NCBI GenBank assembly: GCA_964559135.1
Contig: CAZLGG010000005.1
Coordinates: 11,609-75,608 of the forward strand
Length of the DNA stretch: 64,000 nt
From: an uncultured Planctomycetia bacterium
Lineage (GTDB): Bacteria > Planctomycetota > GCA-002687715 > DRQF01
Direction of reading: 5' to 3'
Part shown: piece after piece, positions 1 through 64,000 of the stretch
How positions within the stretch are numbered: the stretch's first letter is position 1
Layout: each line of letters begins with the position of its first letter
Made by a program: the position numbers and the translations under genes
Notes under the pieces: model-generated
The model's database searches: none
Seen by the model: only the letters and a program-made list of their open reading frames with translations
Told to the model about the DNA's origin: nothing

Positions 1-2
1 AC

Positions 3-3000
3 GGCAAGCAGATCGCTTTCCTCTCCGACCGTGACGCCGCAAGGCAGATCCACGTTATCCCCAGCGATGGCGGAATTCCGCGGCGTGTGACCCTCAATAC
101 GGAGGGGTACGGTCTCCAAGAGTGGCTTCCTGACGGCCAGGGATTCTTGACCCTGGCCCAGCGGGATCATTTCTGGCGTCGTGCGGCCCGCTTCTTCCTG
201 CGCCCGATGGACGGCACACAGGCCGAGCGCCTCCTCTTCGACGGCTACGGTCATGACGGGTGTCTCGACGCGACCGGCAACCTTCTTCTTTATGCTCGAG
301 AAGGCGCGCCGGTCTACCGCAAGCAGTACACGGGCTCTCAGGAGTCCCAGATATGGCTCTTCGACCGGAGCCAGGGAACCCATCGGTTGCTGCGCAAAGG
401 AAACGGCGGGTGCCGCTATCCCCTTTGGACCGAAAACCCCGGGGAGTTCCTCTACGTCTCCCAGGCCGACGGGACCTTCAACCTCTACCGAGGTCGCCTC
501 GGAGAAGACTCCGACCAACAACTCACCCGTTTCGAGGACGACGGTGTCCTTTTCCCCGCGATTTCCCGCAACGGTTCCAAAGTCGTCTTCCGGAGGCTCT
601 TCGACCTCTACAGTCTCGACCTGACGACGCCATCCCAACCCAAACGGCTGAGCATCACCGACGGCTCGGACCCCATCGTCAAGGAACACCGCAACGCCGT
701 TCTCGAGGCGGCCACCGATGCGTCCTACTCACCCGACGGCAAGGAGTGCTGTTTCACATCCGGCGGCGACCTTTGGGTGATGGACACGATCCTTCGGGAA
801 CCCGTGCGCATCACGCATTCACCGCAGGAGGAGCGTTCACCCCTTTTCGTGTCCTATGACGAGATCCTTTTCGTGAGCGACCAAGGCGGCCAAAGTGACA
901 TTTGGCGCGCGCGACGGAAGAATGACGACAAGTGGTTCTGGCAGCAGGAGGACTTCGACCTCGACAAGCTGACCGACGACGCGGATCTTGAGCGGGATCT
1001 CCGCCGGGTTCCGGAAAGCGACGAGGTTTGCTTCACGCGCGGTCGAGGCGACTTGATCCTCCTCGACCCCAAGACCGGGAAGTCCCGTCGACTGCTCGCG
1101 TCCTGGAACACTCCCCAGTACGATTTTTCCCCCGACGGCAAGTGGATCGCCTACGCCGTCGAGGACGGAAACTTCAATCGCGACGTGTTTCTGGCTCCGC
1201 TGGACGGCTCGCGGGCCCCGTTCAATCTTTCGCGCCACCCCGACACCGACGGAAGTCCCGCCTGGTCGAGCGACGGCAAGATCCTGGCCTTCGTGGGGCG
1301 CCATTGGAGGGACGAGGCCGACATCATCTACGTTCACCTCACCCAAAAGGGCGAGGACGAAGACGCAAGGCAAAGGAAGCTCGAGAAGGCGGTTGAAGCG
1401 ATGGCCAAGCGCAAGCACGCCAAGAAGAACAAGGCCAAGAAGTCCTCTCCCGCCGCCAAGTCCAAGAAGAAAACCGCCGACTCGGCCAAGAAACCGAAGA
1501 AGGTTTCCGTCGCCATCGACTTCGAGGGAATCCATGATCGGTTCCACCGCATCTCGATTCCGCGCAGCTTCGAATCAGGACTCTTTTTCTGGCCTGGCGA
1601 TGACAGACTCTGTTTTCAGGCTCAGATCGATGGGAAAAGAGGGCTCTACACGGTGACCTTCCCCGATCACCTGCGGCCGAAACTCCTCACGAGTTCGAGC
1701 CTTCGTCACCGCAAACCACTTGGCGAGGTGAAATCGATCTGCGGTCTCAGTGGCGGATCGCCGGCGCTCATGGACAAGAACGGACGCATCACGAAGCACG
1801 GGTTTAGCGTGAAGATCTCGTACCGTCTCGGTGATATCTACGAGGTCATCTTCGACCAGGCGTGGCGCGCCATGAGGGACGGCTGGTACGACCCTCGCAT
1901 GAACAACAAGAATTGGGACGAAATCCGACGCAAGTATGCTCCGGTCGCCAAGGAGTGCCTCGACGCCGCCTCGCTCTCCACCGTCTGCAACATGATGCTG
2001 GGCGAGCTCAACGGTTCGCACCTCGGCTTCCGCATGTCCCAGGGGACACTTCCCGGTGAGCAACGGCCGAGTCGGGGCCGCACATGGTCCCTCGAAACCC
2101 GTCATCTCGGTTGCCGCTTCGACCCCGCGTGGAAGGGCCCCGGCCTCAGGGTCAAGGACGTCATCAAAAAGACTCCCGCCGCCCGAAGCACGAGCCGAAT
2201 TCGTGCGGGCGAGATCGTCCTCGCCATCGACGGGAAACCGGTGGACCCCGGCATGGACATCGCCACGGTCCTCACCGTCGATCCCGATCGTTTCATCAAG
2301 GTCAAGGTGCAGGATGCCCAGGGCGAAACGCGCGTGGTGAGCATGCGCCCCACGAGTTATCGCTCCGTGCGCTCGCTGCTCTACGATCGATGGGTCGCCG
2401 ACAACGAACGCAAAGTGGAAGAGCTCTCCGGAGGTTCGCTCGGGTATCTCCACATCCGTGGGATGAACTTCAGAAGCTTCGAGAAATTCGAGGAAGAGCT
2501 TTTCCGGGTGGGGTACGGAAAAGACGGCCTCGTGATCGACGTGCGCGAGAACGGCGGCGGCTCGACGACGGACCACCTACTTACGGCCCTCACACAACCG
2601 GAACACGCTCTCACGCTTCCTCGGGGAGGCACGGAAAAGGACATCGGCTACCCGCAGGGCCGGAGAATCTACGCCACCTGGTCCAAACCCATCATCGTCC
2701 TCTGCAACCAGAACTCCTTCTCCAACGCGGAAATCTTCTCCCACGCCATCAAGAGCCTGAAGCGTGGTCGACTCGTCGGTGTTCGCACGGCGGGTGGCGT
2801 CATCTCCACCGGCGGGATGTCCATCATGGGCATGGCGTTCGTCCGGATGCCCTTCCGAGGATGGTTCGTGCTCCCCACGGGCGAGGACATGGAGCTCAAC
2901 GGCGCGGACCCCGAGGTGACCATCTGGCCCCTGCCGGGCGAATGGCCGAGCGGTAAGGATCAGCAGTTGGAAAAAGCCGTGGAACTGCTGTCCGAGGACG

Positions 3001-3056
3001 TGGCGACGTGGAAGGCCCGCCCCCGTCCGAAGCTGCGATACCGCACCGAGCGCTGA
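3..3056 (+). CDS. Tricorn-like S41 family peptidase (PD40/beta-propeller repeats, PDZ, S41 catalytic domain); 5'-truncated by the window edge
   Basis: Frame is open from base 3 (GKQIAFLSDRD...). Repeated SPDGK motifs, PDZ (IRAGEIVLAIDG), GYLHIRGM, IDVRENGGG and SFSNAEIF catalytic motifs. Confidence 0.9.
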   Translation, partial: GKQIAFLSDRDAARQIHVIPSDGGIPRRVTLNTEGYGLQEWLPDGQGFLTLAQRDHFWRRAARFFLRPMDGTQAERLLFDGYGHDGCLDATGNLLLYAREGAPVYRKQYTGSQESQIWLFDRSQGTHRLLRKGNGGCRYPLWTENPGEFLYVSQADGTFNLYRGRLGEDSDQQLTRFEDDGVLFPAISRNGSKVVFRRLFDLYSLDLTTPSQPKRLSITDGSDPIVKEHRNAVLEAATDASYSPDGKECCFTSGGDLWVMDTILREPVRITHSPQEERSPLFVSYDEILFVSDQGGQSDIWRARRKNDDKWFWQQEDFDLDKLTDDADLERDLRRVPESDEVCFTRGRGDLILLDPKTGKSRRLLASWNTPQYDFSPDGKWIAYAVEDGNFNRDVFLAPLDGSRAPFNLSRHPDTDGSPAWSSDGKILAFVGRHWRDEADIIYVHLTQKGEDEDARQRKLEKAVEAMAKRKHAKKNKAKKSSPAAKSKKKTADSAKKPKKVSVAIDFEGIHDRFHRISIPRSFESGLFFWPGDDRLCFQAQIDGKRGLYTVTFPDHLRPKLLTSSSLRHRKPLGEVKSICGLSGGSPALMDKNGRITKHGFSVKISYRLGDIYEVIFDQAWRAMRDGWYDPRMNNKNWDEIRRKYAPVAKECLDAASLSTVCNMMLGELNGSHLGFRMSQGTLPGEQRPSRGRTWSLETRHLGCRFDPAWKGPGLRVKDVIKKTPAARSTSRIRAGEIVLAIDGKPVDPGMDIATVLTVDPDRFIKVKVQDAQGETRVVSMRPTSYRSVRSLLYDRWVADNERKVEELSGGSLGYLHIRGMNFRSFEKFEEELFRVGYGKDGLVIDVRENGGGSTTDHLLTALTQPEHALTLPRGGTEKDIGYPQGRRIYATWSKPIIVLCNQNSFSNAEIFSHAIKSLKRGRLVGVRTAGGVISTGGMSIMGMAFVRMPFRGWFVLPTGEDMELNGADPEVTIWPLPGEWPSGKDQQLEKAVELLSEDVATWKARPRPKLRYRTER

Positions 3057-3069
3057 CGGGATCAGGCGG

Positions 3070-3843
3070 TCACAGGTCGGGATACAGGTCGACGCGGCGA
3101 TCGGCGAGAAACGAGAAGCGCTCGCGGCACGCCCGGACCTGCGCGGCCCCCACGGTGCCCGACACCTCGGCTTCCTGCCACGCCGCGGCGGCGATGACTT
3201 CGCCCATGGGGTCGATGAGAGCCGAGTCTCCCCGATAGACGAGGCCGGACCCCTCCCCGACACGATTCACGCCGAGGACGAACGCCTGGTTCTCCATGGC
3301 GCGGGCCCGCAGCAGCGTGCGCCACGCGGCGCTGCGCACGACGGGCCAGTTCGCGATGACGCAGAAGAGGTCCGTACCCTCGGCGGTCCGCCGGAACGGT
3401 TCGGGAAAACGCAGGTCGTAGCAGATCAAGGGTGTCACGCGAAGACCTTCCACGTCCAAGGTCTCGAGGGTGCAACCGGCCTCGAAGACCTCGTTCTCCC
3501 CCGCGAGGCTGAAGGGGTGGACCTTGTGGTAGAGGAGCCTCTCCCGGCCTTGCGGGTCGAAGAGCGCTGCGGCATTGCGCGGGCGCGGTTCGCCGGGCTC
3601 GGCGAAGCCACCCAGAATCCAGAGCCCGAGACGGGACGCTTCCTCCGCGAGGAACGACCTGATCTCGCCCGCCTTCGGGGCCACGAGGTCCGCCGCCATG
3701 CTGAAACCCGTCGCGAACATTTCGGGCAGGACGCACAGTCGCGCGCCCTCTTCCGCCGCCCGACTCAGGCGGGGTCGCAGGGCATCGAAGTTGGCGGACG
3801 GGTCTTCCCAGACGATGTCGCTTTGAATTCCCGTGATCCTCAT
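3070..3843 (-). CDS. Carbon-nitrogen hydrolase (nitrilase superfamily), omega-amidase YafV/Nit2-like
   Basis: Triad motifs LPEMF, YHKVH, ICYDLRFPE; ARAMENQ; ATGA overlap with the aminotransferase. Confidence 0.88.
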   Translation of the reverse strand: MRITGIQSDIVWEDPSANFDALRPRLSRAAEEGARLCVLPEMFATGFSMAADLVAPKAGEIRSFLAEEASRLGLWILGGFAEPGEPRPRNAAALFDPQGRERLLYHKVHPFSLAGENEVFEAGCTLETLDVEGLRVTPLICYDLRFPEPFRRTAEGTDLFCVIANWPVVRSAAWRTLLRARAMENQAFVLGVNRVGEGSGLVYRGDSALIDPMGEVIAAAAWQEAEVSGTVGAAQVRACRERFSFLADRRVDLYPDL

Positions 3844-5006
3844 GATCCCATCGTCTCCAATCTCCCTGCGGCCTCGCGCAGAGTGTCCATGGTCTTGCAG
3901 AACGCGAACCGTGCGAGCTTGCTCCCAGCAGCTGGATTCGCCGTGTAGAAGGCGCTCGGAGGAATGGCGGCGATGCCGACGTTGTCGATGAGGTGTCGGA
4001 CGAACTCCACATCCGTTCCCTCGAAGACCGCGCTGAAATCGGCAAGGACGAAATAGGTGCCCTCGGGAACGAAGGGAGACAACCCCGCCCGGCTCAACGC
4101 ATCGACGAGGAAGTCTCTCCGCTCCGAGTAGTCTCTCGAAAATTCGGTCAGATAGTCGTCCCGCAACTCATCCAACGCGAATGCGGCGGCCTTCTGAAGA
4201 GGGGTCGCCGTGGCGAAGGTCAAAAACTGATGGGCGGCTTGCGCGGCGGCGATCATGTCTTTTGGTCCCGTAGCCCACCCGACCTTCCACCCGGTTACGG
4301 AATAGCTCTTGCCGAGGCTGGAGACGCTCCAGGTCCTCTCCTTCATGCCGGGGAGAGTCGCCAGAGGAACATGCGTCGCCCCATCGTAGACGAGATACTC
4401 GTAGACCTCGTCGGTCAGCACGCGCAGCCCATGCTCCAAGCAGAGTTCAGCCACGATCTCCAACTCCTCGGTGTCGAAGACGCGCCCCGTGGGATTATGG
4501 GGCGAATTCAGAACGATGAGGCGCGTGCGGGGAGTGATGGCGCGTTCCAAGGCGCTCGACCGAATGCGAAAATCGGGCGCGTCGAGCGTGACGAACCTCG
4601 GCTTGGCGCCCGCCAACGCCGCGCAGGCGGGGTAGCTGTCATAGTAGGGTTCGAAAAACACCACCTCGTCGCCCGGATTCAGCATTCCGAGCATGGCGGC
4701 GGCAAGACCTTCGGTCGCGCCTGAATAGACTCCCACCTCGATCTGGGGATCGTATTCGAGTCCGTAGTCCGCGCGGCGGCGATCCGCGACGGCGCGGACG
4801 AGCTCGGGATGTCCCATCGATCGGGTGTATTGATTCTCTCCCCCATCCAGAGCCCGAGACGCCGCGCGGATGAGTTCTTTCGGTCCGTCGAAATCGGGAA
4901 AACCCTGGGACAGGTTGATGGCGCCCCGCTCCTGGGCGAGGCGCGTCATCTCACTGAAGATCGTGGTGCCGAAGGGTTCGAGTTTCTGGGCTTGAGCCGG
5001 TCGCAT
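3840..5006 (-). CDS. PLP-dependent class I/II aminotransferase (YbdL/glutamine transaminase K-like)
   Basis: AINLSQGFPDF, NSPHNPTG, DEVYE, SLGKSYSVTGWKVG. ATG at 5006 with GAGGTG SD upstream. Confidence 0.9.
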   Translation of the reverse strand: MRPAQAQKLEPFGTTIFSEMTRLAQERGAINLSQGFPDFDGPKELIRAASRALDGGENQYTRSMGHPELVRAVADRRRADYGLEYDPQIEVGVYSGATEGLAAAMLGMLNPGDEVVFFEPYYDSYPACAALAGAKPRFVTLDAPDFRIRSSALERAITPRTRLIVLNSPHNPTGRVFDTEELEIVAELCLEHGLRVLTDEVYEYLVYDGATHVPLATLPGMKERTWSVSSLGKSYSVTGWKVGWATGPKDMIAAAQAAHQFLTFATATPLQKAAAFALDELRDDYLTEFSRDYSERRDFLVDALSRAGLSPFVPEGTYFVLADFSAVFEGTDVEFVRHLIDNVGIAAIPPSAFYTANPAAGSKLARFAFCKTMDTLREAAGRLETMGS

Positions 5007-5044
5007 GGACACCTCGCATCTGGAACCGAAGAAAGGACTCGAGG

Positions 5045-5098
5045 ATCATATTCCAGGTCGGCGTCCATGGGAACGCGGCCCCGGTTTCCTGCTATCCT
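5045..5098. promoter_or_regulatory. Back-to-back -10 elements of a divergent promoter pair
   Basis: Minus-strand TATGAT (5045-5050) upstream of the aminotransferase; plus-strand TGcTATCCT extended -10 (5090-5098) 8 nt before ATG 5107. Confidence 0.45.
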
Positions 5099-5106
5099 CT
5101 CTCGCC

Positions 5107-5934
5107 ATGGAACACGCCCTCGAGCAGTACTTCCTTCATCTCGAGCGGGCGGGATTGAAGCCGGCCTCCGACTGGCGACTTCATCGCGACCCCGACGTGA
5201 AGCCAAGCACAGCCAAGGCCCGCGATCCCGTGTCCGGGTGCCTGGAGCTCAGCCCGGGTCTGAGGCTCCTGGAGTCGGTCTCCGGGGGAATTCGTTCCGA
5301 TCACGCGACCCTTGCCGTGGCGCGCGTTCTCGTGGAGCGCTCCGAAGAATTGTCGGGAACGCGACTCCTCGAAATCGGTTGCGGCACCGGCGTTCTTTCC
5401 ATTCTCGCGGCACGCCTGGGGGCCCGCGTCACGGCGACCGATCTCGACGAAGACGCCCTGGCTCTCGCCGCGAACAACGCTCGAGCCAATCAGGTCGACG
5501 TCGATGTTCGCTACGGCTCACTTCTCGATCCACTCGATTCCAGTGAGAGATTCCGTTGGATCGTCGCCAACCTGCCCCAAAAACCTGCTTCGAAGGAGGG
5601 TCTCTTACCCCTTGCGAACTGGGGCGGCCCCGAGGGCGATGAACTGTTTCAGGGGCTCTTCGGAGGCATCGTCCCCCACCTGGATCCCGAAGGGCGAGCG
5701 CTTTTCTTCATGCACTCCCTTCCCCACCCGCGGTTCCTGGCTCGTCTCCAAGAGGATTTCGACCTTCGCCCCCTGCGCTGGTATCTCCGGTGGATCGAGC
5801 GCGGCGAATTCGGATCTCTTGGCGAGGTCTTCGAGGAGAGGTCCCGCAAGGGGCTCTCCCATCTCCATCACGAAGGCGACGATGCGGCGCTCGTGTGTTG
5901 CGTTTGGTCGGCTCAGCCGGTGAATTCGTCATGA
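5107..5934 (+). CDS. Class I SAM-dependent methyltransferase (HemK/PrmA-like fold)
   Basis: Motif I LLEIGCGTG, ATDLD, IVANLPQ (NPPY-like). Start placed at ATG 5107, not 5005, which overlaps the divergent gene. Confidence 0.8.
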   Translation: MEHALEQYFLHLERAGLKPASDWRLHRDPDVKPSTAKARDPVSGCLELSPGLRLLESVSGGIRSDHATLAVARVLVERSEELSGTRLLEIGCGTGVLSILAARLGARVTATDLDEDALALAANNARANQVDVDVRYGSLLDPLDSSERFRWIVANLPQKPASKEGLLPLANWGGPEGDELFQGLFGGIVPHLDPEGRALFFMHSLPHPRFLARLQEDFDLRPLRWYLRWIERGEFGSLGEVFEERSRKGLSHLHHEGDDAALVCCVWSAQPVNSS

Positions 5935-6737
5935 AGCGGTTTCTCGTCATCAATGCTGACGACGCGGGACTCGACCCCCGCTTGGACGCCGTCATTCTCG
6001 AACTGGCCCGTGGACCGTTGAAGTCGGCATCCGTCTTGACGACGCAGAAGGGATTCCGAAGCTTCACGGCCCGTGCGTTGGATCTCGGCATGGGCCTCGG
6101 CCTCCATTTCGATCTCACGACGGGCCCGGCGCTGGGGGGGCCCTACGCAACGCTGACGGACCGGCAGGGCCGCTTCATCACCCCGAAAGAGGAGGTCTGG
6201 AAGCGAGCGCTCGCAGGGGCCATCGACCCTCGCGAGGTCGCCATCGAGGCGCGTCTTCAGTGGGAGGCTCTCCTCGACGCCGGCGTCCGACCGGACCACA
6301 TCGACGGACACAATCACGTCCATGTCCTTCCGGGGGTCTTCGAGGGCCTCGTCGCCGCACTGGGTCACGTCACCGACGTATTCTTCCGCATCCCTCTCGG
6401 ACGCGGTCCCGACACGGGGCGCTGTCCCCACGTCCGCCGTCACGCCGCCGCACTGCGCTCCCATCCGGATCGGATTCCCGCTGGATGGCGACGGGTACAG
6501 GCCTTCACGGGCCATCGTTTCATGGAGAGGCCCACCAGCCTGTCCGAACTCGAGGTCTTCGACGACGAGGACGTACGGTCCGTCGAATGGATGGTTCATC
6601 CAGGCCGCTCCGACCTCTCTCCTTTCCGCGCGGACGGTCGCCGGAGGCAGGAGGTCGACGTGCTTCGCTCGCAGGAATTGAGGCTGCAACTCGAGAAGCA
6701 TGGCCTCGTCTCCTGCCGATTCGGGGATATCCCGTGA
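5931..6737 (+). CDS. ChbG/HpnK (YdjC) family carbohydrate deacetylase
   Basis: INADDAG, GLHFDLT, HIDGHNHVH, EWMVHPG motifs; ATGA overlap with the methyltransferase. Confidence 0.88.
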   Translation: MKRFLVINADDAGLDPRLDAVILELARGPLKSASVLTTQKGFRSFTARALDLGMGLGLHFDLTTGPALGGPYATLTDRQGRFITPKEEVWKRALAGAIDPREVAIEARLQWEALLDAGVRPDHIDGHNHVHVLPGVFEGLVAALGHVTDVFFRIPLGRGPDTGRCPHVRRHAAALRSHPDRIPAGWRRVQAFTGHRFMERPTSLSELEVFDDEDVRSVEWMVHPGRSDLSPFRADGRRRQEVDVLRSQELRLQLEKHGLVSCRFGDIP

Positions 6738-7723
6738 GAGTCCTCATCATCGAACCACGCCTCGCGCACCGAGGGCGAGGAAACCTGACGACGACGCGTC
6801 GATGGACACAGGGACTCAGAGCAAAAGGGGTCGATGTCGTGACCGCGGCGCCGGACGAAGTCGGGGGTCTCGACGATGACGCGTTCGATGTCGTTCATGC
6901 CCATCACGCCGGCCGTTCCGGGCCCGCCGGGGTCACTCTGGCGCACAGGCACCGCCTTCCTCTCGTCGTGAGTTCCGGGGGCACCGACATCCGGGGGCCC
7001 CGCGCTTTCACCCCCGAGACGCAAGACGTCTTGCGGAAGGCCGACCTCGTCATCTCACCCTTCTCCTCCGACGCCGACGTCCTCGAGGACGCCCTGGGAG
7101 GCGCGGTCCCCTTCGCAGCCGTACCTCGCGGAATCCCCGTCGGAACACCGCCCGTGCCCCCGGAGGTTTCGGAGTCCAATCGCTGGCTCTTCTCGGGCGG
7201 TCTACGGGACGTCAAAGACCCCCTCCTCGCCGCGCGTACCGCCGCGGCCGCGCGACGCGCGGGCTTCGACGTCGTCCTGGACATCTACGGACCGGCGATC
7301 GACGAGGGCCTTCTCCGTGACCTCGAAGACGCACTCGCCCAGACCCCCGACCGCTACCACGGCGAGGTGTCCCCGCGAGCCATGGGCGAAATCTACACGT
7401 CCCATGATCTTCTGATCAACAGCTCGATCAGCGAAGGAGCCTCGAACAGCATCCTCGAAGGGTGGCGAAGCGGGCTCGTCGTGCTGGCCCGACGCGCACC
7501 GGGGAACGTCGAAATGCTCCGCGATGCGCGCAAGGAAATCGCCTTCCTCTTCGACGAGAAGCGTCTCCTCGATGCGCCGATGCGCGATTGGCTGAGGGCA
7601 GCCATGGGCGATCGCCGCGCCAACGCGCGACGTGCGTGGGAACACGTCAGGGACCACCACTCCCTGGAGAGGGAGATCGATGCACTCCTCGGGGCCTACC
7701 GGCGCGTGGTTGCTATGGGCTGA
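6734..7723 (+). CDS. GT4 glycosyltransferase of the SenB/GLT1D1-like subgroup
   Basis: GNLTTTRRW, HAGRS, GGTD, GGLRDVKD, SSISEGASNSILE (E-x7-E), PGNVEML; GTGA overlap with the deacetylase. Confidence 0.8.
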   Translation: MRVLIIEPRLAHRGRGNLTTTRRWTQGLRAKGVDVVTAAPDEVGGLDDDAFDVVHAHHAGRSGPAGVTLAHRHRLPLVVSSGGTDIRGPRAFTPETQDVLRKADLVISPFSSDADVLEDALGGAVPFAAVPRGIPVGTPPVPPEVSESNRWLFSGGLRDVKDPLLAARTAAAARRAGFDVVLDIYGPAIDEGLLRDLEDALAQTPDRYHGEVSPRAMGEIYTSHDLLINSSISEGASNSILEGWRSGLVVLARRAPGNVEMLRDARKEIAFLFDEKRLLDAPMRDWLRAAMGDRRANARRAWEHVRDHHSLEREIDALLGAYRRVVAMG

Positions 7724-10439
7724 AGCGAGCCGGGTCCACGGGGAGCGTGACTCCTTCGGCCGGAGCGATGCGCAACTGCGTCTCCACGCTCTCCAGCCTG
7801 ACCGCTGCCAGCCAGGCTTGCATGCCCCGAATCGCCGTCAGCCGCCCGCGACTGTTTTCGGTTGCGAAATTCATGGTTCGGAGGCGGGAAGGGGCGGTCA
7901 GGGACGGACCGGCCAGTTTCAGGACGACCAAGATTCCCTGACCCGTGGGACTCGGAGCAAGGAAACTCGTCGCTTCCACACTCCAGGTGTCCTCGTGCCT
8001 TGGAGACGCGACGCCCCCCACGGGTCCGAGAGCGGCCAAAGCCTCCAGGGCCGCCAGACGCCAGACCTCCGGTCCCTGCTCCGCGACCCGCTCGAGGGTG
8101 AGGCGTGCGCCCGGGGGCGCCCGATGCGCGAGAGCCAGCCGCCTGAGCTCGCCGACGATACGTCCCTCCAAGGCGCGGACGCTCCGGTAGCGCCGACGGG
8201 AGAACTCGAACATGGGCACGCGCCTGGGGTCCCCACTCGCACTCAGGACGCCCAATAGGGGCAGAGCCATGGGCTCCGGCAGGTCGGGAAGCAGCAGACT
8301 GGCGACCGCCCAGTCGGCGGCGAACTCGTCTCCGCGCTCGGCGAGCAAAGACACGGCCCGAAACAGGTCCTCCCCCTGGAGAGCGAAAAGAGCGCGCTTG
8401 CGAATGCGCGGATTCGAAGACTCGAGGTCCGGTGCCCGAGCGAGGAGTGCCTCCGCGTCCTTCGCGGTCTTCACGTGGTTTCCTGAATCGGATGCATTCT
8501 CGTCGGTCGGCGCGGGAAACACCGGCGTCTTGGGGTGAGCATTGGGAGCCACGGGGATGCGGACGGCAAAGGCCAACGACGCATCGAGGAACGTCACCAG
8601 CTCATCCCGGCGCTGCTGGGAGAGACCAAGAGCGCGCGGATCATCCTCGTGGGGATCCTTCTCGAGATCGAAGAAAGCGGTCCGCCCGGTGGCCTCGTCG
8701 CGGATGATCTTCAACGACCCGTCGATCGCGGCCACCTGACGCCCGCCCCCCGGCGTCGCCAACTGAGCCAAAGCGAAGGGGTGCGGCTCGGCCTCGTCCA
8801 GAAGAGTGGGCAGAAGCGACTCGCCTTGCAGGGGCTGTGTCGGAGACACCTCGAAGGCCTCCAGGACGGTGGGCGCCAAATCGATGAGTTCGACGAGTCG
8901 TCCCACGTTCTTGCCGACGGTTTGTCCGGGCCACCGGAGGATCAAAGGCACTCGGAGGACTTCTTCGTAGAGGGTCGAGCCGTGAAAGCTCCCCCCATGT
9001 TCTCCGAATTCCTCTCCATGGTCGCCGTGGATGACGACGAGGCTCGTGTCCAGGACACGTCGGCCGATCTCACTGGAGAAGAACTCGGACAGCCTGCGAT
9101 CGACATGGAGGATGGCCGCGTCATAGAGATCCACCGGGCGGTTCCCGAAGTCGGAGGTCTTCTTCCGCGGCGGCCCGTGAACCTCCATGACATGGAGCCA
9201 GTGGAACCCCCCTTGCTCTTTCGTCTCGGCCACATCTCGCGCAAGTTCGCGGAGCCCGTCCTCGATGCGTCCAGGTCCGGTCGATCCGGGCAAGTGCCAC
9301 ACGGCGAATCCCCGCGAGAACGCCCGGAAAATCGTCTCCAGATGTTCCCGGCCATAGGCCGGGTAACCAAACGTCGACCAGCCTCGCCGGGAAAGAATCT
9401 CGGCAAGCGTCGACTCCTCGACCGGTGGATGACCGAGACCCTGCCGCCGGAAGTTGAGAGCGTCCGGGTATCGTCCGATGAACGTCGAGAGAATGCTTCC
9501 CCGACTGTCGGAAGCCTGGGAATGGGCGCGGGCAAACACGAAGGACGACTCGGACAACGCGTCGAGAAAGGGCGTGGTCCGTCGGGTGTAACCCCCAAAG
9601 CCGCAGTGGTCGGCTCGGAGGGCGTCGATGGTGATCCAGACCACGCGTCGAGGCTTCTTCAGCCCGAAACTCCTCTCCAGCGCGCCGAGCCGCCCCGACA
9701 CGACGGGCCCCCTCCTCTCGAGGAAGATCTCGATATCCGTCGAGTGGATCGGCGGACGATGGGGTCGCAGCCGTGAGACGATCCATGCGTACAGCCTCTC
9801 GCCGGGCGCCCTCGGCGTGATGGGGGCCGGCCGATTCGCCAACACACCCAAGCCCACGGCCAACGTGATGGCCGCCACGACGCCCATGCCGGGTCGCTCT
9901 CGGAGAGTTGCCCCGAATCGCGCCGCGGCGTAGACGGCGATGAGCGCTGCCAACGCATGCGGTCCCGGATACTGGGCCGCATAGACATGCCGCGCCGCCA
10001 GGGCCCCCCCCAGGGCGACGAAGAGCATGATGAGACCCGCGATGGAGAACTTTCCCCTCTGGATTCCACCGTCCAACTCGAGAAACACCGCCGCTCCCGC
10101 GGCCAGGATCAACCCGGCCGCCAGAACGGGACCCTGCCGTCCCGCAAGATGAGTGCTCCCCAGGAATCGTCCCGAGACCCACAGGGCCGGCCCCAGCAGC
10201 AAGAGCAAGTCACCGAGCAGGAGGGCTGCGGGGTGAGTCCGCCCGTCGACCAAGAAGAAGGCCAAGAACGCACTTCTCAGGCGTCGAAACCCATGGCGCA
10301 CTGGAACCAGGAGAACGCCCGACAAGGCCACGCCCCACAGGTCGGCCGCCACATCGCGAAACGAGACACCAAGCCCGGAGGCCAAAGCGCCCAAGGTGAG
10401 CACGGCGCCACCCATGAGCACCGCCTGCCACCGCCTCAT
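7713..10439 (-). CDS. Membrane-anchored sulfatase-like hydrolase/transferase (alkaline phosphatase superfamily) with a helical-repeat C-terminal region
   Basis: Several N-terminal TM helices; ITIDALRADH, HVMEVH, GDHGEEFGEHG..HG, VPLI, DLAPT, FFDLEKDPHE. Confidence 0.82.
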   Translation of the reverse strand: MRRWQAVLMGGAVLTLGALASGLGVSFRDVAADLWGVALSGVLLVPVRHGFRRLRSAFLAFFLVDGRTHPAALLLGDLLLLLGPALWVSGRFLGSTHLAGRQGPVLAAGLILAAGAAVFLELDGGIQRGKFSIAGLIMLFVALGGALAARHVYAAQYPGPHALAALIAVYAAARFGATLRERPGMGVVAAITLAVGLGVLANRPAPITPRAPGERLYAWIVSRLRPHRPPIHSTDIEIFLERRGPVVSGRLGALERSFGLKKPRRVVWITIDALRADHCGFGGYTRRTTPFLDALSESSFVFARAHSQASDSRGSILSTFIGRYPDALNFRRQGLGHPPVEESTLAEILSRRGWSTFGYPAYGREHLETIFRAFSRGFAVWHLPGSTGPGRIEDGLRELARDVAETKEQGGFHWLHVMEVHGPPRKKTSDFGNRPVDLYDAAILHVDRRLSEFFSSEIGRRVLDTSLVVIHGDHGEEFGEHGGSFHGSTLYEEVLRVPLILRWPGQTVGKNVGRLVELIDLAPTVLEAFEVSPTQPLQGESLLPTLLDEAEPHPFALAQLATPGGGRQVAAIDGSLKIIRDEATGRTAFFDLEKDPHEDDPRALGLSQQRRDELVTFLDASLAFAVRIPVAPNAHPKTPVFPAPTDENASDSGNHVKTAKDAEALLARAPDLESSNPRIRKRALFALQGEDLFRAVSLLAERGDEFAADWAVASLLLPDLPEPMALPLLGVLSASGDPRRVPMFEFSRRRYRSVRALEGRIVGELRRLALAHRAPPGARLTLERVAEQGPEVWRLAALEALAALGPVGGVASPRHEDTWSVEATSFLAPSPTGQGILVVLKLAGPSLTAPSRLRTMNFATENSRGRLTAIRGMQAWLAAVRLESVETQLRIAPAEGVTLPVDPARFSP

Positions 10440-11575
10440 CGTCGGAATTCCCCGTAGACGCGAAAGCCGATCCGCTCCGACCTGGCAAAGGGGCTCTCGC
10501 CCCTACGATAGGCCAGATGGATTCGATCGGTGATCGGGTCGAGCGTCTCTCCCATGACAACCCGTCGTCGCTCGCCGTCCTTGGTCAACACCCACTCCGA
10601 AACGCCGGACGCGCAGTGGAACAATCCATAGGGAGAACGAAGTTCGGGATGACTTCGGACTCGCAGAACAGGATCCAGAATGCCGCGCGCCTGAGGAGAC
10701 TTCGGTTCGAGCCCCCAGGGGAAGGGCCTCCCGTCGACACCTCGAGCGCCGCGTTCCCATTCCGAACGGGTGGGGAGTCGGTGGCGAAGGATGGGGGAAC
10801 CAGACGCCTCGGAATCATCCAGATACCGACAGAACGCCAGGGCGTCGAAAAAGCTCGCCCAAGACATGGGTGCGTCGGGCGACCCTTTCCGCAAGACGGT
10901 CTCCCAGACGTCTCTCCCCTCGACGATCGGCCGATGACCGGGACAGCCCTTGGGTGAGAGGGTTCGCTCCTCGTCCGAGCAAAAGGGCCCGAAACCTCGA
11001 GCGTCTCGATCCGCAGCTTCATCCCTTGCCAGAAAGCGTGCGTACTCGCCGACGGACACCTCGGTGAGAGAGAGGAAAAAGCCATCCGTGTCGTGCGGCA
11101 TTCCCGCGTCGTCGATGGGCACCTCGAGATGCATTCCCATGCCGGCGAGTCCGGCCCCCCCGGGCACATAGGCATACCCATCGGGAGGCGGTGCCAGGCG
11201 CAGCGTCAATGCGTCGCCGGAGCGCAGGAGGACCTCGATGGATCGATCTCGCCACCGAACGGTCCAAACGCCCTCGGGGAGCGGCAAGCTCTCGTTCGAT
11301 CCACGGAGCGTCCAGACCCGCTCGACGGGGTGGGATGGCCGTGCGAACCAAGACGCTCGTCGACTCATCGCCGCGTGCAGAGTTTCACCGTCTTCGAATC
11401 CCTGGACGACGACACGCGCCACGGGAGGGGATTCCGCCCGTTTGAGAGCACGGGAGAGATCGCGCCGTCCGGTCCAACTCCACACCAGGCCTCCCACGGT
11501 CACGGCCAAGAGGAAGGACAAGGTCCTGAGGGGATGAAGACGGGGCGGCCCTGATTCCACGTCAGCAACTCCCAT
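10436..11575 (-). CDS. SUMF1/FGE-sulfatase-fold protein with N-terminal TM anchor
   Basis: TEVSVGEY, RLPTRSEWERGARG, FPWG, SPYGLF, VSEW, IGFR; ATGA-coupled to the sulfatase-like gene. Confidence 0.8.
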   Translation of the reverse strand: MGVADVESGPPRLHPLRTLSFLLAVTVGGLVWSWTGRRDLSRALKRAESPPVARVVVQGFEDGETLHAAMSRRASWFARPSHPVERVWTLRGSNESLPLPEGVWTVRWRDRSIEVLLRSGDALTLRLAPPPDGYAYVPGGAGLAGMGMHLEVPIDDAGMPHDTDGFFLSLTEVSVGEYARFLARDEAADRDARGFGPFCSDEERTLSPKGCPGHRPIVEGRDVWETVLRKGSPDAPMSWASFFDALAFCRYLDDSEASGSPILRHRLPTRSEWERGARGVDGRPFPWGLEPKSPQARGILDPVLRVRSHPELRSPYGLFHCASGVSEWVLTKDGERRRVVMGETLDPITDRIHLAYRRGESPFARSERIGFRVYGEFRR

Positions 11576-11749
11576 CAGAGAGACTGCGGACGCTGCTCCA
11601 CGATCTCATGAGCGCATACGAATTCGCATCTCGCATGCGCTGATCTTATCCCCGGCCGCGGACGAGGAGAAACAGGGAGTACGGCCCTCCCCTTCGACGC
11701 GATCGACGGGTACACTCTGAAGTCCCCAGCGAGAACGAAGGAGACCGAC

Positions 11750-13051
11750 TTGCAGCGCGCTATCATCCTCTCATTGTTCGTTTCCCTCGGCGTTGGCGTC
11801 GTCCGCGGCCAGGAAAAACCCGTCGTGTTTACGGGTGCACGCATTCTTCCCATCAGCGGTCCGCCCATCGAGGAAGGAGTCCTCATCATCCAAGGGGGGA
11901 AGATCGTCTCCGTAGGCCCCTTGGAAGGCGCGAACATTCCGCCCGACGCCACGCGTCACGAGGTCTCGGGCGTCATCATGCCGGGTCTCATCGACACCCA
12001 CAGCCACATCGGCGGCCCTTCGGGCGGCGACGCCTCCCAGCCCATTCAACCCGAGTGTCGCGTCCTCGATTCCATCAATGTCCTCGACCCCTCGATCCAG
12101 AAGGCCCAGGCCGGCGGCATCACAACCGTCAACGTCATGCCTGGATCGGGCCACCTGAGCTCCGGTCAAACGGTTTACATCAAGCTGAGGGACGCCGAAA
12201 GCATCGAAGACCTCCTCATCCGCGACGAGAACGGACAGGGCTTGGGCGGCCTCAAGATGGCCAACGGGACGAATTCCCAGAGGAAACCACCGTTCCCAGG
12301 CACGCGGGGCAAGTCCGCGGCCCTCGTCCGCCAGGCCTACATCGACGCCATCGAGTACAGGAACAAGATCCGCGCGGCAGGCGATGACGTCTCCAAGAGA
12401 CCGGCGCGCAACCTGAGACTCGAAGCTCTCGTCGAAGTCCTCGACGGGCGCCGCGTGGTACACCACCACACGCACCGCGCCGACGACATCGTCACGGTGC
12501 TCCGATTAGCGAAGGAGTTCGGTTTTCGCGTCGTTCTCCATCACGTCAGCGAAGGGTGGAAGGTCGCAAATGAGATCGCCCGCGCCAAGGTCCCCTGTTC
12601 CGTCATCCTTCTGGACAGCCCGGGAGGCAAGCTCGAAGCCACAGGCCTTCGAGCCGAAACCGCGGGCATTCTCGAGCGGGCGGGGGTGGACGTCACGATC
12701 CACACGGACGACCCGATCACGGACTCCCGCCTCTTCTTGCGATCGGGCGCACTCGCCGTCCGAGCAGGCATGACGCGCAAAGGGGCTTTGGAGGCTCTCA
12801 CGATCGCGGGTGCACGCGCCCTCGACCTCGAGAAGCGGATCGGAAGTCTCGAAGCCGGCAAAGATGCCGACTTCATTCTCCTGTCCGGTGACCCCTTCAG
12901 CGTCAACACGAAGGTTCTCGCAACCTGGGTCGAGGGCAGAAAGGTCTTCGACCGCAGCGACCCCAAGGACCGCCTTTGGGCTGTCGGCGGCTGGGGCGCC
13001 AGTCGGGGGCAGATCTTCGAACTCGGATGCCTGACGGGGGAGATCAAGTGA
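11750..13051 (+). CDS. Secreted metal-dependent amidohydrolase (imidazolonepropionase-like family)
   Basis: Signal peptide; PGLIDTHSH, LKMANG, HTHRADD, LHH, HTDDP, GSLEAGKDAD. TTG start with AAGGAG SD. Confidence 0.85.
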   Translation: MQRAIILSLFVSLGVGVVRGQEKPVVFTGARILPISGPPIEEGVLIIQGGKIVSVGPLEGANIPPDATRHEVSGVIMPGLIDTHSHIGGPSGGDASQPIQPECRVLDSINVLDPSIQKAQAGGITTVNVMPGSGHLSSGQTVYIKLRDAESIEDLLIRDENGQGLGGLKMANGTNSQRKPPFPGTRGKSAALVRQAYIDAIEYRNKIRAAGDDVSKRPARNLRLEALVEVLDGRRVVHHHTHRADDIVTVLRLAKEFGFRVVLHHVSEGWKVANEIARAKVPCSVILLDSPGGKLEATGLRAETAGILERAGVDVTIHTDDPITDSRLFLRSGALAVRAGMTRKGALEALTIAGARALDLEKRIGSLEAGKDADFILLSGDPFSVNTKVLATWVEGRKVFDRSDPKDRLWAVGGWGASRGQIFELGCLTGEIK

Positions 13052-14271
13052 TGCATCGAAAAACTCTCCCGACCGTCCTCGCAGCATGCCTCGTTCTCTC
13101 GAGTGTCCCTATGGCTCAGAACTTGGCAGTAAAGGCGGCCCGCATCCACACCGTCTCCGGCCAAGTCATCGAAAACGGGGTCATCGTGGTTCGCGATGGC
13201 AAGATCGCCGCGATCGGGCCCGCCGCCGCCACTCAGATTCCCGAGGGGTTCCAGACCCTCGAAGCGGCCATCGCCACACCCGGCCTCATCGACGCCCACA
13301 GCGTCGCCGGGCTTGGCGGTTGGCTCAACCAGCCGCACGATTCCGATGAGCATGAGACCGACCCGGCCATTCAACCGGAGCTTCGCGCTCTCGATGCCTA
13401 CAATTCCCGCGAGCCCCTCATCGCGTGGTTGCGCGGCCACGGCGTCACGACGATTCATACGGGGTTCGACACGCGCGGACTGATTTCGGGAACGAGCGTT
13501 CTCGTCAAGACCCGGGAGGCCCCCCTCGCTGACGTGGTCCTGAATCCGAAGGCCATGGTCCTCGCCAGTCTTTCCGACGGCGCCCGCGCCACCGGCGGCA
13601 AGTCACCAGGCACCAAAGCCAAAATGGCTGCGATGATTCGCCAGGCCCTCATCGAAGCCGGAGAGTATGCAGCCAAGCGCTCGCTCGAAGACGCGACCAA
13701 GCGACCGGACCGCAACCTTCGCCGGGAGGCCCTGGCGGACGTCTTGGCGGGGAAGCGCCCTCTCCTCGTCACGGCCGAACGCGACCGCGACATTCGAACG
13801 GCGCTCCGTCTTCAAAAAGAATTCGGATTCCGCCTCATCCTCGACGGCGGCGCGGAGATCTACCGTGCTCTCGATGTCGTCTCCGCGGCCAAGATCCCGG
13901 TCATCATTCACCCCACGATGGCCCGCAGTCGGGGCGAGCGTGAAAACCTTTCCGTCGAGACCGCGGGAAAGCTGCGGGCGAACGGCATTCTCTTCGGATT
14001 TCAAAGCGGGTACGAGTCCTACGTCCCCAAGACTCGTGTCGTCCTCTTCGAAGCGGCCATTGCCGCCGCCAACGGCCTGGGTGCCGACGCGGCGCTCCGC
14101 GCCCTCACGCTGGATGCCGCACGCATCCTCGGTGTGGAGAAGCGCGTGGGTTCCTTGGACGTGGGCAAGGACGCGGACATCGTGCTGTTCGACGGCGCAC
14201 CTTTCGAATACACGACCCACGTGGTGGGCGTGATCATCGATGGACATGTCGTGAGCCAAACAAAGCGATGA
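13051..14271 (+). CDS. Secreted amidohydrolase-fold protein with degenerate metal ligands
   Basis: Paralog of the upstream gene (PGLIDAHS, GSLDVGKDAD); signal peptide; TGATG coupling. Confidence 0.82.
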   Translation: MHRKTLPTVLAACLVLSSVPMAQNLAVKAARIHTVSGQVIENGVIVVRDGKIAAIGPAAATQIPEGFQTLEAAIATPGLIDAHSVAGLGGWLNQPHDSDEHETDPAIQPELRALDAYNSREPLIAWLRGHGVTTIHTGFDTRGLISGTSVLVKTREAPLADVVLNPKAMVLASLSDGARATGGKSPGTKAKMAAMIRQALIEAGEYAAKRSLEDATKRPDRNLRREALADVLAGKRPLLVTAERDRDIRTALRLQKEFGFRLILDGGAEIYRALDVVSAAKIPVIIHPTMARSRGERENLSVETAGKLRANGILFGFQSGYESYVPKTRVVLFEAAIAAANGLGADAALRALTLDAARILGVEKRVGSLDVGKDADIVLFDGAPFEYTTHVVGVIIDGHVVSQTKR

Positions 14272-14846
14272 CTCTGGGCCTTGCGAGCGCGACCGACGCC
14301 TCATGGACGAAGCTGGCCTTGGCCCACCTGGATGAGATCCTCGTCGATCACGCCCACTGTGAGAAGAAGGCCGCCAGCACGGCGCTGAGCCTCGTGTTCA
14401 AGTATATGGAGCACACGCATTTCCTCCCCGTGTTGAGCGCCCTCGCCCGAGAGGAATTGCGGCATTTCGAGCAGGTCCTGCGGCACTTGGATGCGCGGGA
14501 GATTCCATTCCGCAGGCAAAAGCCGTCCCCGTACGCAGGAAGACTCATGGAAGCCTGCCGCAAGGACGAACCCGATCGCCTCCTCGACGTGCTCATCATC
14601 TGCTCCCTCATCGAGGCCCGAAGCCTCGAACGCATGGGGCTCCTCCGCGATGCCATCGACGAGGAGGATCTCTCGCGTTTTTACGGGAATCTTCTGGCGA
14701 GCGAGGCGCGCCACCGCGCCGCCTATCTGGACCTCGCCCGAAGCGTTTTTCCGCCCGAAGACGTTGCACGTCGCCATGGTGAACTGGCCCTGCACGAAGC
14801 CCGGGTGATCGCGGAAGCTCCGCCGTGGCCCCGCATGCACTGTTAG
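14268..14846 (+). CDS. miaE: tRNA-(ms2io6A37) hydroxylase
   Basis: DHAHCEKKAA, EELRHF, IEARS, SEARH di-iron motifs. Confidence 0.9.
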   Translation: MTLGLASATDASWTKLALAHLDEILVDHAHCEKKAASTALSLVFKYMEHTHFLPVLSALAREELRHFEQVLRHLDAREIPFRRQKPSPYAGRLMEACRKDEPDRLLDVLIICSLIEARSLERMGLLRDAIDEEDLSRFYGNLLASEARHRAAYLDLARSVFPPEDVARRHGELALHEARVIAEAPPWPRMHC

Positions 14847-14847
14847 G

Positions 14848-16359
14848 TCACGCTCCCGGACAACCGAGCAGTCGCTCCGCGAGAACCTCCCATTGCTCGG
14901 GGCGTTCGCCATAGGTGAGCAATCCCGTGGCCGACGGGGGTGCCGGCGCGAGGTCCCGGTCGTCGCGCATGGCACAAACGAGAAAACCCCCGGGGAATCT
15001 TCGATCGAGCCGACGGAAGACCTCCGCTTGAGACGCGTCGTCTCGGACGTGCCGGGGACAGAAGAGGACATGATCGCTCCTCTCCACGGCGGCAAGGCAA
15101 CCGTCGATGTCGTCCTCACTCGCGTGAAGGGGAAGTCGAACATCTCGAGCACTCGTCCCCGCCATCTCCTTCCAGCGGCCAAAGAACGCCGCGGAAGCAG
15201 GCCTCACGGAGGCCTCTTCCACACCTGCCGGCTCCGAAGCTTCCCCCAGGCGAATCACGGACAGGCGGCTCATGGGCGAGAGAGGCAACAGATGCCCCGG
15301 ATCCGAGACGACCCGGAGGGCTTCTCGGGCAACGCGACGGGCCAAAGCGTCCCCCCCGGGCGCCTGAAAACCGGTGCGGTGTGTCGATGCCAACGCCTCG
15401 ATCCTCGCCACGCTGGCGGCATGCTCCGTTGGGTCCAGGTCACCGGTCTTCAGCGCAGCCTCCAAGGCCCGCGCCGCTTCGCGCTGCAACGCGATCGTGT
15501 GACACACGGGCAACACGTCGTGACCGGCCCGCGCCGCCTCGAGGACGGCCCTCACGGTTCCCCCGGCCCGGGAGGCCGCCCCTGCCATCTCCAAGCAATC
15601 GGCCAGGATGAGTCCCTCGTAGTTCCATTCGGTACGCAGACGCCCATACACTTCCTTGCGCGATCCGGTGACCCACTCCCCCCTCGAACCCGGCGTCACC
15701 AGATGGGTCGTCATCAGCGCCGCCGGCGCGATGTCCGCAACGAGGCGGTGAAAGACCTCTCGCCCCTCCTCGAAATCCGACACCAAATCCTCGGAAACCC
15801 CGGGAAGCTCACCGTGCGGATCGGCGGCGGCCACGCCGAGACCGGGGTAGTGCTTGATGCAACCGGCGACGCCGCCCTCCCGTTGCCCGGCAAGAAAGGC
15901 TTCGGCCAAGCCGACCACCGCATCCGGGTCACGTCCGAAAGACCTGAGTTCCAGACCCGTGCGGCTCTGCGCGTGGAGCAGATCGACGACGGGGGCGAGA
16001 TTGAGATCGATCCCCATGCCCGCAAGGTCCGCACCGATCCGCCGACCCACCTCGCGGGATGACTTCAAGCCAAGGGCCCTCGGAAGAGCGCCCAACGCCC
16101 GCGCGCCGGGAGAGACGAAGACCCCCTGCTCGATGCGGTTGACAGCCCCCCCCTCCTGATCGACGGCGATGAGCAGGGGCCACGGGACGAGGTCCCGGAT
16201 TTCGGTCACGAGGTCACGCACCTGATTTGCATCCGTGACGTTGCGACCAAAAAGGATGACACTCCGCGCTCGGGTTTCGAGAAGAAGCTCCCTCGTTGCA
16301 TCGTCGACGGTGCGACCGTGAAAGCCGACCATGAGACGGGCACCGCCGACCGCCGGCAT
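14848..16359 (-). CDS. nagZ: GH3 beta-N-acetylhexosaminidase with C-terminal domain
   Basis: DQEGGAVNR, NLAPVVD, RSFG, KHYPGLGxxxxDPH signature. ATG 16359 overlaps the symporter stop (TGATG). Confidence 0.8.
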   Translation of the reverse strand: MPAVGGARLMVGFHGRTVDDATRELLLETRARSVILFGRNVTDANQVRDLVTEIRDLVPWPLLIAVDQEGGAVNRIEQGVFVSPGARALGALPRALGLKSSREVGRRIGADLAGMGIDLNLAPVVDLLHAQSRTGLELRSFGRDPDAVVGLAEAFLAGQREGGVAGCIKHYPGLGVAAADPHGELPGVSEDLVSDFEEGREVFHRLVADIAPAALMTTHLVTPGSRGEWVTGSRKEVYGRLRTEWNYEGLILADCLEMAGAASRAGGTVRAVLEAARAGHDVLPVCHTIALQREAARALEAALKTGDLDPTEHAASVARIEALASTHRTGFQAPGGDALARRVAREALRVVSDPGHLLPLSPMSRLSVIRLGEASEPAGVEEASVRPASAAFFGRWKEMAGTSARDVRLPLHASEDDIDGCLAAVERSDHVLFCPRHVRDDASQAEVFRRLDRRFPGGFLVCAMRDDRDLAPAPPSATGLLTYGERPEQWEVLAERLLGCPGA

Positions 16360-17909
16360 CAGCCTGCCCCCCCCGTCCGGCGGGCCGTGAAGCACGCCCC
16401 CACAAGAAAAGAGACGGCGAACCCGATGGGTGGATTCCACGTCCACGCCCAAGGGGGTGGTGTACCGAAGAGTGAATCGGAAAACTCGACGAGGAGCAAG
16501 ACGCCGATTCCTGCGAGCAGAGCCACGACCCCGCCTCCATCGCTTCCGCGCCGCGTCAATGCGCCCAGAAGGAAAACTCCCAAAAGGGGCGGGAAGATCC
16601 AGGTCAAAACTTTGAGCCCCAGCATGAGAATGCCGAACCCCCGCCCCGCATCGCCCGTGTCATGAGTCTTCCATACGACGAACGCCAGAACGGCCAAGAG
16701 GGCTCCGAAGAACACCGTGAACCGACGCGTCATGCTCAGGTAGTAGGAGTCGTTACGCCCCGGCACGAGCCAACGTTTCCAAACGTTCGTGACCGTCGTC
16801 GAAGCCAGCGCCGAGATCGCGGAATCCAGACTCGACATGGCGGCGGCGAAGATCCCGGCGATGATGAGACCTCGAACTCCCGAAGGGAACTCGTGGACGG
16901 CGAAGTAGGGAAAGATGTAGTCGAATCCCTTGGACGGATGGGACGCCCCCGCCTCCGTCGCGATCTGCGCGGCAAGAGCCGCTGCGCCCCGTTCGCCGCC
17001 CAGGACGAGGTAGAGCAGGGTTCCCACGAGGAGGAAAATGAATGCAATGGGGAGCGCCAGAAAAGCGGAGAGCCACAGGCTCTTCTTACCGGCTTGGGCG
17101 TCACGACAGGTGAGGGCGCGCTGCACCATGTCCTGATCCGTCCCATGGGTCGCCAGCGTCAAGACGGTGATGCCGATGAGACCGGCCCAAAACGTATAGG
17201 CGGTGGTCGGGTCGAACGAAAAATTGAAGATCCGGGTCTTGGATGCTCCATCCGAAGCGGTCGCACTCATCACCTGCTTCCAGACCGACGCGGGATCGTC
17301 TCCCAAGGATGCCCCGAGAACCACGACGGCGGCAATCCCTCCCCCGACGAGCAGGATACCCTGGAGAACGTCCGTCCAGACGACGGCCTTGATGCCGCCA
17401 AAGAGGGTGTACGCGATGGCCGCGAGAGCAATGAGCAGGATCGCCGACTCGAACCCGAGGGCGCCTCCCGTGACGACCCACAACGCAATGCTGGCCCCGT
17501 AAAGCCTCACCCCGCTGCCGAGACACCTCCCGAACAAGAACAGGCCCGTCGCGGCTCCGCGTGTCTTCCCGCCGAACCGGGTCTCCAGCCAGTCGTAGAC
17601 CGTAAAGACGCGGGCCCGATAGTAGATGCCGATCAGGAGCGCAGCGACGAGAAAGCGGGCGAGAATGGAACCCAGAGTCGTCTGTAGGTAGGTCCAATCC
17701 CCGCGCAGGGACTGAGTCGGAGCACCGATGAAGGTGAGAGCGCTGGTTTCCGTGGCGATGATCGACAGTCCCGCGGCCCACCAGGGAATCCGGTGACCGC
17801 CGAGGATATAATCGTCGGTCGTCTTTCGCCCGCGGCCCGCGACGAATCCGACGCCCGCGACGATCAGAAGATATCCGCCGATGATGAGCTGGTCGCACAG
17901 GGAGAGCAT
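16359..17909 (-). CDS. Sodium:solute symporter (SSS family)
   Basis: Multi-TM; ATETSALTFIG, GGIKAVVWTDVLQ, DQDMVQR, AAAMSSLDS. Confidence 0.9.
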   Translation of the reverse strand: MLSLCDQLIIGGYLLIVAGVGFVAGRGRKTTDDYILGGHRIPWWAAGLSIIATETSALTFIGAPTQSLRGDWTYLQTTLGSILARFLVAALLIGIYYRARVFTVYDWLETRFGGKTRGAATGLFLFGRCLGSGVRLYGASIALWVVTGGALGFESAILLIALAAIAYTLFGGIKAVVWTDVLQGILLVGGGIAAVVVLGASLGDDPASVWKQVMSATASDGASKTRIFNFSFDPTTAYTFWAGLIGITVLTLATHGTDQDMVQRALTCRDAQAGKKSLWLSAFLALPIAFIFLLVGTLLYLVLGGERGAAALAAQIATEAGASHPSKGFDYIFPYFAVHEFPSGVRGLIIAGIFAAAMSSLDSAISALASTTVTNVWKRWLVPGRNDSYYLSMTRRFTVFFGALLAVLAFVVWKTHDTGDAGRGFGILMLGLKVLTWIFPPLLGVFLLGALTRRGSDGGGVVALLAGIGVLLLVEFSDSLFGTPPPWAWTWNPPIGFAVSFLVGACFTARRTGGAG

Positions 17910-17954
17910 GGTGCGCGATTCTACGTCACGCCGCCGACCCTCGTCGGATCGTTC

Positions 17955-19754
17955 TCAGACGAGTGGGCCCACGTGGGGAAGAATTTTCGAAGCCGCCGGA
18001 CGAGAATCGGGCGAGAAGTCCCCTCCCCCGTTTTCCGGCAGCAGGAACAGGGCGCGAGCACGGATGAGCAGAGCGTCGGAGAAAAAACCTTCCTCGTGGA
18101 TGACCACATTGACGCCGTGCAGACCGGCGAAATCCGCGGTGAGAAGTTCTCTGCGTCCTCCGAAGATGTCGTGCGTCTCGAAAAGTACGGCGAGAGCTCT
18201 TTGGAGTTGAGGCCAAGACAGGCTGAGATCGACGAAGAGCACATCCACCGCCAGATCGTGAAAAACCCGGTGGAGATACGCGCGAACCGCGGGACTCAGA
18301 AGAACCGAGAGCGGGCCGACTTGGACGGCCGGCTCGGCCCCCTCGTCCCCTTCACCCGGTCCTTCGAGGAAGACCCCGTCGATGAACCAACGGTGAGGCA
18401 CGAATCCCATGAGGTGCCCCCGTCCCCGCCCCATCGACTTCACCACTTTGAAGATGCGACGAATCTGTCTCACGGCGCGACGACGACGCTGGCGGCGATC
18501 CCTGCGGCCGACGACGTCTCGAAGGCCTTGCGGATCCGCGTCGAGGGGGGTCTCGACCCAGCCCTCGCGAATCCCGATGACATCACCGGTTCCGGAGCGA
18601 ACCCGGACGGCATCCGTGTCGCTCCCCTCCGCCTCCCGCAAACCGCCCAGGCGCAACAACTCGAGAATCTCCCCACGATGCGGGTCCGAACGTGACACCC
18701 AGATCGTCGCCGGCCGACCTCTCGATGGGTCGTGACGACGTCCCTGCCCCCATCTTCCCGCCAGATATCCGAACGCCAGGACTTGGCAGGCTGCCGCGGA
18801 CCACAAGAAACCCAGTGCCAGCAAATGCGTGATGGGAGTCCGCGTGTCGATAATGACCTCGAGCCCCTTCGTCAACGCGGTGCCGGAGCCCCAGGCCCCG
18901 ATAGCAATGACCGCGAACGCGATCAGCAGTCCAACAATTCCGAAGAGGTGTCGCCAATCCTCGGAGCGAACCGGTCCCGAGTTCCAACGCCAAAGGATCT
19001 CCATCGACGGCCCGCCTCGATTCACATTCCAGGCCATCCATAGGAAGGGCGGCGCCAACGTCGCAACGACGGCAACCCAAGCAGGCAGCCACGTGATGGC
19101 GGCCATGAGGGCGAGCACGAACAGGCCGCCTGCGATGGCCGCTCCTTCGCGGCCCTGCTCTTCCCCAACCTGGCGCTTCGGCGTGAAGCTGGGCAAGAAA
19201 CTCGAGAGAATCAGCGTCAAGAACACGGCGATGCCCGACGCATAGACGACCCACAAAACCCCAAGAGCAAGGACCCATGCCAGGTGGGAGACGCGAGTCA
19301 ACGCGTCTCGCGTCGCATCGACGGCATCGTAGCGAAAGAGCCCCAAAGCGGTGGCGGCCAAGCCGGCGAGGACGAGGGGGGGAAGAATCCGACCCCAGGC
19401 TCGCGGCGCCCCCTCGGGCCACGGCGGGCTCTCGCGCAGGTCCACACCGTGAGCCAATCTCCAACGGGCGAGACGATTGACGATGACGCGGCAACGGTGA
19501 GCGAACGTCTTCAATCCGGGAACCGGGCGCAGTTCATGACGGAGCGCCACCAGAAACACCATCAGGACGAGAAAAACCAGCGTCACCGCATCGCCCAGAT
19601 CGCTCTTGGCCAAACGTGCGCCCATTTCGAGGACGACCAAGGCCATACAAATCGGCAGGGCGACGGCCAGGACCCTCGGGCGTAGAAGCCGGCGAAGACG
19701 AGCGCCCAGCTTCAGACGCCGCAGACGTGAGAGTCCTTCGGGGCCCGGGGTCAT
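17955..19754 (-). CDS. Hypothetical polytopic membrane protein with soluble C-terminal domain
   Basis: Long ORF, several hydrophobic helices, ATGA-coupled to the upstream gene; no recognised motif. Confidence 0.65.
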   Translation of the reverse strand: MTPGPEGLSRLRRLKLGARLRRLLRPRVLAVALPICMALVVLEMGARLAKSDLGDAVTLVFLVLMVFLVALRHELRPVPGLKTFAHRCRVIVNRLARWRLAHGVDLRESPPWPEGAPRAWGRILPPLVLAGLAATALGLFRYDAVDATRDALTRVSHLAWVLALGVLWVVYASGIAVFLTLILSSFLPSFTPKRQVGEEQGREGAAIAGGLFVLALMAAITWLPAWVAVVATLAPPFLWMAWNVNRGGPSMEILWRWNSGPVRSEDWRHLFGIVGLLIAFAVIAIGAWGSGTALTKGLEVIIDTRTPITHLLALGFLWSAAACQVLAFGYLAGRWGQGRRHDPSRGRPATIWVSRSDPHRGEILELLRLGGLREAEGSDTDAVRVRSGTGDVIGIREGWVETPLDADPQGLRDVVGRRDRRQRRRRAVRQIRRIFKVVKSMGRGRGHLMGFVPHRWFIDGVFLEGPGEGDEGAEPAVQVGPLSVLLSPAVRAYLHRVFHDLAVDVLFVDLSLSWPQLQRALAVLFETHDIFGGRRELLTADFAGLHGVNVVIHEEGFFSDALLIRARALFLLPENGGGDFSPDSRPAASKILPHVGPLV

Positions 19755-20329
19755 CGGTGTCCATCCGCAATGGCTTCCCGCGCCACGGCTCGCGACAGAA
19801 TCCATGTTCCGTCCCGCTTTTCGAACCGCGCACGGAACGTCCACACCCTGATGACGGGAATCGTGTTCGGGTCGGCGCTCGGTGGTTCCCTCGACCAGAT
19901 CAACCAAGCGTCGATCCAAGGCCGGTCCTTGTCATCCTTTCGCATGTGAGGATAGGTCAGATACACGGGAATCCCGTTCCCGGCATAACGCTTCATCAGG
20001 CCGATGAGCGCGGAACGGTCCAGCACCTGGCCGGATGGTCTGAGCTCGACCTGGAAATCGTCGGCGATGAACTGCTCGAGGGCTTTCCACTCACCCCCCC
20101 GCGCCAATGTGGCCAGACCCTTCGCCTGCTCCACGAATCGCGTGTCCGCGGACATCCCGTCAAAGATGATGACGCCGACCAACGCCACGACGAGGAAACC
20201 ACCGAGAACCCACACCTTGCGGTAGGAGGCCTTCCGCAGCGCCGCTTGGCGCTCGAAGGCTTCCAGTTTGGCTCGGGCAGACCCCGGGCGGGCCGGCTTG
20301 TTGATGGAGTCGTTCTGCGAGTGAGTCAT
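19751..20329 (-). CDS. Hypothetical membrane-anchored protein, possible NTF2/DUF4440-like fold
   Basis: One TM helix, then ALEQFIADDF...GQVLDR...FEKRDGTWI pattern; ATGA coupling on both sides. Confidence 0.6.
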   Translation of the reverse strand: MTHSQNDSINKPARPGSARAKLEAFERQAALRKASYRKVWVLGGFLVVALVGVIIFDGMSADTRFVEQAKGLATLARGGEWKALEQFIADDFQVELRPSGQVLDRSALIGLMKRYAGNGIPVYLTYPHMRKDDKDRPWIDAWLIWSREPPSADPNTIPVIRVWTFRARFEKRDGTWILSRAVAREAIADGHR

Positions 20330-21156
20330 CGGGAGTCATTCTCACCCCATTCTCCTTTGGAGTCCAGCCGTATTTCCCACTGCAAACGGGGCCGGCCGCC
20401 GCGCCGTCTTCCCACCCCACGAGCATGCCGAATCCCTTCCCGGACGAAGCGTCTGGCCGCGTCCACGGCCTCCTCCAGATCCCGGCCAAGCCCCAAGAAA
20501 ACGGCCATCGCCGTCGAAAGCGCACAACCGGTACCGTGGGGCGATGCGCCCGCGATGCGTGCGTCGCGCCACGTGCGACGTCGATCGCCGTCCGCGAGAT
20601 GATCGACGACGTTCTCGCCCCCCTCGTCCCCTCCGGTGACCAGAACGGCCTGAATCCCTTTCGCAAGCAGGGCCCTCGCCGCCGATTCCGCCGACGCGGC
20701 GGCTCCTTCTCGTGCCAGACGTCGCGCCTCGGCGAGATTGGGTGTGATGACACGGGCCCGGAGGGCGAGCCCCCCCATGAGGACGTCCTTTCCCGAGTCG
20801 GAGAGGAGTTCCCTTCCCGAGGACGAAAGCAGTACGGGATCCACGACGAGGGGCACGTCCTTGGGGACTCGGGCGAGAGCCCGCTCCACGGCCGTCACCT
20901 GTTCGGGCCCCGCCAGCATGCCCACCTTGATCGCATCCGGCCTCACATCGTCGAGCAACACGCGCAATCGTTTCTCGATCAGAGCGCCCGACAACCGATG
21001 CACGTCATGAACCCCAGTCATGTCCTGAGTCGTGAGCGCGGTGGCGCAAGCCATCCCCAGGCCGCCGAGATGGGCGACGACGGCGAGGTCCAGTTCCAGA
21101 CCCGCTCCTCCGGTGGGGTCCGAACCCGCCACGGTCAACACGAGCGGGCGCTTCAT
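20326..21156 (-). CDS. thiD: Hydroxymethylpyrimidine/phosphomethylpyrimidine kinase
   Basis: LTVAGSDPTGGAG, IKVGML, VDPV, TPNLAEA, HGTGCALS. Confidence 0.9.
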   Translation of the reverse strand: MKRPLVLTVAGSDPTGGAGLELDLAVVAHLGGLGMACATALTTQDMTGVHDVHRLSGALIEKRLRVLLDDVRPDAIKVGMLAGPEQVTAVERALARVPKDVPLVVDPVLLSSSGRELLSDSGKDVLMGGLALRARVITPNLAEARRLAREGAAASAESAARALLAKGIQAVLVTGGDEGGENVVDHLADGDRRRTWRDARIAGASPHGTGCALSTAMAVFLGLGRDLEEAVDAARRFVREGIRHARGVGRRRGGRPRLQWEIRLDSKGEWGENDSR

Positions 21157-21160
21157 GGAC

Positions 21161-21763
21161 TCAGTCCTCCGCGGCATCCTCGAAAAGAGGTTGCGGTTCG
21201 GCCCGATTGGGTTGGAAGCAGCGACGGCATCGGGCTTCGTACCGATCGGCGCCTCCCAGGACGAGCCGCCCGGCGGCCTCGACGAGCCGCTGATTGCGGT
21301 GCGCGGGATTCCCGCAGACCATGCAGATCGCAAGAACCTTCGTGACGTACTCGGCCTCCACCATCATGTGCATCATCGTTTCGAACGGCAGGCCCCGATA
21401 ATCCTGGTCCAGTCCCGCAATGATGACACGGCGGCCCTCGGCCGCGAGCTTGCGCGCCACCCGCACCGTGTCCAAATCGAGGAACTGCGCCTCGTCGATT
21501 CCAACGACTTCGACGCCCTGGTCCAAGTGCTCGAAGATCTCTGCCCCGACATTGATCACGGTGGATTCGATGTCGCGACCGCTGTGCGAGACCACGCGAG
21601 TGGCGTGGTAGCGCACATCGACGTCGGGCTTGAAGATTGCGACGGTCTGCTTCGCAATCTTCGCTCTCACGAGACGGCGGATGAGCTCCTCGGTTTTCCC
21701 GCTGAACATGGATCCGCAGATGACTTCGATCCAGCCCGTGCCTTCGGGTCGTTGATGGATCAC
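21161..21763 (-). CDS. tdk: Thymidine kinase
   Basis: GSMFSGKTEEL, IDEAQF, AGLD, CxxC...YEARCRRC zinc lasso. Confidence 0.95.
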   Translation of the reverse strand: MIHQRPEGTGWIEVICGSMFSGKTEELIRRLVRAKIAKQTVAIFKPDVDVRYHATRVVSHSGRDIESTVINVGAEIFEHLDQGVEVVGIDEAQFLDLDTVRVARKLAAEGRRVIIAGLDQDYRGLPFETMMHMMVEAEYVTKVLAICMVCGNPAHRNQRLVEAAGRLVLGGADRYEARCRRCFQPNRAEPQPLFEDAAED

Positions 21764-23091
21764 GATTGAACTCCGATTCCGGGGAAGTCGCGAGCGAGAC
21801 CTTGGAACGCATTCTGGGCGTCCCGGAGGACACGGGTCCGTGCGAGCGTCAAGACCTCGAAATCGCGTTTGACGATTCGCCCCCCCACGAGGACGTCTCG
21901 AACACTCTCGGGCCCGCAGGCGAAGACGATGGCCGCCAAGGGGTCGCCGGTACTCATCCAGGGACTGGATGCATCCATGACCACGAGGTCGGCCCGCTTC
22001 CCGATGTCTATGGTGCCTATTTCACCGTCCAAGCCGAGCGCGCGGGCTCCATGCAGGGTCGCCATGCTCAGCATCTCCCTGGCCGGCAGGGCCTTAGGAC
22101 CGTGGAGAGGTTTTTGGATGAGCGAGGCGAGCCTCATCTCCTTGAACGCATCCAGACGGTTGTTGCACGGGGCGCCGTCCGCGCCCAAGGCCACGTTGAC
22201 TCCTCGTTTGAGAAGCTCGGGCACCCGAGCCACGCCCGATGCGAGTTTCAGATTGCTGGACGGGCAATGAGCGACGTGACTTCCCGACGAGGCGAGCAGA
22301 TCAATCTCCTCCTCATTCAGGTGGATGCAATGAGCCAGCACGCTCGATGGCCCGAGAAGCCCCATGTCCCGGAGGAACAACAGGTTCTCACGGCCGGTCC
22401 TGCGGCGAACCACATCGCACTCCTTCACGTTCTCCGAGGCATGAGTGTGGATGCGCAGCCCTGCCTTCGCGCCAAGCCTCGCCACTCCGACGAGGAGTTC
22501 GTCGGTGGATGAGACGGCGAATCGCGGGGCGATCGCATAGGCGATCCGTCCATCGGCAGCGCCGTGCCAACGCGCGACAAGCTCTTCGGTCTCGCAGAGG
22601 GCCGCGTCGGCCTCTTCAAGGAGGCCTTCCGGACACCGCCCCGTGTCATCGAAATCCATCAGGCACTTGCCGCCCACATATCGAAGGCCGGACTCCTCCG
22701 CCGCTTGAAAAACGACATCGGTGTGGTGGACGGTGGCCATATCGAGAATCGTCGTCGTCCCCCCTGCCAGCAACTCGAACAGGCCCAATCGCGAGGACGC
22801 ATCCAGGGCCGCCGCATCCAGCCACGCCTCGAAGGGCCAGATCCGCTCGCCCAACCAATCCAAAAGTTCCATGTCATCAGCGGTGTTGCGGAAGAGCGTC
22901 TGGCACGTATGGACGTGTGCTTGGACAAAACCGGGGATGACCCAGGTCCCCCGGACGTCCAGGACTTCCTCGCCCGATGCGGGGCTCAATCCGCGCGCCA
23001 CCTCCGCGATACGTCCGTGCTCGACACGGATGTCCGCTTTTTCGTCTTGGAGACCTTCACCCAACAGAACTCGACCACCTTGCAGGATCAT
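21760..23091 (-). CDS. Amidohydrolase, 5'-deoxyadenosine/MTA-SAH deaminase-like
   Basis: PGFVQAHVH, HTHASE, AHC, HCPSSNLKLASG, GADGAPCNN. Confidence 0.85.
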   Translation of the reverse strand: MILQGGRVLLGEGLQDEKADIRVEHGRIAEVARGLSPASGEEVLDVRGTWVIPGFVQAHVHTCQTLFRNTADDMELLDWLGERIWPFEAWLDAAALDASSRLGLFELLAGGTTTILDMATVHHTDVVFQAAEESGLRYVGGKCLMDFDDTGRCPEGLLEEADAALCETEELVARWHGAADGRIAYAIAPRFAVSSTDELLVGVARLGAKAGLRIHTHASENVKECDVVRRRTGRENLLFLRDMGLLGPSSVLAHCIHLNEEEIDLLASSGSHVAHCPSSNLKLASGVARVPELLKRGVNVALGADGAPCNNRLDAFKEMRLASLIQKPLHGPKALPAREMLSMATLHGARALGLDGEIGTIDIGKRADLVVMDASSPWMSTGDPLAAIVFACGPESVRDVLVGGRIVKRDFEVLTLARTRVLRDAQNAFQGLARDFPGIGVQS

Positions 23092-24236
23092 TCCTTGTCC
23101 CCTTCCGCGAACTCGGCGAGGAGATCCGCGTGATGCTGGCCGGGAATCGGAGGCGCGCCCGTACACTCCCACCGCCTTCCGTCGCAAAGGATCGCGGAGG
23201 TGAGCACCGGAATCCGTCCCAAAGTCGCGTGATCGACGTGCGAGACGATTCCCCGCTCGTCCCGCGCTCGGTTCCGCAGAACGTCCTTCAGGCGGCGGAC
23301 CCGTCCGGCGGGAATCCCGGCTCGCGTGAATCGGTCCATCCAGTCCTCGACGGAGTCCTCGGAAAAGATCCCCTCGAGCAGCGGAACCAATCGTTCGCGG
23401 TCTTTCACGCGGCCCGGGTTGGTCCTCCACCTCGGGTCCCGAAGCGGCTCGCATCCGGCGAAGCGGTCCATCGACACGAGAGCGGCCCACTGACGATCCG
23501 TCGCAACGCCGAGCACGAACCAGGCGTCGCGGGCGCGAAAGGCCTGGTAGGGAACGAGATTCGGATGGCGATGCCCCATGGGCCGAGGGGATTCCCCGGT
23601 GAGCAGCGTGCTTTGGGCCTGATACCCCATCAGAGCGAGCAGCGAGTCCAGCAAATTGATCTCGAGCGAGGCGCCACCACCCCCGCGTTCCCTTCGCAAC
23701 AGGGCGGCCAGGATCGCTTCCGCGGCCGTCTGCCCCGCCGCGACGTCCGCCAGGCTGGTCGGTGCTCTCACGGGCTCGTCGTCGCCGGTCATGGCCATGA
23801 GGCCGGACTCGGCCTGGATCACGAGATCGAAAGCGGGACGGTCATCTCCTGCGCCGAACCCCGAGATCGTCAAGTGCACGAGATTGGGATTGAGTTCGCG
23901 AAGGCGCTCCCTTCCGAGGCCGAATCCGCGCATCCGACCCGGGCGAAAGTTCTCGACCAGGACGTCGGCACGTTCGATGAGACGACGGGCGACGGCTTTC
24001 CCCTCGTCGGTCTCGAGGTCCATGGTCATGGCCTCCTTGCCCCGATTGTAGGCGAGGTAATAGGGAGACACATCCTCGATGAAAGGAGGACCGAAACTCC
24101 GCGTGGAGTCGCCGTCCGGGGACTCGGCCTTGATGACCCGAGCACCGAGGTCCGCCAATCGCTGGGTACACAACGGTCCGGCGAGGACGCGGGAGAAATC
24201 GGCGACGAGGATTCCTTCGAGAGGCCTCATCGTCAC
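23088..24236 (-). CDS. CaiB/BaiF class III CoA-transferase
   Basis: DFSRVLAGP, NRGK, ENFRPG, AESGLM, APPIPGQH. Confidence 0.9.
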   Translation of the reverse strand: MTMRPLEGILVADFSRVLAGPLCTQRLADLGARVIKAESPDGDSTRSFGPPFIEDVSPYYLAYNRGKEAMTMDLETDEGKAVARRLIERADVLVENFRPGRMRGFGLGRERLRELNPNLVHLTISGFGAGDDRPAFDLVIQAESGLMAMTGDDEPVRAPTSLADVAAGQTAAEAILAALLRRERGGGGASLEINLLDSLLALMGYQAQSTLLTGESPRPMGHRHPNLVPYQAFRARDAWFVLGVATDRQWAALVSMDRFAGCEPLRDPRWRTNPGRVKDRERLVPLLEGIFSEDSVEDWMDRFTRAGIPAGRVRRLKDVLRNRARDERGIVSHVDHATLGRIPVLTSAILCDGRRWECTGAPPIPGQHHADLLAEFAEGDKE

Positions 24237-24916
24237 CTTCCCAGGCGCTTTCGCGCCACTCGGGCGATGTCGTCCGGCTGCCCGAAGAGCAGGAGGCGCT
24301 GCCCTTCGTCGAGAACCAGGTCGCTCGGCATCGAGAACAACGGCCCTCCTTTGCGAGGATCCTCGTCCGGATCCATGGGGGGACGAACGCCCACGAATCG
24401 GACCTTGTCTCCGAAGAATCGGTCCACTTCCTCACGCCGCAGTTCGACGGCGGTTCTCAGGGTCAGTTCCGCCAACCCCTGCTCCCGGTTGACGAACCAG
24501 AACGCATCGATGAGGGACTCCGTGAGTTCGACGGCCAGGTTGCGCGCTTGAAGAAGACCCGGCGTCAGAACGCGATCGGCGCCGATGGCCAGAAGAATGT
24601 CGCGCCTTTGCCCCGTCGTCGCCATGTTGATGATGGATTGCGCACCGAAGTCCTCGAGCGCCAAGGTCGTCCTTTCCGCGGCTTCGAAGGCGTGGCCGAG
24701 GCAGACGACGATCTGCTCGAAATCGTTGATGGGCAGACTGCCGAGAGCACGTCGGTCGGAGGTGTCGAACGCCAGAACGTGATCGACGTCCTGCATGATT
24801 CGACGGGTCTTGTCCCTGTCCTTGTCGACGGCCGTGACCTCAGCGCCACGGCGGACGAGTTCCCGCGCCAAGGTCCGGCCCATCGTGTTGAGCCCTATGA
24901 CGAGAAAGTGAGACAT
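24233..24916 (-). CDS. TrkA/KtrA-family RCK domain protein
   Basis: FLVIGLNTMG Rossmann motif, AVDKD, IGADRVLTP, C-terminal RCK_C-like PSDLVLDEGQRLLLFG. Confidence 0.8.
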   Translation of the reverse strand: MSHFLVIGLNTMGRTLARELVRRGAEVTAVDKDRDKTRRIMQDVDHVLAFDTSDRRALGSLPINDFEQIVVCLGHAFEAAERTTLALEDFGAQSIINMATTGQRRDILLAIGADRVLTPGLLQARNLAVELTESLIDAFWFVNREQGLAELTLRTAVELRREEVDRFFGDKVRFVGVRPPMDPDEDPRKGGPLFSMPSDLVLDEGQRLLLFGQPDDIARVARKRLGR

Positions 24917-24978
24917 GCTCGCACCCGGTTCATCCTGGTCGTTGTTTTGAAAGCGAAGATTCGAATTCGTCGAGCCCT

Positions 24979-26001
24979 TCAGGCAACCAGCTGGACGCCA
25001 TCTTCCTCTGCGACGGAGATCTTTTCGAGAATACGTTTCATGAGTTCCCTGCGGATGCGCTCGTACTCCTCGGGCGACCCCTCGGCCATCGGGATGCGTG
25101 CAGCGGCCATGGTGTTGTGGCCGCCGGCACGGCCCATCTCGCGAACGACTTCGCGAACGAAGATGCCGGCGTCTCCGTCCGGATCCTCGGTTCTCACGGA
25201 AACGTATGTGAGCTTGTCGAACCACCCCATGCACACGGACCACGAGGCGGACTCGAGTTTCAACAGGAGATCGGCGATCTCCGCGACCATGTCGGGATAG
25301 GGAAGCTTACCGAGATGGCTCACCACGAGGTTGCCGTAGATCCGCGCGCTCTCGATGGCGTCGCGCAGGTCCTGAAAATACTCGCGGGAAAGGGGCGGGG
25401 CCTCGATGGCCTGGATGATCTCGTGGTTCACGAGAGGCGAAAGATACTCCCAGGCTTCGCGATCCATGTCACCCGTGCGACGGGTCAACCCCAATGTATC
25501 CGTCCGGATCCCGTAGTAGAGCGCCGTCGCCACGGCCTGAGTCGGCTCGAGACTGAAAAGCCTCAAATACGACGTCATGATCGTGGAGGTCGCCCCGACG
25601 TCCGGTCGCACGTCATGGTAGGGCACGGACGCAGTCGAATCGACGAAGGGATGGTGATCGATACAGACCTTCACGGGCACGTCCAGCTCTTCCAGGTCCT
25701 CCTGGTTGAAGCCGAATTGCGGTTGCGCATCGACCAGAACGGCGGCGCCGAAATCGTACTCGTCGATGTCGGTGAATCGGGTCAGCTCCGGAACGAGGAG
25801 ACGGACCATTTGACGGTTCTGGGCCCGACCGATGATCCCGCGATAGGTGAGAACCGCCTCCTTCCCGAATCGCCGCTCCAACAGATGCTTCATGGCCAAG
25901 CCGGAGGCGATGCTGTCGGGATCCGGATTCATGTGGCAGAACACCAACACCCGATCGATGGCATCCAAGACTTCGGTCAGGTGTTTCGGATCCGGCTGCA
26001 T
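24979..26001 (-). CDS. DHH/DHHA1 family phosphoesterase
   Basis: HMNPDPDSIAS, VLVD, IDHH, GIRTDT, AGGH. Confidence 0.9.
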   Translation of the reverse strand: MQPDPKHLTEVLDAIDRVLVFCHMNPDPDSIASGLAMKHLLERRFGKEAVLTYRGIIGRAQNRQMVRLLVPELTRFTDIDEYDFGAAVLVDAQPQFGFNQEDLEELDVPVKVCIDHHPFVDSTASVPYHDVRPDVGATSTIMTSYLRLFSLEPTQAVATALYYGIRTDTLGLTRRTGDMDREAWEYLSPLVNHEIIQAIEAPPLSREYFQDLRDAIESARIYGNLVVSHLGKLPYPDMVAEIADLLLKLESASWSVCMGWFDKLTYVSVRTEDPDGDAGIFVREVVREMGRAGGHNTMAAARIPMAEGSPEEYERIRRELMKRILEKISVAEEDGVQLVA

Positions 26002-26050
26002 GGTCTGTCGGTCAGGTTCGGACAAGAGTAATTCTCCCCGCCCACGCATC

Positions 26051-26935
26051 CTAGAGCAGACGATCCCGAACCTCGGCCAGGGCCTGGCGCAAAGCCCAGG
26101 GAGGCACGGGGCCTCTCGCTCTGATTATCCTGGCAAGAGACGGGGACCGAAAGGCCTCCCATTCCGAGAGGCACAGTGTTCCGGACCCTGGAAGTAATTC
26201 GCACTCAAGTCTTTGATGGTCAGAGAGATAGACGCCGCAAAGGTGCCCAGAAAGCTCCGAGAGCCAGGACGCCGCCGGCGTCACACCCAGCCAGTCCAGT
26301 CCGGCTGCGGCCCCCGTGTGGTGCCAAAAGCCGAGTCCCGGGACATCGGTGAGGGTCCAGCCGATCTCTTCCGGACCGAGCAGGGCACGGGGATCGGCGT
26401 CCGGAGCGACGGCCAAGGCCAGCCCCTCCTGGCGCCGCACGAGAGCATGGAGACGCCGGCAAAGCCGTTGAACGCGTTCCTCGCGGACCCCACGGCGGAC
26501 ATCCAGGAGCTCGGCGCGCCACTGCGTCCATGCCGTCTCATCCGTTCCCTTGAGGCGAGCGCCCATCTCGGCGCCCCAGATTCCCCCCGGATCGTCGATC
26601 GTCAGACCCGACACGACGATCCGTGGACAACGAAACAGGCGCGCCAGCTCCACGGCCCGCCCCAGACGCCTTTCTCCCCGGGCGGCGATCGAGGGATCTG
26701 ACGAGGTTGGATCCCCTGTCGCTTCCAGACGCACGGAGACCGCCATCGTTCGACCTCCGGCCTCGCGCCACAGCCGCGCCGCGCGCTCGGCATCCCGAGC
26801 GGCGACGAAACCATCGACGGTGATGCTCGGAACACCGGCCGCCATCGCCGCCTCGACGGCGGAGACGAGCGCCCCCTCCTCATTGGGAAAAAGCGACGTG
26901 GAAACACCGATCTCATCTGCGAGAGGAGCTCTCAA
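26051..26935 (-). CDS. Xylose isomerase/AP endonuclease 2 TIM-barrel protein, apparently degenerate
   Basis: GFWHHTG (DxGH-like), VYLSD, LLPGSG; TTG start overlaps the purB stop. Confidence 0.6.
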   Translation of the reverse strand: MRAPLADEIGVSTSLFPNEEGALVSAVEAAMAAGVPSITVDGFVAARDAERAARLWREAGGRTMAVSVRLEATGDPTSSDPSIAARGERRLGRAVELARLFRCPRIVVSGLTIDDPGGIWGAEMGARLKGTDETAWTQWRAELLDVRRGVREERVQRLCRRLHALVRRQEGLALAVAPDADPRALLGPEEIGWTLTDVPGLGFWHHTGAAAGLDWLGVTPAASWLSELSGHLCGVYLSDHQRLECELLPGSGTLCLSEWEAFRSPSLARIIRARGPVPPWALRQALAEVRDRLL

Positions 26936-28365
26936 ACTCTCAGCTCCGGCTCGTCCTCGCAGGCGTCCTCGGGAAACCGCCTCAGCAGAGGCTCGACCTC
27001 CTCGGCGTGAAAAAGTTCGACCTGTGCGGGCGCACGCCCGACGTAACGCTCAGGACGCAGAAGATCCGCGACATCCTTCTCATCGAGCTGAAACGCGGGC
27101 TCGGCCAGCAATCGGTCCAGAAAGTCGTTGGCTCCGCCCTCCTCTTTCATGCGATGGGCCGCGGCCAAGGCGTGTCCGCGAATGATTTCGTGAAGTTCCT
27201 GGCGATCACCGCCCTTCTCCACCGCACGCATCATGAGCTCTTCGCTGGCGATGAACGGCACGTGCTCCGCCAGGTGATGACGGATGACCGCGCGCCGAAC
27301 CACCAAGCCGCCCGCCACGTTCTCGAGGATGATGCAGATCGCGTCCGCGGCCATGAAGGCGAGAGGCAGGCTCATGCGACGGTTCGCCGAGTCGTCGAGC
27401 GTTCTCTCCAGCCACTGAGTGGCCGCGGTCTGCGCACCGTTGTCGGAAAGGGAGATCAGAAATCGGGAGAGCGCCCCGACCCGCTCCGCTCGCATCGGAT
27501 TGCGCTTGTAGGGCATGGCCGAGGAACCGATCTGCTTCGACTCGAAGGGCTCCTCCACCTCCCGCATGTGGCAGAGAAGTCTGAGATCCGTGGACATCTT
27601 GTGCGCGCTCTGCCCCAAGCTGGAGAGCGACTGCAAGACGCGGGCATCCACTTTTCGAGGATAGGTCTGCCCGGTGATCCGGAATCGGGATTCAAAGCCC
27701 ATCTTCTTGCAGACCAGGGCGTCCAAGGCCTCGACCTTGTCCTCGTCGCCGCCGAAGAGCTTCAGAAAGCTGTCCTGCGTGCCCGTCGTCCCTTTCACCC
27801 CCCGGAACTTGAGGACGCCCAGCGTGTTCTCGAGCTCCAGGTGGTCCATGAGGAGATCCTGGAGCCATAGGCAGGCTCTCTTACCCACCGTGGTGAACTG
27901 CGCCGGCTGAAAATGGGTGTAGCCCACGCAAGGCGTCGACCTTTCCGCCATGGCGAAAGCGTCCAAGCGCACGAGGACCCTGCGCAGACGCGCCATGACC
28001 CTCTGGAGGGCCTCCCGGATCAACAAAAGATCCGTGTTGTCCGTGACGTAGCACGAGGTCGCGCCCAGATGCACGATCGGCCCGGCAAGAGGACATTGAT
28101 CCCGCAGCACGTGAACCTGGGCCATGACGTCGTGGCGCAATTCCTTCTCGTACTTGGCCGCCTTTTCTTGATCCAGATCGTCCAGGTGCGCACGGAGTTC
28201 CTCCACCTGCTCACGCGTCACCGGCAGACCCAGCTCGTGCTCGGCTTCCGCCAGCGCCAACCACAGCTTGCGCCATGTCGTGAATTTCCGGCGCGGCGAG
28301 AACAGCCGCGCCATCTCCGGGCTGCAGTAGCGCTCGACCAGGGGATTCGAATAGACATCGTCCAT
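26932..28365 (-). CDS. purB: Adenylosuccinate lyase
   Basis: RHDVMA, HLGATS, THFQPAQ, GSSAMPYKRNP signature; AGGAGG SD. Confidence 0.96.
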   Translation of the reverse strand: MDDVYSNPLVERYCSPEMARLFSPRRKFTTWRKLWLALAEAEHELGLPVTREQVEELRAHLDDLDQEKAAKYEKELRHDVMAQVHVLRDQCPLAGPIVHLGATSCYVTDNTDLLLIREALQRVMARLRRVLVRLDAFAMAERSTPCVGYTHFQPAQFTTVGKRACLWLQDLLMDHLELENTLGVLKFRGVKGTTGTQDSFLKLFGGDEDKVEALDALVCKKMGFESRFRITGQTYPRKVDARVLQSLSSLGQSAHKMSTDLRLLCHMREVEEPFESKQIGSSAMPYKRNPMRAERVGALSRFLISLSDNGAQTAATQWLERTLDDSANRRMSLPLAFMAADAICIILENVAGGLVVRRAVIRHHLAEHVPFIASEELMMRAVEKGGDRQELHEIIRGHALAAAHRMKEEGGANDFLDRLLAEPAFQLDEKDVADLLRPERYVGRAPAQVELFHAEEVEPLLRRFPEDACEDEPELRV

Positions 28366-28433
28366 GGGGACCTCCTTCGTCCCCCGAACCTAACCCGGAT
28401 CGGGTGGCCCTTCGACTCCCCGGCAACTCGAAT

Positions 28434-29057
28434 CTACAGGTTCTCGAGAACCCAGGGATGTTCGTGATGATCGCGCGCGGCCGGGTCGGGCTCATACCCC
28501 GTCTCGAGCTTGGAACGAAGGATCTCGAGGGTCTTGTAGTCCCTTTGACTCACGACGTGGAATCCCTCCCGCAAGAGCATTGCGGTGGCGACTCCCACTC
28601 CCTTGCGGTACGCAACCGGGGCCTCGAGGCGACAACCGACCGAGATGACCTGGCTGCCGCACGCTCCGCTACGATCGGTCATCAATGCGAAATCCACCCG
28701 ATTCTGGCGGGCGATACGGGTCATCTCCTCCGCGCCGGCGACAACCTGGGCGGTGAGATCCCGGCGGCTGGGATCAAGCACACGGGCCAGACCGTCCAGA
28801 ACCGCGAACCCGTCCCCGCCGTGGAGGTCGGGCATCGCCCGGGGGGTTCCGAGGAGGTAATCCTCCGGACAGAACGGGATGAGCCGAACCCGAGACGAGG
28901 AGAGCCACGCGGGGCGATCCTGGTCGAGACCGTACGTCGTCCCGTCCACAGCCACCTTCCACCCGAAGATGCACCCGCTCACAAGGATGCGCCAAGGCTC
29001 CTCCTCGGTTGGAGAACGCAATTCCGCGAGAGCGCGGGGGTCGTGGGGCAATCTCAT
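28434..29057 (-). CDS. DUF523 / 2-thiouracil desulfidase (TudS)-like Fe-S protein
   Basis: VSGC, FCPE..LGTPR, RSGACG (three conserved Cys), GVGVATAML. Start uncertain. Confidence 0.8.
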   Translation of the reverse strand: MRLPHDPRALAELRSPTEEEPWRILVSGCIFGWKVAVDGTTYGLDQDRPAWLSSSRVRLIPFCPEDYLLGTPRAMPDLHGGDGFAVLDGLARVLDPSRRDLTAQVVAGAEEMTRIARQNRVDFALMTDRSGACGSQVISVGCRLEAPVAYRKGVGVATAMLLREGFHVVSQRDYKTLEILRSKLETGYEPDPAARDHHEHPWVLENL

Positions 29058-29157
29058 GGCTGTCGCTCCGGTTGCCGTCGGCGGGCTTCGGGGTGCGAGA
29101 GAGGGCATTCCCAGCCATCTCTCGTCCTCGCCGTTTCCCGTTCCCCTGTTCAAGCCG

Positions 29158-29197
29158 AAAAAAAGTCGGAGCGTCGACCCTCGAGGGTCGACGCTCC
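29158..29197 (-). terminator. Intrinsic terminator after the exported-protein gene
   Basis: Perfect palindrome GGAGCGTCGACCC-TCGA-GGGTCGACGCTCC (29168-29197), then a T run on the minus strand. Confidence 0.75.
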
Positions 29198-29226
29198 CTG
29201 TGTCGAATCAGGTTCCGAACCGGGGA

Positions 29227-31128
29227 CTACTTGTCGTCTTCCCACTCGTCCCAGTCGTCAGCGGGCTCCCTCACCGACGTCAAGAACGCTGCGCCCGCCG
29301 CGGCACCGACGCCGATCGCCATGGGCATGTAGCCCGTGCAACTGTAGATCTCGGTGGTGAAGGACGTGTCTGACCGACTCATGGCTTCGGTGAATCCGAA
29401 GATGTGGCGCTGAAAGACGTCCGTGGTCGGCAAGAGAGCCAGATCCACGGGAACTTCATCGGGAAGATCGACGCTCTGCAGGATCGGAAGCAGCGTGTCG
29501 ATCGCCATGACCATGAGACGCCCGGTGTCGATGTAGACGACACCCGTGTTGCCGGCCGCGGGATTCGAACGGCGGAAATGGGTCATGGCTTCCACGAGGT
29601 CCGGATTGCCGGCGAGACCGGATCGCTGGTGCGACTTGGACGCCAGGTAATTCTTCAGGGCCTGCGGCGCCAGCCCGATCATCAGGTAGCCGTCATCGAC
29701 CATCCAGGCAGGCTTGATGCCGGGTCCGAAGTCGTCCGAACGGTTGACGAACATACCCGTGTCGAGGTAGTTGATGTCATGCCCCATGAAGCTGAACGAC
29801 CGCATGGCGCCCTCGCGGGGGAGCATGGCGGAAGCCTTGCGAATACAGGAGAAAAACTTGTCCGAGTCCTTCAGCTGCACGGCCACCATCATCTCGGGGA
29901 TGAGGCCGCCGAAGGGTGACGGCGCCATCCAGAACCCCATCTCTTGGCCGATCGACGGCAACAGGTCGTCCATGATCGAAAAGCCGAGCTGATCGGTCAT
30001 GCCCTGAAGCTCTTCGTCGACGTTGGCGGCCATGTCCTTGTCGAAGTCGCGGAGCGCCGCCATGAGGCGGTCGGCGAGGACCGACATGTCGAGACGGAAC
30101 CCCTCCGCCAGAAGGCTGTCCTGAGGAGCCATGTCCAAAACCCGGTACTTGCCGTCGCCCGCGGGGATCGCCCCGTAGATCGTCTTGGACAGCCCGTCGG
30201 GAACACTGATGTGGAATCGCTCGACGATCGCGCGCCCCTCGAAGTTCATGGCGTAGGCCACGCTCTGGAACTCGGTCAAGCCGGTGACGTCCAGAAAGGT
30301 CATCAGCATCCCGAATTCCTGCTCGTCCGCCACCGGAGAGTTCTCGATCATGTGCATCACTTTGCCCAAATTGACGTACATCGAAAACACGCCTTGACGC
30401 ATGGGAGACACCTTGGCCATGGCACTCGTGAACTCGGCGTTGTCGATCAACCCCCCGGACGTGACGCCGGCCTTGACGCGATCAAGCACGCCCGACAAGG
30501 TCGTCTTGTTGGTGCCGAGGACCAAGTGGTTGCCGGCCGTGACGAGGTAGGCGGAGAGCCCGTCCAAATCGAAGGCCAGTCCGTGATTGCCGGCGATCGT
30601 GACTTCGGTGGGAGCGATGCCCATACCCTGCTCGGCAGCGCCGGCAGCCATCTGCGCCAGCTTGCCCGCCAACTCCTTGTTGCTGCCGAGATCGAGGGTG
30701 ATCAGGGCGTCCACGTCCGGAGGTCCGTTCGCATCCTTGATCGCCAGATCGACGATCGTGAAGGTCAGACGTCCTTCGCCGAGGCTCTCCAGGTCGGAGA
30801 GAGAAAGCCCCGTGTTCTGCTCCAGCTCGCCCGCCATCTCCTCGCTCATGGCGTCGAGCATTTCCATGGCGGGTTTGAGGAAAGCCTTCATCTGCGGCTC
30901 TTCCCACAACTGGCTCAGCGCAAGGTTGCGACAGTTCTTGGCGCCGGCGACTCCGTCATAGGACACGTGGAGCAAGCAGTCCGTCGGGAGAGCGGCTTCG
31001 ATGCGGAAGGAACCGGCCTCGGCATGGGTCGCGTCATCCGTGAGAACCCAGGCGCCACCGCCTATGAATAGGGTCAGGAGGGCCGCGGCGGCCAGTGTCA
31101 TTCCCAGGGGGCGAATCGTACGAGTCAT
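29227..31128 (-). CDS. Exported hypothetical protein, DUF3352-like
   Basis: AGGAG SD, signal/TM segment, internal two-fold repeat (LPTDCLL / APQDSLL), C-terminal hydrophobic segment. Confidence 0.65.
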   Translation of the reverse strand: MTRTIRPLGMTLAAAALLTLFIGGGAWVLTDDATHAEAGSFRIEAALPTDCLLHVSYDGVAGAKNCRNLALSQLWEEPQMKAFLKPAMEMLDAMSEEMAGELEQNTGLSLSDLESLGEGRLTFTIVDLAIKDANGPPDVDALITLDLGSNKELAGKLAQMAAGAAEQGMGIAPTEVTIAGNHGLAFDLDGLSAYLVTAGNHLVLGTNKTTLSGVLDRVKAGVTSGGLIDNAEFTSAMAKVSPMRQGVFSMYVNLGKVMHMIENSPVADEQEFGMLMTFLDVTGLTEFQSVAYAMNFEGRAIVERFHISVPDGLSKTIYGAIPAGDGKYRVLDMAPQDSLLAEGFRLDMSVLADRLMAALRDFDKDMAANVDEELQGMTDQLGFSIMDDLLPSIGQEMGFWMAPSPFGGLIPEMMVAVQLKDSDKFFSCIRKASAMLPREGAMRSFSFMGHDINYLDTGMFVNRSDDFGPGIKPAWMVDDGYLMIGLAPQALKNYLASKSHQRSGLAGNPDLVEAMTHFRRSNPAAGNTGVVYIDTGRLMVMAIDTLLPILQSVDLPDEVPVDLALLPTTDVFQRHIFGFTEAMSRSDTSFTTEIYSCTGYMPMAIGVGAAAGAAFLTSVREPADDWDEWEDDK

Positions 31129-31265
31129 GTTTTTTCTCCTCATCGGTTCGGGGGGTCGTTGTTTCTTCGTTCGTGGGATAAGGCCCGGCATTTCCAAACG
31201 GTGACGGGCATCGCCTTTCCCTCGGTATCTGATGCGGTATCGACCGCTCCTCACTGTAAGACGTC

Positions 31266-31775
31266 TCAGCTTCCGAAGTATCTCTGGAAAAATGGCGGAC
31301 CCAAGCTCGTGGCGAAGATTCCCAAGGCCAGAGCGACCGACTGCCGCGCCCGGCGGGGGGTGAGGTCCCTGGGCCCTTTGATGAACCCGAGGACAAGAGT
31401 ACCCAGAATCGCTCCTTGGAGATCGGTGAGGACGTCGAAGACATCCGGGTCCCGTCCTGGTACGAAGGACTGGTGCCACTCGTCGAGGATTCCCCAAAGT
31501 ACGGCCATCACCACGGCGAGTCGAAACGCGAGGGAAAGGCGCCTCCCGACTTGGCGCCACGCCCCCAAAGCGCCCGCCCAGAAAAAGGCGAGCACTGCAT
31601 AAAGCGGGGCATGGAAGAGGTTCCCCATGCCCGGGAATCCTCCTCCCACTCCCTCCCAGGTCCGACTGCTGGACCAGAAGATCATCCCCATCCAAGCCGC
31701 GGCGGCGATCCGCCAGAGCCACTCTCCCGAGAGGAATCGCGCCAGACTCGAAAGAGGAGACCGCCCTTGAACCAT
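31266..31775 (-). CDS. VanZ family membrane protein
   Basis: WMGMIFWSSS, HAPLYAVL, DEWHQSFVPGR..D..D motif. Confidence 0.88.
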   Translation of the reverse strand: MVQGRSPLSSLARFLSGEWLWRIAAAAWMGMIFWSSSRTWEGVGGGFPGMGNLFHAPLYAVLAFFWAGALGAWRQVGRRLSLAFRLAVVMAVLWGILDEWHQSFVPGRDPDVFDVLTDLQGAILGTLVLGFIKGPRDLTPRRARQSVALALGIFATSLGPPFFQRYFGS

Positions 31776-31804
31776 GGCTCAGTGTCTCAGGACGAGATTC
31801 GAGT

Positions 31805-32614
31805 TCAAGCCATGAGCGACTGGCGATTCTTCTGGAGCTGCTCCTTCAGGCGCTGAAGAACGTTCGTGTGGATCTGGCAAACCCGCGACTCGGTGAGATC
31901 GAGCACGCGGCCGATCTCCTTCATCGTGAGCCCCTCGTAGTAGTACATGATGACGATCCGCTTCTCTTTCTGAGAGAGATTGCGGGTCACCGCCTCGATC
32001 ACGTCCCGTTGGTTCAACGATTCGACCGGGCTCTCGCTCTTCACGTCCGCGAGGATTTCCGACTTCTCGAGGCTGTGATCGTCGTTGTTCTCATCCCACT
32101 TGTCGGAGAGTGAGTAGATGGTCACGGGCTGGGCGTCCTCGACCATGCGATGGTACTCGCTGAGCGTGCAGTCGATTTCGCGACACATCTCCATGTCCGT
32201 GGGCTCCCGGCCGAAACGGCTTTCGAGAGCGCGGTAGGCCTTGTTGATCTTGTTGGCCTTCAGACGAACGAGACGGGGCACCCAATCCTGGGAACGCAAC
32301 TCATCGAGGATGCTCCCGCGGATGCGCGTCGTGCAGTAGGTCTTGAATTTGATGCCGCGGGAGAGGTCGAATCCGTCGATGGCGTCCATGAGTCCGAAGA
32401 GACCCGCGCTGACCAGATCCTCGAGGTCGATGCTTTTCGGCAATGTCGCCAGGAGACGCTCGCTGATGTAGCGGACCAGGGGGTAGTAGTGCTCGATGAG
32501 CACGTTGCGCAGATTCGGATCTCCCGTGCGCTTGTAGGTCTTCCAAAGGATGTCGAGCTTTTCGGACTCGGCCTTGTTCTTCGCACGGGTGGACTTGACG
32601 GCGACCTGAACCAT
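31805..32614 (-). CDS. fliA: FliA/WhiG family RNA polymerase sigma factor (sigma28)
   Basis: RNVLIEHY, KFKTYCTTRIRGSILDELRSQDWVPR, GREPT, LTESRVCQIH; GGAGGA SD. Confidence 0.92.
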   Translation of the reverse strand: MVQVAVKSTRAKNKAESEKLDILWKTYKRTGDPNLRNVLIEHYYPLVRYISERLLATLPKSIDLEDLVSAGLFGLMDAIDGFDLSRGIKFKTYCTTRIRGSILDELRSQDWVPRLVRLKANKINKAYRALESRFGREPTDMEMCREIDCTLSEYHRMVEDAQPVTIYSLSDKWDENNDDHSLEKSEILADVKSESPVESLNQRDVIEAVTRNLSQKEKRIVIMYYYEGLTMKEIGRVLDLTESRVCQIHTNVLQRLKEQLQKNRQSLMA

Positions 32615-32698
32615 TCTCACTCCTCCACGGTCGGCTTCGTGGGCCGACTCGAAAACGGGGAGGCGCCGCAACGCGGTCCGGTGCCGATTCCGGACACG

Positions 32699-32739
32699 AA
32701 AAAACCGACCCGATGGCTCCCTTGGCAACGTTGGTCGGT
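32699..32739 (-). terminator. Intrinsic terminator in the fliA leader (riboswitch expression platform)
   Basis: Minus strand ACCGACC...GGTCGGT followed by a T run, between the aptamer and the fliA start. Confidence 0.6.
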
Positions 32740-32765
32740 CTTCATGTGCGTCATGCGATTCCCCT

Positions 32766-32860
32766 GGTCTTCGGCAACTGGCTGCCTTTCCGCCGGAACA
32801 GCGGGGAAGGCCCTTTAGTTTTGCGCCCCACCCTTTCGAGTGGTTTGCCCTTTCGGACCC
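32766..32860 (-). ncRNA. c-di-GMP-I (GEMM) riboswitch aptamer
   Basis: Minus strand GGGCAAACCACTC-GAAA-GGGTGGGGCGCAAAACT...GGCAGCCAGTTGCCGAAG matches the GEMM consensus (GNRA-capped P2, CGCAAA junction). P1 GGTC/GACC; G at the Vc2 G20-equivalent position. Confidence 0.9.
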
Positions 32861-32921
32861 GGCCGGTTCGCTGACGCTTTCCGGTCGATGTCCATCAGCC
32901 AACGCGTGGCTGACGGTGGCT

Positions 32922-32949
32922 AACATAGAGAAGGTTCCACCCCCGTCAA
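32922..32949 (-). promoter_or_regulatory. Sigma70-type promoter for the riboswitch-fliA transcript
   Basis: TTGACG-N16-TATGTT with an upstream A-tract (UP element-like), about 55 nt before the aptamer. Confidence 0.6.
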
Positions 32950-33119
32950 CTGTTTTTTTTCGGAATTTGGGGTCCGGGTGTTGAGTCCTACGGCAGAGAA
33001 TCGTCCAAAAACCCCACAAAAGTCCTCCAAATGGCATTTTCTTGCGGATTCGAGGGCATGATGGCTGGGTGAAAAAAAAAACGGATCGACGGAGCTCCAC
33101 GGGTGACGAAACCGGGTTT

Positions 33120-35654
33120 TCAGTGTTTCGGAGCCCCCGGTTTCGGGGCCTTCTTCTCCTTCGAGAGGGCGGACGAAGAGCCCTTCCCGAAGTTCTGCGT
33201 CCAGAACGCTCCCCCCTTGGCCTTGCCGCAGCCGAGATGGGTCCATCCCGCCCCCACGATGTTGCGGTGATGTCCCGAACTGTGCAGCCAACCGCGCAGC
33301 GCACCGGCGGGCGTGGGGGCACCGCGAGCGATATTCTCGGAGACTCCTCCCCCCCATCCCTCCGCCGCCGCGCGCATCGAGGGCGTACGGTGTTCCTTCA
33401 CGGGAGATGCGTGAGCGAAATAGTCGAGGTCCATCATCTCCTGGGAGTGCTTGCGGGCGGCCCGAACCAAAGCCTCGTCGATTTTCACGGGACGCAACCC
33501 CATCATCATGCGATAGAGGTTCGTGAGGCGGTGCAGTTCCCGCTCGTCATCGGTGATCGAACTCGCGATCTCGGCGTTGAAACGAAGGACCTCCGCGGCA
33601 GCCTTCTGCGCGGACGGCTTCAAACCGTGATGCGACACGTCGAGGGCACGATCGAGTTCGTCGAGGAGGCTGTCCGGATCGATGGGCGCGTGGGCGTCGG
33701 CGGGCTGCAGGCCCCGAAGAACCCTCAAGGACTCATGGGCCGCCGCGAGCGACTTCAATTCTCCTTCCAGGTAGGCCGCCGGATGCTCATAGACGTCGCG
33801 GATCTTCTGCACCAGCGCATCCACCTCGGCTTGAACCTCTTTCTGATTCGGTCCGTAGGGGTAGGGATAGCGGACCGGGTCACGAATGAGTGTCAAAGCG
33901 GCCTTGCGCCGCGCTTCCAGCTCGTCGAAGACCTTGGCGCGAGCCGCCGCGATGCTCTGGAAGACCTTGAGCTTGCGCGCCCGCTCGAGTTCCCGCCCGA
34001 AGCGCGCCCTCACGATCTCATCCAGAACGTCTCGGGCCGGAGTCCCCATCGCCCGCAGCTCCAAACAGATCTCCTTGAACCGGCCATCGCTCGCCGTCGA
34101 AGCCTGACGGGCGAGCGCTCTCGCCTGCGAGGCCAATCGTCGGGCCTCGGCCTCCTCGGGGGTCATGAGCCGGCCGTCGAGGAGGACGAATCCGCCGGCG
34201 GGTCGGTCGACGCCCGTCCACAGCGCGAAGAGTTCGTCCGCTCGACCCTTGGATGCCGGATCCCGCGCCGCTTCGCCCAAAGCGGCTTTCGCCCGTTCCG
34301 CGTCCCCCAAGTGATGGGCGGCGAGGGCGAACTGCAGACGTTCCTCTGGGCTCACCGACGCCCAATCGAAAAGGGCGAGCAGACGATCGGCCGGGATGTC
34401 CTTCCAGGCCCACTCCTCCTCGCCGCGCCCGAGCTTGATCTGAACCAATTCCTCGTCGGCGGCCACGCAGCGAGCCGCGAGAGTCCCGATACGCAGGGTC
34501 ACGCCGCGGCGCTTCTCCTCGTTCACGTCGACGATGACCCGAGCCTTGAGGTCTCCCAGAGCCTGGAGGATACGGGCACGTTGCTCCCAGAGCCGGCGCT
34601 TCGCGCCGTCCCCGCCGTTCTCGGCGAGACGCCGAAAAACATCGGCGGCCGCGCGCCACCGACACGAAGCGGCCAGGGCCTCGGCGCGGGACACCGCGGC
34701 CCCCTCGGCCGTCGGGCTCAGGCTCGAACGAGGGCTGGCGGAGTCTTCGCCTGACGCGGTCTTCGGGGCCGTCCCGTCCGACGATGAACGGCGCGGCGGC
34801 AAGGCGGCGAGAGACGCCCAGTCCTGGAGTCGCACCTCGAGCCCCGTCCCCGCGAAGCGTGACGCGACGCGCTGCGCATCCTCGCGGATTCGGTCCCAAT
34901 CCCCCTCTTTACCGAGGCTCTCCCACTTCCGCTCCAAGAGTTCGAGTTCGCGAACGGCTTTGGCCCGCAGGTCCACCTCCAGCTCCAGCAAGTCCAGATT
35001 CCGCGGGGACTCCTCCGAAGCCTTCGAGACGAGCCGCACCGCCTCACCCCAACGCCGTGACGCCTCCAGGGGCCGAATGCGGCTCTGAAGGGCGCGTGTC
35101 GCCGGGTCGAGCGGAGAGCCGCCCTCGCCCGCCGGGACGTCCGCGCTGTGGTTCGTCCCCCTGGAGGCGTCCTCGGCGGGTGCCTTCGCCACCGGCTCGC
35201 CTCGCGAGGACGTGACGTTGGAGGGCGTCTCGTTCTTGAACATGCCCTTGTAGGCCGCGCCGGCCAGGGCCAGGACGGCGGCCCCCAGCAACCAAGGGGA
35301 AACGACCGGTCGACCCCGCCGACCGGATTTCGTCGTCTCCGCCCCATCGACGGCCTCCGACGCCCGAGGACGGCTCCGGTGGAATCGGAGCGATGCCCCG
35401 CCCAGTTCGATCACATCGCCGTCGGTGAGAATCAGTTGCGAAACGTCTGTCCCCCGAACCCGTGTTCCCCCTTCCGAGGCGAGATCCACCACCCGCCAGC
35501 GCCCCCCTCTGTTCTCGACGCGGCAGTGGCGAGGCGAGACTCCAGGGGCGTCCAGCGTGAGATCGCAGTCGGACCCGGACCCAAGGATGGCCTCCGTGTC
35601 GAGGCGAAACCATGCGGACTCGTCTTCCAGATCATCGCGGTGCAGCCAGGCCAT
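33120..35654 (-). CDS. FHA-like domain, TM helix, helical region and C-terminal CAP (SCP/PR-1) domain protein
   Basis: N-terminal LGSGSDCDL..VSPRH..DLASEGGT; TM; C-terminal NLYR..GL, ARKHS, FAH, SENIA, WLHSSGHHRNI, WTQNFG. Start uncertain. Confidence 0.8.
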   Translation of the reverse strand: MAWLHRDDLEDESAWFRLDTEAILGSGSDCDLTLDAPGVSPRHCRVENRGGRWRVVDLASEGGTRVRGTDVSQLILTDGDVIELGGASLRFHRSRPRASEAVDGAETTKSGRRGRPVVSPWLLGAAVLALAGAAYKGMFKNETPSNVTSSRGEPVAKAPAEDASRGTNHSADVPAGEGGSPLDPATRALQSRIRPLEASRRWGEAVRLVSKASEESPRNLDLLELEVDLRAKAVRELELLERKWESLGKEGDWDRIREDAQRVASRFAGTGLEVRLQDWASLAALPPRRSSSDGTAPKTASGEDSASPRSSLSPTAEGAAVSRAEALAASCRWRAAADVFRRLAENGGDGAKRRLWEQRARILQALGDLKARVIVDVNEEKRRGVTLRIGTLAARCVAADEELVQIKLGRGEEEWAWKDIPADRLLALFDWASVSPEERLQFALAAHHLGDAERAKAALGEAARDPASKGRADELFALWTGVDRPAGGFVLLDGRLMTPEEAEARRLASQARALARQASTASDGRFKEICLELRAMGTPARDVLDEIVRARFGRELERARKLKVFQSIAAARAKVFDELEARRKAALTLIRDPVRYPYPYGPNQKEVQAEVDALVQKIRDVYEHPAAYLEGELKSLAAAHESLRVLRGLQPADAHAPIDPDSLLDELDRALDVSHHGLKPSAQKAAAEVLRFNAEIASSITDDERELHRLTNLYRMMMGLRPVKIDEALVRAARKHSQEMMDLDYFAHASPVKEHRTPSMRAAAEGWGGGVSENIARGAPTPAGALRGWLHSSGHHRNIVGAGWTHLGCGKAKGGAFWTQNFGKGSSSALSKEKKAPKPGAPKH

Positions 35655-35682
35655 GGGAATGGGTCTCCGTCTCGAACCGCCA

Positions 35683-35698
35683 TGCAAATCTCGGGCCC
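35683..35698 (-). promoter_or_regulatory. Putative sigma54 (-24/-12) promoter for the FHA-CAP gene
   Basis: Minus strand GGGCCCGAGATTTGCA with exact GG-N10-GC spacing, about 30 nt before the ATG. Confidence 0.5.
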
Positions 35699-35783
35699 GA
35701 TGGTTTCGCCCTCGGAGGCCGAAAACCACGCCGGCCGCCGGATTCGCGTAAAGGAGACCTGACATTCGAGGTCAAGTCGTCGG

Positions 35784-36329
35784 TCAGTGAGCCATAAAGT
35801 AACGCACTTGCAAGACGATGTGGTAGCCCAGGAGGAGGGAATAGAAGGTCACCAGAAAACCGAGAGCGAGATCGACCCAGACGAACTTCTTGTGGACGAG
35901 GAGGAAAACGAGGCAGAGCGCCACAAGCAGCGACTTGGCGTAGATGAACCAGTGATTCCCGAGGTCCAGAAGCCCTTGGGCGACCGGGTTCGCCTCGGAG
36001 CCGCCCTTCTGGATGTAGTCCAGGGTGAAATAGGCGTCGAGAACATTGAGTACGAGAATGAGCAGAACGAGGACGACTTCGCGACGCCCGTAGACATCGA
36101 CGTAAATGTTCTTGTCCTCGCCCTTGCGGCGACCCGCGGCGCGCTTCCCGCCGAAAAGGAGGCTTCTCCACGGAGACGTCGGACGACCGCGGCGGTCCCG
36201 CTCCACCCGGCGGTCCCGGTAGGGCCAGGTTCGAAACAGTTCCGACTCCTCCGCGTCCCCGAGGAATCGTCCGTCCGCGGGCTCCCTCGCCTCCATGCGC
36301 ATCGGGGAATCGGAACGGGTGTCGCTCAT
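35784..36329 (-). CDS. DUF5658 family membrane protein
   Basis: Arg-rich N-terminus, YVDVY, LNVLDAYFTL..GGSEANP motif, TM helices; GGAGG SD. Confidence 0.8.
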   Translation of the reverse strand: MSDTRSDSPMRMEAREPADGRFLGDAEESELFRTWPYRDRRVERDRRGRPTSPWRSLLFGGKRAAGRRKGEDKNIYVDVYGRREVVLVLLILVLNVLDAYFTLDYIQKGGSEANPVAQGLLDLGNHWFIYAKSLLVALCLVFLLVHKKFVWVDLALGFLVTFYSLLLGYHIVLQVRYFMAH

Positions 36330-36511
36330 CGGTGCTCGAGTCCTCCAGGTTCCTTTCTATATCGACCGAGATGGCCTCGGACCCAAGCCCTCCCGTCCCC
36401 GCTTCATCGCCGCGGCCCGATCCCCCGAGGACCGGCCCGGCAGGAGACACGTTTGCCCTCCGTCCCCGGTATCGCTCAAGATCCTGATTGGAACGCGTTG
36501 AGGAATATGCG

Positions 36512-37525
36512 ATGCCCCAAAGACCCACGGTGGTTCTGGCCCATTACGATAGCGAAATCCTGAGCCGATATCGGGAGACGCTGGAGACGGACGGTTTCCG
36601 CGTCCAGGCCACCAGTTCGGGCCCCGATGTCCTTCGTCGCGTCGAGAAAGACGTCCCCGATGCCGTGGTCATCGAAGCGCTGCTTCAACGCATGAACGGT
36701 CTCACCGTTCTGAAGCGATTGAAGGATTCACGCCCCCATCTGCGCGTCCTCGTCATGATCGATGCGGGCGACACCTACACGGAAAACCGAGCGCTGATCT
36801 GCGGCGCCGACGCCATCTTGCAAAGGGACGAAACGGGGGGCATCCCCGAGGGGGCGCTGGCGGCGAAGCTTCGCGCCCTTTGCCAAGAGGACCGCCTCGA
36901 GGCCCCGGATCATGCCCAGGAAGCGATTCCCGAGGACGATCTCTCCCGTCTGTTGGAAACATCGTCGAAGAATCTCAGGGCGGAAAACCCCATCGTCACT
37001 CACATCACCGACCCGCTGACGGGCCTGTACAACGCGCCCTACATGCAGGTGAAACTCGCGGAAGAGGTGAAGCGCACACGGCGCTTCGGAATCCCTCTCA
37101 CCCTGGTGGAATTGCAGTTGGACGCCCCGGGTGAGATCTCCGACACGGACTCGGAGTGGCGACAAAAACTCAACGAAGTCGCCGGCCTTCTGCTTTGCGA
37201 GTCCCGTGACATCGATGTGTTGTCCAGAATCGACGCAGCCACGTTTCGTCTGCTCCTGCCCCACACGGACCTTGCCGGGGCTCAGGCCATGATGGAGCGC
37301 GTGCTCTCGGGCATCTCGGAGCGCTACGTCTCGTCGCTGGAAGACGGGCAGGGCCTCCGTGCGGTCGCCGGATTGGCCGGATTTGATCCGGAAACCATGC
37401 AGAATCCCGAAGATCTCGTGGAAACCGCGGGGAACGCGGCCCAGTCGGCCTGGCAGGGCGGAACGGGCACCCTCCATGTCTGGACACCCGAGGGACGAGG
37501 GCCCGCTCCCCAAGCCGGTCCCTAA
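36512..37525 (+). CDS. Atypical receiver domain plus degenerate GGDEF domain (probable c-di-GMP receptor)
   Basis: REC fold with E in place of the phospho-acceptor D (VIEALLQRMNG); TDPLTGLYN; active site reads SRIDAATF; RDID I-site intact. Confidence 0.82.
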   Translation: MPQRPTVVLAHYDSEILSRYRETLETDGFRVQATSSGPDVLRRVEKDVPDAVVIEALLQRMNGLTVLKRLKDSRPHLRVLVMIDAGDTYTENRALICGADAILQRDETGGIPEGALAAKLRALCQEDRLEAPDHAQEAIPEDDLSRLLETSSKNLRAENPIVTHITDPLTGLYNAPYMQVKLAEEVKRTRRFGIPLTLVELQLDAPGEISDTDSEWRQKLNEVAGLLLCESRDIDVLSRIDAATFRLLLPHTDLAGAQAMMERVLSGISERYVSSLEDGQGLRAVAGLAGFDPETMQNPEDLVETAGNAAQSAWQGGTGTLHVWTPEGRGPAPQAGP

Positions 37526-37652
37526 CCCTTTGAGTTTGCAGGGGTTTTCAGTCGACAATCATAGAGTTAGCATCCACGCAGTGCTTGCGACCAAGACGGT
37601 GTGCGGACGGTGGACCGAGAATCCGGGATCCAAGGATCCCCAGGAGGCAGTC

Positions 37653-38111
37653 ATGATTGGCGACATCGTCACCTATTCTTCCCGACGAGGCACGGTTTCA
37701 TTCCTCGGCGCCCTCATCCTGGCTCTTTTCATCCTGAACTCGCCGGCCACGGCGCAGAAGGTGAGCGTCAAGGTCCTGGACGCGGCGAAGGTGTACTACC
37801 CCGCCACCATCAAGAAGAAGTCCAAGTTCAAGGCACCCGCGATCCTCTCCACCGCCAAGGTCTTCGGCGCCATCCCCGAGTGGAAGGTCATCAAGAAGAA
37901 GAAGCTCGACAAGAAGGATGCCGAGTACTTCATTCTCCTCAAGGCCGCCAACGACAAGTTCGCGGCGGCCCTGGCCGCCGTTCGAAAGGAAGGCAAGTTC
38001 GACATCGTGGCCGAGGACGGAGCCATCGAGTGCAAGGGATGCGAGGCCGAAGACGTCACGCAGAAGATGATCGATGCGCTTCCCGAGGAGGTCGACAACC
38101 AGGCGTCGTGA
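37653..38111 (+). CDS. Small secreted basic protein, possibly Skp/OmpH-like
   Basis: Signal peptide (..SPATA); C-terminal AVRKEGKFDIV...DVTQKMIDAL resembles the Skp core; AGGAGG SD. Confidence 0.55.
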   Translation: MIGDIVTYSSRRGTVSFLGALILALFILNSPATAQKVSVKVLDAAKVYYPATIKKKSKFKAPAILSTAKVFGAIPEWKVIKKKKLDKKDAEYFILLKAANDKFAAALAAVRKEGKFDIVAEDGAIECKGCEAEDVTQKMIDALPEEVDNQAS

Positions 38112-39445
38112 AGGTGAAGCGCGCCACGGTTTGCTCATTCCTCCTCGCCCTCTGCCTCGCGGTCTCCTGTACCGAAAGCAGCGAGGAATCCTTCTCCCAC
38201 ATCTTCAATGCACCGGTGACGGTTCGAGCCCTCGACCAGTTGGATCTGCGACCGCCGGCGGAAGCCGGCGGGTGGGATTACCCTGATATTGAACTGGTCG
38301 ACGGACGCATCATGCGGATCGTCTGGATGAACAAGGGAGAACCCGCTTCCTACATCCCCTACCTGACCGGACTGAAAGAGGTGGTCGAGAAAAGAGTCGA
38401 GGTGAAGGCCAACCCCGCTCTGCCCCCCCAGCTGCGTCGCGACCCCAACAACGGCGCTCCTCAAATCTTGAAGGATTCCACTCTGGAGCCCTTGGTCATC
38501 ACGGGATCTCTCGAGGACGTCGACGTCGTCACTGACGTTCTCGTGGGGGTTCAAAAGAGTATTCCTCAGATCGAGATCTCCGTGCGCGTGGTCGAGGTCT
38601 TGGAGGCGGACACCCTCAGCTTCGGCATCGACACGTTCTTCCAGTCCGTCGAAAACGACCCCAACTCACCGACGGCGACGTTTTTCAACAAGGCGTCCAC
38701 GATTCTCGGACTGCCGGAGATCCCCGGACAAGGCGCCTCGTTCAACCCGGCGACAGGAACGACGCCCCTCATGATCAACCTGGGGACGATCACGAACGGC
38801 GTCCAGGTCGACTTTCTCATTCGCGCCCTCAAGCTGTTCACCAAGACGAACGTACTTTCCGCCCCACAGATCCGAGTGCTCGACGGCTACTCCGCCGAAA
38901 TCGTCGCCGGCGAGGACATTCCGTTCTTCGAACCGAAGTTCTCGGGGTCGGGCCTCTCGACCATCACCACGTCGTTCAAGCAGGTGGGCGTGAAACTGTT
39001 CATCAATCCCAAGGTCGTGGGGCGGGACCTGGTGAGAATCTCGCTGACGTCCAGCGTCGAGGCCGTGACCCGCGAAAGCACCTTCGTGTCCAACGACGTG
39101 ACCGTCACGAATCCCGTCATCACGACGCGACGGGTGAGTACCTACATGGATGTCTACGACGGCGACACGGTCGTGCTGGGCGGCCTCCTCACTCGCAACA
39201 AGCTGGACAGCGAGAACCGGGTTCCCGTCCTCGGCGAGATCCCGATCTTGAATTTCCTCTTTGCAAGCCACTCCCGCCAGGTCCTACAAAGCAACCTGAT
39301 CTTTTTCGTGACGCCCCGGATCATGGACCCGAGCGCCGAACGTCGGCGTCTCATCACGCCCGTCCTCCCCACCGATGACGAGGACACGGAAACGCCGGTC
39401 GAAGACGGGAAGAAACCCGAGGGCAAAGCGTCCAAGGACGGTTGA
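38108..39445 (+). CDS. Secretin (T2SS GspD/PilQ/RcpA family), short and probably lipidated
   Basis: Lipobox LAVSC; QIEISVRVVEV, VLSAP, GEDIP, VGVKL.I.P, DGDTVVLGGL, VPVLGEIPILNFLF, IFFVTPRI. Confidence 0.88.
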   Translation: MKVKRATVCSFLLALCLAVSCTESSEESFSHIFNAPVTVRALDQLDLRPPAEAGGWDYPDIELVDGRIMRIVWMNKGEPASYIPYLTGLKEVVEKRVEVKANPALPPQLRRDPNNGAPQILKDSTLEPLVITGSLEDVDVVTDVLVGVQKSIPQIEISVRVVEVLEADTLSFGIDTFFQSVENDPNSPTATFFNKASTILGLPEIPGQGASFNPATGTTPLMINLGTITNGVQVDFLIRALKLFTKTNVLSAPQIRVLDGYSAEIVAGEDIPFFEPKFSGSGLSTITTSFKQVGVKLFINPKVVGRDLVRISLTSSVEAVTRESTFVSNDVTVTNPVITTRRVSTYMDVYDGDTVVLGGLLTRNKLDSENRVPVLGEIPILNFLFASHSRQVLQSNLIFFVTPRIMDPSAERRRLITPVLPTDDEDTETPVEDGKKPEGKASKDG

Positions 39446-39462
39446 TTCGGGAGGTCACCCAC

Positions 39463-40656
39463 ATGTCACGGCAGCGACGACGGAATGAAGAAGGCTCGGC
39501 CCTGGTTCTCGCACTCATTGCCGTGTTCCTCCTGCTCATCGTCAGCTTCGAGGTGGCCCATACGTCTCGCATCGAAACCTTCATCACGAAGAACGTCGAA
39601 GTCGATGCCCAACTGGAAGCCGCCTGCCGATCCGGCTTGGAACGCGCCCTCGCCATCCTCCGCGAAGACCGTCAAAACACGGAACTCGACAGCACGAACG
39701 ACTCTTGGTACCCGCTTTTCGTCGACAATGAATTGACTCCCGCCGACGTGGCGTCGGAGGAGTTCCTTCTTGACGATGACGGTGAGGAAGAGGAGCAGGT
39801 CACTCTCTACATCGAGATCTTCGACGAGAACGCGAAGTTCAACGTCTTCCGCTTGGCGACCAGTGATGAGCGGAAGCGTCGGGACGATGTCCGGCGGTTC
39901 TCCGAACTCATCGATCGATTTCGAGACGAATGGAGTGACTTCGACCTTGGCGCCGCGGACGGCCAGGAGATTGGCGACCAGATCCTCTCCTTCATCACCC
40001 GCGACGAGGACAAGCCCTTCGGCACCCTCCCCACGCCCCCCACCAAGAAACCGGGCGGAATGAACGACATCGCGGAGCTGCTCTACATCCCCGGGATCGA
40101 TCCTGCGATCCTTTGGGATCAGACGACGAACGAGGGGGAAACCCTGGTCCCCGGCCTCTTCCGTTTCGTGACCATCTGGACCGACATGCAGGTCAACATC
40201 AACACGGCTCCGCTTCCCGTCCTGTCCGCTCTCTTCGAACCCAAGAACGTCTTCCTCGCCGAACGGATCCTCGACGCCCGCGAGACCGCGGCGGAGGAAC
40301 AGGAGCGAGAATCTCGTTCGCTGATCAATCAGTTCGAAGAGAGCCGGGGCGAGAACGAACCCGATCCCACCGGAGGCGCCCCCTTCAGCCAGATCGCGGA
40401 TCTTCGGGACAAGGTCGAGGGGATCGGCGACGAGGTCTACTCGAAAATCGCTCCATGGATCACCGTCCAAAGCGACGTGTTTTCGATTTTCGTCACCGCG
40501 GAGAAGGGCCTCCTCAGGCGCACCAAGATGTGGGTGATCAAGCGGGGAGAATCCGGCTTCCAGGTCCTCATGGAGCGCCCCGTGAACTTCCCTTACTTCA
40601 TTCCCCCGGACCGTCTTGAAAAAGGTGAGCAGGACGCCGAAGGCCGCTACCAGTAG
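39463..40656 (+). CDS. gspK: Type II secretion minor pseudopilin K-like protein
   Basis: Prepilin site RRRNEEG/SALVLAL, DENAKFNV, ELLYIPGI, VNINTAP, PFSQIADL, VQSDVFSI. Confidence 0.8.
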   Translation: MSRQRRRNEEGSALVLALIAVFLLLIVSFEVAHTSRIETFITKNVEVDAQLEAACRSGLERALAILREDRQNTELDSTNDSWYPLFVDNELTPADVASEEFLLDDDGEEEEQVTLYIEIFDENAKFNVFRLATSDERKRRDDVRRFSELIDRFRDEWSDFDLGAADGQEIGDQILSFITRDEDKPFGTLPTPPTKKPGGMNDIAELLYIPGIDPAILWDQTTNEGETLVPGLFRFVTIWTDMQVNINTAPLPVLSALFEPKNVFLAERILDARETAAEEQERESRSLINQFEESRGENEPDPTGGAPFSQIADLRDKVEGIGDEVYSKIAPWITVQSDVFSIFVTAEKGLLRRTKMWVIKRGESGFQVLMERPVNFPYFIPPDRLEKGEQDAEGRYQ

Positions 40657-40748
40657 TCCTTCCGCTCGACCTGTCTGCGCTGCGCTTCAATGTGCAGAGC
40701 ATGCTCTGCGCCCCAAGGAACTGCCGAGCAAGGCAGCAAGGAAGAGGG

Positions 40749-40850
40749 CTCTCACGAAGACGCAGAGTCGCAAAGATGCATCGGCCACTCAGGATCGGAC
40801 GACCATCGATCCGCAACGTTCTTCTCCACGTCTCCGTGCCTCCGTGAGAG
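40749..40850. repeat. Imperfect inverted repeat built from 8-nt units (REP/MITE-like)
   Basis: CTCTCACGAAGACGCAGAGTCGCAAAG ... CTCCACGTCTCCGTGCCTCCGTGAGAG between convergent genes. Confidence 0.6.
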
Positions 40851-40934
40851 AAGAATCAGAACGTCAAGGATGGTCGCGGCGCTCGCGAACAGGGGGTCGC
40901 CGCTCCATGGTGGTACGCCTCGGTCGTTGTCGTC

Positions 40935-41834
40935 TCAGCGGGAGCGGCGTGGTCCGGGCCGGGAACGACGCTGCGAACGACCCCGCGCCCCGGTGCCTCG
41001 GGATGGCTTTCGGCCACCGCGCCCGGCCCCCCCTTCCGACGACGAGGCCCGGGAGCGGGCGGGAGCCCCACGCCGCCGCCTCGGCGGCGGCGGGAGATCC
41101 GAGGGTTTCGACGGGTCCGAAGCCTCGAGCAAGGCTTTGACCTCGTCCGGCTTCAGCACGCGCACGGCGCCCCTCTTCAATCCCTTCGCCATGATCGGCC
41201 CGATGCGAACCCGCTGCAAGCGCACGACGGCGTGCCCCAAACGAGCGAAGACGCGACGGAGGACACGGTTTTGCCCCTCCCTGATCTTCACGGTGACCTC
41301 GGAAAACTGCTGGGAACGTCTTTCCAGCCGCACGTAGATGGAAGGCGTCCGACCGGAACTGAGCCAGACTCCGGCGCGCGCCTTCTTGAGATCCTCCTCG
41401 TCGAGGTACCCATGCAACTTCAGGCGGTAGGTCTTCGTCACTCCGTAGCGAGGATGCGCCACCCGGTTCGCGAAGGCGCCGTCATTCGTGACGATGATCA
41501 GCCCTTCCGACTCCTCGTCCAGCCGTCCCACGGTGTAGAGTCGCCGCGCCTTCTTGTCCCGCACCAAGGAGAGAACCGTCCTACGCCCCTGGGGATCGTC
41601 ACTCGTGCAGAGATACCCCTTGGGCTTGTTCACCAAGTAGTAGGCAGGGGGTTCCAGCCGGATCTTCTCCCCGTCGAAACGGATATCCTGAGTCTCGGGA
41701 TCGACCATGACACCCATGGAACGGATCTCGACGCCGTCCACGGACACGTGGCCGTTGGCGATGAGCTCCTCGGCATGTCGGCGTGAGGCCACGCCGGCGC
41801 GGGCCAAGACCTTGTGGAGTCGTTCTCGGGGCAT
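40935..41834 (-). CDS. RsuA/RluB-family rRNA pseudouridine synthase
   Basis: S4 domain (ERLHKVLARAGVASRR), NKPKG, VGRLD, EGQNR. Confidence 0.93.
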   Translation of the reverse strand: MPRERLHKVLARAGVASRRHAEELIANGHVSVDGVEIRSMGVMVDPETQDIRFDGEKIRLEPPAYYLVNKPKGYLCTSDDPQGRRTVLSLVRDKKARRLYTVGRLDEESEGLIIVTNDGAFANRVAHPRYGVTKTYRLKLHGYLDEEDLKKARAGVWLSSGRTPSIYVRLERRSQQFSEVTVKIREGQNRVLRRVFARLGHAVVRLQRVRIGPIMAKGLKRGAVRVLKPDEVKALLEASDPSKPSDLPPPPRRRRGAPARSRASSSEGGAGRGGRKPSRGTGARGRSQRRSRPGPRRSR

Positions 41835-41875
41835 GGGGCATCTTCCGTGACAGAGGCTCGCGCATCAAGCGGAGT

Positions 41876-42838
41876 TCACTGGTGAAAGGCGAGAAGGAGG
41901 GAGGCCTCGGAGGACCGGAGGCTCCAGGCGCCCCCTTTCGCGGGAACGAGGGCCGTCGCCCCCATGCCGGCCAGCTCCAGACTTTCCTCGCCGCGCACGA
42001 GGGCCACCGTCCCCGAAACGACCTGCACGACCGCGAGGCGGCCGCTCGCCACCTCCTGCGGTCCCCCGGATTCCGTGATCCGAAATGACTCGATGCGGAA
42101 CGTGGGCATGTCACAGAGAACCCGCCGGCCCGGCTCAGCCTCGGAGCGGAAAATGTCGGAACGCCGCACTTCCGGCCTCGCCCCCAAGTCCATGGCCTGA
42201 AAACCCTGAGACAGATGAAGGGGCCGGGCTCCTCCCGATTGAGGGCGATCCACATCGTGCAGCCGGTAGGTGATGGAAGAGGGTTGCTGCACCTCGAAAA
42301 GATAGATCCCCTTGCCGATGGCATGCACGCATCCGGCCGGGACGGGCACCACGTCTCCCGGCCGCACGGGGATTTCCCGCAGCAGGTCGCGGGGACATCC
42401 CTCGCGAAATGCCTGCTCGGCCGCCCTCCGGGTCACCCCCTCCTTGAAGCCGAGGTAGATCCTCGCGCCGGGCTCGGCCGCAAGAATGACCCAAGCCTCG
42501 TGCTTGCCATTGGGCTCGCCTTCCAAGGCCATCGCCAAGGCGTCGTTCGGATGCACCTGAATGGACAACTCGTCCCCGGCATCGATCCTCTTCACGAGCA
42601 AAGGCAATCGATCCGGCGGCTCCGCCCCCCCCACGAGGTGGGCCGCCCACTCGCCGTAGGCGCCGGCCAGGGCACGAAACTCGTCGGGGGCATGGGACAC
42701 GAAGGATGACATGTGGCCAAGTCCGGAAACGTCGAGCGCCTCACCCACGCGCCCCTCCCCCGAGGGAGCGACTCCCAGACGGTTTCCGGCCCAGATCATG
42801 GGACGAAGGTACGGCCTTGTGGCGAGGAGTCCTTTCAC
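41876..42838 (-). CDS. manA: Type I mannose-6-phosphate isomerase
   Basis: PLLVK.IDA..LSIQVHP, KHEAW, PAGCVHAIG, EVQQPS.ITYR. Confidence 0.88.
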   Translation of the reverse strand: MKGLLATRPYLRPMIWAGNRLGVAPSGEGRVGEALDVSGLGHMSSFVSHAPDEFRALAGAYGEWAAHLVGGAEPPDRLPLLVKRIDAGDELSIQVHPNDALAMALEGEPNGKHEAWVILAAEPGARIYLGFKEGVTRRAAEQAFREGCPRDLLREIPVRPGDVVPVPAGCVHAIGKGIYLFEVQQPSSITYRLHDVDRPQSGGARPLHLSQGFQAMDLGARPEVRRSDIFRSEAEPGRRVLCDMPTFRIESFRITESGGPQEVASGRLAVVQVVSGTVALVRGEESLELAGMGATALVPAKGGAWSLRSSEASLLLAFHQ

Positions 42839-44502
42839 GAGGCGGCCTCCTCGACGGTTTGGCCGCCCAGAAGCTTCCGCGCTTGAGCCAGAGCCAGTTG
42901 GTCGTCACCACCGCCGAGCATGGCGGCGATCTCGCGACAACGACGTTCTCCATCGAGGGTCGTAGCCCTCACGCGGGTCATGCCGCCCTCGACCGACTTC
43001 GTCACGGTGATGTGGCGTTCGGCCCTGGCGGCGATCTGAGGCAGGTGCGTGATACAGAGCAACTGTCTGTGCTTCGCCAAGCTCGCGAGCTTGGCTCCGA
43101 GCACGTCCCCCAACCGGGGCCCCACCCCTCCTTCGATCTCGTCGAAGATCAGAAACGGCAGATCGCCGTCCGCGGCCAGGACGCTCTCCAGAGCGAGGAG
43201 TATCCGCGAAAGTTCGCCCCCCGAGACGGCACTCTCGAGCGGGACGAAGTCCTGGCCGGGATTCGTCGCCACCTCGAAGCGCGGCTGGCCCAAGCCCCTC
43301 CGGGACAGCGCGGCCTCTCCCTCGCCGGAAACGACGCGCATCCGAGCCTGGGGCATGCGCAAGTCCTTCAGTTCCTCTTGAAGCGCTCGGATGAGCCGCG
43401 CCCCGACCTTGGCGCGACGTTCGGCCAATCGCGAGGCGGCGTGCCTGAGTCGCTCTTCCCGTTCGACCGTGTGCTTCTCCGAATCCGCGAGCGCCTTCAA
43501 TTCTTCATCGAGGCCCGCGAGTTCGATCTCCCAGGTCTCCAGACGCCGCAGAAGTTCCCTCTCGTCCGCTTGGAAACGGGTCATGAGCCCGTGGAGGGTT
43601 GCAAGACGCTCTTCCAGCTGAACCGGGTCGCCGTCCAGGTTCGAACGCGCGGAGGCCAGCTTGCGGCAATCCAACGCCAGGTCCGACGATTGATCGGTGA
43701 GCGCATAGATGCGCTCCAGGAGTTCATTCACCTCCTCGTCGCCGGCGGCGGATCGTTCCAGCCGCCCCGCGGCGTCGGTGAGCGCCAACCTGCGCCCCTC
43801 GTCTTCGAGCAGCTCCACGAGTTCGCCGAGCGTAGACGCCAAGGTCTTGGCGGACGATAGACGCTTCAAATCCCTCCCGATCCGGTCGGCTTCGCCGGGG
43901 ACGAGGTCGGCCTCGCGCAGGGTGCGAATGCGAAGCTCCAGCAGGTCGCGCCGATCTCGAAGCTGCTCTTCGCGCTCTTCCCTGCGGGCCGCCGCCTGAA
44001 GGGCTTCCTGCCAGGCATCGTGAAGCCTCGCGACCTCGCGCGCCTCCTCGAGATGGCCCCCATAGCGATCGAGCAACTCCACCTGCTCGGAGGGCCGCAG
44101 GAGCTTTTGCGTGTCGCGCTGTCCGTGGACCTCCACGAGCCGTCCGCGGAGCGAGGACAACTCTTTCCTCGAAACCAGATTTCCGTTGACGTAGCAGCGC
44201 TGGTTGGCGCCGGGTTTCCTCCCCACGCGAATCACGAGCTCGTCATCGACCAACTCGCGCAACCCCTCCGTGAGGCACTCTCTCTCGGCGGATGTGAGGA
44301 GAAACCGCCCCTCCACCCGCACCTCTTTCGGCGCCGACTTGGGTTCCGCAGGCAGCTTGTCCCCGAAGAGCAGGCCGATGGCGGAAAGAAGCATGGACTT
44401 ACCCATCCCCGTCTCACCGCTGACGACGTTGAAGCCCGGATGGAAGTTCAGCGTCAGTCGGTCGAGGAGCAACAGGTTGTCGACACGGATTTCTTCCAGC
44501 AT
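42835..44502 (-). CDS. recN: DNA repair protein RecN
   Basis: GETGMGKS, EVHGQ, SGGELSR, IFDEI, ITHLPQIAA. Confidence 0.93.
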   Translation of the reverse strand: MLEEIRVDNLLLLDRLTLNFHPGFNVVSGETGMGKSMLLSAIGLLFGDKLPAEPKSAPKEVRVEGRFLLTSAERECLTEGLRELVDDELVIRVGRKPGANQRCYVNGNLVSRKELSSLRGRLVEVHGQRDTQKLLRPSEQVELLDRYGGHLEEAREVARLHDAWQEALQAAARREEREEQLRDRRDLLELRIRTLREADLVPGEADRIGRDLKRLSSAKTLASTLGELVELLEDEGRRLALTDAAGRLERSAAGDEEVNELLERIYALTDQSSDLALDCRKLASARSNLDGDPVQLEERLATLHGLMTRFQADERELLRRLETWEIELAGLDEELKALADSEKHTVEREERLRHAASRLAERRAKVGARLIRALQEELKDLRMPQARMRVVSGEGEAALSRRGLGQPRFEVATNPGQDFVPLESAVSGGELSRILLALESVLAADGDLPFLIFDEIEGGVGPRLGDVLGAKLASLAKHRQLLCITHLPQIAARAERHITVTKSVEGGMTRVRATTLDGERRCREIAAMLGGGDDQLALAQARKLLGGQTVEEAAS

Positions 44503-44526
44503 GGATCGCCCCGGACGGATTCGGGC

Positions 44527-44907
44527 TCAGGTGACGCGGGTTCCGGGAGCGGTCTCGCCCTCCACGGTGAGCGGCCAGACCTTTTCCGTCCCCTTCACCG
44601 CCAACATCATGCCCTGGCTCTCCAAGCCCCGCAGGCGGGCGGGCTTCAGATTTGTGCAGACGACGAGTGTTTTGCCCACGAGCTCCGCGGGGTCCCAGTC
44701 CGCACGGATTCCCGCCAGAATCTGCCTGGGTTTCTCCTCCCCCACGTCGACCTGCATCACCAAGAGGCGGTCCGCGTCCGGGTGAGGACCGGCCTCCACC
44801 ACCCGTCCCGTCTTCAATTCCACCGCCGCGAATTGATCGATCCCGATCCGCGGCGTTCCCTCGTCCTCCCGGCGTTCTTCATCGCCCTTGTCATTCACGT
44901 CATTCAT
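44527..44907 (-). CDS. Stand-alone tRNA-binding OB-fold protein (Trbp111/CsaA/MetG C-terminal-like)
   Basis: HPDADRLL, RQILAGI, NLKPARLRGLESQGMMLA. Confidence 0.88.
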   Translation of the reverse strand: MNDVNDKGDEERREDEGTPRIGIDQFAAVELKTGRVVEAGPHPDADRLLVMQVDVGEEKPRQILAGIRADWDPAELVGKTLVVCTNLKPARLRGLESQGMMLAVKGTEKVWPLTVEGETAPGTRVT

Positions 44908-45038
44908 GCCGCCAGAATAGTCCCGCGGGGGCCCGCGGCCAAGGAACCTCCCAGCCTGGCGCCCGCGATCGGATCGCGACGCGGGGACGAGCCGTCCTCC
45001 CGGCCGCGTTCCTGACGAGGCCCGATGGCGGGTAATCC

Positions 45039-45076
45039 AAAAAAGTGGCGGCCGCCCCCTCATGGGGACGGCCGCC
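45039..45076 (-). terminator. Intrinsic terminator closing the sigma54-driven small transcript
   Basis: Minus strand GGCGGCCGTCCCC-ATGA-GGGGGCGGCCGCC-AC-TTTTTT (13-bp stem). Confidence 0.8.
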
Positions 45077-45242
45077 GGCTGGGTCATTCCTCATCCCGCG
45101 GGACGCCGATCCGGCGAACCGGACCACCGTCACCGCGGAACTCCTCTCTCACGCCGGGACACCGTTTGGGCCCGTGTCGAAGTCCCTGCCACAATCCTTC
45201 GACACCGCTGACCTTCGAATCGGTCCCGCCGACGCGATTCAC
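45039..45242 (-). ncRNA. Candidate ~200-nt small transcript (sRNA, or leaderless 52-aa ORF 45242-45084)
   Basis: Bounded by a sigma54 promoter and an intrinsic terminator, insulated upstream by another terminator; internal hairpins and seven GGA motifs. Confidence 0.5.
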
Positions 45243-45251
45243 GTGTCCTGT

Positions 45252-45269
45252 TTGCAGAGGCCGTGCCAG
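45252..45269 (-). promoter_or_regulatory. Sigma54 (-24/-12) promoter
   Basis: Minus strand CTGGCACGGCCTCTGCAA versus consensus YTGGCACGNNNNTTGCW; exact GG-N10-GC spacing. Confidence 0.72.
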
Positions 45270-45314
45270 CCTGTCGAAATTCCTTTACCCCCTGTCCGAC
45301 AAGCGATTTAAGCG

Positions 45315-45354
45315 AAAACGTGTCGTCGCCGAGGGTGTTTCGGCGACGACACGT
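45315..45354 (-). terminator. Terminator-like hairpin downstream of the 45408-46184 gene
   Basis: Perfect 15-bp stem ACGTGTCGTCGCCGA / TCGGCGACGACACGT with 7-nt loop and short T run on the minus strand. Confidence 0.65.
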
Positions 45355-45407
45355 GTTACGGCATGGAAACGTTTGCACGGGATCCACGGGCACCCCGACC
45401 GCTACGT

Positions 45408-46184
45408 CTATTTCTTGGAGTCCTCGGTCTCATGCTTGTCCTTCTTGACGAGGACCACGGGTTCCTTCTTCAGCTTCTCCCGGCAAAAGACCAGGACCCG
45501 CTGCAATTCCTTGTCGTCCTTCCGGACGGCAGCCGCCTTCTCGAGGGGCACGAGGGCCTCCCCGAAGCGATTGGCCGAAGCCAGACAAACGCCCTGCTCC
45601 CGCTCGCACAGGGCGGCGACATGGGCGGGAAGTTTCTTCGTGGTCACGTTGGAGAACTCGGACGCGGCGGCGTCGAAGCGGCGCATCTTCTTGAGGCGAT
45701 AGGCCTTGACCATGCGGATGAGGGAAGGCTCGTCGAGCTTGCCCTCGAGGCGCGTCATACCGACGACTTCGATCCAAGGCTTGCCCCTGAAGATGCTCTC
45801 CACGCGCCCGGTGATCAGGAATCGGTCGTAGGGCCTGGCGGTGAGGATCGTGTGGGACTCCTTGGTGATTCGATCGATGAACATGTAGGGGTAATCGGCC
45901 CCGTAGGCCTTCTTGCTCCACAGCGGAGCGCTGTCGCTCCAGACGGAGAAGTTGATGTAGTTCTCCTTCTCGAACGGCGTGAAGTAGGGGTTGTCGATGT
46001 TGCCCAGTTGATGGAATTGGACCACGAAACTCACGTCCATGCCCCGGAACGAAGTCGGGTTCTTGAGGATGAGTTCCAGGGGAACGGTCTTTTCCTCGTA
46101 CAGGTCGTCCCACCACCCACCGGTGGCCAACAAGGGCGAACCCAGGCAGAGGAACAGAGCGACGAAAGCGACGGTCTTACGCAT
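45408..46184 (-). CDS. Secreted hypothetical protein (OB-fold-like N-terminal domain, TPR-like C-terminal helices)
   Basis: Signal peptide; ELILKNP..F.G..V...ITGRV pattern; GVCLASANRFGEALVPLEKA TPR-like segment. Confidence 0.65.
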   Translation of the reverse strand: MRKTVAFVALFLCLGSPLLATGGWWDDLYEEKTVPLELILKNPTSFRGMDVSFVVQFHQLGNIDNPYFTPFEKENYINFSVWSDSAPLWSKKAYGADYPYMFIDRITKESHTILTARPYDRFLITGRVESIFRGKPWIEVVGMTRLEGKLDEPSLIRMVKAYRLKKMRRFDAAASEFSNVTTKKLPAHVAALCEREQGVCLASANRFGEALVPLEKAAAVRKDDKELQRVLVFCREKLKKEPVVLVKKDKHETEDSKK

Positions 46185-46257
46185 GATGAATGTCCTCGTA
46201 ACTCGCTGATTTTGGAGCGATTTCCTGGGTCTTTATCGGCAGGATCGCCAGGTCCAT

Positions 46258-46815
46258 TCAGTCGAGTTGGAAGAATTGCAAGCGATTCACACCGTGTTCG
46301 CGCCGATCGGCCTCGCTCAAGGTGGAGTCGGGCAGCCAAGGGGCCGACTCCGTCGGAGACCGGTAAACGATGATTCCATCAGGAGAAAGGACGGATTCGG
46401 CAAGTCTCGTGAGAGCGCCGAGGACCCGGTCCCCATCCCGTAGAACCATGGGAAACGGCGGATCGAAAAAAATCAGATCGGCGGGTGACTCCTCACTCGA
46501 CCGTCCGACAGCCAGGGCGTCGGTGCGGCGCGCCGTGGCGCGGTCTTCGAAGCCGAGAGTCCGGATGTTCCGACGGAGAACGTCGAAGACCCGCCGATCT
46601 CGTTCGACGAACACGGCGTGCTCGGCGCCTCGACTGAGAGCTTCCAGACCCATGCTCCCCACTCCCGCGAAGACATCCCAAACCCGGGCTCCCGCCGCGC
46701 GACTCCCGAGAATATTGAACAGCCGCTCCTTCAATCCGTCGAGGATGGGCCGTGACACCATGCCCTTGGGCTCCTCCAGCCGCCGCCCCCGGGCTTCTCC
46801 AGCTATGATCCGCAT
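46258..46815 (-). CDS. rsmD: 16S rRNA m2G966 methyltransferase
   Basis: MRIIAGEARGRRL, DVFAGVGSMGLEALSRGA, FFDPPF. Confidence 0.92.
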   Translation of the reverse strand: MRIIAGEARGRRLEEPKGMVSRPILDGLKERLFNILGSRAAGARVWDVFAGVGSMGLEALSRGAEHAVFVERDRRVFDVLRRNIRTLGFEDRATARRTDALAVGRSSEESPADLIFFDPPFPMVLRDGDRVLGALTRLAESVLSPDGIIVYRSPTESAPWLPDSTLSEADRREHGVNRLQFFQLD

Positions 46816-46865
46816 TCTCTGTTATACCCTTCCCGTCATCGGACCCCATGGAAGGAGATTCGGAC

Positions 46866-47597
46866 ATGGCGCGGCTCTTCGTCAACGTGGATCATGTGGC
46901 CACCCTCAGGGAAGCCCGCGGCGTCGACTACCCCAGCCCGATCGCCGCTGCGCTCCGCGCTGAGCAAGCCGGGGCGGCGGGCATCACCGTGCACCTTCGA
47001 GAAGATCGACGCCACATCCAGGATGCGGATCTGAAGACACTCAAGCAGAAGGTCCGCACGACCCTGAACATGGAGCTCTCCGTCTCGGAAGAGATCGTCG
47101 CGATCTGCCGACAGATTCACCCGGAGCAGGCCACGCTCGTCCCCGAACACCGGGAAGAACTCACCACGGAGGGTGGCCTCGATTTGAAACACCACATGGA
47201 TCGCATCCGCTCGGTCGTGGAAGAACTCACCGCCGACGGCATTCTCGTGAGTCTGTTCATCGACCCGGACGCGGAAGCGGTCAGCCTCGCCCGCATGGCG
47301 GGCGCCCGTCTCGTGGAACTGCACACCGGAGCCTACGCCAACGCATCGAGCGATTCTGCTCGCAGTCGACAGCTGGAAAAACTTTGCCAAGCCGCGGCCG
47401 AGGCGCAGAGCCTGGGACTCGTCGTGAACGCCGGCCACGGCCTCACCTTCGACAACGTGGAGCCCATCGCCTCCATTCCCGAAATGAACGATCTCAACAT
47501 CGGGCACGCCCTCATCGCCGACGCCATCGAATTCGGCCTGTTCGAAGCGGTGCAGAGAATGGGGAATCTCATCGAGCGGGCCTCGCCCGTCGGTTAG
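46866..47597 (+). CDS. pdxJ: Pyridoxine 5'-phosphate synthase
   Basis: VNVDHVATLREAR, HLREDRRHI, TTEGG, ELHTG, NAGHGL, NIGH; AAGGAG SD. Confidence 0.96.
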   Translation: MARLFVNVDHVATLREARGVDYPSPIAAALRAEQAGAAGITVHLREDRRHIQDADLKTLKQKVRTTLNMELSVSEEIVAICRQIHPEQATLVPEHREELTTEGGLDLKHHMDRIRSVVEELTADGILVSLFIDPDAEAVSLARMAGARLVELHTGAYANASSDSARSRQLEKLCQAAAEAQSLGLVVNAGHGLTFDNVEPIASIPEMNDLNIGHALIADAIEFGLFEAVQRMGNLIERASPVG

Positions 47598-47639
47598 GAT
47601 ACCCGTCTGCGAGCCCGCAGTGACGCGACGGGAGTCCGG

Positions 47640-49547
47640 ATGGAATTGAATGTTCTCAGAGCTGCCGAGATCCAGGCGGCCCAATGTCCAGTCCTGCTTC
47701 TCGGCTCACCGGGCCATTCTCGCGTCCTACCTCTTCAGAGTGAACGCACGACCGTCGGTTCCGCCCCCGCCTGCGAGGGAGTGATCCAAGGACTGGGGGT
47801 CGCTCCTCGACACTTTCTCGTTCAGCGACGCGAAGATGGAGCTTTCGAAGTCTTCGCCCTCTCCCCGTCCCACCCAGTTCTCAAGAACGGGACGTGCGTC
47901 GAAGCCGCCAGTCTTTCCTGCGGTGACGTCCTCCGAGCGGGCTCGGTGAAAGCCGTGTTCCTCGATCCATCGGCCGACGTGATGCCCTCCGGCTATCAAC
48001 TCCTGGCCCTTCCCATTCCGCCGGCGATGATCGCCGCGGAGCGCGCCAAGGCCCACCGCAAGCAAGCGACCAGGCTCGGCCTCCATGAGGCCGACTTCAA
48101 CTCGGTGCTCCTGGACGCGCTCAAGAATACGCCGTGGCTGCTCCTCTCACTCCTCCTCCATGCCCTTCTCCTCATATTCATCATGAAGGTCTTCGACGAG
48201 GCTACGTCGACGCCGCCCCCTCCCCCCGAAGTCAGTTTCGACCTCTCCGACGAACCTGTGGACGGCGACGATGAACTCGAAGAGCTGACCATGGAAGAGC
48301 CCGAGGACGAGGAATCGGAGATGCTCCCCCCCGAAGTCGAGCCCGTCGAACTCGAAGCCCCGGACGACATCGACACGCCCGACGGAGCCGGCGAGAATCC
48401 CGAATGGTACTCCTCGGTGGATGCGGCGGGGCTGGGCAGCGGAGCCCCCGGGTTCACGGGAAGCGTCGCTCGCAACGGTGGGCTCACGCGTCGACTGCGG
48501 CGCGCCGCGGGAAGTCGCGTGCGCAACGCCGTCGGGCGCTACCAAAGGAGCGGACTCGACATCGTCTTCGTCATCGACGCCACCGGGTCCATGGAGGGGG
48601 AGATCAACGCGGCGCGGGAGAAACTCTCCGATCTGATCACCCTCCTCGAAGCGTTCAACGTGGGCTTCCGCATCGGCGTGGTCGCCTATCGCGACAAGGG
48701 AGACGCCTTTCTCACCCGCAGTCTGCCCCTGACGTCGAACCGCTACCAGGCGGTGGATTTCCTGGATCGCCTGTCCGCCAACGGAGGCGGCGACACGCCG
48801 GAAGCGGTCCTCGAGGGGATCGAACTGGCCTTCCGCATGCGATTCGCAAGGGCGGCTCGCAAGGTGGCCGTCCTTGTCGGCGATGCCCCTCCCCACGACG
48901 GGACGACGAAGAAGCTGCTCCGCCTCGTCAAGGGCTTCGTGGCCAAGGACGGCGTACTCCACACCGTTTTCACCAGTACCCGAAGCGCCCTTTTCCTCTC
49001 GAACGAAACCCGCGAGGTGTTCGCGAAACTGGCCAAGACGGGAGGCGGTCGTTTTCTCGAACTGAGACGTGACCAGGAGTTGGTCGATGAGATTCTTGCC
49101 GCCACGCTGAACGCGGGCAGCCGGTCGGAGGTGTCCCGACTCCGGGAGGAGGCGAGCAAGGGGCTCAGCGCACGAATCCTCCGCAACCGCTTGGAGGCGA
49201 AGGATGCGGCTTTCGCTGAACGCCAACTCTCGCTCCCGGCCCTGCATCCGCTCTTGCCCCTCGAACTTCTCCGGCACAACGACCCCGCCTTTCTCGGAGC
49301 CTGGCTGAAGGTGCTTCGCTCGTCCAAGAGCACCACGCGGGCTCGTTGGCTGGCCACGGTGCTGCTCCGTCGCGTAGTCCGACACATGGATCGCTACGAG
49401 TCCCTTCCCGAAACGCTTTTGGACGCCGTCGAGGCCTACTCCCCGGATCTTCCTCGAAGTCGCCAACGTCGCCTCCTCGTGCAGATCGCGCGCGGCCTGT
49501 ACGACACGGGCCACCTCGCTACGGCACCCCAACCCAAAAAACACTGA
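47640..49547 (+). CDS. FHA-like domain, TM helix, acidic/Pro linker and vWA domain protein
   Basis: VGSAPAC..VAPRH; SLLLHALLL helix; DIVFVIDATGSM MIDAS, GGGDTPEA, VGDAPPH. Confidence 0.8.
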   Translation: MELNVLRAAEIQAAQCPVLLLGSPGHSRVLPLQSERTTVGSAPACEGVIQGLGVAPRHFLVQRREDGAFEVFALSPSHPVLKNGTCVEAASLSCGDVLRAGSVKAVFLDPSADVMPSGYQLLALPIPPAMIAAERAKAHRKQATRLGLHEADFNSVLLDALKNTPWLLLSLLLHALLLIFIMKVFDEATSTPPPPPEVSFDLSDEPVDGDDELEELTMEEPEDEESEMLPPEVEPVELEAPDDIDTPDGAGENPEWYSSVDAAGLGSGAPGFTGSVARNGGLTRRLRRAAGSRVRNAVGRYQRSGLDIVFVIDATGSMEGEINAAREKLSDLITLLEAFNVGFRIGVVAYRDKGDAFLTRSLPLTSNRYQAVDFLDRLSANGGGDTPEAVLEGIELAFRMRFARAARKVAVLVGDAPPHDGTTKKLLRLVKGFVAKDGVLHTVFTSTRSALFLSNETREVFAKLAKTGGGRFLELRRDQELVDEILAATLNAGSRSEVSRLREEASKGLSARILRNRLEAKDAAFAERQLSLPALHPLLPLELLRHNDPAFLGAWLKVLRSSKSTTRARWLATVLLRRVVRHMDRYESLPETLLDAVEAYSPDLPRSRQRRLLVQIARGLYDTGHLATAPQPKKH

Positions 49548-49620
49548 GCGCCGCCGAGTCTCCACGCAGCAGCGTGGCGAGATTGGGAGTCCCGCTCGTG
49601 AATCGGTACAATTCCTCGCG

Positions 49621-51018
49621 ATGCACGAGGCCCGTTGCCAATTCTTTCCTACGGCCCTGGCTGCTCTGATCACGGGCATCTTGTTTTGCGCTTGCGGGGG
49701 TTGCGTTCAGGTGGACGCCACGGCCGACTTCGAAGCGACGGCCAGGATCATTCGGGCTCGCACCGGCGCAAGCGGCTTCTCGGTGAGCAAAGCGGAAACG
49801 CCCTCTCCCATCGAAAACGCCGGCGACACGGCTCCAGAACTCGACAGGGAGCAGGCGGTCGCCCTGGCCCTCATGAACAACCCCGAATTCCGAGCAAGGC
49901 TCGAAGACGTGGGGATCGCCCGCGCCGACTTGGTGGCAGCCGGAATCCCAAGTAACCCTCTGCTCACTTTCAGCGCCCGCGCGCCGACGGGACCTGGCCT
50001 TGCCAACCTCAGCGGTACGATCCTGCAGACCATCACCGAGCTCCTTCTCATTCCGAGCCGTGAGCGCGTCGCTCGAGCACGACTCGAGAAGACGCATCTG
50101 GACGTTGCCCGCGCGGCGGTCGAGCTTGCCGCCTCGGTTCGCGAGGCTTGGAACATGGCCGTCGCCCGTCGGACCTCCCTGACCGTCATCCGTGAGGAGA
50201 AAGCCGTTCTCGAACGGGCTCGATCGCTGGTGCAGGACCAGGTCGACGCGGGCCTGGCGGACGTCCACGACCTCAATCTGGCCAAGGCCCAGGTCTTGGA
50301 CATCCAACGGCAGGAACTCGTGGCCGAACGGGAGGCTCGAGACAGTCTCCTCAGTCTCCGGTTCTTGCTCGGCCTCGCCCGCTCGCCGCGCGGCGTGTCT
50401 CTCCGGGGAGCCCTGGACACAGGGACGGGGACTCCCTCCGTCCCTCGACTCCTCGAGCAGGCATTGACGACGCGGCTCGATGTGGAGATTGCCATCCTCG
50501 AGGCCCGCGCCGCCGACCTGGATCTCGAGCGCGCATCGGGTGAGGCCATCCCCGCACTGTCCGTCGGGATCGACGTCGAACGGCCGGAGAGCCCCCCTTC
50601 GATCCTCGGCCCAGCCATCGAGTTCGAATTACCTGTATTCGGGACGAGCAGTCCCGAAATCGCACGAACGCGATTCGCGGCCGTCCAGGCGCGCCGTCGC
50701 CTCCAATCCACGCTCGACCGTGTCGCAAGGGAAGTGCGTACGGCCGCGCTCGGATTGGAGTCTTCCCAGCAGATGATTCGGCTGTACGAGGAGTCGCTCA
50801 TCCCCGCCGCAGAGGCCAACGTCGCCGCGGCGTCTCGAGCTTATTCGGCCGGCACCCGCGACATCCTCATTCTCATCGAAGCGGAGCGGACTCTCATCCG
50901 ACGACGGCGCGGCCTCATCGACGCGATGCTCTCTCTCGCGCAAGCGCGCTCGGCACTTCTGCGGGCAGTCGGCAGTCCGTTCAATGATCAACCGAGCCCA
51001 GGAGAGCAGACACGATGA
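49621..51018 (+). CDS. TolC-family outer membrane efflux protein
   Basis: Lipoprotein-like signal; AVALALMNNPE, IPSNP, ELPVF, AYSAG...LIEAER. Confidence 0.88.
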   Translation: MHEARCQFFPTALAALITGILFCACGGCVQVDATADFEATARIIRARTGASGFSVSKAETPSPIENAGDTAPELDREQAVALALMNNPEFRARLEDVGIARADLVAAGIPSNPLLTFSARAPTGPGLANLSGTILQTITELLLIPSRERVARARLEKTHLDVARAAVELAASVREAWNMAVARRTSLTVIREEKAVLERARSLVQDQVDAGLADVHDLNLAKAQVLDIQRQELVAEREARDSLLSLRFLLGLARSPRGVSLRGALDTGTGTPSVPRLLEQALTTRLDVEIAILEARAADLDLERASGEAIPALSVGIDVERPESPPSILGPAIEFELPVFGTSSPEIARTRFAAVQARRRLQSTLDRVAREVRTAALGLESSQQMIRLYEESLIPAAEANVAAASRAYSAGTRDILILIEAERTLIRRRRGLIDAMLSLAQARSALLRAVGSPFNDQPSPGEQTR

Positions 51019-54000
51019 CATCGGCAAGACGGATCGGCGACGTCATCTTCTCCCACAGGAAAGCCATCATCTTCCTGACTGTCGCCCTCTGCCTGGCCGG
51101 CGCCCATTCCGCCCGGACGTTGCCCACGTCGGTCTTTCCGCAGACGAACTTCCCGCGCGTCGTGATCCTCATCGACAACGGCGTCATGCCCGTCGACGAA
51201 ATGATGGCAACAGTCACGCGCCCCGTCGAAGAAGCCATGCGGAACATCCAAGGCGTCCAGACGATCCGCTCGTCGACCAGTCGCGGCTCGGCCGAGGTCA
51301 ACGTCTTCTTCGATTGGTCGACCGACATGATCCAGTCGGAGCTCTATGTCCTCGGCCGACTCTCTCAGATCCGCTCGGGTCTGCCGCCCCAGGCGAGCTT
51401 TGCCGTTCATCGTCTGACGTTCAAGGCCTTTCCTATCTTCGGAATCAGCCTGACGAGCCGCCGTCGGAGTGTCACCGAACTCTGGACGCAGGCCCGCTAT
51501 GAACTCAGTCCCCGACTGTTGGCCTTGGAGGGCGTGGCCCGAATCAACGTCGTGGGTGGAAGCCGCCCCGAATTCCATGTCGTCATCGATCCGGCGGAGT
51601 TGGCGGCCCGGCACCTGACTTTGGACGAAATCTCCCAGGCGATCGGGAATGCCAATGTCGTCGTCTCCGCGGGAATGCGTGAAGAGGACCGGCAGCTCTA
51701 TCTGACGACCGTCGACAACCGATTTCGCAACAAAGAGGAGATCGAGGATGCCGTGGTGGCATGGGTCTCCGGGTCGGCCGTGCGTATTCGAGACATCGGC
51801 TCTGTTCGACCTGGGTCCGAACCTCGCTACAACGTGGTCACGGCCGATGGTCGGGATGCCGTACTTCTCAACGTCTACGGTCAACCCGGCAGTGACACGC
51901 TGGGGATCGCGGAGTCCCTGCGAGGCGAGCTGAAGAAGTTCAAGGAAGAACTCCCACCGGACATGCGACTGGCGTTCTTCTATGATCAGTCCCAGTTCGT
52001 CGAGGAGGGCGTCGCCAGTGTCTGGGAGAGTATCTTCGCCGGATTGGCCCTGGCGGCCCTCGTACTCTTCGTCTTCCTCAGACGCATCGGCCCCACGATC
52101 GTGGCGACGGCGGTCATTCCCGTGACGGTGTTGTTGACGATCCTGGGCCTAAGAGCCGTGGGCATGTCGTTCAACCTGATGACGCTCGGAGGGATCGCTG
52201 CCGCCATCGGCATGGTGATCGACGACGCCATCGTCATCGTCGAAGCGATCCATTCCTGGGTTTCTTCCGGTCTCGACGCGGCCCAAGCCTCCACGCGAGC
52301 CATTCAGGAGGTCGGTCTGCCTCTCATTGGCAGCACGCTGACTCCGGTGGTCGTGTTCATTCCCCTGGCGTTCCTTGACGGCGTTCCAGGCGTCTTTTTC
52401 CGAGCCCTGGCCTTGACCATGGTCTTCGCCCTGCTGGGCTCCCTCCTGCTCGCTTTGACTTGGACTCCCGCCATCGCCTCTTTGCTCATGCGACCGCCAC
52501 GCATCGCGCGGCCGGATGGGGCTCACGGTGGATTCCTGCTGCGAGGTGTCGTCGCGCTCTATGAAAACGCGGTGCGACGCGCTCTGCGATACTGGATCGT
52601 CACCGTCCTCTGCATTGCCGCGGCATTCTTCGGCGGCGTGGTCCTCTACGGTCGACTCGAGAGTGACTTTCTTCCCGCCCAAGACGAGGGCGCCTTCGTT
52701 CTCGACTACTTCACACGCCCCGGAACGAGTCTCACCGAAACGGACCGCATCCTTCGACACGTGGAGAACATCCTCTTGGCGACTCCCGAGGTCGAGAGCT
52801 TTTCACGTCGGACCGGCGCCCGCCTGGCTCTCGCCATCGGCGAACCCAATACGGGTGACTTCCTCGTCAAACTCAAGGCGCGTCGCTCCGCCTCGACATC
52901 CGACGTGATCGATCGGCTGCGCGCGGAGATTCACCGGGCGGAGCCTGCCCTTCAGACGGAGTTTCCCGGTGTTCTGAGCGATCTGATCGGCGATCTCACG
53001 TGGTCACCGGACCCCGTCGAAATCAAGATCTTTTCGTCCGACGTGGGAGTGCTGAAAAAAAAGGCTGCCGAGATCGCGGAGATGATCGAGGAGATGCCCG
53101 GTGTCGTCGACGTCAACAATGGACTCGTCGTCGCGGGCCCGACGTTCAGTCTCCACGTCCACGGCGCGGCGGCCGCTCGGCTGGGATTGACGCCTCGCGC
53201 CGTGGGCGGAAGCCTGAGGACGGCGCTCCTCGGCGAGCCCGTGAGCCATGTGCTCGAGGGCGATCGGGCCCTTCCCATTCGAGTCCTACTCGACCGATCG
53301 ACCGTCGCCACGTCCAAGGATCTCTCGACGATGCTCTTGGGCACGCCCGGCAAGAGCCGCAGCGCCCTCACGGATGTCGCGACGACTCAGGTTCGACCTG
53401 GCATCCTCGAGATGCACCGTGAAAACCTTCGGCAACTCGTCGCAGTCTCGGCTCGCTTCTCCGGGATCGATCTCGGCCACGGCATCGCCCGTATCCAGAG
53501 CCGCCTCGCAAAGGACCTGGAGCTGCCCCCGGATGCACGTCTCGAATTCGGCGGGCTCTTCAAGCAACAACAGGATTCCTTCCGCAACCTCGGTCTCGTC
53601 CTCGCGGCAGCCATTCTTCTGGTGTACGGTGTGCTGCTTTTGGAATTCCGCTCCTTCCAGAAAGCATTGGCCATCGTCCTCGGTTCGGTGCTCGCGCTGA
53701 TGGGAGTCGTCGGCGCCTTGGCGGCCACCCACACGAGTGTGAACATCGTATCGCTTCTCGGCGCCATCATCGGGGTCGGCATCGTGGCGAAAAACGGAAT
53801 TCTCATGCTCGACAACGTCGCGAAGCTGGAAGGCGAAGGGGTCGAACTGCAAGAGGCGCTGGTGCGATCGGGTCGAAGACGCCTGAGACCCGTGCTCATG
53901 ACATCTCTGACAACCGTTCTCGGCCTCTTGCCACTGGCCTGGGGCGTCGGAGCCGGGGCAGACATGCTGCGCCCCATGGCCATCGCCATCATCGGTTCCC

Positions 54001-54098
54001 TCGTCGTCTCGCTTCTTCTCTCCCTCGTGGCGACGCCTGTCTTCTACTACGTGATGGTTCGGTCGACCACCGTCGCCCGCCGCTGGTTCCACCGATGA
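51015..54098 (+). CDS. RND efflux permease
   Basis: About 1030 aa; IGMVIDDAIV, KNGILM, RLRPVLMT, LRPMAIAIIG. Confidence 0.95.
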   Translation: MTSARRIGDVIFSHRKAIIFLTVALCLAGAHSARTLPTSVFPQTNFPRVVILIDNGVMPVDEMMATVTRPVEEAMRNIQGVQTIRSSTSRGSAEVNVFFDWSTDMIQSELYVLGRLSQIRSGLPPQASFAVHRLTFKAFPIFGISLTSRRRSVTELWTQARYELSPRLLALEGVARINVVGGSRPEFHVVIDPAELAARHLTLDEISQAIGNANVVVSAGMREEDRQLYLTTVDNRFRNKEEIEDAVVAWVSGSAVRIRDIGSVRPGSEPRYNVVTADGRDAVLLNVYGQPGSDTLGIAESLRGELKKFKEELPPDMRLAFFYDQSQFVEEGVASVWESIFAGLALAALVLFVFLRRIGPTIVATAVIPVTVLLTILGLRAVGMSFNLMTLGGIAAAIGMVIDDAIVIVEAIHSWVSSGLDAAQASTRAIQEVGLPLIGSTLTPVVVFIPLAFLDGVPGVFFRALALTMVFALLGSLLLALTWTPAIASLLMRPPRIARPDGAHGGFLLRGVVALYENAVRRALRYWIVTVLCIAAAFFGGVVLYGRLESDFLPAQDEGAFVLDYFTRPGTSLTETDRILRHVENILLATPEVESFSRRTGARLALAIGEPNTGDFLVKLKARRSASTSDVIDRLRAEIHRAEPALQTEFPGVLSDLIGDLTWSPDPVEIKIFSSDVGVLKKKAAEIAEMIEEMPGVVDVNNGLVVAGPTFSLHVHGAAAARLGLTPRAVGGSLRTALLGEPVSHVLEGDRALPIRVLLDRSTVATSKDLSTMLLGTPGKSRSALTDVATTQVRPGILEMHRENLRQLVAVSARFSGIDLGHGIARIQSRLAKDLELPPDARLEFGGLFKQQQDSFRNLGLVLAAAILLVYGVLLLEFRSFQKALAIVLGSVLALMGVVGALAATHTSVNIVSLLGAIIGVGIVAKNGILMLDNVAKLEGEGVELQEALVRSGRRRLRPVLMTSLTTVLGLLPLAWGVGAGADMLRPMAIAIIGSLVVSLLLSLVATPVFYYVMVRSTTVARRWFHR

Positions 54099-55372
54099 AG
54101 GAGAACATCGTGTCCCGGAGATCACCCTGGTCGTTCCTCGGTCTTACGCTCGTCGCCGGCCTTTCCGGACTCCTCGCGTGCAACCCGAGCCCGGCCGAAG
54201 CCGAAGAGAGTGAAACTCCCCAGGAGATTGGTCCCGTCCCCGTCAAGGTCGCCAAGGCCCGCAAGAAGACGCTTCACCCGCACCTGGACCTGGTCGGGAT
54301 TCTCGTCGCTGATCCCTTGAGAAGTGCAACCATCAGCTCACGTGTCGGGGGGCATCTCGCTTCCGTCGATGTGGCGGTCGGCGACTCCGTCGAGGCGGGC
54401 GCTCCCTTGGCTGCCATCGATCCTGCCCTTGCCATGGCCACCCGCGACCGCGCCCAAGCGACCGTCGAGGAGGCCCGGGCGGCTCTCGAGCGGCTCAGGA
54501 ACGGTCCGCGGCTGGAAGAGATCGAGACCGGCGCCCAGGAGGCCTTGCGAGCGCAAGCCGCGCTCGAGGCCAAGCGATTGCGCTTGGATGCCGCGAAAGC
54601 CCTGCTTGCCAAAAACGAACTGGCAGCGGTGAAGGTGAAGGAGCTCGCCGCCGATGTCGCCGTCACCCAGGCCGAGTTCAAGAAGGCCCAAGCCCGCTTG
54701 AACCTCCTCCGCGCGGGGACCCGTCCGGAGTCGATTCACGAGGCAAAAGCGCGCCTCGATCGAGCGCTGGCGGACCTCGCCGCGGCCGACCTCCAGGTCG
54801 GGTATCACTCCATCACCTCCCCACTCGCCGGGACGGTGCTCTCCGTCGGCGTCCGCCGTGGAGCCGAGGTCGCCCGGGGTTCCATCCTGGCCGAGGTCGC
54901 CGATCTGAGTGAGATCTTGGCTGAAGTGAGAGTCCCGGGCCGTGCCTATGCGCGCCTGACGATGGGAGCCACGGCAACCGTAAGCGTCATCGGGCGGCGG
55001 GACAGGGCTGTCACCGGTCGACTCGTGCGCACGGCGGGCTCGGCGGACCCCGCCAACGGCGAGATGATCGTCTGGGTGGCCGTCCCCAACGAGGGTCGTC
55101 GCCTTCGGCCAGGTCTCACCTGTCATGTTTCCCTCGCGCTCGATGAGATCGCGGATTGTGTCGTCGTGCCGACGGAAGCGGTGGCGGACCGCTTCGGCAA
55201 GCCCGTGATCAGCGTCATGCGAGACGGAGCCGCCCACGAGGTTCCCGTGACCCTGGGGCTGCGGGTCGGCGCGGACACCCAGGTCTTGGAGGGGATCGGT
55301 GCTGGAGAGACCGTGATCCTTGAAGGCGGCTACGGGCTCCCTGATGGATGCCCGGTCGAGGTCCTCCATTGA
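54095..55372 (+). CDS. RND periplasmic adaptor (membrane fusion protein)
   Basis: Lipoyl halves (VAVGDSVEAG, ITSPLAGTV), long helical hairpin, LRPGL, VPTEAV. Confidence 0.9.
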   Translation: MKENIVSRRSPWSFLGLTLVAGLSGLLACNPSPAEAEESETPQEIGPVPVKVAKARKKTLHPHLDLVGILVADPLRSATISSRVGGHLASVDVAVGDSVEAGAPLAAIDPALAMATRDRAQATVEEARAALERLRNGPRLEEIETGAQEALRAQAALEAKRLRLDAAKALLAKNELAAVKVKELAADVAVTQAEFKKAQARLNLLRAGTRPESIHEAKARLDRALADLAAADLQVGYHSITSPLAGTVLSVGVRRGAEVARGSILAEVADLSEILAEVRVPGRAYARLTMGATATVSVIGRRDRAVTGRLVRTAGSADPANGEMIVWVAVPNEGRRLRPGLTCHVSLALDEIADCVVVPTEAVADRFGKPVISVMRDGAAHEVPVTLGLRVGADTQVLEGIGAGETVILEGGYGLPDGCPVEVLH

Positions 55373-55386
55373 TACCATCCCTCCCG

Positions 55387-57807
55387 CTATCGCGCCGTGA
55401 AGTACCCGAAGATCTCGATGTCCGCGGCGGAGGAGTTCAGGATCTCGGCGTAGGAGGATCTCTCGTCCCCTGACTTCAGGACCAGTTCACCGTCCCACCT
55501 CGCGGTCGTGCGCTCGGGCAACCTCTTCAGCCGAACGATCGTCTTCCCTCCGAGGCGGAGAGTGAATCCTCCGGGACCGTTGCTGTCCCCGGCTGTCGTC
55601 GCCGTGTATTCGACCCGCGTGACGACCCAGACCTGGCCCCATGGGATCAGTCCTCCTTCGAGGTAGGCGCGAGAACGCTCCTTGATCCCGATGACCCCCT
55701 CCGTCTCGAAGGGCGCCTGCACGAGGTCGTCCAGATAGGCGTTCTTCGAACCGTCGAGGAAGACCCGCCGGGGGTTGCCGCCGCCGGCGCCGCCGCGCAT
55801 TCGAATCCGGACCACCGGAGTGCGCATCTCCTTGTTGGGGTCGCGGAGACCCCGCATGATTCTCTGCAGCAGACGGACGTCGGTGATCACCTTCCAGGTG
55901 AACGCAAGGCCCTCATTCGGCCGCGCGCCGAGGATCCTCATGATCGTCCAACGATCGACATCGCGATCGAGGGAGTGGATCAGCAGGAGGTTTCCCGCCG
56001 CGACGTCGAGCATCGTCTTGGCGGAGAGACCTGCGAGGTCCTCGGGGCTCCAGGACTCCAGATTCGGCCGTGAGCCGAGATTCCACCCCTGACTCCTGTC
56101 GTCCGTCACAGTTTGAAGACGCAGCCGTCCGCCCCAGTCCGCGAAGTCCCGATCCGCAGACGGATCCGGGGCCGACGGTGGGCGCGGTTTCGTGAAGTCG
56201 AACGCCGAGAATTCACTCGCCATGTTGACGTCGGAGGTGAATCCCTGTGCATGGCGCCGGGTGAGCGCGACCCCGATGCGCTTCTCGCGCGCCTCTTCCC
56301 GAAAAAAGTCGCGGATGCGGGCCACTTCTTCGAAAAGAGCCTTGCGCTCGTCCGCATAGCGACGGCGCTTCGCCTCCTTCCACGGGTCGCTGTCAAAGGC
56401 GTGCATGTCCAACAGGAAGCCCTTCTCGACCCGGGTCATCCTCCGGGTGTCATCGAAAACGGGACCGGAGGAGTTCCAGACGTAGGCGAGGACCGCATCG
56501 TTCTTCTGCCAGTCTCCGCCTGCTTCCTTCCTGTCCAGGATCGAGCAGAGCGCATAGCCGCCGTCTCGAGTCTTCAAGACGAAGACGTCGGTCCACGCCT
56601 CACGGTCGTCGCAGTGGATGCTCCGGTTCGAGCCCAATCGCGCCTCCTCGACGGAAAGAACGGCTCTGCGGAAGCAGTCGACGGAAGGACCCTCGCCCAG
56701 GTCGGGGAGATGGGGGAACCCGGCAACGCCGTCCGGCGCCGAGAATCTGATGCTGCTGATGCCTCCCGCGCAGGTTCGGAACCACAGATCGGCCTCCTCC
56801 TCGGGCACGTGAGCGCCCCGCGCGAAGGACCAACCCTGTCGGTAATGGAGGGTGAAGGTCCCCTCCCGGAGGACGCCTGGATCGGACGCCTTCGTGTCGG
56901 CCACGGGGAGGGTCTCTCGTGGTCGAGGTGGAGTGAGATCCTCCGACGGAGGGGCGGCATCGGCGCGCCCGGGTGACGACATCCGGGGCGCGGGTCGCGT
57001 CACGACGTCGGCGGCCCCGACCGTCGTGGTCAGAGCGGAGAGTTCGTCATCCTCGGCATCGCCCCCGAGGAATCCGTCCGCCACCGAAGCCACGCCCACC
57101 ACCACGACGAGAGCCGCGACAACCACACCCGGAATGACCCAGGCCGTCCCGACGGTCGCCGTCACGCCCGCGGCGACCGCCGCGGGGGCCGTGGAAGCCG
57201 CTTGGGCCAGCACTGCCGAACGGACGCTCTCCATTCCTCCGCTCTTGAAGGGAACCAACACCGCGGGCATGGCCGCGCCGGCGGGCAGGGCCTTTCTCAG
57301 CAGCGCCAGCCCGCGATGGAGACGGGTGCGTACGGCTCCCGGCGTCATTTCCAGTCGCCTTGCGATCTCGGCCGGTGCAACGTTCTCCTCGAAAACGATC
57401 TCGATCACTTCACGGTAAGCGTTCGGAAGGCCCGCGATGGCGGAACGCAGCGTGGAGTTGCGCTCGTTGTTCTCGGCGTTCTCGTCCGGCCGGGTCACCG
57501 CCCTTTCCGGCAAGCGCTCCGGTTGAGGTCGGCGGCGCTCCCGACGCGCACGATGACGCGCTTCCCGTCGGAGAATCCCCATCAGCCATGGGGAAGCGGA
57601 GCGACGCGGATTCCATCGCTTCAAGGCGTGCATGATCGCCAAGAACGTGTCCTGAACGAGATCCTCGGCCTGCTGCGCATTCGTCGTGAGATGCAGGGCG
57701 ACCTCGAACAGGGAGGGTGCCGCCTCGTCGAACAATTTGGCCAGGTCCTCGGGAAGACCGGTCTCCCGGTAACGTTTCATCAGTGCGTGAGTGGTTTCTT
57801 CTCTCAT
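55387..57807 (-). CDS. ECF sigma factor fused to a TM helix and a large extracytoplasmic C-terminal extension
   Basis: Sigma2 (AEDLVQDTF, WLMGI), sigma4 (LPNAYRE, EIA..L..GAVRTRLHRG), Ala/Val-rich TM, about 500-aa tail. Start is 57807 or 57870. Confidence 0.87.
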   Translation of the reverse strand: MREETTHALMKRYRETGLPEDLAKLFDEAAPSLFEVALHLTTNAQQAEDLVQDTFLAIMHALKRWNPRRSASPWLMGILRREARHRARRERRRPQPERLPERAVTRPDENAENNERNSTLRSAIAGLPNAYREVIEIVFEENVAPAEIARRLEMTPGAVRTRLHRGLALLRKALPAGAAMPAVLVPFKSGGMESVRSAVLAQAASTAPAAVAAGVTATVGTAWVIPGVVVAALVVVVGVASVADGFLGGDAEDDELSALTTTVGAADVVTRPAPRMSSPGRADAAPPSEDLTPPRPRETLPVADTKASDPGVLREGTFTLHYRQGWSFARGAHVPEEEADLWFRTCAGGISSIRFSAPDGVAGFPHLPDLGEGPSVDCFRRAVLSVEEARLGSNRSIHCDDREAWTDVFVLKTRDGGYALCSILDRKEAGGDWQKNDAVLAYVWNSSGPVFDDTRRMTRVEKGFLLDMHAFDSDPWKEAKRRRYADERKALFEEVARIRDFFREEAREKRIGVALTRRHAQGFTSDVNMASEFSAFDFTKPRPPSAPDPSADRDFADWGGRLRLQTVTDDRSQGWNLGSRPNLESWSPEDLAGLSAKTMLDVAAGNLLLIHSLDRDVDRWTIMRILGARPNEGLAFTWKVITDVRLLQRIMRGLRDPNKEMRTPVVRIRMRGGAGGGNPRRVFLDGSKNAYLDDLVQAPFETEGVIGIKERSRAYLEGGLIPWGQVWVVTRVEYTATTAGDSNGPGGFTLRLGGKTIVRLKRLPERTTARWDGELVLKSGDERSSYAEILNSSAADIEIFGYFTAR

Positions 57808-57962
57808 AGTGCAGTTCTTCTGCATGAGATGACCAACTGTTACAGCCTCATCGAAAAAAGTTGCATCCATGGCGACGAAAGCGATCCTCGCATGTCGAGG
57901 ACGTCTTTCGGAAATGTTCCAGGACTCTCACGGAATGGTCGGCATGATCGAGGAGAAGGCCG

Positions 57963-58853
57963 TTGATCCAAGCTCGTCATCTCAGCAAGCAATTCGGCGA
58001 CGTCCTGGCGGTGGACGATCTCTCGTTGGAGGTCCAGGAAGGCGAGGTCTACGGTTTGCTTGGGCCCAACGGAGCCGGCAAGACGACCACCATTCACATG
58101 CTGGTGGGCCTCCTTCGCCCGGATCGGGGCGAGGTCCGGCTGGGAGGGCGGGGTTCCCCCGAGCTCGCGGAAATCCGACGCATTCTCGGCGTGGCGCCCC
58201 AGGCGCTCTCCCTCTATGACGAACTGACGGGCAAGGAGAATCTGACGTTCATCGGAAGACTCTACGGGCTCGGAGGCGACACCTTGAAGGAGAGGGTCGC
58301 GTGGGCCCTCGGGTTCGCCCAACTCGAGGAGAAGGCCCGCCGGCCCGTCGCAACCTATTCCGGCGGCATGAAGCGCCGCCTCAACCTGGTATCGGCCTTG
58401 CTGCACCGCCCCAGCGTCGTGTTCCTCGACGAGCCGACCGTGGGGGTGGACGCCCAATCTCGAAACCACCTTCTGGAACAGGTGCGGACTCTCGCCGACG
58501 AGGGATGCGCCGTTCTTCTGACGACCCACGCCATGGAGGAGGCCGAACGCATCTGCGACCGCGTGGCGATCATGGACCACGGTCGCCTGCTGGCGCTGGA
58601 TACGGTGGCGAACCTCATCGCCGCCCACGGGGGCAAGGCCAAGGTCACGGCGGAATTGAAGTCCGAGGTCCCTGAAGGCTGTGTGCTTCCCGGCTCCGTC
58701 GACGGCGGAAGACTGAGTTTCACGAGTCACGAACCCCTCCAAGACCTCCTGGAACTCTCGAGAAAAGGGATCCGTTTAGGTGCATTCCACGTGGAGCGAC
58801 CGGACCTCGAAGCGGTCTTCCTCGCCCTCACGGGAAGGAGGCTGAGAGATTGA
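57963..58853 (+). CDS. ABC-2 type exporter ATP-binding subunit
   Basis: GPNGAGKT, YSGGMKRR, LDEPT, TTH. Confidence 0.93.
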   Translation: MIQARHLSKQFGDVLAVDDLSLEVQEGEVYGLLGPNGAGKTTTIHMLVGLLRPDRGEVRLGGRGSPELAEIRRILGVAPQALSLYDELTGKENLTFIGRLYGLGGDTLKERVAWALGFAQLEEKARRPVATYSGGMKRRLNLVSALLHRPSVVFLDEPTVGVDAQSRNHLLEQVRTLADEGCAVLLTTHAMEEAERICDRVAIMDHGRLLALDTVANLIAAHGGKAKVTAELKSEVPEGCVLPGSVDGGRLSFTSHEPLQDLLELSRKGIRLGAFHVERPDLEAVFLALTGRRLRD

Positions 58854-60160
58854 TGCGACATCCTCTGTTCACCCTCGCCATGAAGGACATCCACCTGCTC
58901 CTCAGGGATCGCATGGGGTTGTTCTTCGTCGTCGCGTTCCCGATCCTGATGGGCGTCGCGTTCGGCCTCGTGGGCGCCGGATTCGCGGGCGATGATCCCG
59001 ACCGCAAGGAAGCCACCGTCCTTGTGGTGGATGCGGACCAAAGCCCCATGTCTCGTCTTTTCGTGAGCCATCTCGACGAAGCCGATGACGTAGCCACGAA
59101 AGCAGCGGCGAACGTGGAGACCGCGCGAAAACAAGTCCTCGCGGGCAAGGCCCTGGCGGTCCTCGCGATTCCCGAGGGCTTCGGCGAGACCGCGGGGGTT
59201 TTCTGGGCCGAGAAGCCGGCACTGGGTCTGGGGGTCGATCCCTCTCGCAAAGCGGAAGGCGCCATGCTCCAGGGACGATTGATGGAGGCGGCCGGCCGAC
59301 TCATGCAGGACCGCTTCCGCGACCCGAAAAGCCTCCGCTCCGTGTCGGACACGGCGAGACGTCAACTCGCGGAGAACACGGAGATCCCGGAAGCCACCCG
59401 TCGCGCGCTGGATGTCCTATTCCAATCCCTGGACGATCTGGCAGAGGCGACGCCCGACGAATCTGCCGAGGAGAAGTCCGTCGGCGGATCCGGCCCCTCG
59501 ATGGAACTTCTCCAATTGGAAACGATCGACGTGCGGGCCGGAATGGAACCCGGCGTGGAGGCCAAGCTCCGGTCTCGCTGGGATATAAGCTTTCCGGCAG
59601 CGATCCTGTGGGGCATCCTCAGTTGCATGGGGAGCTTCGCCGTTTCCATCGTCAAGGAGAAGCAGTCGGGCACGCTCTTTCGGCTCCGAGCCGCCCCGAT
59701 CCGTTCCGAACACATTCTGCTCGGCAAGGGCTTGGCCTGCATGGTGACGGCCCTCGGGGTGATCGCGCTCATGATGGGACTGGGGGCCGCCCTGGGCATC
59801 CAGCTCCAGAGCCCGGGCCTTCTTCTTCTGGCGGCCCTCTGCACGGCTTTCGGATTCTCCGGTCTCATGATGCTCATGAGCGTCCTCGGCAAGACGGAGC
59901 AAGCGGTCGCCGGAGCGGGGTGGGCCCTCATCGTGACGATGGCCATGTTCGGCGGCGGCATGATTCCGTTGGCCTTCATGCCGCGCTTCATGGTGGAGAT
60001 CTCCAACTTCAGTCCGGTGAAGTGGGGCATCCTCGCGTTCGAGGGCGCCATCTGGAGAGGGTTTCATGTCGCGGACATGCTGCTTCCCTGCGCCATTCTC
60101 CTCGGCATGGGTCTCGTCGGCTACGCACTCGGTTTCACGCGGCTCAAGCGTTCCTTCTGA
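58853..60160 (+). CDS. ABC-2 type exporter permease
   Basis: KDIHLLLRD, large periplasmic loop, EKQSGTLFRL..P, C-terminal TM helices; TGATG coupling. Confidence 0.9.
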   Translation: MRHPLFTLAMKDIHLLLRDRMGLFFVVAFPILMGVAFGLVGAGFAGDDPDRKEATVLVVDADQSPMSRLFVSHLDEADDVATKAAANVETARKQVLAGKALAVLAIPEGFGETAGVFWAEKPALGLGVDPSRKAEGAMLQGRLMEAAGRLMQDRFRDPKSLRSVSDTARRQLAENTEIPEATRRALDVLFQSLDDLAEATPDESAEEKSVGGSGPSMELLQLETIDVRAGMEPGVEAKLRSRWDISFPAAILWGILSCMGSFAVSIVKEKQSGTLFRLRAAPIRSEHILLGKGLACMVTALGVIALMMGLGAALGIQLQSPGLLLLAALCTAFGFSGLMMLMSVLGKTEQAVAGAGWALIVTMAMFGGGMIPLAFMPRFMVEISNFSPVKWGILAFEGAIWRGFHVADMLLPCAILLGMGLVGYALGFTRLKRSF

Positions 60161-60219
60161 TTGTTTCCTTCAGACCGGACGCGATCGCGAGGAAAAACGC
60201 CCCCGAGTCGCGGGAGGTT

Positions 60220-61098
60220 TCAGGAGCGCGCCTCGAGGAGGGCGCGCGGGAGGTCGACGAGGATGTCTTCGGGGAGAAGAGCGGTCTCCCCCACCCGGTC
60301 GCGGGCGAGGTCGGCAGCCCGACCATGGAGATGAACGGCGAGGCACGCGGCGTCGAAGGGGTCCGATTCACCCTGGAGGAGCAAGGCGCCCAGAAATCCG
60401 GCCAAGATGTCGCCCGTCCCCCCCGTCGCCATGCCCGGGTTCCCCGTGAGGTTCGTCCACTGCCGGTGTCCGTCCTCGACCACGGTGCGATGGCCCTTCA
60501 GCACGACCACGGCGCCGGTGGAGGTTGCCAGAGCACGAGCGGCGCCGGGGCGGTCGGACTGCACCTTTTCCGTCGTCATGCCCAACAGGCGAGCGGCTTC
60601 CCCCGGATGAGGGGTGAGAACCCGCACGGCGCTGGCCGGATGTTCCAGAATTCTTCGATTCTCCGCCGCGAGATTGAGGGCGTCCGCGTCGAGGACGACG
60701 GGGATGGTTTGCTCGGGGAGCCACCGCGCGAGGAGGGCGCTCAGATCCTCGCTTTGATCCAGGCCCGGCCCGACGACGAAGGCGTCCGCCTCGAAGGAGC
60801 GCAGGAGGCGGAGAGCGGGGAATGCGACCCGTCCCTCGGCGTCCTCGGGGAGCGACACTACGATACGGCTGGGCGCGCCGTCGCGCACGGTTCGACCGGC
60901 GGAAGCGGGAGTCGCCACCACCACGAGCCCAGCCCCTCCCCGGCCGGCCCCGGCGGCAGCCAGCGCGGCCGCCCCGCCATATCGTCTGGAGCCCGCCAGG
61001 AGTACGATCTTCCCGAAGATTCCCTTGTGGGCCTCTCGCGGGCGACGGGGCAGCCGGCTCGGCGGCGGGACGGCGGAGGATTCACGAGCGCTCACCAT
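60220..61098 (-). CDS. nnrD: ADP-dependent NAD(P)H-hydrate dehydratase (stand-alone YjeF C-terminal domain)
   Basis: HKG.FG, GPGL, DADAL, TPHPGEA, LKG, MATGGTGDIL. Confidence 0.92.
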   Translation of the reverse strand: MVSARESSAVPPPSRLPRRPREAHKGIFGKIVLLAGSRRYGGAAALAAAGAGRGGAGLVVVATPASAGRTVRDGAPSRIVVSLPEDAEGRVAFPALRLLRSFEADAFVVGPGLDQSEDLSALLARWLPEQTIPVVLDADALNLAAENRRILEHPASAVRVLTPHPGEAARLLGMTTEKVQSDRPGAARALATSTGAVVVLKGHRTVVEDGHRQWTNLTGNPGMATGGTGDILAGFLGALLLQGESDPFDAACLAVHLHGRAADLARDRVGETALLPEDILVDLPRALLEARS

Positions 61099-61179
61099 GA
61101 CGGAATCCTAACCCGGGCAACGTGCCCTGACGAACCTCTTGAACGCCACCAGGCAAGGTCGCCTCCGACACACCGCACG

Positions 61180-61556
61180 TCAACTTGGATCGACGAGACT
61201 TCGTCCCTTGTCCCGTGACTGGTAGAGGAAAACCAAGGCTCGATCCAGAGTTTCCAGACAGGGGACCCGTGCGGCACGGAGCGTCACCAAGTTCACCTGC
61301 CGTGTGTCATTCAGTTGGTCCGTAGTGGGCTTGTCGCTGCGGCCCCTGGGGAGTTTGCCGGACAGCCACTCCTTCACGCCCCTCTTGGCCTCCCACCCGT
61401 CCCCATCCCAAGGAGGAAAACCGAGATCATTGAGGCAATGAGAGGACTCGCCCACGGCATCCAAGGCGTGAGCGCCTCGGAGAGCCGCGTGACGAGGTTT
61501 CCCGCGGCCGCGACCTCCCCATGGCCTTCCACGAGCCAAGACCCCTTCGCCGTCAC
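61180..61556 (-). pseudogene. Internally deleted, frameshifted DUF4276-like (TOPRIM-type) gene
   Basis: GTG start 61556 gives LVEGHGEV..LVTRL; C-terminal RGVKEWLS..P.GRS.KPTTDQ...LDRAL lies in another frame; the central region is missing. Confidence 0.6.
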
Positions 61557-61975
61557 GAGTGATCGATGGCCCCATCGTCGTCGAATGGGGAATTCTGAAG
61601 TCACAAGAATCTGAGAATTCTCGCTTGCCTGCTTCCAATGGTCGCGAAGGATGGGCAGTGTGCCCGGATGCACCGTCAACTCCGGTTCCTCGATTCCGAT
61701 GACGGGAAGAGAGGGCTCCTGCAGGAGGGCGGTCAAGAGCCCAGCCACTCGCAGCGTCCCGTCCGATTGCTGACTCGCATCGAACCATCGCTTCTCTTTG
61801 ACCGTCTTGGGTTGTTGCCGAAACTCCGCGATCAGATGACTTGCAACAGAACGTACTTGGACATCCTCGATATCGCCGGTCAGCGCTTTCAGACCACAAA
61901 CGAGGTCATCCTTCACCTCTTGGTTCCGTGCAAGCTCTTTGAGGATCGACAGCCAGTTCTCCCCACGGGGCCGCG
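61553..61975 (-). pseudogene. Truncated AAA_21/AbiEii-like ABC ATPase fragment
   Basis: QSDGTLR signature, IGIEEPELTVHP Walker B, QILVTS; no Walker A; frameshift before the native stop. 5' limit approximate. Confidence 0.7.
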
Positions 61976-62064
61976 ACCTCGCCCCGTCTGCGATCCTAAC
62001 CACTTGCTGCACAATGGGCGAGACGCCCCATCTTGGCATGAACCGACGTCACCGTCGTGCACTC

Positions 62065-62092
62065 TTGCGGCGGGACGCTCCCCGGATACAAT
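62065..62092 (+). promoter_or_regulatory. Sigma70-type promoter for the tRNA pair
   Basis: TTGCGG-N16-TACAAT followed by a GC-rich discriminator. Confidence 0.55.
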
Positions 62093-62120
62093 CCTCGCGA
62101 CGCCTCGCCAGGCTCGCCCT

Positions 62121-62205
62121 GGAGGGTTGGCAGAGTGGTCGAATGCGGCGGTCTTGAAAACCGTTGTCGCGCGAGCGACCGGGGGTTCGAATCCCTCACC
62201 CTCCG
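62121..62205 (+). tRNA. tRNA-Ser(TGA), CCA not encoded
   Basis: GGAGGGT/ACCCTCC acceptor stem, G73, anticodon loop CT-TGA-AA, long variable arm, GGTTCGAATCC. Confidence 0.96.
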
Positions 62206-62249
62206 CTCGCCCACCCGCGCCCCGACGGACGCAGGGCGTTGAGACGACA

Positions 62250-62339
62250 GGAGAGATGGCAGAGTGGTCGAATGCGCCCGCTTGCTAAGCGGGTGGGGGA
62301 TCACAAGTCCCCCCCCGGGTTCGAATCCCGGTCTCTCCG
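62250..62339 (+). tRNA. tRNA-Ser(GCT), CCA not encoded
   Basis: GGAGAGA/TCTCTCC acceptor stem, G73, CCCGC-TT-GCT-AA-GCGGG, long variable arm, GGTTCGAATCC. Confidence 0.96.
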
Positions 62340-62344
62340 CTCAC

Positions 62345-62377
62345 GGGCCCGACTCCCCCCGAGTCGGGCCCTTTTTT
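62345..62377 (+). terminator. Intrinsic terminator of the tRNA operon
   Basis: GGGCCCGACTC-CCCCC-GAGTCGGGCCC-TTTTTT. Confidence 0.92.
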
Positions 62378-62501
62378 GCGTCCTCTCCGAACTCGACTCC
62401 ATGAAACCTTGACTTCAGCCTCGCAGTGATCTCCAATGGAGGTCAATTCACTCGGGCTGGGGCGTCGCGCGACGGCCCCCACGGGAGGAGGAAGCGCAGC
62501 C

Positions 62502-64000
62502 ATGTCATCAAGGTCGTCCGGAAGACACACGGCTCTTTTCGTACTCTCTTTTCTCGCCTTGTTGTCGGAAACGCCGGCCCAGTCCTATCAGACACCCATC
62601 GTCTGGCAGAGCAACACCACGCCTTCCACATCCGGATATGGACGGGTCATGGCACGACTGGGCGATCTCGACGGTGACGGAGTCCATGATCTCGCCGTTC
62701 ACGACGGTTACATCAACTCAACCTTCAGCGCCGTCCACATTCTCTCGGGTGCAACAGGGAGTCCTCTTTTTGCGCTCACCGGCTCCCCTCCCCAGACCGC
62801 GACATCGTCCGTGTTCCTGGGACATGCCGTCGGCATGCCCGATCAGGATGGGGACGGCGTCCCGGACATTCTCCTCCGTTACCAAGAGTCGGTGGGACTT
62901 CTCTTCAACTTCGAAAACCGGATCTATAGCGGCGCGACCGGGGCCATCATCCGGACGCTCCCCCCCGAGGCCGCCAGCGCAGCCGTAGCCGACTATGACG
63001 CCGACGGCCTCGGCGACATTCTGGCTGGGGAGCCGGCGGGGGGAAGTCCTGGGACAGCAACGATCTACTCGAGCTTCACCGGATTGCCGCTGCTCCAGGT
63101 CACCGCCTCGACCGGGTTCACGAACTTCGGGAGCGACGTCGCCGTTCTTGGTGACCTGAACGGTGACGGCTGGGAAGAGTTCGCGGTCAGCGAGGCCTTC
63201 GGCGGAGTCGGAGGAGTCGTCTGGGTCTATTCAGGATTCGATGGCCAGGTGCTTCTTTCGGTCGGCGGTGCTTCGGGAGAGCACCTGGGCGAGCCTATCA
63301 CGTCCGCCGGCGACATGGACGGCGACGGTATTCCTGACTTTGCCGCTACGGAGGCCGTGTCAACCCATGTACGAGTGTTCTCCGGAGCCACCGGAGCCTT
63401 GATCCATGATGTCGCCTCGCCTTTCCTCGCCACGGCGCCCAGTCCATTGTGTGTCAACTTCGCTTTCGACATCGATGGCGGCGAGGACGTGGACGGAGAC
63501 GGCGTCCCGGATTTGGTCATTGGTGCTCCGGGAGAGCCCGACGATCTCAACGTGAGTCGTCCAGGACGGGTCTACATCCTTTCCGGAGCATCGGGTGCCC
63601 TGACATCGGTGGCCATCGGCCTCCCCAACACATCCTTCAGCTCATGCGGGTCCAACCCCCGACTCGGCACATCCGTCGTGCTCCTCGGTGACGTCGACGG
63701 CGACGGGATCTCAGATTTCGCAGCCGGGGATCCTGCCCCTCCCTCCCCGACGCCGGGTTACGTTCAGTGCCGCCATGGACTCGCGGGCCCCGTCGAACCT
63801 CTCCGGGCCGGCAACGTGAACGCCTTCGGGACGGGTGGCATCGTCGACGTCCTGCGGGTCGATCCCGGGCCAGCGGGATCTCCCACGGCCGCCGTCGCCA
63901 ACGACCGAGGCGTCACACTGCCGATCAACTCCCCTTTCGCCCTGTGGATGGCGCGTCCTCCCGCCGGCCCGACCGTGGCCCACTATGTCCTTTGGGGTCG
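62502..64000 (+). CDS. Secreted FG-GAP (integrin-alpha beta-propeller) repeat protein; runs off the window and is absent from the ORF track
   Basis: GGAGGAGG SD; ATG 62502 (MSSRSSGRHTALFVLSFLALL...). Repeated GDLDGDG, PDQDGDG, ADYDADG, GDLNGDG, GDMDGDG, EDVDGDG, GDVDGDG calcium loops and SGATG motifs. Confidence 0.88.
   Translation, partial: MSSRSSGRHTALFVLSFLALLSETPAQSYQTPIVWQSNTTPSTSGYGRVMARLGDLDGDGVHDLAVHDGYINSTFSAVHILSGATGSPLFALTGSPPQTATSSVFLGHAVGMPDQDGDGVPDILLRYQESVGLLFNFENRIYSGATGAIIRTLPPEAASAAVADYDADGLGDILAGEPAGGSPGTATIYSSFTGLPLLQVTASTGFTNFGSDVAVLGDLNGDGWEEFAVSEAFGGVGGVVWVYSGFDGQVLLSVGGASGEHLGEPITSAGDMDGDGIPDFAATEAVSTHVRVFSGATGALIHDVASPFLATAPSPLCVNFAFDIDGGEDVDGDGVPDLVIGAPGEPDDLNVSRPGRVYILSGASGALTSVAIGLPNTSFSSCGSNPRLGTSVVLLGDVDGDGISDFAAGDPAPPSPTPGYVQCRHGLAGPVEPLRAGNVNAFGTGGIVDVLRVDPGPAGSPTAAVANDRGVTLPINSPFALWMARPPAGPTVAHYVLWG

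Follow-up and report, generated by a model that had tools for sequence, protein, structure and literature searches.

A conserved methyltransferase, YdjC deacetylase and glycosyltransferase gene trio proposed to make an N-methylated glucosaminide

Gene content and enzyme families at the locus

The window, by which we mean the whole 64,000-nucleotide stretch of DNA that was analysed, carries three closely packed genes on the + strand. They encode a SAM-dependent methyltransferase of the HemK/PrmA type (5107-5934, 275 aa, with ANLPQKP as its motif IV), a YdjC/ChbG-family carbohydrate de-N-acetylase (5931-6737, 268 aa, PF04794) and a GT-B glycosyltransferase (6734-7723, 329 aa) that belongs to the SenB/GPMC-GT4/BshA neighbourhood and falls in a clade of its own there. 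Both gene junctions are 4-base overlaps, just as a sequence-only reading of this DNA had described them: the ATG of the YdjC gene shares an ATGA with the TGA of the methyltransferase gene at 5931-5934, and the GTG of the glycosyltransferase gene shares a GTGA with the TGA of the YdjC gene at 6734-6737. Upstream, a divergent intergenic region of 94 bp (5013-5106) separates the methyltransferase gene from an aminotransferase gene on the - strand (start 5012) and is presumed to be the promoter region of the operon. The statement in the same reading that the trio lies behind one promoter gained nothing from a sigma-70 consensus scan of positions 4700-8000, which had its single match on the - strand (5073-5045) and none on the + strand, and which is weak evidence either way. 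The start of the methyltransferase gene at 5107 is supported by the alignment of its N-terminal 60 aa among orthologues.

The product of the second gene is a YdjC deacetylase, as had been proposed. It scores 133.8 bits against PF04794 (cut-off 29.7) over profile positions 2-265 of 266, and its NADD, (M/L)HF and H-x-H-V-H stretches, among them the catalytic ones, match those of the chitooligosaccharide deacetylase 7vi8. Against the more specific equivalog models it remains below the cut-offs, with 86.5 bits for ChbG (cut-off 227) and 56.7 bits for HpnK (cut-off 232.6). The gene at 5931-6737 is the one YdjC match in the window's genome.

The methyltransferase belongs by Pfam to the class I HemK/PrmA-type enzymes (PrmA 48 bits vs a cut-off of 22, MTS 44.5 vs 23), with GCGTG as motif I and NLPQ, a variant of (N/D)PP(Y/F), as the core of motif IV; the stretches DHA(T/S), GCGTG, ANLP(Q/H)KP and HSLP are conserved among its orthologues. 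It matches the NCBIfam models of HemK2/Mtq2, PrmC and PrmA, and because it lies below every one of their equivalog cut-offs it is, judged by these scores, not PrmC, PrmA or Mtq2 itself. Among solved structures it comes closest, though the similarity is modest (E 3e-9 over ~100 aligned residues), to an N-methyltransferase of apramycin biosynthesis (23ks/23lq), which we take to be AprI from the depositors' molecule name. Further solved matches include PrmA, an amine methylase, and the gentamicin N-3'' methyltransferase GenN (5u18/5tyq), and enzymes that methylate protein lysine or glutamine come only just behind the amino-sugar N-methyltransferases in score. AprI is characterized as a HemK-family apramycin 7'-N-methyltransferase (PMC9338882). 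We propose that the window's enzyme is likewise an amino-sugar N-methyltransferase; the Se- or S-methyltransferase role suggested earlier fits poorly with best solved relatives of this kind.

A glycosyltransferase beside SenB

All six motifs quoted in the sequence-only reading are found in the translation of the glycosyltransferase, namely GNLTTTRRW (16-24), HAGRS (58-62), GTD (83-85), GGLRDVK (155-161), SISEGASNSILE (231-242) and GNVEML (257-262). That reading had linked the set to SenB, the selenosugar synthase, and to GLT1D1-like relatives. The motifs are indeed present, but they are common to a superfamily that holds SenB, the GPMC-like proteins and the window's clade, and so are not specific to SenB.

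Likeness to SenB is nevertheless evident, since SenB proteins take the first four places when solved structures are ranked by sequence match (E 7e-13 to 2e-11, with the next match at 1e-3) and a family-profile search of solved structures also places SenB nearest (E 1e-39). Membership is a different matter. The protein is above the cut-offs of the Pfam models Glyco_trans_1_4 and Glycos_transf_1, but it reaches only 91.2 bits against the SenB model TIGR04348 where 300 are needed, and a profile search of the genome with that model gave 90.6 bits at this locus and no score anywhere that passed the cut-off. In a quick IQ-TREE of 55 rows, 12 of them SenB rows from the same phylum, a branch with an SH-aLRT of 100 sets the SenB rows apart, and the window's protein lies across that branch in a separate 23-row clade (support 99), next to the 'GPMC GT4' group. 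The motif table adds that GGTD is a mark of the window's clade, with TGTD in SenB and GPMC-like proteins, and the difference between GGTD/GGLR here and TGTD/GHLR in SenB, pointed out in the earlier reading, is visible in the alignment to the solved SenB chains.

Genomic context agrees. The earlier observation that the locus has neither SenA nor SelD was borne out, as the best SenA match in the window's genome (92% complete) scores 77 bits (76.9) vs a cut-off of 420, so that SenA was not found genome-wide, and selD, which has an in-frame TGA, lies on another contig. Among the phylum's true SenB genes, which served as a positive control, SenA adjoins in 7 of the 11 loci scanned, and YdjC or the methyltransferase stands beside SenB in 0 of 12 SenB loci. 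As a possible hidden SenA/EgtB, a gene with an FGE-sulfatase domain (10436-11575) was rejected: NCBIfam gives no match of that kind for it, and it adjoins a sulfatase-family gene.

Because the score is below the cut-off, the clade is separate and no SenA or SelD adjoins, the glycosyltransferase is on sequence grounds best described as a cousin of SenB, outside SenB proper. Thus the 'SenB-like' label stands as a statement of likeness and falls as one of identity, and clade, score and context together favour the caveat attached to it, that the protein may belong to a sister clade acting on another acceptor. On its own, the set of SenB motifs cannot identify selenosugar synthases, and genome mining for selenium metabolism should therefore combine the HMM cut-off with SenA context.

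The best NCBIfam match of the protein is NF038229 ('GPMC system family 4 glycosyltransferase'), at 141.5 bits vs a cut-off of 400 that is reached in 0 of the 301 sampled genomes of the phylum. The partner model of that system is NF038231 ('GPMC system MBL fold metallohydrolase'); the genes spanning 87-17909 include no MBL-fold gene, and a weak NF038231 match was seen only at one Bacillota-type locus, L111. The literature searched, mostly from outside the subscription journals, yielded no mention of a 'GPMC system' and no paper that brings YdjC together with a glycosyltransferase, a deacetylase, a methyltransferase and glucosamine, or with a GT4 enzyme and a deacetylase.

In the family-profile search, SenB is followed among solved enzymes by BshA (2jjm, 3mbo and 5d00; E about 5e-22 to 9e-22) and then by MshA (3c4q, 3c48 and 7qsg). 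The BshA model TIGR03999 (cut-off 273.7 bits) is absent from the nine NCBIfam matches of the glycosyltransferase at E<=1, and the real BshA of the genome is found on contig C6 with 488 bits. The canonical bshC-like/PIG-L/bshA cluster is thus separate, on another contig, which rules out the trio as the bacillithiol pathway and makes it a second pathway.

Conservation and variation of the module

At a homologue threshold of E<=1e-20, the glycosyltransferase was found in 27 of 301 genomes sampled from the phylum, the window's own included, and in all five other genomes of the same family. We examined 20 related loci with 1.5-kb flanks, leaving out the window's own. In 14 of these, YdjC is the gene immediately upstream of the glycosyltransferase; nine have the methyltransferase too, and two more are cut by contig ends. 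The glycosyltransferase stands alone in the other six. The sister GPMC-like group of the phylum has YdjC adjacent on the upstream side at 7 of 10 loci and the methyltransferase at 2 of 10. On metagenome contigs from the window's clade, YdjC is upstream in 9 of 11 assessable loci, and of the six loci whose contigs reach far enough upstream, four have the methyltransferase. The synteny of the trio, whose recurrence elsewhere had been left as a question by the sequence-only reading, therefore does recur across genomes of the phylum and metagenome contigs, and its presence in so many genomes marks a gene set beyond chance. Counting the sister group, roughly every sixth genome sampled from the phylum has the module, with relatives in other phyla.

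The association is not rigid. YdjC is missing from the searched flanks of 3 of the 15 genome loci of the window's clade (L030, L039 and L041), and many loci have no methyltransferase in the flanks searched, so linkage of the three steps is not obligatory. The position of the methyltransferase gene also varies: it precedes YdjC in the window, follows the glycosyltransferase in L086 and is convergent in L126. In one genome, G213, glycosyltransferase and methyltransferase form one open frame of ~640 aa, in the order YdjC then fusion. A search aimed at longer proteins related to the glycosyltransferase gave only nine generic multi-domain GT4 proteins, none with a YdjC or methyltransferase domain, a weak negative given that it missed the G213 fusion. 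In another genome (G232) an ATP-grasp ligase follows the YdjC-glycosyltransferase pair in place of the methyltransferase, which offers a second route to derivatising a free amine.

We profiled sets of 37, 17 and 20 flanking ORFs by Pfam and NCBIfam and clustered the ORFs of 29 loci all-against-all; neither gave a fourth conserved gene family beyond lineage-level synteny. In the window's family this synteny consists of an aminotransferase and a CN-hydrolase; another family has MetH, an S41 peptidase and PhzF, and a third has Xdh-type genes. MFS transporters (two loci) and Ser/Thr kinases (two loci) were also seen beside the module, which may be chance.

Outside the phylum, GPMC-like relatives occur in 13 of 251 genomes of a Bacillota-type phylum. 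YdjC lies beside none of these 13, and a PIG-L/LmbE deacetylase is directly upstream in seven of them; four of the seven LmbE deacetylases were scanned and are BshB1-like by NCBIfam (113-124 bits). Since YdjC and LmbE are unrelated families found in the same position, the same chemistry is indicated, and the uncharacterised GPMC glycosyltransferase group gains a testable logic, in which HexNAc transfer would be followed by de-N-acetylation with YdjC and LmbE interchangeable.

A proposed pathway and its alternatives

The best explanation of these data is that the trio constitutes a self-contained cytoplasmic three-enzyme pathway. With somewhat better than even confidence, we propose that it converts UDP-GlcNAc and a small, probably anionic acceptor X into GlcNAc-X, then GlcN-X and finally N-methyl-GlcN-X. 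The glycosyltransferase would place an N-acetylhexosamine, most likely GlcNAc from UDP-GlcNAc, onto X, much as BshA uses malate, MshA inositol phosphate and SenB selenophosphate; YdjC would then strip the N-acetyl group to leave GlcN-X; and the HemK/PrmA-type methyltransferase would act on the 2-amino group thus exposed, so that the product is a glucosaminide with one N-methyl, or possibly two or three. Transfer of HexNAc followed by de-N-acetylation is suggested because BshA and MshA, the nearest solved enzymes after SenB, both use UDP-GlcNAc and have a deacetylase acting after them. What we infer is the donor sugar, the order of the steps, methylation on N over O or Se, and the small anionic nature of X.

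A different kind of acceptor, a lipid or a membrane or cell-envelope precursor, would turn the operon into one for an N-methylated glucosaminyl lipid, with HpnK-type deacetylation of GlcNAc-hopanoids and GlcN-phosphatidylglycerol as analogues. Many GT4 enzymes act on lipids. The sub-cut-off HpnK-like match of YdjC (56.7 bits), a faint match of the glycosyltransferase to GlcN-PG synthase (16 bits) and an MFS transporter just downstream of the glycosyltransferase at two unrelated loci (L049 and L098) are consistent with such an acceptor. We nonetheless regard it as unlikely, as the flanking ORFs examined show no consistent link between the module and a gene for a membrane protein, a flippase or lipid synthesis, and the nearest solved enzymes, SenB, BshA and MshA, all take small soluble acceptors.

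We judge it equally improbable that GlcN-X is made as proposed while the methyltransferase has another target. That could be a hydroxyl or carboxyl group, on either the sugar or the aglycone, or a protein (a ribosomal one or a release factor, for example), as is the case for its PrmA and HemK relatives. The absence of the methyltransferase from many YdjC-glycosyltransferase loci would suit that explanation, as would the fact that its NCBIfam matches (HemK2/Mtq2, PrmC and PrmA, below cut-offs) are protein methyltransferases. Against it stand the natural glycosyltransferase-methyltransferase fusion in G213, the persistence of the gene with the pair through the changes in gene order seen between the window, L086 and L126, its best solved matches to amino-sugar N-methyltransferases, and the conservation of DHAT, ANLP(Q/H)KP and HSLP among module-linked copies.

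The sequence-only reading had suggested a Se- or S-methylated, deacetylated amino-sugar as a possible product. SenB-like use of selenophosphate or a thio-analogue would give 1-seleno- or 1-thio-GlcNAc, the methyltransferase would cap the selenol or thiol, and deacetylation by YdjC would yield a methylseleno-glucosamine like the mammalian excretory selenosugars. The whole non-SenB branch would then be a second Se (or S) small-molecule route, its capped amino-selenosugar serving for storage or export, which would explain why selD is found in 47 of 49 and 13 of 13 module genomes. SenB proteins are the closest solved relatives, and of the selenophosphate-pocket and catalytic residues named in a SenB study (N20, H58, R61, T83, T85, R155 and K158; PMC10891094), the window's protein keeps N17, H58, R61, T84, R158 and K161, T83 being replaced by G82, so that five of the six selenophosphate-lining residues (N17, H58, R61, T84 and R158) are retained together with the counterpart of K158, which is compatible with a selenophosphate-like acceptor. 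However, these pocket residues are common to the whole superfamily, GPMC-like proteins included, and R61 is often H or K within the window's own clade, so that they do not discriminate. R155 and K158 (SenB numbering) are moreover the usual GT4 diphosphate binders.

The window's genome itself has selD, on another contig and with its in-frame TGA, and in the phylum sample the gene is present in 47/49 module genomes vs 170/252 others (naive Fisher test on the first 27 module genomes, p=0.0015); in the second phylum the figures are 13/13 vs 178/251 overall. This co-occurrence, high as it is, decides nothing, as some 70% of all the genomes sampled have selD anyway and relatedness is ignored; it is confounded by lineage, selD being missing mainly from a few whole families (for example f7, where 1/15 have it, and f15, with 4/15). 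Nor does selD adjoin the module in any locus inspected, whereas the true SenB of the phylum sits by SenA. What survives of the selenosugar proposal is the synteny, the likeness to SenB and the lack of SenA and SelD at the locus; with a failed SenB model, a protein outside the SenB clade, a methyltransferase that resembles N-methyltransferases rather than Se- or S-methylating enzymes, and BshB-like deacetylases in YdjC's place that recall O-glycoside pathways, we consider a selenium or thio-sugar route very unlikely.

If the pathway to N-methyl-GlcN-X is correct, a widespread, unstudied module makes a previously undescribed N-methyl-glucosamine conjugate. For uncultured Planctomycetota-type bacteria, most of them anaerobes, this might be a new compatible solute, a cofactor or thiol scaffold, or a secreted metabolite.

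Each enzyme of the trio departs from its best-known relatives. With SenB (PDB 8fbx, 8jjn, 8jjq and 8k5u) the glycosyltransferase shares the GT-B fold family, a length of ~330 aa and the N-terminal GN..T..RW loop, HA.RS, GTD, LR.VK and SEG...N..LE motifs, but it has N for H235 and G for T83. The NF038229 group is its sister in the tree and has TGTD where the window's protein has GGTD, and the animal (eukaryotic) GLT1D1, a structural neighbour of the Atlas model (TM 0.82), is a lead only. The metal and catalytic Asp/His stretches of the ChbG/YdjC deacetylase 7vi8 align with those of the window's YdjC, which is found without the chb or hpn gene context of the ChbG and HpnK systems. The methyltransferase has the ANLP motif IV in common with the apramycin N-methyltransferase (23ks/23lq), yet its family is set apart from the apramycin and gentamicin enzymes by conserved stretches of its own, the N-terminal 60 aa and the C-terminal 70 aa, and no aminoglycoside cluster accompanies the methyltransferase gene at the locus. 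In bacillithiol (BshA/BshB) and mycothiol (MshA/MshB) synthesis a GlcNAc transferase is followed by a de-N-acetylase, the same two-step logic as we propose for the trio; the deacetylase of those pathways is an LmbE protein whereas that of the trio belongs to the YdjC family, and the module has, instead of a cysteine ligase, a methyltransferase.

The operon and its conservation

Three overlapping plus-strand genes lie at 5107–7723 of the window: a methyltransferase (5107–5934; 275 aa; Pfam PrmA/MTS methyltransferase models), a YdjC-family protein (5931–6737; 268 aa; Pfam YdjC, 133.8 bits) and a glycosyltransferase (6734–7723; 329 aa; Pfam GT4-type Glyco_trans_1 models). This arrangement, first described in the sequence-only reading, is confirmed, with the YdjC start (ATG) overlapping the methyltransferase stop as ATGA and the glycosyltransferase start (GTG) overlapping the YdjC stop as GTGA; the six glycosyltransferase motifs quoted in that reading are all found in the translation. 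A sigma-70 consensus scan found no plus-strand promoter in the 94-bp gap between the operon and a divergent aminotransferase gene, so the single promoter of the sequence-only reading is putative.

Upstream are a tricorn-like S41 peptidase with PD40 repeats (87–3056, +; 989 aa) and the divergent aminotransferase (methionine-aminotransferase-like models, 395–498 bits) with a CN-hydrolase/omega-amidase-like gene (3070–5012, −). Downstream and convergent, a 908-aa sulfatase-family membrane protein (7713–10439, −), which joins a long hydrophobic N-terminus to a domain of sulfatase/alkaline-phosphatase type, overlaps the glycosyltransferase end by 11 bases at the stop end of its gene, and is itself overlapped by the gene of a 379-aa FGE-sulfatase-domain protein (10436–11575, −); further on come a pair of neighbouring amidohydrolase-family genes and the gene of a MiaE tRNA hydroxylase (11750–14271 and 14268–14846, +). 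The sulfatase/FGE pair is retained in the 73%-identical relative L019 and absent from the other module loci, and the flanking genes do not travel with the trio beyond close relatives. MiaE lies directly 3′ of the glycosyltransferase in one same-family genome (G287), the aminotransferase and CN-hydrolase pair also flanks the module in same-family genomes, and MetH does so in another family (loci L053 and L056). The aminotransferase/CN-hydrolase pair and MetH may mark a loose tie to methionine/SAM metabolism, or chance.

Homologues of the glycosyltransferase (E ≤ 1e-20) occur in 27 of 301 genomes of the phylum, own genome counted, and in all five other same-family genomes; this sample and that of the second phylum (Bacillota-type) are subsets, mostly of incomplete MAGs. 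The synteny of the trio, which the sequence-only reading had proposed to check for recurrence, does recur: of 20 related loci, two of them interrupted by contig ends, 14 have YdjC immediately 5′ of the glycosyltransferase gene, nine have the methyltransferase, and six show the glycosyltransferase by itself (1.5-kb flanks). Genes of relatives, here and below, were called by a crude ORF picker and checked by homology only. One of the 20 loci, 73% identical and from a MAG labelled Planctomycetota, has the same neighbours as the window. On metagenome contigs, YdjC precedes the glycosyltransferase at 9 of 11 assessable loci of the window's clade, and the methyltransferase is there at four of the six with enough upstream DNA; neither gene was found at the six SenB-like metagenome loci. 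None of the 301 genomes holds a locus reaching the cut-off (at least 400 bits) of NF038229, 'GPMC system family 4 glycosyltransferase'; at the GPMC-like loci of the phylum, which form the sister group, YdjC is upstream in 7 of 10 and accompanied by the methyltransferase in two. The methyltransferase varies in position (first, last or convergent), and no fourth gene family recurs at module loci beyond lineage-level synteny. In one genome (G213; locus L086, G213:C503, ~84–1997, −) a GPMC-like glycosyltransferase and a module-type methyltransferase share one uninterrupted reading frame of ~640 aa, with YdjC ahead of it; as the contig is only 2.8 kb, this fusion may be an assembly or frameshift artefact.

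Relationship of the glycosyltransferase to SenB

The proposed link with SenB, the selenosugar synthase of the selenoneine pathway, holds only as kinship: the glycosyltransferase is SenB-like, but no SenB. Its best four solved-structure matches are all SenB (E 7e-13 to 2e-11; next 1e-3), and SenB reaches E 1e-39 among solved structures against a 52-sequence profile of the family. Against the curated SenB model (TIGR04348), however, it scores 91 bits (cut-off 300), its top NCBIfam match being NF038229 (141.5 bits, cut-off 400), and all 71 scanned of the 150 nearest representative proteins listed score higher with the GPMC than with the SenB model, both below cut-off. A quick maximum-likelihood tree (55 rows) separates the 12 SenB rows with an SH-aLRT of 100 and puts the window's protein in a 23-row clade (support 99), next to the group of GPMC-like proteins.

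The SenB functional residues named in PMC10891094 (N20, T23, H58, R61, T83, T85, R155, K158, E231, H235 and E239) are retained in our alignment save T83, which is G, and H235, which is N. Since GPMC-like proteins also retain these residues in a motif table of 99 sequences, the motif set, judged by sequence, delimits a superfamily rather than SenB; in the same table the window's clade is marked by GGTD where others have TGTD.

True SenB genes, above cut-off, occur in 28 of the 301 genomes. SenA adjoins SenB in 7 of 11 scanned loci of the phylum, and at one further locus EgtD does so (21 ORFs of the 41 called were scored; locus L061 left out); YdjC or the methyltransferase adjoins it in none of 12. 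Genuine SenB–SenA clusters are common in the phylum. A member of the window's glycosyltransferase superfamily coexists with a SenB-type gene above cut-off in two genomes (G044, G119) and with one just below it in two more (G083, G108). The own genome has no SenB above cut-off and no SenA (best match 77 bits, cut-off 420).

Distribution of selD

That the module is a selenosugar route now seems very improbable. By our own reading of the table, selD is present in 47 of the 49 genomes whose glycosyltransferase belongs to the window's clade or is GPMC-like (the two lacking it are 84% and 90% complete) and, in the second phylum, in 13 of 13 with GPMC-like relatives versus 178 of 251 overall; for the first 27 genomes, a naive Fisher test that ignores kinship gave p = 0.0015. 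The co-occurrence raised in the sequence-only reading is thus high, but 217 of the 301 genomes of the phylum have selD, and its gaps fall mainly in a few whole families likewise without the module; kinship and lifestyle can account for such a pattern. Nor did selD adjoin the module in any locus inspected. The module is no evidence for a selenosugar pathway, and it calls for caution in genome mining for selenium pathways. The own genome's selD, on a contig other than the operon's (C1:35112–36035, −; locus L009; 374.7 bits), has one in-frame TGA, so its SelD probably contains selenocysteine; most selD matches in the phylum likewise have one.

A candidate amino-sugar pathway and its parallels

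The methyltransferase finds its top solved match in an N-methyltransferase of apramycin biosynthesis with the same ANLP motif IV, followed by PrmA and the gentamicin N-3″ methyltransferase. Module-linked methyltransferases have DHA(T/S), GCGTG, ANLP(Q/H)KP and HSLP in common. PMC9338882 describes AprI as a HemK-family apramycin 7′-N-methyltransferase. At locus L060 (G232:C28) a D-Ala-D-Ala-ligase-type ATP-grasp gene (9219–10115, −) takes the methyltransferase's usual place beside the YdjC–glycosyltransferase pair, its position being given both as directly upstream of and as after the pair; such a ligase is an alternative route to derivatise a free amine.

GPMC-like relatives occur in 13 of 251 genomes of the second phylum, none with YdjC beside them; directly upstream in seven is a PIG-L/LmbE deacetylase, BshB1-like in all four scanned (113–124 bits). 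Two unrelated sugar de-N-acetylases thus occupy one slot, which implies a shared step; the deacetylase partner is interchangeable. The Bacillota-type loci where BshB1-like LmbE deacetylases precede the glycosyltransferase are L104, L107–L111 and L113; MBL-fold hydrolases follow it in L111 and L113, with a weak match in L111 to NF038231, 'GPMC system MBL fold metallohydrolase'. No BshC was found in four such genomes. At L105 (G329:C3) methylglyoxal synthase adjoins the GPMC-like gene, an arrangement like that of the B. subtilis mgsA-bshB1-bshA operon; G329 has BshC above cut-off (428 bits) and no BshA above cut-off (best 145 bits), and from these scores the GPMC-like enzyme might substitute for BshA in this single case.

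Among solved enzymes, the family profile comes closest, after SenB, to BshA (E about 5e-22 to 9e-22) and MshA; each uses UDP-GlcNAc to put GlcNAc on a small anionic acceptor before a deacetylase acts. From this proximity, the deacetylase swap and the N-methyltransferase matches, we lean slightly towards a pathway in which the glycosyltransferase would move HexNAc onto an acceptor X (GlcNAc-X), YdjC would de-N-acetylate it (GlcN-X) and the methyltransferase would N-methylate the amine (N-methyl-GlcN-X). The retained basic, polar acceptor-site residues, together with the kind of enzymes found nearest, suggest that X may be a small anion, e.g. a hydroxy-acid or phospho-compound. Elsewhere in the own genome, bshC-like (201 bits, below the 265.8 cut-off), PIG-L/LmbE (102 bits) and BshA (488 bits, above cut-off) genes adjoin (C6:29281–32449; loci L073, L075 and L083), so this genome probably encodes synthesis of bacillithiol or a near analogue.

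A literature search covering few subscription journals found no publication on the module or the 'GPMC system', and the module points, in a testable way, to a metabolite not yet described. With bacillithiol and mycothiol synthesis it shares the two-step logic of transfer and deacetylation; what is new is a separate clade of SenB-related glycosyltransferases, a deacetylase of YdjC type in place of LmbE type, and an amino-sugar-type methyltransferase as third step.

Follow-up and report, generated by a model that had tools for sequence, protein, structure and literature searches.

In an uncultured planctomycete, a gene for a FliA/WhiG-family sigma factor is preceded by a predicted riboswitch of the canonical c-di-GMP-I class. 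We consider it fairly probable that this riboswitch controls an orphan, WhiG-like sigma factor in cis, and we propose that the two form a self-amplifying switch on which c-di-GMP acts as the brake. An initial annotation had read, in minus-strand order, a promoter, an aptamer, a hairpin with a T run, a Shine-Dalgarno sequence and the sigma gene, and all of these were recovered at or close to where it had placed them. The features considered here, in the window (the whole stretch of DNA analysed, 64,000 nucleotides), are as follows.

32984-32957, minus strand: promoter-like motif of the sigma-28/WhiG class, with TCAA (32984-32981), a 16-nt spacer and TCCGAAAA (32964-32957), from conservation
32949-32922, minus strand: sigma-70-like promoter, TTGACG, 16 nt, TATGTT, from a promoter scan
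32913-32895, minus strand: 5'-terminal hairpin TCAGCCA/TGGCTGA, in the minimum-energy and centroid folds
32877-32868, minus strand: 5' strand of the closing helix P0, GCGTCAGCGA, pairing with 32758-32748 in the folds
32858-32769, minus strand: c-di-GMP-I aptamer (RF01051, 71.4 bits; RF03167, 62.3 bits)
32765-32746, minus strand: G/A-rich linker, 3' strand of P0, with 32675-32656 as alternative partner
32745-32699, minus strand: hairpin resembling an intrinsic terminator, with an A-rich extension, a 6-bp G+C stem, a 22-nt loop and T6, from the folds
32675-32656, minus strand: C/U-rich element ending CCTCCCC, anti-Shine-Dalgarno-like and complementary to the linker, from duplex energy
32648-32630, minus strand: hairpin GTCGGC/GCCGAC just 5' of the ribosome-binding site, read from the sequence
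32626-32620, minus strand: Shine-Dalgarno sequence GGAGGAG, read from the sequence
32614-31805, minus strand: FliA/WhiG-family sigma gene (P0001, 269 aa; TIGR02479), ATG at 32614 and stop at 31805
31775-31266, minus strand: gene for a membrane protein of the VanZ family, 30 nt downstream of the sigma gene
to 29227, minus strand: gene for a protein of about 690 aa without a family, after the VanZ gene

An Infernal search with RF01051, which the initial annotation had proposed as a check, returned the aptamer over the full model (positions 1-87) against a gathering score of 35, and this is the only c-di-GMP-I match to RF01051 in the 4.26-Mb genome (92% complete). The aptamer's place, 155 nt ahead of the sigma ATG and on the sense strand, is a 5' regulatory position. 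As in Vc2 and the canonical GEMM-I model, there is a P1 (GGTC, 32859-32856, with GACC, 32769-32766), a P2 with a GAAA tetraloop, a P3 and the contact-base pattern G/A/C (G 32849, A 32822 and C 32774), equivalent to G20, A47 and C92 of Vc2. In the G and A contact columns 49 of 49 relatives carry the same base, and the C column is at least 90% C. The covariation alignment held 49 of 71 aptamers, and among these 49 planctomycete sequences 13 of the 19 predicted pairs show compensatory (double) changes.

The sigma gene and its conserved pairing with the aptamer

The predicted sigma protein scores 253.9 bits against the FliA_WhiG model TIGR02479 (cut-off 189.6) and contains the Sigma70_r2, r3 and r4 domains. 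Its best family model is the WhiG equivalog NF004935, at 283.5 bits and below the cut-off of 343, and its score to the WhiG chain of 6PFV (218.8 bits) exceeds that to E. coli FliA (160.5 bits). By these scores, the riboswitch-linked sigma is closer to WhiG than to FliA. The absence of flagellar and anti-sigma genes nearby, as claimed in the initial annotation, was borne out, with no such family in the 28 neighbouring frames scanned (16-58 kb of the window). Elsewhere in the genome, a second FliA-family gene (P0002, 34% identical) directly follows fliP-fliR-flhB-flhA, and FlgM is represented only by a sub-threshold FlgM-like frame (14 bits). We rejected P0001 as the flagellar sigma-28, FliA proper: it has no flagellar neighbours, P0002 occupies the place in the cluster, and the cassette is also present in 12 genomes without FlhA, FlhB or flagellin. 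Because the second FliA-family gene sits in the flagellar export cluster, the riboswitch would control an orphan WhiG-like paralogue; the earlier idea that c-di-GMP gates "the" sigma-28 gene thus stands as to a canonical aptamer in the leader of a FliA/WhiG sigma gene, but not as to that gene being the only one of its family. The VanZ and 690-aa genes, whose position behind the sigma gene is conserved in 14-15 of 80 loci, are probably co-transcribed with it.

Conservation upstream of orthologues, which had also been suggested as a check, is extensive. Of 80 orthologous loci, 70 have the aptamer on the sense strand ahead of the sigma orthologue, at a distance of 40-656 nt, with only 40-58 nt between aptamer and start in some. 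Among the 10 loci lacking it, two have almost no upstream DNA and one has a sub-threshold match (31.2 bits), so that the aptamer was lost at seven informative loci. In a tree whose rows were translated from the strand chosen by similarity to P0001, all 21 riboswitch-linked sigmas (21/21) group in a single clade of 30 rows (SH-aLRT 97), three more rows of which were confirmed to carry the aptamer, and flagellar-cluster sigmas fall inside this clade in 0 of 21 cases. No aptamer was found upstream of the cluster paralogue at the five loci inspected. With 70 of 80 loci carrying the aptamer and the linked sigmas forming one clade, the aptamer-sigma pairing is, as judged by comparison of sequences, under selection.

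A scan of 151 genomes across the phylum found 70 to be aptamer-positive, mostly with a single c-di-GMP-I match, and placed the aptamer just upstream of the present sigma gene in 31 sigma matches. In 12 near-complete genomes, the cassette is present without FlhA, FlhB or flagellin, so that its role cannot be confined to flagella. Loci titled Isosphaeraceae or Singulisphaera do not provide a further non-flagellate test because four of the five genomes behind them carry FlhA. With the pairing kept across much of the phylum, even without flagella, c-di-GMP probably acts through RNA as a direct gate on a lifestyle regulator.

Promoters and leader structure

Two predicted promoters precede the aptamer. 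The sigma-70-like site was the sole promoter-like site returned by the scan of 31500-33400 (shuffle mean 0.3), and its TTGAC(A/G) is conserved among the upstream sequences of the seven closest loci that were compared. The second, CTCAA(C/A)-N16/17-(T/A)CCGAAAA, is common to the window and to loci L005, L008, L009, L010, L014 and L028, while the spacer sequence varies; the A-tract that the initial annotation had seen here is the 3' part of TCCGAAAA, inside this motif. In a search of the 250 nt ahead of the aptamer, 26 of 70 loci had the motif where about 0.6 would be expected (background 0.0084 per 250 nt), with one occurrence on the antisense strand. Of 29 matches upstream of the riboswitch, 22 have a 16-nt spacer; before flagellar genes, 7 of 7 matches have a spacer of 15 nt, and the 15-nt version is found upstream of the source genome's flagellin, fliD and weak FlgM-like genes. 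A whole-genome search gave 30 motif matches, for which a long-open-frame filter was useless in this GC-rich genome; a Pfam scan of eight downstream frames left only flagellin, FliD and the weak FlgM-like frame interpretable, too few to define a regulon. The predicted sigma-28/WhiG-class promoter with a 16-nt spacer ahead of the riboswitch in these 26 loci suggests that the sigma activates its own transcription, with c-di-GMP as the brake.

Within the leader, hairpins of differing sequence occupy the position of the 5'-terminal hairpin in relatives. P0, formed by 5' flank and linker, is worth -25.7 kcal/mol in the window, equivalent helices appear in the folds of L005, L007, L010 and L028, and the linker pairs with the 5' flank at -17 to -29 kcal/mol in six of the eight sequences of the window's clade. 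The terminator-like hairpin (CCGACC, 32738-32733, with GGTCGG, 32710-32705, then T6, 32704-32699, and an A-rich extension on its 5' side) is present in the minimum-energy folds and, for the window, arose under all the folding conditions that were applied. It is weak, with a 6-bp core and a 22-nt loop, and was missed by a simple terminator scan on account of that loop length. T runs of at least six number 13 on both strands of the window and are rare in the genome (0.17 per kb), and CGGTTTTTT in the terminator region is invariant across eight aligned sequences.

The hairpin and its T6, a putative terminator, are present as the initial annotation had them, but an antiterminator, sought in the eight sequences of the window's clade, was not found. 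In these eight sequences, neither the 5' flank nor the linker pairs with the 5' half of the terminator better than shuffles do, the same holds for any upstream segment against either terminator half, and no alternative fold that would exclude the terminator was detected. Complementarity of this kind occurs in a distant clade (G070, G087 and G104), between the aptamer-closing strand and the 5' half of a strong terminator; these antiterminator duplexes reach -21 to -23 kcal/mol, which no more than 3 of 300 shuffles equal.

Downstream of the terminator, the linker finds a second partner in the C/U-rich element. This duplex is worth -22.2 kcal/mol in the window (matched by 6.3% of shuffles), -25.5 in L009 (0 of 300) and -31.3 in L010 (3%), and a U-A pair in the helix changes to C-G, in a compensatory manner, between L008 and L009. 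The C/U-rich element does not pair with the ribosome site better than shuffles do, 23-82% of which are as good. Hairpins of differing sequence lie at the place of the pre-ribosome-site hairpin in L008, L009, L014 and L010.

Proposed modes of action

An OFF switch is most likely, readable through an antiterminator in the distant clade and, in the window's clade, as only a possible ribosome-site switch. Three lines of evidence support this logic: in G070, G087 and G104 the aptamer-closing strand is the antiterminator strand; in the window's clade the linker can pair either with the 5' flank or with the C/U-rich element beyond the terminator; and the known c-di-GMP controls of this sigma family, Cd1 and RsiG, are repressive. 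In the mechanism we propose, transcription would begin at the sigma-70-like promoter and, in all probability, at a second promoter that overlaps it, of the sigma-28/WhiG class, which the riboswitch-linked sigma itself or its paralogue would read. Bound c-di-GMP would lock the aptamer together with the long closing helix of 5' flank and linker, and this locked state would lower sigma expression through termination at the hairpin with T6, through covering of the ribosome-binding site by the freed C/U-rich element, or both. At low c-di-GMP, the linker would pair with the C/U-rich element and leave the ribosome site open, and the sigma would accumulate and reinforce its own transcription. The output may be a dispersal or developmental programme that includes, without being limited to, flagellar genes.

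The strongest rival, to which we would give real weight while thinking it unlikely, is that the riboswitch acts only on translation or RNA stability and that the hairpin with T6 is a constitutive, ligand-independent attenuator or stabiliser. The missing antiterminator in the eight sequences of the window's clade fits this, as do the complementarity of the linker to an element ending in the anti-Shine-Dalgarno-like CUCCC, with its compensatory change between L008 and L009, and the short distance from aptamer to start in some orthologues. In addition, most of the distant orthologues lack a hairpin with a U run: in 57 of 70 loci there is none with at least four U. However, in 10 of 70 loci a hairpin with U6-7 holds its place 56-72 nt after the aptamer while its stem sequence differs, and this constancy of place with a variable stem argues for a selected terminator inside the leader; the failure of the C/U-rich element to pair with the ribosome site beyond chance also speaks against control of translation alone.

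Less probable again is a genuine riboswitch of the ON type, in which c-di-GMP would raise the sigma and so favour a sessile or attachment programme. The structure does not set the direction here, because the terminator has no detectable alternative pairing that couples it to the aptamer in the window's clade, and the 12 cassette-bearing genomes without flagellar genes offer no obvious target for turning motility off. ON-type c-di-GMP-I switches are known, with terminators that overlap P2 in the examples described in the consulted text of Weinberg 2007 (PMC1950547), whereas the terminator here does not overlap the 3' side of the aptamer. As far as the consulted portions of PMC5386303 and PMC7005675 describe them, both known c-di-GMP controls of the sigma family are repressive, again unlike an ON switch. 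The antiterminator strand in G070, G087 and G104 likewise follows OFF logic.

That the aptamer is a specificity variant, a GGC-class switch or a c-AMP-GMP sensor that does not sense c-di-GMP, is highly improbable: cmscan does keep RF03167 (c-di-GMP-I-GGC) as the best member of the clan (62.3 bits; gathering score 59), but the GGC reading was rejected because RF01051 scores more bits and because the defining column, in which the GGC class carries G instead of the intercalating A, is A in the window and in 49 of 49 relatives (CGC-A-AA rather than CGC-G-AA). The c-AMP-GMP reading (GEMM-Ib) was rejected as well, since c-AMP-GMP riboswitches carry A at the G20-equivalent position, and the base there, 32849, just 5' of the GC that opens P2, is G in the window, as the initial annotation had it, and in 49 of 49 aligned relatives.

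Relation to known systems and significance

The OFF switch proposed here resembles Cd1, a c-di-GMP-I riboswitch that terminates the flgB-sigD operon of C. difficile (PMC5386303, in the portions consulted), in that the same aptamer class sits in a 5' leader with a terminator after it and c-di-GMP lowers a FliA-family sigma. Cd1 heads a long operon of Clostridioides difficile, the early flagellar (flgB) operon, in which sigD is one gene of many, and it has a sigma-A promoter (PMC5386303), whereas in the present cassette the sigma gene comes first and lies nearest and a sigma-28-class promoter motif precedes the riboswitch. The sigma here also lies apart from the flagellar cluster, which has its own paralogue, and is kept in genomes without flagella, unlike the situation for Cd1.

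In Streptomyces, RsiG with c-di-GMP sequesters WhiG (PMC7005675, as far as consulted; PDB 6PFJ, 6PFV), so that there, too, c-di-GMP restrains a WhiG-type sigma that has departed from the flagellar role. The best solved relative of P0001 is that WhiG chain of 6PFV, and the 16-nt spacer of the cassette's promoter motif is of the length that PMC7005675 (figure 2 legend) gives for targets of WhiG. The Streptomyces control is exerted post-translationally by a protein anti-sigma, whereas the predicted control here is by an RNA aptamer in the sigma's own mRNA.

GEMM elements have already been reported as common in "Plantomycetes" (PMC1950547, in the parts consulted). The gene lists of that paper (main text and supplement file 1) include no FliA/WhiG sigma, and its Table 2 no sigma; COG1595 is the only sigma in the supplement. 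The Blastopirellula example precedes flp-cpaA. Our literature search found no paper tying a c-di-GMP riboswitch to a planctomycete fliA or whiG, although supplements on variant riboswitches may list the association. Nor did we find the cassette itself described in print.

A broader scenario can be put forward tentatively, that of a self-amplifying developmental switch: across much of Planctomycetota the WhiG-like sigma may transcribe its own gene from the 16-nt-spacer promoter with the riboswitch as brake, the cluster FliA may, in species that have flagella, read late flagellar promoters with a 15-nt spacer, and the module may have been kept after flagellar loss for another programme (budding or dispersal, pili, surface).

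Planctomycete cells alternate between swimming and sessile forms, and we know of almost no studies of regulation in Planctomycetota. Proteins, among them FleQ, VpsT, BldD and RsiG, are the usual route from c-di-GMP to transcription; in the present case c-di-GMP would affect an alternative sigma directly, via that sigma's own mRNA. A mostly single aptamer match per genome, upstream of the sigma gene, would give one defined entry to the c-di-GMP regulon, and the cassette in genomes without flagella, the resemblance to WhiG and the split between 16- and 15-nt spacers offer testable ideas on how a flagellar sigma may be re-used for development. If the broader scenario is true, c-di-GMP control of WhiG-type sigmas would have arisen twice, via a protein (RsiG) and via RNA.

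The cassette and its aptamer

All of the elements described in the initial annotation, namely a promoter, an aptamer, a hairpin with a T run, a Shine-Dalgarno sequence and a sigma gene, were confirmed in that order on the minus strand. The promoter is the sole sigma-70-like site in 31500-33400 (shuffle mean 0.3).

Elements of the riboswitch-sigma cassette and the gene downstream (window positions)
32949-32922, minus: sigma-70-like promoter, TTGACG-16 nt-TATGTT (promoter scan)
32913-32895, minus: small hairpin, 3' of the promoter and 5' of the aptamer
32858-32769, minus: c-di-GMP-I aptamer (covariance-model match)
Between aptamer and hairpin-T6, minus: G/A-rich linker
32745-32699, minus: hairpin followed by T6
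Between hairpin-T6 and GGAGGAG, minus: further structured leader, about 85 nt
32626-32620, minus: GGAGGAG
32614 (ATG) to 31805 (end), minus: ORF of the sigma factor P0001, 269 aa
31775-31266, minus: VanZ-family gene, downstream of the sigma gene

The Infernal search with RF01051 (c-di-GMP-I) suggested in the initial annotation gives 71.4 bits (gathering score 35). The entry kept at the same site by the window Rfam scan is RF03167, the 'GGC' variant (62.3 bits, gathering score 59), because clan ranking goes by E-value. In an alignment of 49 of 71 planctomycete aptamers, with near-duplicates and those carrying long P3 inserts omitted, 13 of the 19 predicted pairs have compensatory double changes. 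The RF03167 consensus has CGC-G-AA at a site where the window has CGC-A-AA. All 49 sequences share this A, as well as the G immediately 5' of the GC at the start of P2, and at least 90% have a C ahead of the P1 3' strand. We take the G, A and C to be G20, A47 and C92 in Vc2 numbering, which form the canonical c-di-GMP set. The window aptamer is neither of the two other types: the GGC variant is ruled out by the A at its defining column and by the higher RF01051 score, and the c-AMP-GMP type by the G at the G20-equivalent position, which had been read correctly from the outset. The aptamer is the sole c-di-GMP-I match in the 4.26-Mb genome (92% complete). Elsewhere, the C92-equivalent column holds a U in three loci (L017, L051 and L062; …UAUCG, …UGUCG) and GCACG in four lower-scoring ones (L079, L080, L082 and L083; 52-57 bits), and judging by their sequences they may be variants of altered specificity or affinity.

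Conservation upstream of orthologues, also raised in the initial annotation, is extensive. Relatives of P0001 were taken from one-genome-per-species contigs, giving 80 loci, almost all under record titles that name Planctomycetota or a class within it, and at Rfam gathering thresholds a sense-strand aptamer lies just upstream of the orthologue in 70 of them (16, 20, 16 and 18 in successive batches of 20). The distance from aptamer end to codon-1 equivalent is 40-656 nt (median 178). Among the ten negative loci, the sequence upstream is 257 nt long in L053 and 27 nt in L058, L063 matches below threshold (31.2 bits), and seven have nothing upstream even at E up to 1.

The surroundings of the cassette are also partly conserved. 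An FHA and CAP-domain gene upstream of it (33120-35765) is conserved in 16 loci. The mechanical 831-aa frame downstream (29227-31775, minus) is really two genes, for the VanZ-family protein and for a family-less product of about 690 aa; 14-15 loci keep both 3' of the sigma gene. On the opposite strand, 3.5 kb from the cassette, a response-regulator-GGDEF gene sits immediately 5' of genes for a secretin and for a type II secretion protein K-like product (36488-40656, plus); a GGDEF gene of this kind also neighbours the sigma gene in L011, L020 and L021. Farther away are two tandem tRNA genes with long variable arms (62121-62205 and 62250-62339, plus; 59.2 and 59.8 bits) and an 827-aa frame (55387-57870, minus) whose N-terminus is an ECF-type sigma domain (regions 2 and 4), followed by a long family-less extension.

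The sigma factor and its flagellar paralogue

P0001 contains sigma regions 2, 3 and 4 (Pfam) and exceeds the TIGR02479 (FliA/WhiG) cut-off, with 253.9 bits against 189.6; the WhiG equivalog gives the highest score of any single model, 283.5 bits, which is under its cut-off of 343. The nearest solved structures are the sigma chains of 6PFV and 6PFJ (218.8 and 215.6 bits), with E. coli FliA behind them at 160.5 bits; 6PFV and 6PFJ are RsiG-WhiG-c-di-GMP crystals (PMC7005675). Only one other gene in the genome exceeds the TIGR02479 cut-off. Its product, P0002 (252 aa, 240.9 bits), is only 34% identical to P0001 and shows a smaller gap between those structures (154.4 vs 140.0 bits). This second gene lies directly 3' of fliP, fliR, flhB, flhA and a 110-aa frame (G000 contig C10, 26697-29848; L094:5356-11848). 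The flagellar cluster is therefore occupied by another FliA-family gene, and the riboswitch controls an orphan paralogue. The initial interpretation is upheld in part and made more precise: the riboswitch-sigma pairing stands, and the gene that c-di-GMP was proposed to gate is the orphan rather than the FliA-family gene of the flagellar cluster. The genome also encodes three flagellins, one flagellin-like hook-associated gene and FlhA. P0002 is fast-evolving, a pattern search retrieving just four planctomycete relatives (93, 66, 51 and 43% identity).

Promoter and direction of control

In this genome, T(C/A)AA-N15-(G/T)CCGA(A/T) precedes fliD, a flagellin gene on each of contigs C46 and C103, and a weak, under-threshold FlgM-like frame (14 bits). 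Upstream of the cassette, CTCAA(C/A)-N16/17-(T/A)CCGAAAA occurs in the window (32984-32957) and in L005, L008, L009, L010, L014 and L028, with varying spacer sequence. With a slightly relaxed -10 element and up to 250 nt of upstream sense strand, the sigma-28-class motif was found in 26 of 70 loci against about 0.6 expected (background 0.0084 per 250 nt); the antisense strand gave one hit, and background hits favour no spacer length. Across the window, the 70 loci and three further genomes, the 29 hits before the riboswitch comprise 22 with a 16-nt spacer, four with 15 nt and three with 17 nt; before flagellar genes the spacer is 15 nt in 7/7 (four in this genome, three in two of 10 flagellin upstream regions elsewhere). 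Spacers of 16 nt are described for WhiG targets and of 15 nt for true flagellar sigmas (PMC7005675). This pattern fits a riboswitch-controlled sigma that may transcribe its own gene. The aflagellate families f43, f24 and f67 have a sigma-70-like promoter, TTGCC-N-TA(A/G)TCT, instead.

In the window's clade, the 5' flank pairs with the linker (32746-32765, minus) in a long helix that closes the aptamer. Free folds of L005, L007, L010 and L028 contain this helix, and the duplex has -17 to -29 kcal/mol in six of eight sequences. In 10 of 70 loci (13 allowing U4), a hairpin-U6-7 element follows the aptamer at 56-72 nt, with differing stem sequences, and CGGTTTTTT is invariant across eight aligned sequences. 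In predicted folds, the window's putative terminator forms under all three folding conditions, and such a hairpin forms in 7/8 sequences with the P1 5' strand blocked. No antiterminator was found in this clade, no partner tested outdoing shuffles. The linker is complementary to a post-terminator C/U-rich element (32656-32675, minus) ending in CUCCC-like, anti-Shine-Dalgarno letters, and one pair of this duplex is swapped (U-A in L008 vs C-G in L009).

Predicted linker-C/U duplexes (free energy; shuffles as good)
L009: -25.5 kcal/mol; 0/300
L010: -31.3 kcal/mol; 3%
L005: -23.9 kcal/mol; 5%
Window: -22.2 kcal/mol; 6.3%
L014: -20.9 kcal/mol; 7%
L008: -20.4 kcal/mol; 18%
L028: -25.1 kcal/mol; 25%
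L007: -24.4 kcal/mol; 37%

In a four-element scheme, three alternative pairings (flank-linker, linker-C/U element and C/U element-ribosome site) would give OFF control. Because the C/U element-ribosome site pairing is no better than shuffles, OFF is a direction that we infer and regard as fairly likely. In a distant aflagellate clade (genomes G070, G087 and G104), the aptamer-closing strand can pair with the 5' half of a strong terminator (-21 to -23 kcal/mol, at most 3/300 shuffles as good), and the platform as modelled is a classical OFF design; by the same test G051 is borderline and G150 gives nothing.

Distribution across the phylum and known systems

Among 151 planctomycete genomes at least 90% complete, source genome included, RF01051 matches 70 (mostly single copy), a P0001-like sigma at E up to 1e-60 occurs in 118 (127 hits) and FlhA in 90. 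Cross-tabulation among the matches listed, a lower bound, gives at least 31 sigma hits preceded on their own strand by an aptamer no more than 800 nt away and 39 aptamer-less hits 0.3-3.4 kb from flhA, same strand; in G095 and G126 the cassette itself is 5.3 and 6.3 kb upstream of flhA, same strand. Among the matches listed, FlhA is present in the genomes of 19 of the 31 riboswitch-linked cases and absent from 12. Those 12 genomes (90-94% complete, six families) gave flagellin in 0/12 and FlhB in 0/12, and control genomes have both (3/3).

A 66-row sigma tree (IQ-TREE, LG+G4, quick search, SH-aLRT only) was built from P0001, P0002, its four relatives and chosen sets of 20 of 39 cluster-type, 20 of 31 riboswitch-linked and 20 of 57 other hits; the P0002 type served as outgroup and the root is arbitrary. 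All 21 riboswitch-linked sigmas fall within one 30-row clade (support 97), in which cluster-type rows number 0/21. An aptamer was found for three more rows, bringing the clade to 24/30, with six lacking one; P0002-type loci have none (0/5).

Several genomes depart from this arrangement. Family f29 (G031, G054, G073, G090, G106, G121 and G135) carries 5-27 c-di-GMP-I matches per genome, against one in most other families, and lacks a P0001-like sigma at E up to 1e-60; an FlhA match in G106 (C1:618439-620040) has 17 stop codons (10 TGA, 1 TAG, 6 TAA) and, in a genome that is complete, resembles a decayed flagellar gene. In several families (G009, G061, G078, G040, G094, G110 and others) the single riboswitch does not adjoin the sigma gene; there it may control Tad pili, as suggested by a Blastopirellula GEMM example that precedes flp-cpaA (2007 supplement, PMC1950547). 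Aflagellate G074, G091, G122, G119, G133, G147 and G150 have a second FliA-like sigma with no riboswitch detected, forming their own tree group (7 rows, support 89); three flagellar markers are absent from G074, G119, G122, G133 and G150, and G091 and G147 lack only a listed FlhA match.

GEMM was reported in 2007 as common in 'Plantomycetes'; sigma factors are absent from Table 2 of that paper, and its supplement has only COG1595 (PMC1950547). In C. difficile, Cd1 precedes the sigD-containing flgB operon and terminates transcription on c-di-GMP binding (PMC5386303), and WhiG is sequestered by RsiG with c-di-GMP (PMC7005675). The window cassette resembles Cd1 in its RNA mechanism and RsiG-WhiG in its type of target, and the literature searched yielded no published description of this arrangement. 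The riboswitch class is known; the cassette adds a new case, one that joins it to a WhiG-like sigma to form a conserved module. Judging by its promoter sequences this module is probably self-activating, and it outlives the flagellum.

Follow-up and report, generated by a model that had tools for sequence, protein, structure and literature searches.

A sigma-54 promoter-to-terminator unit in an uncultured planctomycete that probably specifies a genus-restricted structured RNA

The stretch of DNA considered here (64 kb as a whole, hereafter the window) corresponds to contig C5 of the genome of an uncultured Planctomycetia bacterium (G000; 4.26 Mb on 210 contigs, 92% complete). On its minus strand, an intergenic gap flanked by two housekeeping genes holds a series of elements that we interpret below as a small transcription unit, and their positions are collected in Table 1. 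The upstream neighbour encodes a TPR-like protein, homologues of which are present in 19 of the 23 genomes of the order. The downstream neighbour encodes a protein with a tRNA-binding domain (tRNA_bind) and is followed by a RecN/SMC-like gene. The tRNA_bind reading frame can be extended to 186 aa, which creates an ATGA overlap with the stop codon of a 52-aa ORF lying in the gap. This extension is spurious, because the orthologous protein of a congener (G001) is also 126 aa long, and the true start is thus ATG 44907.

Table 1. Features of the predicted unit and of its surroundings, in window positions
Feature	Position	Strand	Remarks
TPR-like protein gene, 258 aa	45408..46184	-	weak TPR_16 match; upstream neighbour
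Conserved block AACGTTTCCATGCCGTAAC, candidate activator (enhancer) site	45355..45373	-	18/19 in G001, in an otherwise diverged spacer
Upstream hairpin, 15 pairs	45318..45354	-	from terminator scan; -76 to -112 from predicted start
Sigma-54-type promoter TGGCACGG-CCT-CTGCA (-24 GG / -12 GC)	45253..45268	-	1 mismatch to consensus
Predicted non-coding RNA, ~202-204 nt	45039..45242	-	predicted +1 (45242-45240) to end of T-run
52-codon GTG ORF	45084..45242	-	judged non-coding
Invariant 5' domain, RNA nt 1-69	45172..45240	-	5' stem and hairpins 1 and 2; 0/13 of the G000/G001 differences
Long hairpin 3, RNA nt 100-148	45093..45141	-	most variable part, 6/13 differences
Intrinsic terminator	45039..45076	-	from terminator scan; hairpin 45076-45047, then AC and T6 (45044-45039)
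tRNA-binding-domain protein gene, 126 aa	44527..44907	-	Pfam tRNA_bind, 2.5e-26; downstream neighbour in G000

The near-consensus sigma-54 promoter reported on the minus strand by the first-pass annotation, which was made from the letters of the window, is indeed present. Taking TGGCACG-N4-TTGCW as the sigma-54 consensus, the sequence TGGCACGGCCTCTGCA at 45268-45253, located 49 nt beyond the upstream hairpin, departs from it at one position and is the sole match with one mismatch or fewer in the 64 kb. Given that shuffling the window 100 times yields at least one match of this quality in 18 cases (mean 0.24), the motif alone proves little. A manual count of 12 nt past the C of the -12 GC places the predicted +1 at 45242, in agreement with the earlier proposal that transcription would start on the G of a GTG at this position. 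A search for sigma-70-type promoters over 44400-46000 predicted no site. G000 encodes RpoN (Sigma54_DBD, 1.3e-60, contig C85) and 12 strong Sigma54_activat proteins, none of them on the contig that carries the unit. Across the genome, 30 sites lie within one mismatch of the consensus, some 12-13 of which directly precede a Shine-Dalgarno sequence and an ATG as judged by eye from the downstream 90 nt, and this argues that the canonical sigma-54 motif is in use in G000. Extrapolation from the shuffles suggests that roughly half of the 30 matches could have arisen by chance.

The unit can be further assessed by comparison with G001, the only other species-level genome with the region; together with a partial third sequence (X4), the two full sequences, which are ~6% apart, make up the sequence base of this work. 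Identities counted by hand on the pairwise alignment amount to 25/49 between the upstream hairpin and the promoter, 15/17 in the promoter core (both changes fall into the spacer and leave the -24 and -12 blocks intact), 5/11 between the promoter and the predicted start, and 189/202 in the RNA body, and the alignment stops directly after the T-run. Divergence is 6.4% in the RNA and 11.6% in the flanks, which comprise 2,123 nt and are mostly coding (binomial P ~0.01). When contigs of four DNA runs were aligned to the region, a 173-nt low-depth contig from run X4, representing a third lineage, matched over 45142-45268 with 9 differences, and its similarity ends exactly upstream of the -24 element. 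Collectively, these alignments show that promoter blocks, ~200-nt body and terminator are conserved as one unit in G001 while the flanks diverge. The first-pass annotation had singled out the fate of promoter and terminator in relatives as informative, and both are kept in G001, the only congener.

One could object that the apparent conservation merely reflects how close the two genomes are, and that the gap is a recently acquired spacer without function. Such an explanation would be in keeping with the restriction of the sequence to one genus and with the lack of covariation in its predicted fold. However, the adjoining non-coding DNA is either 50% identical or unalignable, whereas the unit is 94% identical and thereby exceeds the neighbouring genes, and the pattern fits the boundaries of promoter, start and terminator to the base. 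We consider a functionless spacer to be distinctly unlikely.

How far the unit extends among relatives was addressed by several kinds of search. BLAST matched two of 41 genomes, G000 and G001, and a covariance model (R1) built from the RNA sequences of these two gave matches in three of the order's 23 genomes; the one beyond this pair, in G018 (23 bits), sits inside a 716-aa ORF and is attributed to chance. Under stricter filters, R1 matched a single one of 151 genomes sampled from the phylum, G000 itself. Neither the order, with 21 genomes besides G000 and G001, nor the phylum sample, with 150 besides G000, thus yielded a further homologue. Scans with exact 22-23-mer patterns, which are able to detect close relatives only, recovered one contig from metagenome_contigs (L027) and one record from genome_contigs (L028), both carrying the G001 RNA letter for letter and hence adding no diversity, and nothing from viral_contigs; blastn against phage and plasmid collections gave no match either. 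Within G000, no paralogue rises above chance matches of 12-18 nt. At the gathering threshold, no Rfam family matched the region, and the 12 matches obtained at E up to 10 are generic hairpins far below threshold, which is in line with the earlier suggestion that the RNA belongs to no described family. In the family's other genera, the tRNA_bind gene comes directly after the TPR gene and that gene's own terminator, with no RNA unit in between, and of 20 loci examined only those of G000 and G001 bear a sigma-54 motif downstream of the TPR homologue. Since the unit is missing from this position in the other genera, it is, to judge from gene order, an insertion specific to one genus.

The same comparison also corrects the interpretation of the upstream hairpin, which had been described as a terminator heading the unit. 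A terminator-like hairpin does exist at 45354-45318, but because relatives have a terminator there without any RNA unit, it belongs, on this comparative reading, to the TPR-like gene before it, as that gene's 3' hairpin or terminator. G001 matches it throughout the 5' arm, carries two changes in the 3' arm that preserve pairing only as G-U, and has no T-run after it. It is conceivable, then, that the ~200 nt lack a promoter of their own and constitute the 3' UTR of the TPR-like gene, generated by read-through of this weak first hairpin and ending at the strong terminator, in which case the sigma-54 match would be fortuitous or represent a minor internal promoter. The missing T-run in G001, the adjacency of TPR gene and RNA in both genomes and the above-mentioned recurrence of the promoter motif in shuffled DNA are all compatible with such a scenario. 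On the other hand, the -24 and -12 blocks form islands of identity (15/17) amid a spacer that is ~50% identical, the conservation of the body begins at the predicted +1 and not at the hairpin, the X4 similarity ends exactly at the -24 element, and other genera possess the TPR gene and its terminator without such an extension. An origin of the ~200 nt as a mere 3' UTR is in our opinion unlikely.

A different kind of dependence is suggested by the downstream side in G000, where 132 nt separate the unit from the tRNA_bind gene and both point in the same direction, as would be expected if it served as a cis-acting leader or attenuator of the tRNA_bind-recN genes. In G001, however, the RNA and the tRNA_bind gene are 4.7 kb apart, with a convergent gene of 556 aa and an ORF of 906 aa between them, and since the unit there faces a convergent gene, it is not a leader. 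Moreover, relatives have the same gene pair without the unit, the terminator is both strong and conserved, and no riboswitch in Rfam matches the region. The gene arrangements of the two genomes thus show the predicted RNA gene to be independent of the downstream gene, and we give a cis-acting role hardly any credence.

With regard to coding potential, the 52-aa ORF is present as originally described, opening with GTG 45242 and stopping before the terminator. Nevertheless, the suggestion that it encodes a leaderless microprotein did not survive the comparison with G001, where its start codon reads GCG with no in-frame replacement within the transcript, and where the changes inside the ORF amount to seven non-synonymous versus one synonymous. 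For these two reasons the ORF is judged non-coding. A Pfam search returned no match for the 52-aa product, and a six-frame peptide search of the 23 genomes produced credible matches in G000 and G001 only, plus one at E = 0.009; by its sequence, the 52-aa ORF is not a protein gene. A small protein could alternatively be read in another frame from GTG 45133, which is ATG in G001 and follows a Shine-Dalgarno-like GAGGAG by 7 nt in both genomes, with five synonymous to five non-synonymous changes. Yet this second ORF has no stop before the T-run and reads through the terminator, and its continuation is unrelated between G000 and G001. Even though the 52-aa ORF opens at the predicted +1 and closes ahead of the terminator, a small protein gene in either frame strikes us as very improbable.

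We next turn to the predicted RNA itself. Its 3' end is the strong terminator that had been noted some 200 nt past the promoter, with a hairpin of 13 pairs, 12 of them G-C, and a loop of 4, followed by ACTTTTTT; the three changes that G001 shows in this hairpin are all compatible with pairing. The scan that detected it reported three sites in 1.6 kb, as compared with 1.7 +/- 1.5 in shuffles. For the 204-nt RNA, the predicted folding energy is -114.9 kcal/mol (z = -5.78), a value reached by none of 200 shuffles, and the fold of the G001 RNA is less exceptional (z = -2.58). In the predicted fold, 146 of 202 nt are paired, and the minimum-free-energy structure includes the hairpin GUGUCGAAG...CUUCGACAC that the first-pass annotation had picked out by inspection. 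None of the 13 differences between the two genomes falls into the first 69 nt (P ~0.004 under an even spread). In this invariant domain the loop of hairpin 1 is GAUUCGAA, and hairpin 2 consists of a 9-bp stem and a 14-nt G-rich loop; this loop and an 8-nt loop with the palindrome UUCGAA are the longest accessible stretches of the RNA. Read by eye, the domain has two copies of UCGAAGG and a palindrome in loop 1, and the RNA as a whole is devoid of pyrimidine-rich or anti-ribosome-site stretches. Among the six differences in hairpin 3, three keep pairing (G-U/A-U, C-G/U-G) and three break two pairs of the fold computed for G000 on its own. In the consensus fold, seven of the 13 differences affect paired positions without disrupting the pair (G-U/A-U or C-G/U-G) and the other six are unpaired, and compensatory double changes between G000 and G001 are found at none of the 71 consensus pairs. 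Because pairing is kept without a single double change, and because the G001 fold is weaker, the structure is plausible and compatible with the data, yet not proven.

The seven GGA motifs in this RNA had led to the proposal that it might be a CsrA sponge. All seven are present, but they do not amount to an enrichment: mononucleotide shuffles contain 5.0 +/- 1.9, and 21% of them reach seven. In the predicted fold, no hairpin loop fully encloses any of the seven, and G001 has lost two of them. Furthermore, CsrA (PF02599) was found in none of the 23 genomes of the order, G000 included, in a search that recovered the positive controls from E. coli, B. subtilis and T. maritima. CsrA does occur elsewhere in the class Planctomycetia, as described in PMC12316311. 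Since CsrA was not found in the order and the GGA triplets are neither enriched nor displayed in loops, the sponge idea fails. Hfq (PF17209) is likewise found in none of the 23 genomes, its positive controls having been detected, and the order thus appears, by these profile searches, to lack both classical partners of sRNAs.

Upstream of the promoter, the diverged spacer contains one block, AACGTTTCCATGCCGTAAC, that is well conserved in G001 and spans -113 to -131 from the predicted start; we regard it as a candidate activator site. The first-pass annotation had instead drawn attention to a direct repeat of CCTGTC with 21-nt spacing. The repeat is there (as GACAGG on the minus strand, 45296-45291 and 45275-45270), but it is not conserved in G001 and was discarded as an activator site.

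Taken together, we regard it as probable, though by no means certain, that the locus is a stand-alone gene for a genus-restricted, trans-acting structured non-coding RNA of ~200 nt, transcribed in dependence on sigma-54 and an activator. The earlier proposal of an undescribed regulatory RNA behind a sigma-54 promoter is in this sense supported by the conservation of the unit in the congener, the divergence of its flanks and the lack of an Rfam family. According to the model we favor, RNA polymerase with sigma-54 would bind the -24/-12 promoter at 45268-45253 and await an enhancer-binding activator, presumably one of the ~12 encoded elsewhere in the genome, which would probably bind the conserved block ~115-130 nt upstream. 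Transcription would then start at ~45242-45240 and stop at the intrinsic terminator 45076-45039, and the resulting RNA would act in trans without the aid of Hfq or CsrA. Its most likely mode of action would be pairing of the invariant 5' domain (the loops of hairpins 1 and 2 together with the joint that links them) with one or more mRNAs, whereby a signal sensed by the activator would be converted into post-transcriptional control.

For the pairing step, we do not count the outcome of a target scan as evidence. Co-folding of the truncated 5' domain with 3,957 roughly predicted translation-start regions gave 87 interactions at or below -12 kcal/mol versus 12 for a single reversed decoy, the only decoy used, with no preferred seed or target position and with part of the seed usage being an artefact of truncation; start regions of activator genes or of rpoN ranked no better than 426 of 3,957. 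It could be argued that the RNA functions by binding protein instead, either as a decoy or scaffold displaying motifs to a protein other than CsrA or Hfq, or by self-association via UUCGAA in loop 1. The extensive pairing (146/202 nt, with no long single-stranded seed), the two copies of UCGAAGG in the invariant domain, the palindrome of loop 1 and the lack of a preferred site in the target scan would all fit. What speaks against it is that a candidate partner is lacking, with CsrA and Hfq found in none of the 23 genomes of the order, that GGA is not enriched, and that there is no repeated hairpin module as in CsrB or RsmZ. Overall, a protein-binding role appears rather unlikely to us.

In design, the predicted unit comes closest to a few known sRNA systems. 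The Qrr sRNAs of Vibrio are short, and each has its own sigma-54 promoter, dependence on LuxO and other activators, an intrinsic terminator and a 5' region that is its most conserved part. For Vibrio qrr1, control by sigma-54 together with two enhancer-binding proteins is described in PMC10162802. Our unit, as predicted, resembles them in that a small RNA is specified between a sigma-54 promoter and an intrinsic terminator of its own and is most conserved in its 5' region, and presumably also in its dependence on an activator. It differs in that the RNA is about twice as long, far more structured and without an Rfam match, in that the order has no detectable Hfq, and in that there is neither an adjacent activator gene nor any paralogous copy. 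In Enterobacteriaceae, GlmY and GlmZ are controlled by sigma-54 and GlrR. They are described as structured sRNAs of ~200 nt whose sigma-54 promoters have upstream activator sites, and GlmY as a protein decoy that does not act by pairing (PMC3045617, PMC4152352, PMC7073468). The present case has a similar predicted length, structure and sigma-54-type promoter, and its conserved block might correspond to their upstream activator sites; by contrast, the planctomycete RNA matches no Rfam family, has no predicted overlapping sigma-70 promoter (0 sites) and comes from another phylum. The likeness to CsrB, RsmY and RsmZ goes no further than structure, a high G content and the presence of several GGA triplets, and is offset by the above-discussed want of CsrA in the 23 genomes and by GGA triplets that are not enriched, never wholly in a loop and in 2/7 cases lost in G001. 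By analogy, the design is comparable to that of Qrr or GlmY/GlmZ, with which the RNA shares no sequence relationship.

Very little work has been done on the regulatory RNAs of Planctomycetota. For the PVC group as a whole, Table 1 of a 2022 review (PMC9029176) gives 8 annotated sRNAs versus 345 for Proteobacteria. A sigma-54 promoter-to-terminator unit with base-exact boundaries could provide a handle on signal-dependent RNA regulation in such bacteria, as well as on what their many sigma-54 activators control, and because the order seems to be devoid of Hfq and CsrA, a clean unit of this kind would give a concrete handle on both questions. All the same, the design is a familiar one, and this example of it, whose RNA is a prediction, is restricted to a single uncultured genus.

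Finally, the candidate activator site may not be unique to this locus. The word ACGTTTC (45372-45366), which lies inside AACGTTTCCATGCCGTAAC and 104 nt upstream of the -24 T, is found within 200 nt upstream of seven of the 224 sigma-54-like sites in G000 (two mismatches or fewer), in all seven cases at a distance of 84-123 nt, whereas its five occurrences in reverse orientation are spread over 25-165 nt. In an unbiased count of 7-mers in the -80 to -130 zone, AACGTTT and ACGTTTC ranked first and second (P = 8e-6 and 2e-5), values that are not Bonferroni-significant over 16,384 words. Four of the seven sites bearing ACGTTTC fall into predicted coding DNA, and the three intergenic ones are those of the present unit, of a unit at C66:18489 and of a promoter that directly follows a gene on contig C110 for an activator of FHA-GAF-AAA+-HTH composition. 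The C66 unit, also intergenic and running from promoter to terminator, repeats the architecture and the conservation footprint seen here; it is 87% identical in G001, with a compensatory change from G-C to A-U in its terminator. A shared origin of the two RNAs was considered and rejected, their best local alignment being a 10-mer with a score that 8% of shuffles attain. One may speculate, with little confidence, that the present unit and the one on C66 belong to a small planctomycete set of riboregulators working without Hfq or CsrA under one shared activator that would bind an ACGTTTC-containing enhancer ~100 nt upstream of the -24 element, and that the tightly folded RNA described here would act through loop-loop (kissing) contacts or UUCGAA self-association and not through a linear seed. 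The shared activator might perhaps be the FHA-GAF-AAA+ protein encoded on C110, whose gene has its own downstream sigma-54 promoter that also bears ACGTTTC.

The word ACGTTTC, part of the candidate activator site upstream of the promoter of the predicted ~200-nt sigma-54-driven RNA of the window, also occurs upstream of two further intergenic sigma-54-like sites of the same genome (G000). On contig C66 it lies 100 nt upstream of a sigma-54-like promoter with two mismatches (TGGTACGGGCGTTGCG), and this promoter is followed by a structured RNA of about 105 nt and then by a 14-bp terminator. Between G000 and G001, the only congeneric genome with the window RNA, the C66 unit is 87% identical; its promoter is unchanged, its flanks have diverged, and its terminator stem carries a compensatory G-C to A-U change in G001. 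On contig C110 the gene for a 739-aa sigma-54 activator, with FHA, GAF, AAA+ and HTH_8 domains, has ACGTTTC on its 3' side. A sigma-54-like promoter comes next, and then an FHA-domain gene that extends past the contig end.

Location of the features discussed
Feature	Coordinates	Strand	Remarks
Sigma-54 activator and downstream promoter region	L032 (stretch of G000):645-3419 = G000:C110:10144-12918		
Sigma-54-like promoter, RNA and terminator unit	L033 (stretch of G000):1090-1240 = G000:C66:18489-18640	+	Intergenic
GAGAGAGGAG motif and start codon	window 45133-45150	-	
Loop 1 of the RNA, GAUUCGAA	window 45214-45221	-	Contains self-complementary UUCGAA (read from predicted fold)
c-di-GMP-I-GGC riboswitch aptamer	window 32769-32858	-	Rfam, 62.3 bits (gathering score 59)
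Two tRNA genes	window 62121-62205, 62250-62339	+	Rfam

Two further sigma-54 sites of G000 lie outside the window. A third intergenic sigma-54-like site, at C75:1285 (+) in a unit of about 250 nt, has two mismatches and precedes ~230 nt of C/A-rich sequence without an ORF and an 11-bp terminator. The sigma-54 promoter at C11:22136 (+) matches the consensus perfectly; behind it come a Shine-Dalgarno sequence, a short ORF (~55-60 codons, counted by eye) and a terminator. This locus is a candidate for a small protein gene dependent on sigma-54.

Within the window RNA itself, the GAGAGAGGAG motif stands 7 nt upstream of a GTG (ATG in G001), thus forming a well-formed translation start, and the ORF that opens there has no stop codon ahead of the terminator. 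The UUCGAA of loop 1 could permit loop-loop dimerisation.

Downstream of the RNA, whose T-run adjoins one end of the indel, G001 carries 4.7 kb absent from G000 between the terminator and tRNA_bind, the downstream gene (stretch L030:422-5123 = G001:C242:17022-21722). On these 4.7 kb lie a convergent gene, whose 556-aa product weakly matches the squalene-hopene-cyclase C-terminal domain, and a 906-aa ORF that has no Pfam match. In G003, a genome of another genus of the family, the spacer between tRNA_bind and the TPR homologue (stretch L014) contains, 3' of the latter, a long and nearly perfect inverted repeat whose arms measure ~38 nt (read by eye), possibly a small mobile or palindromic element.
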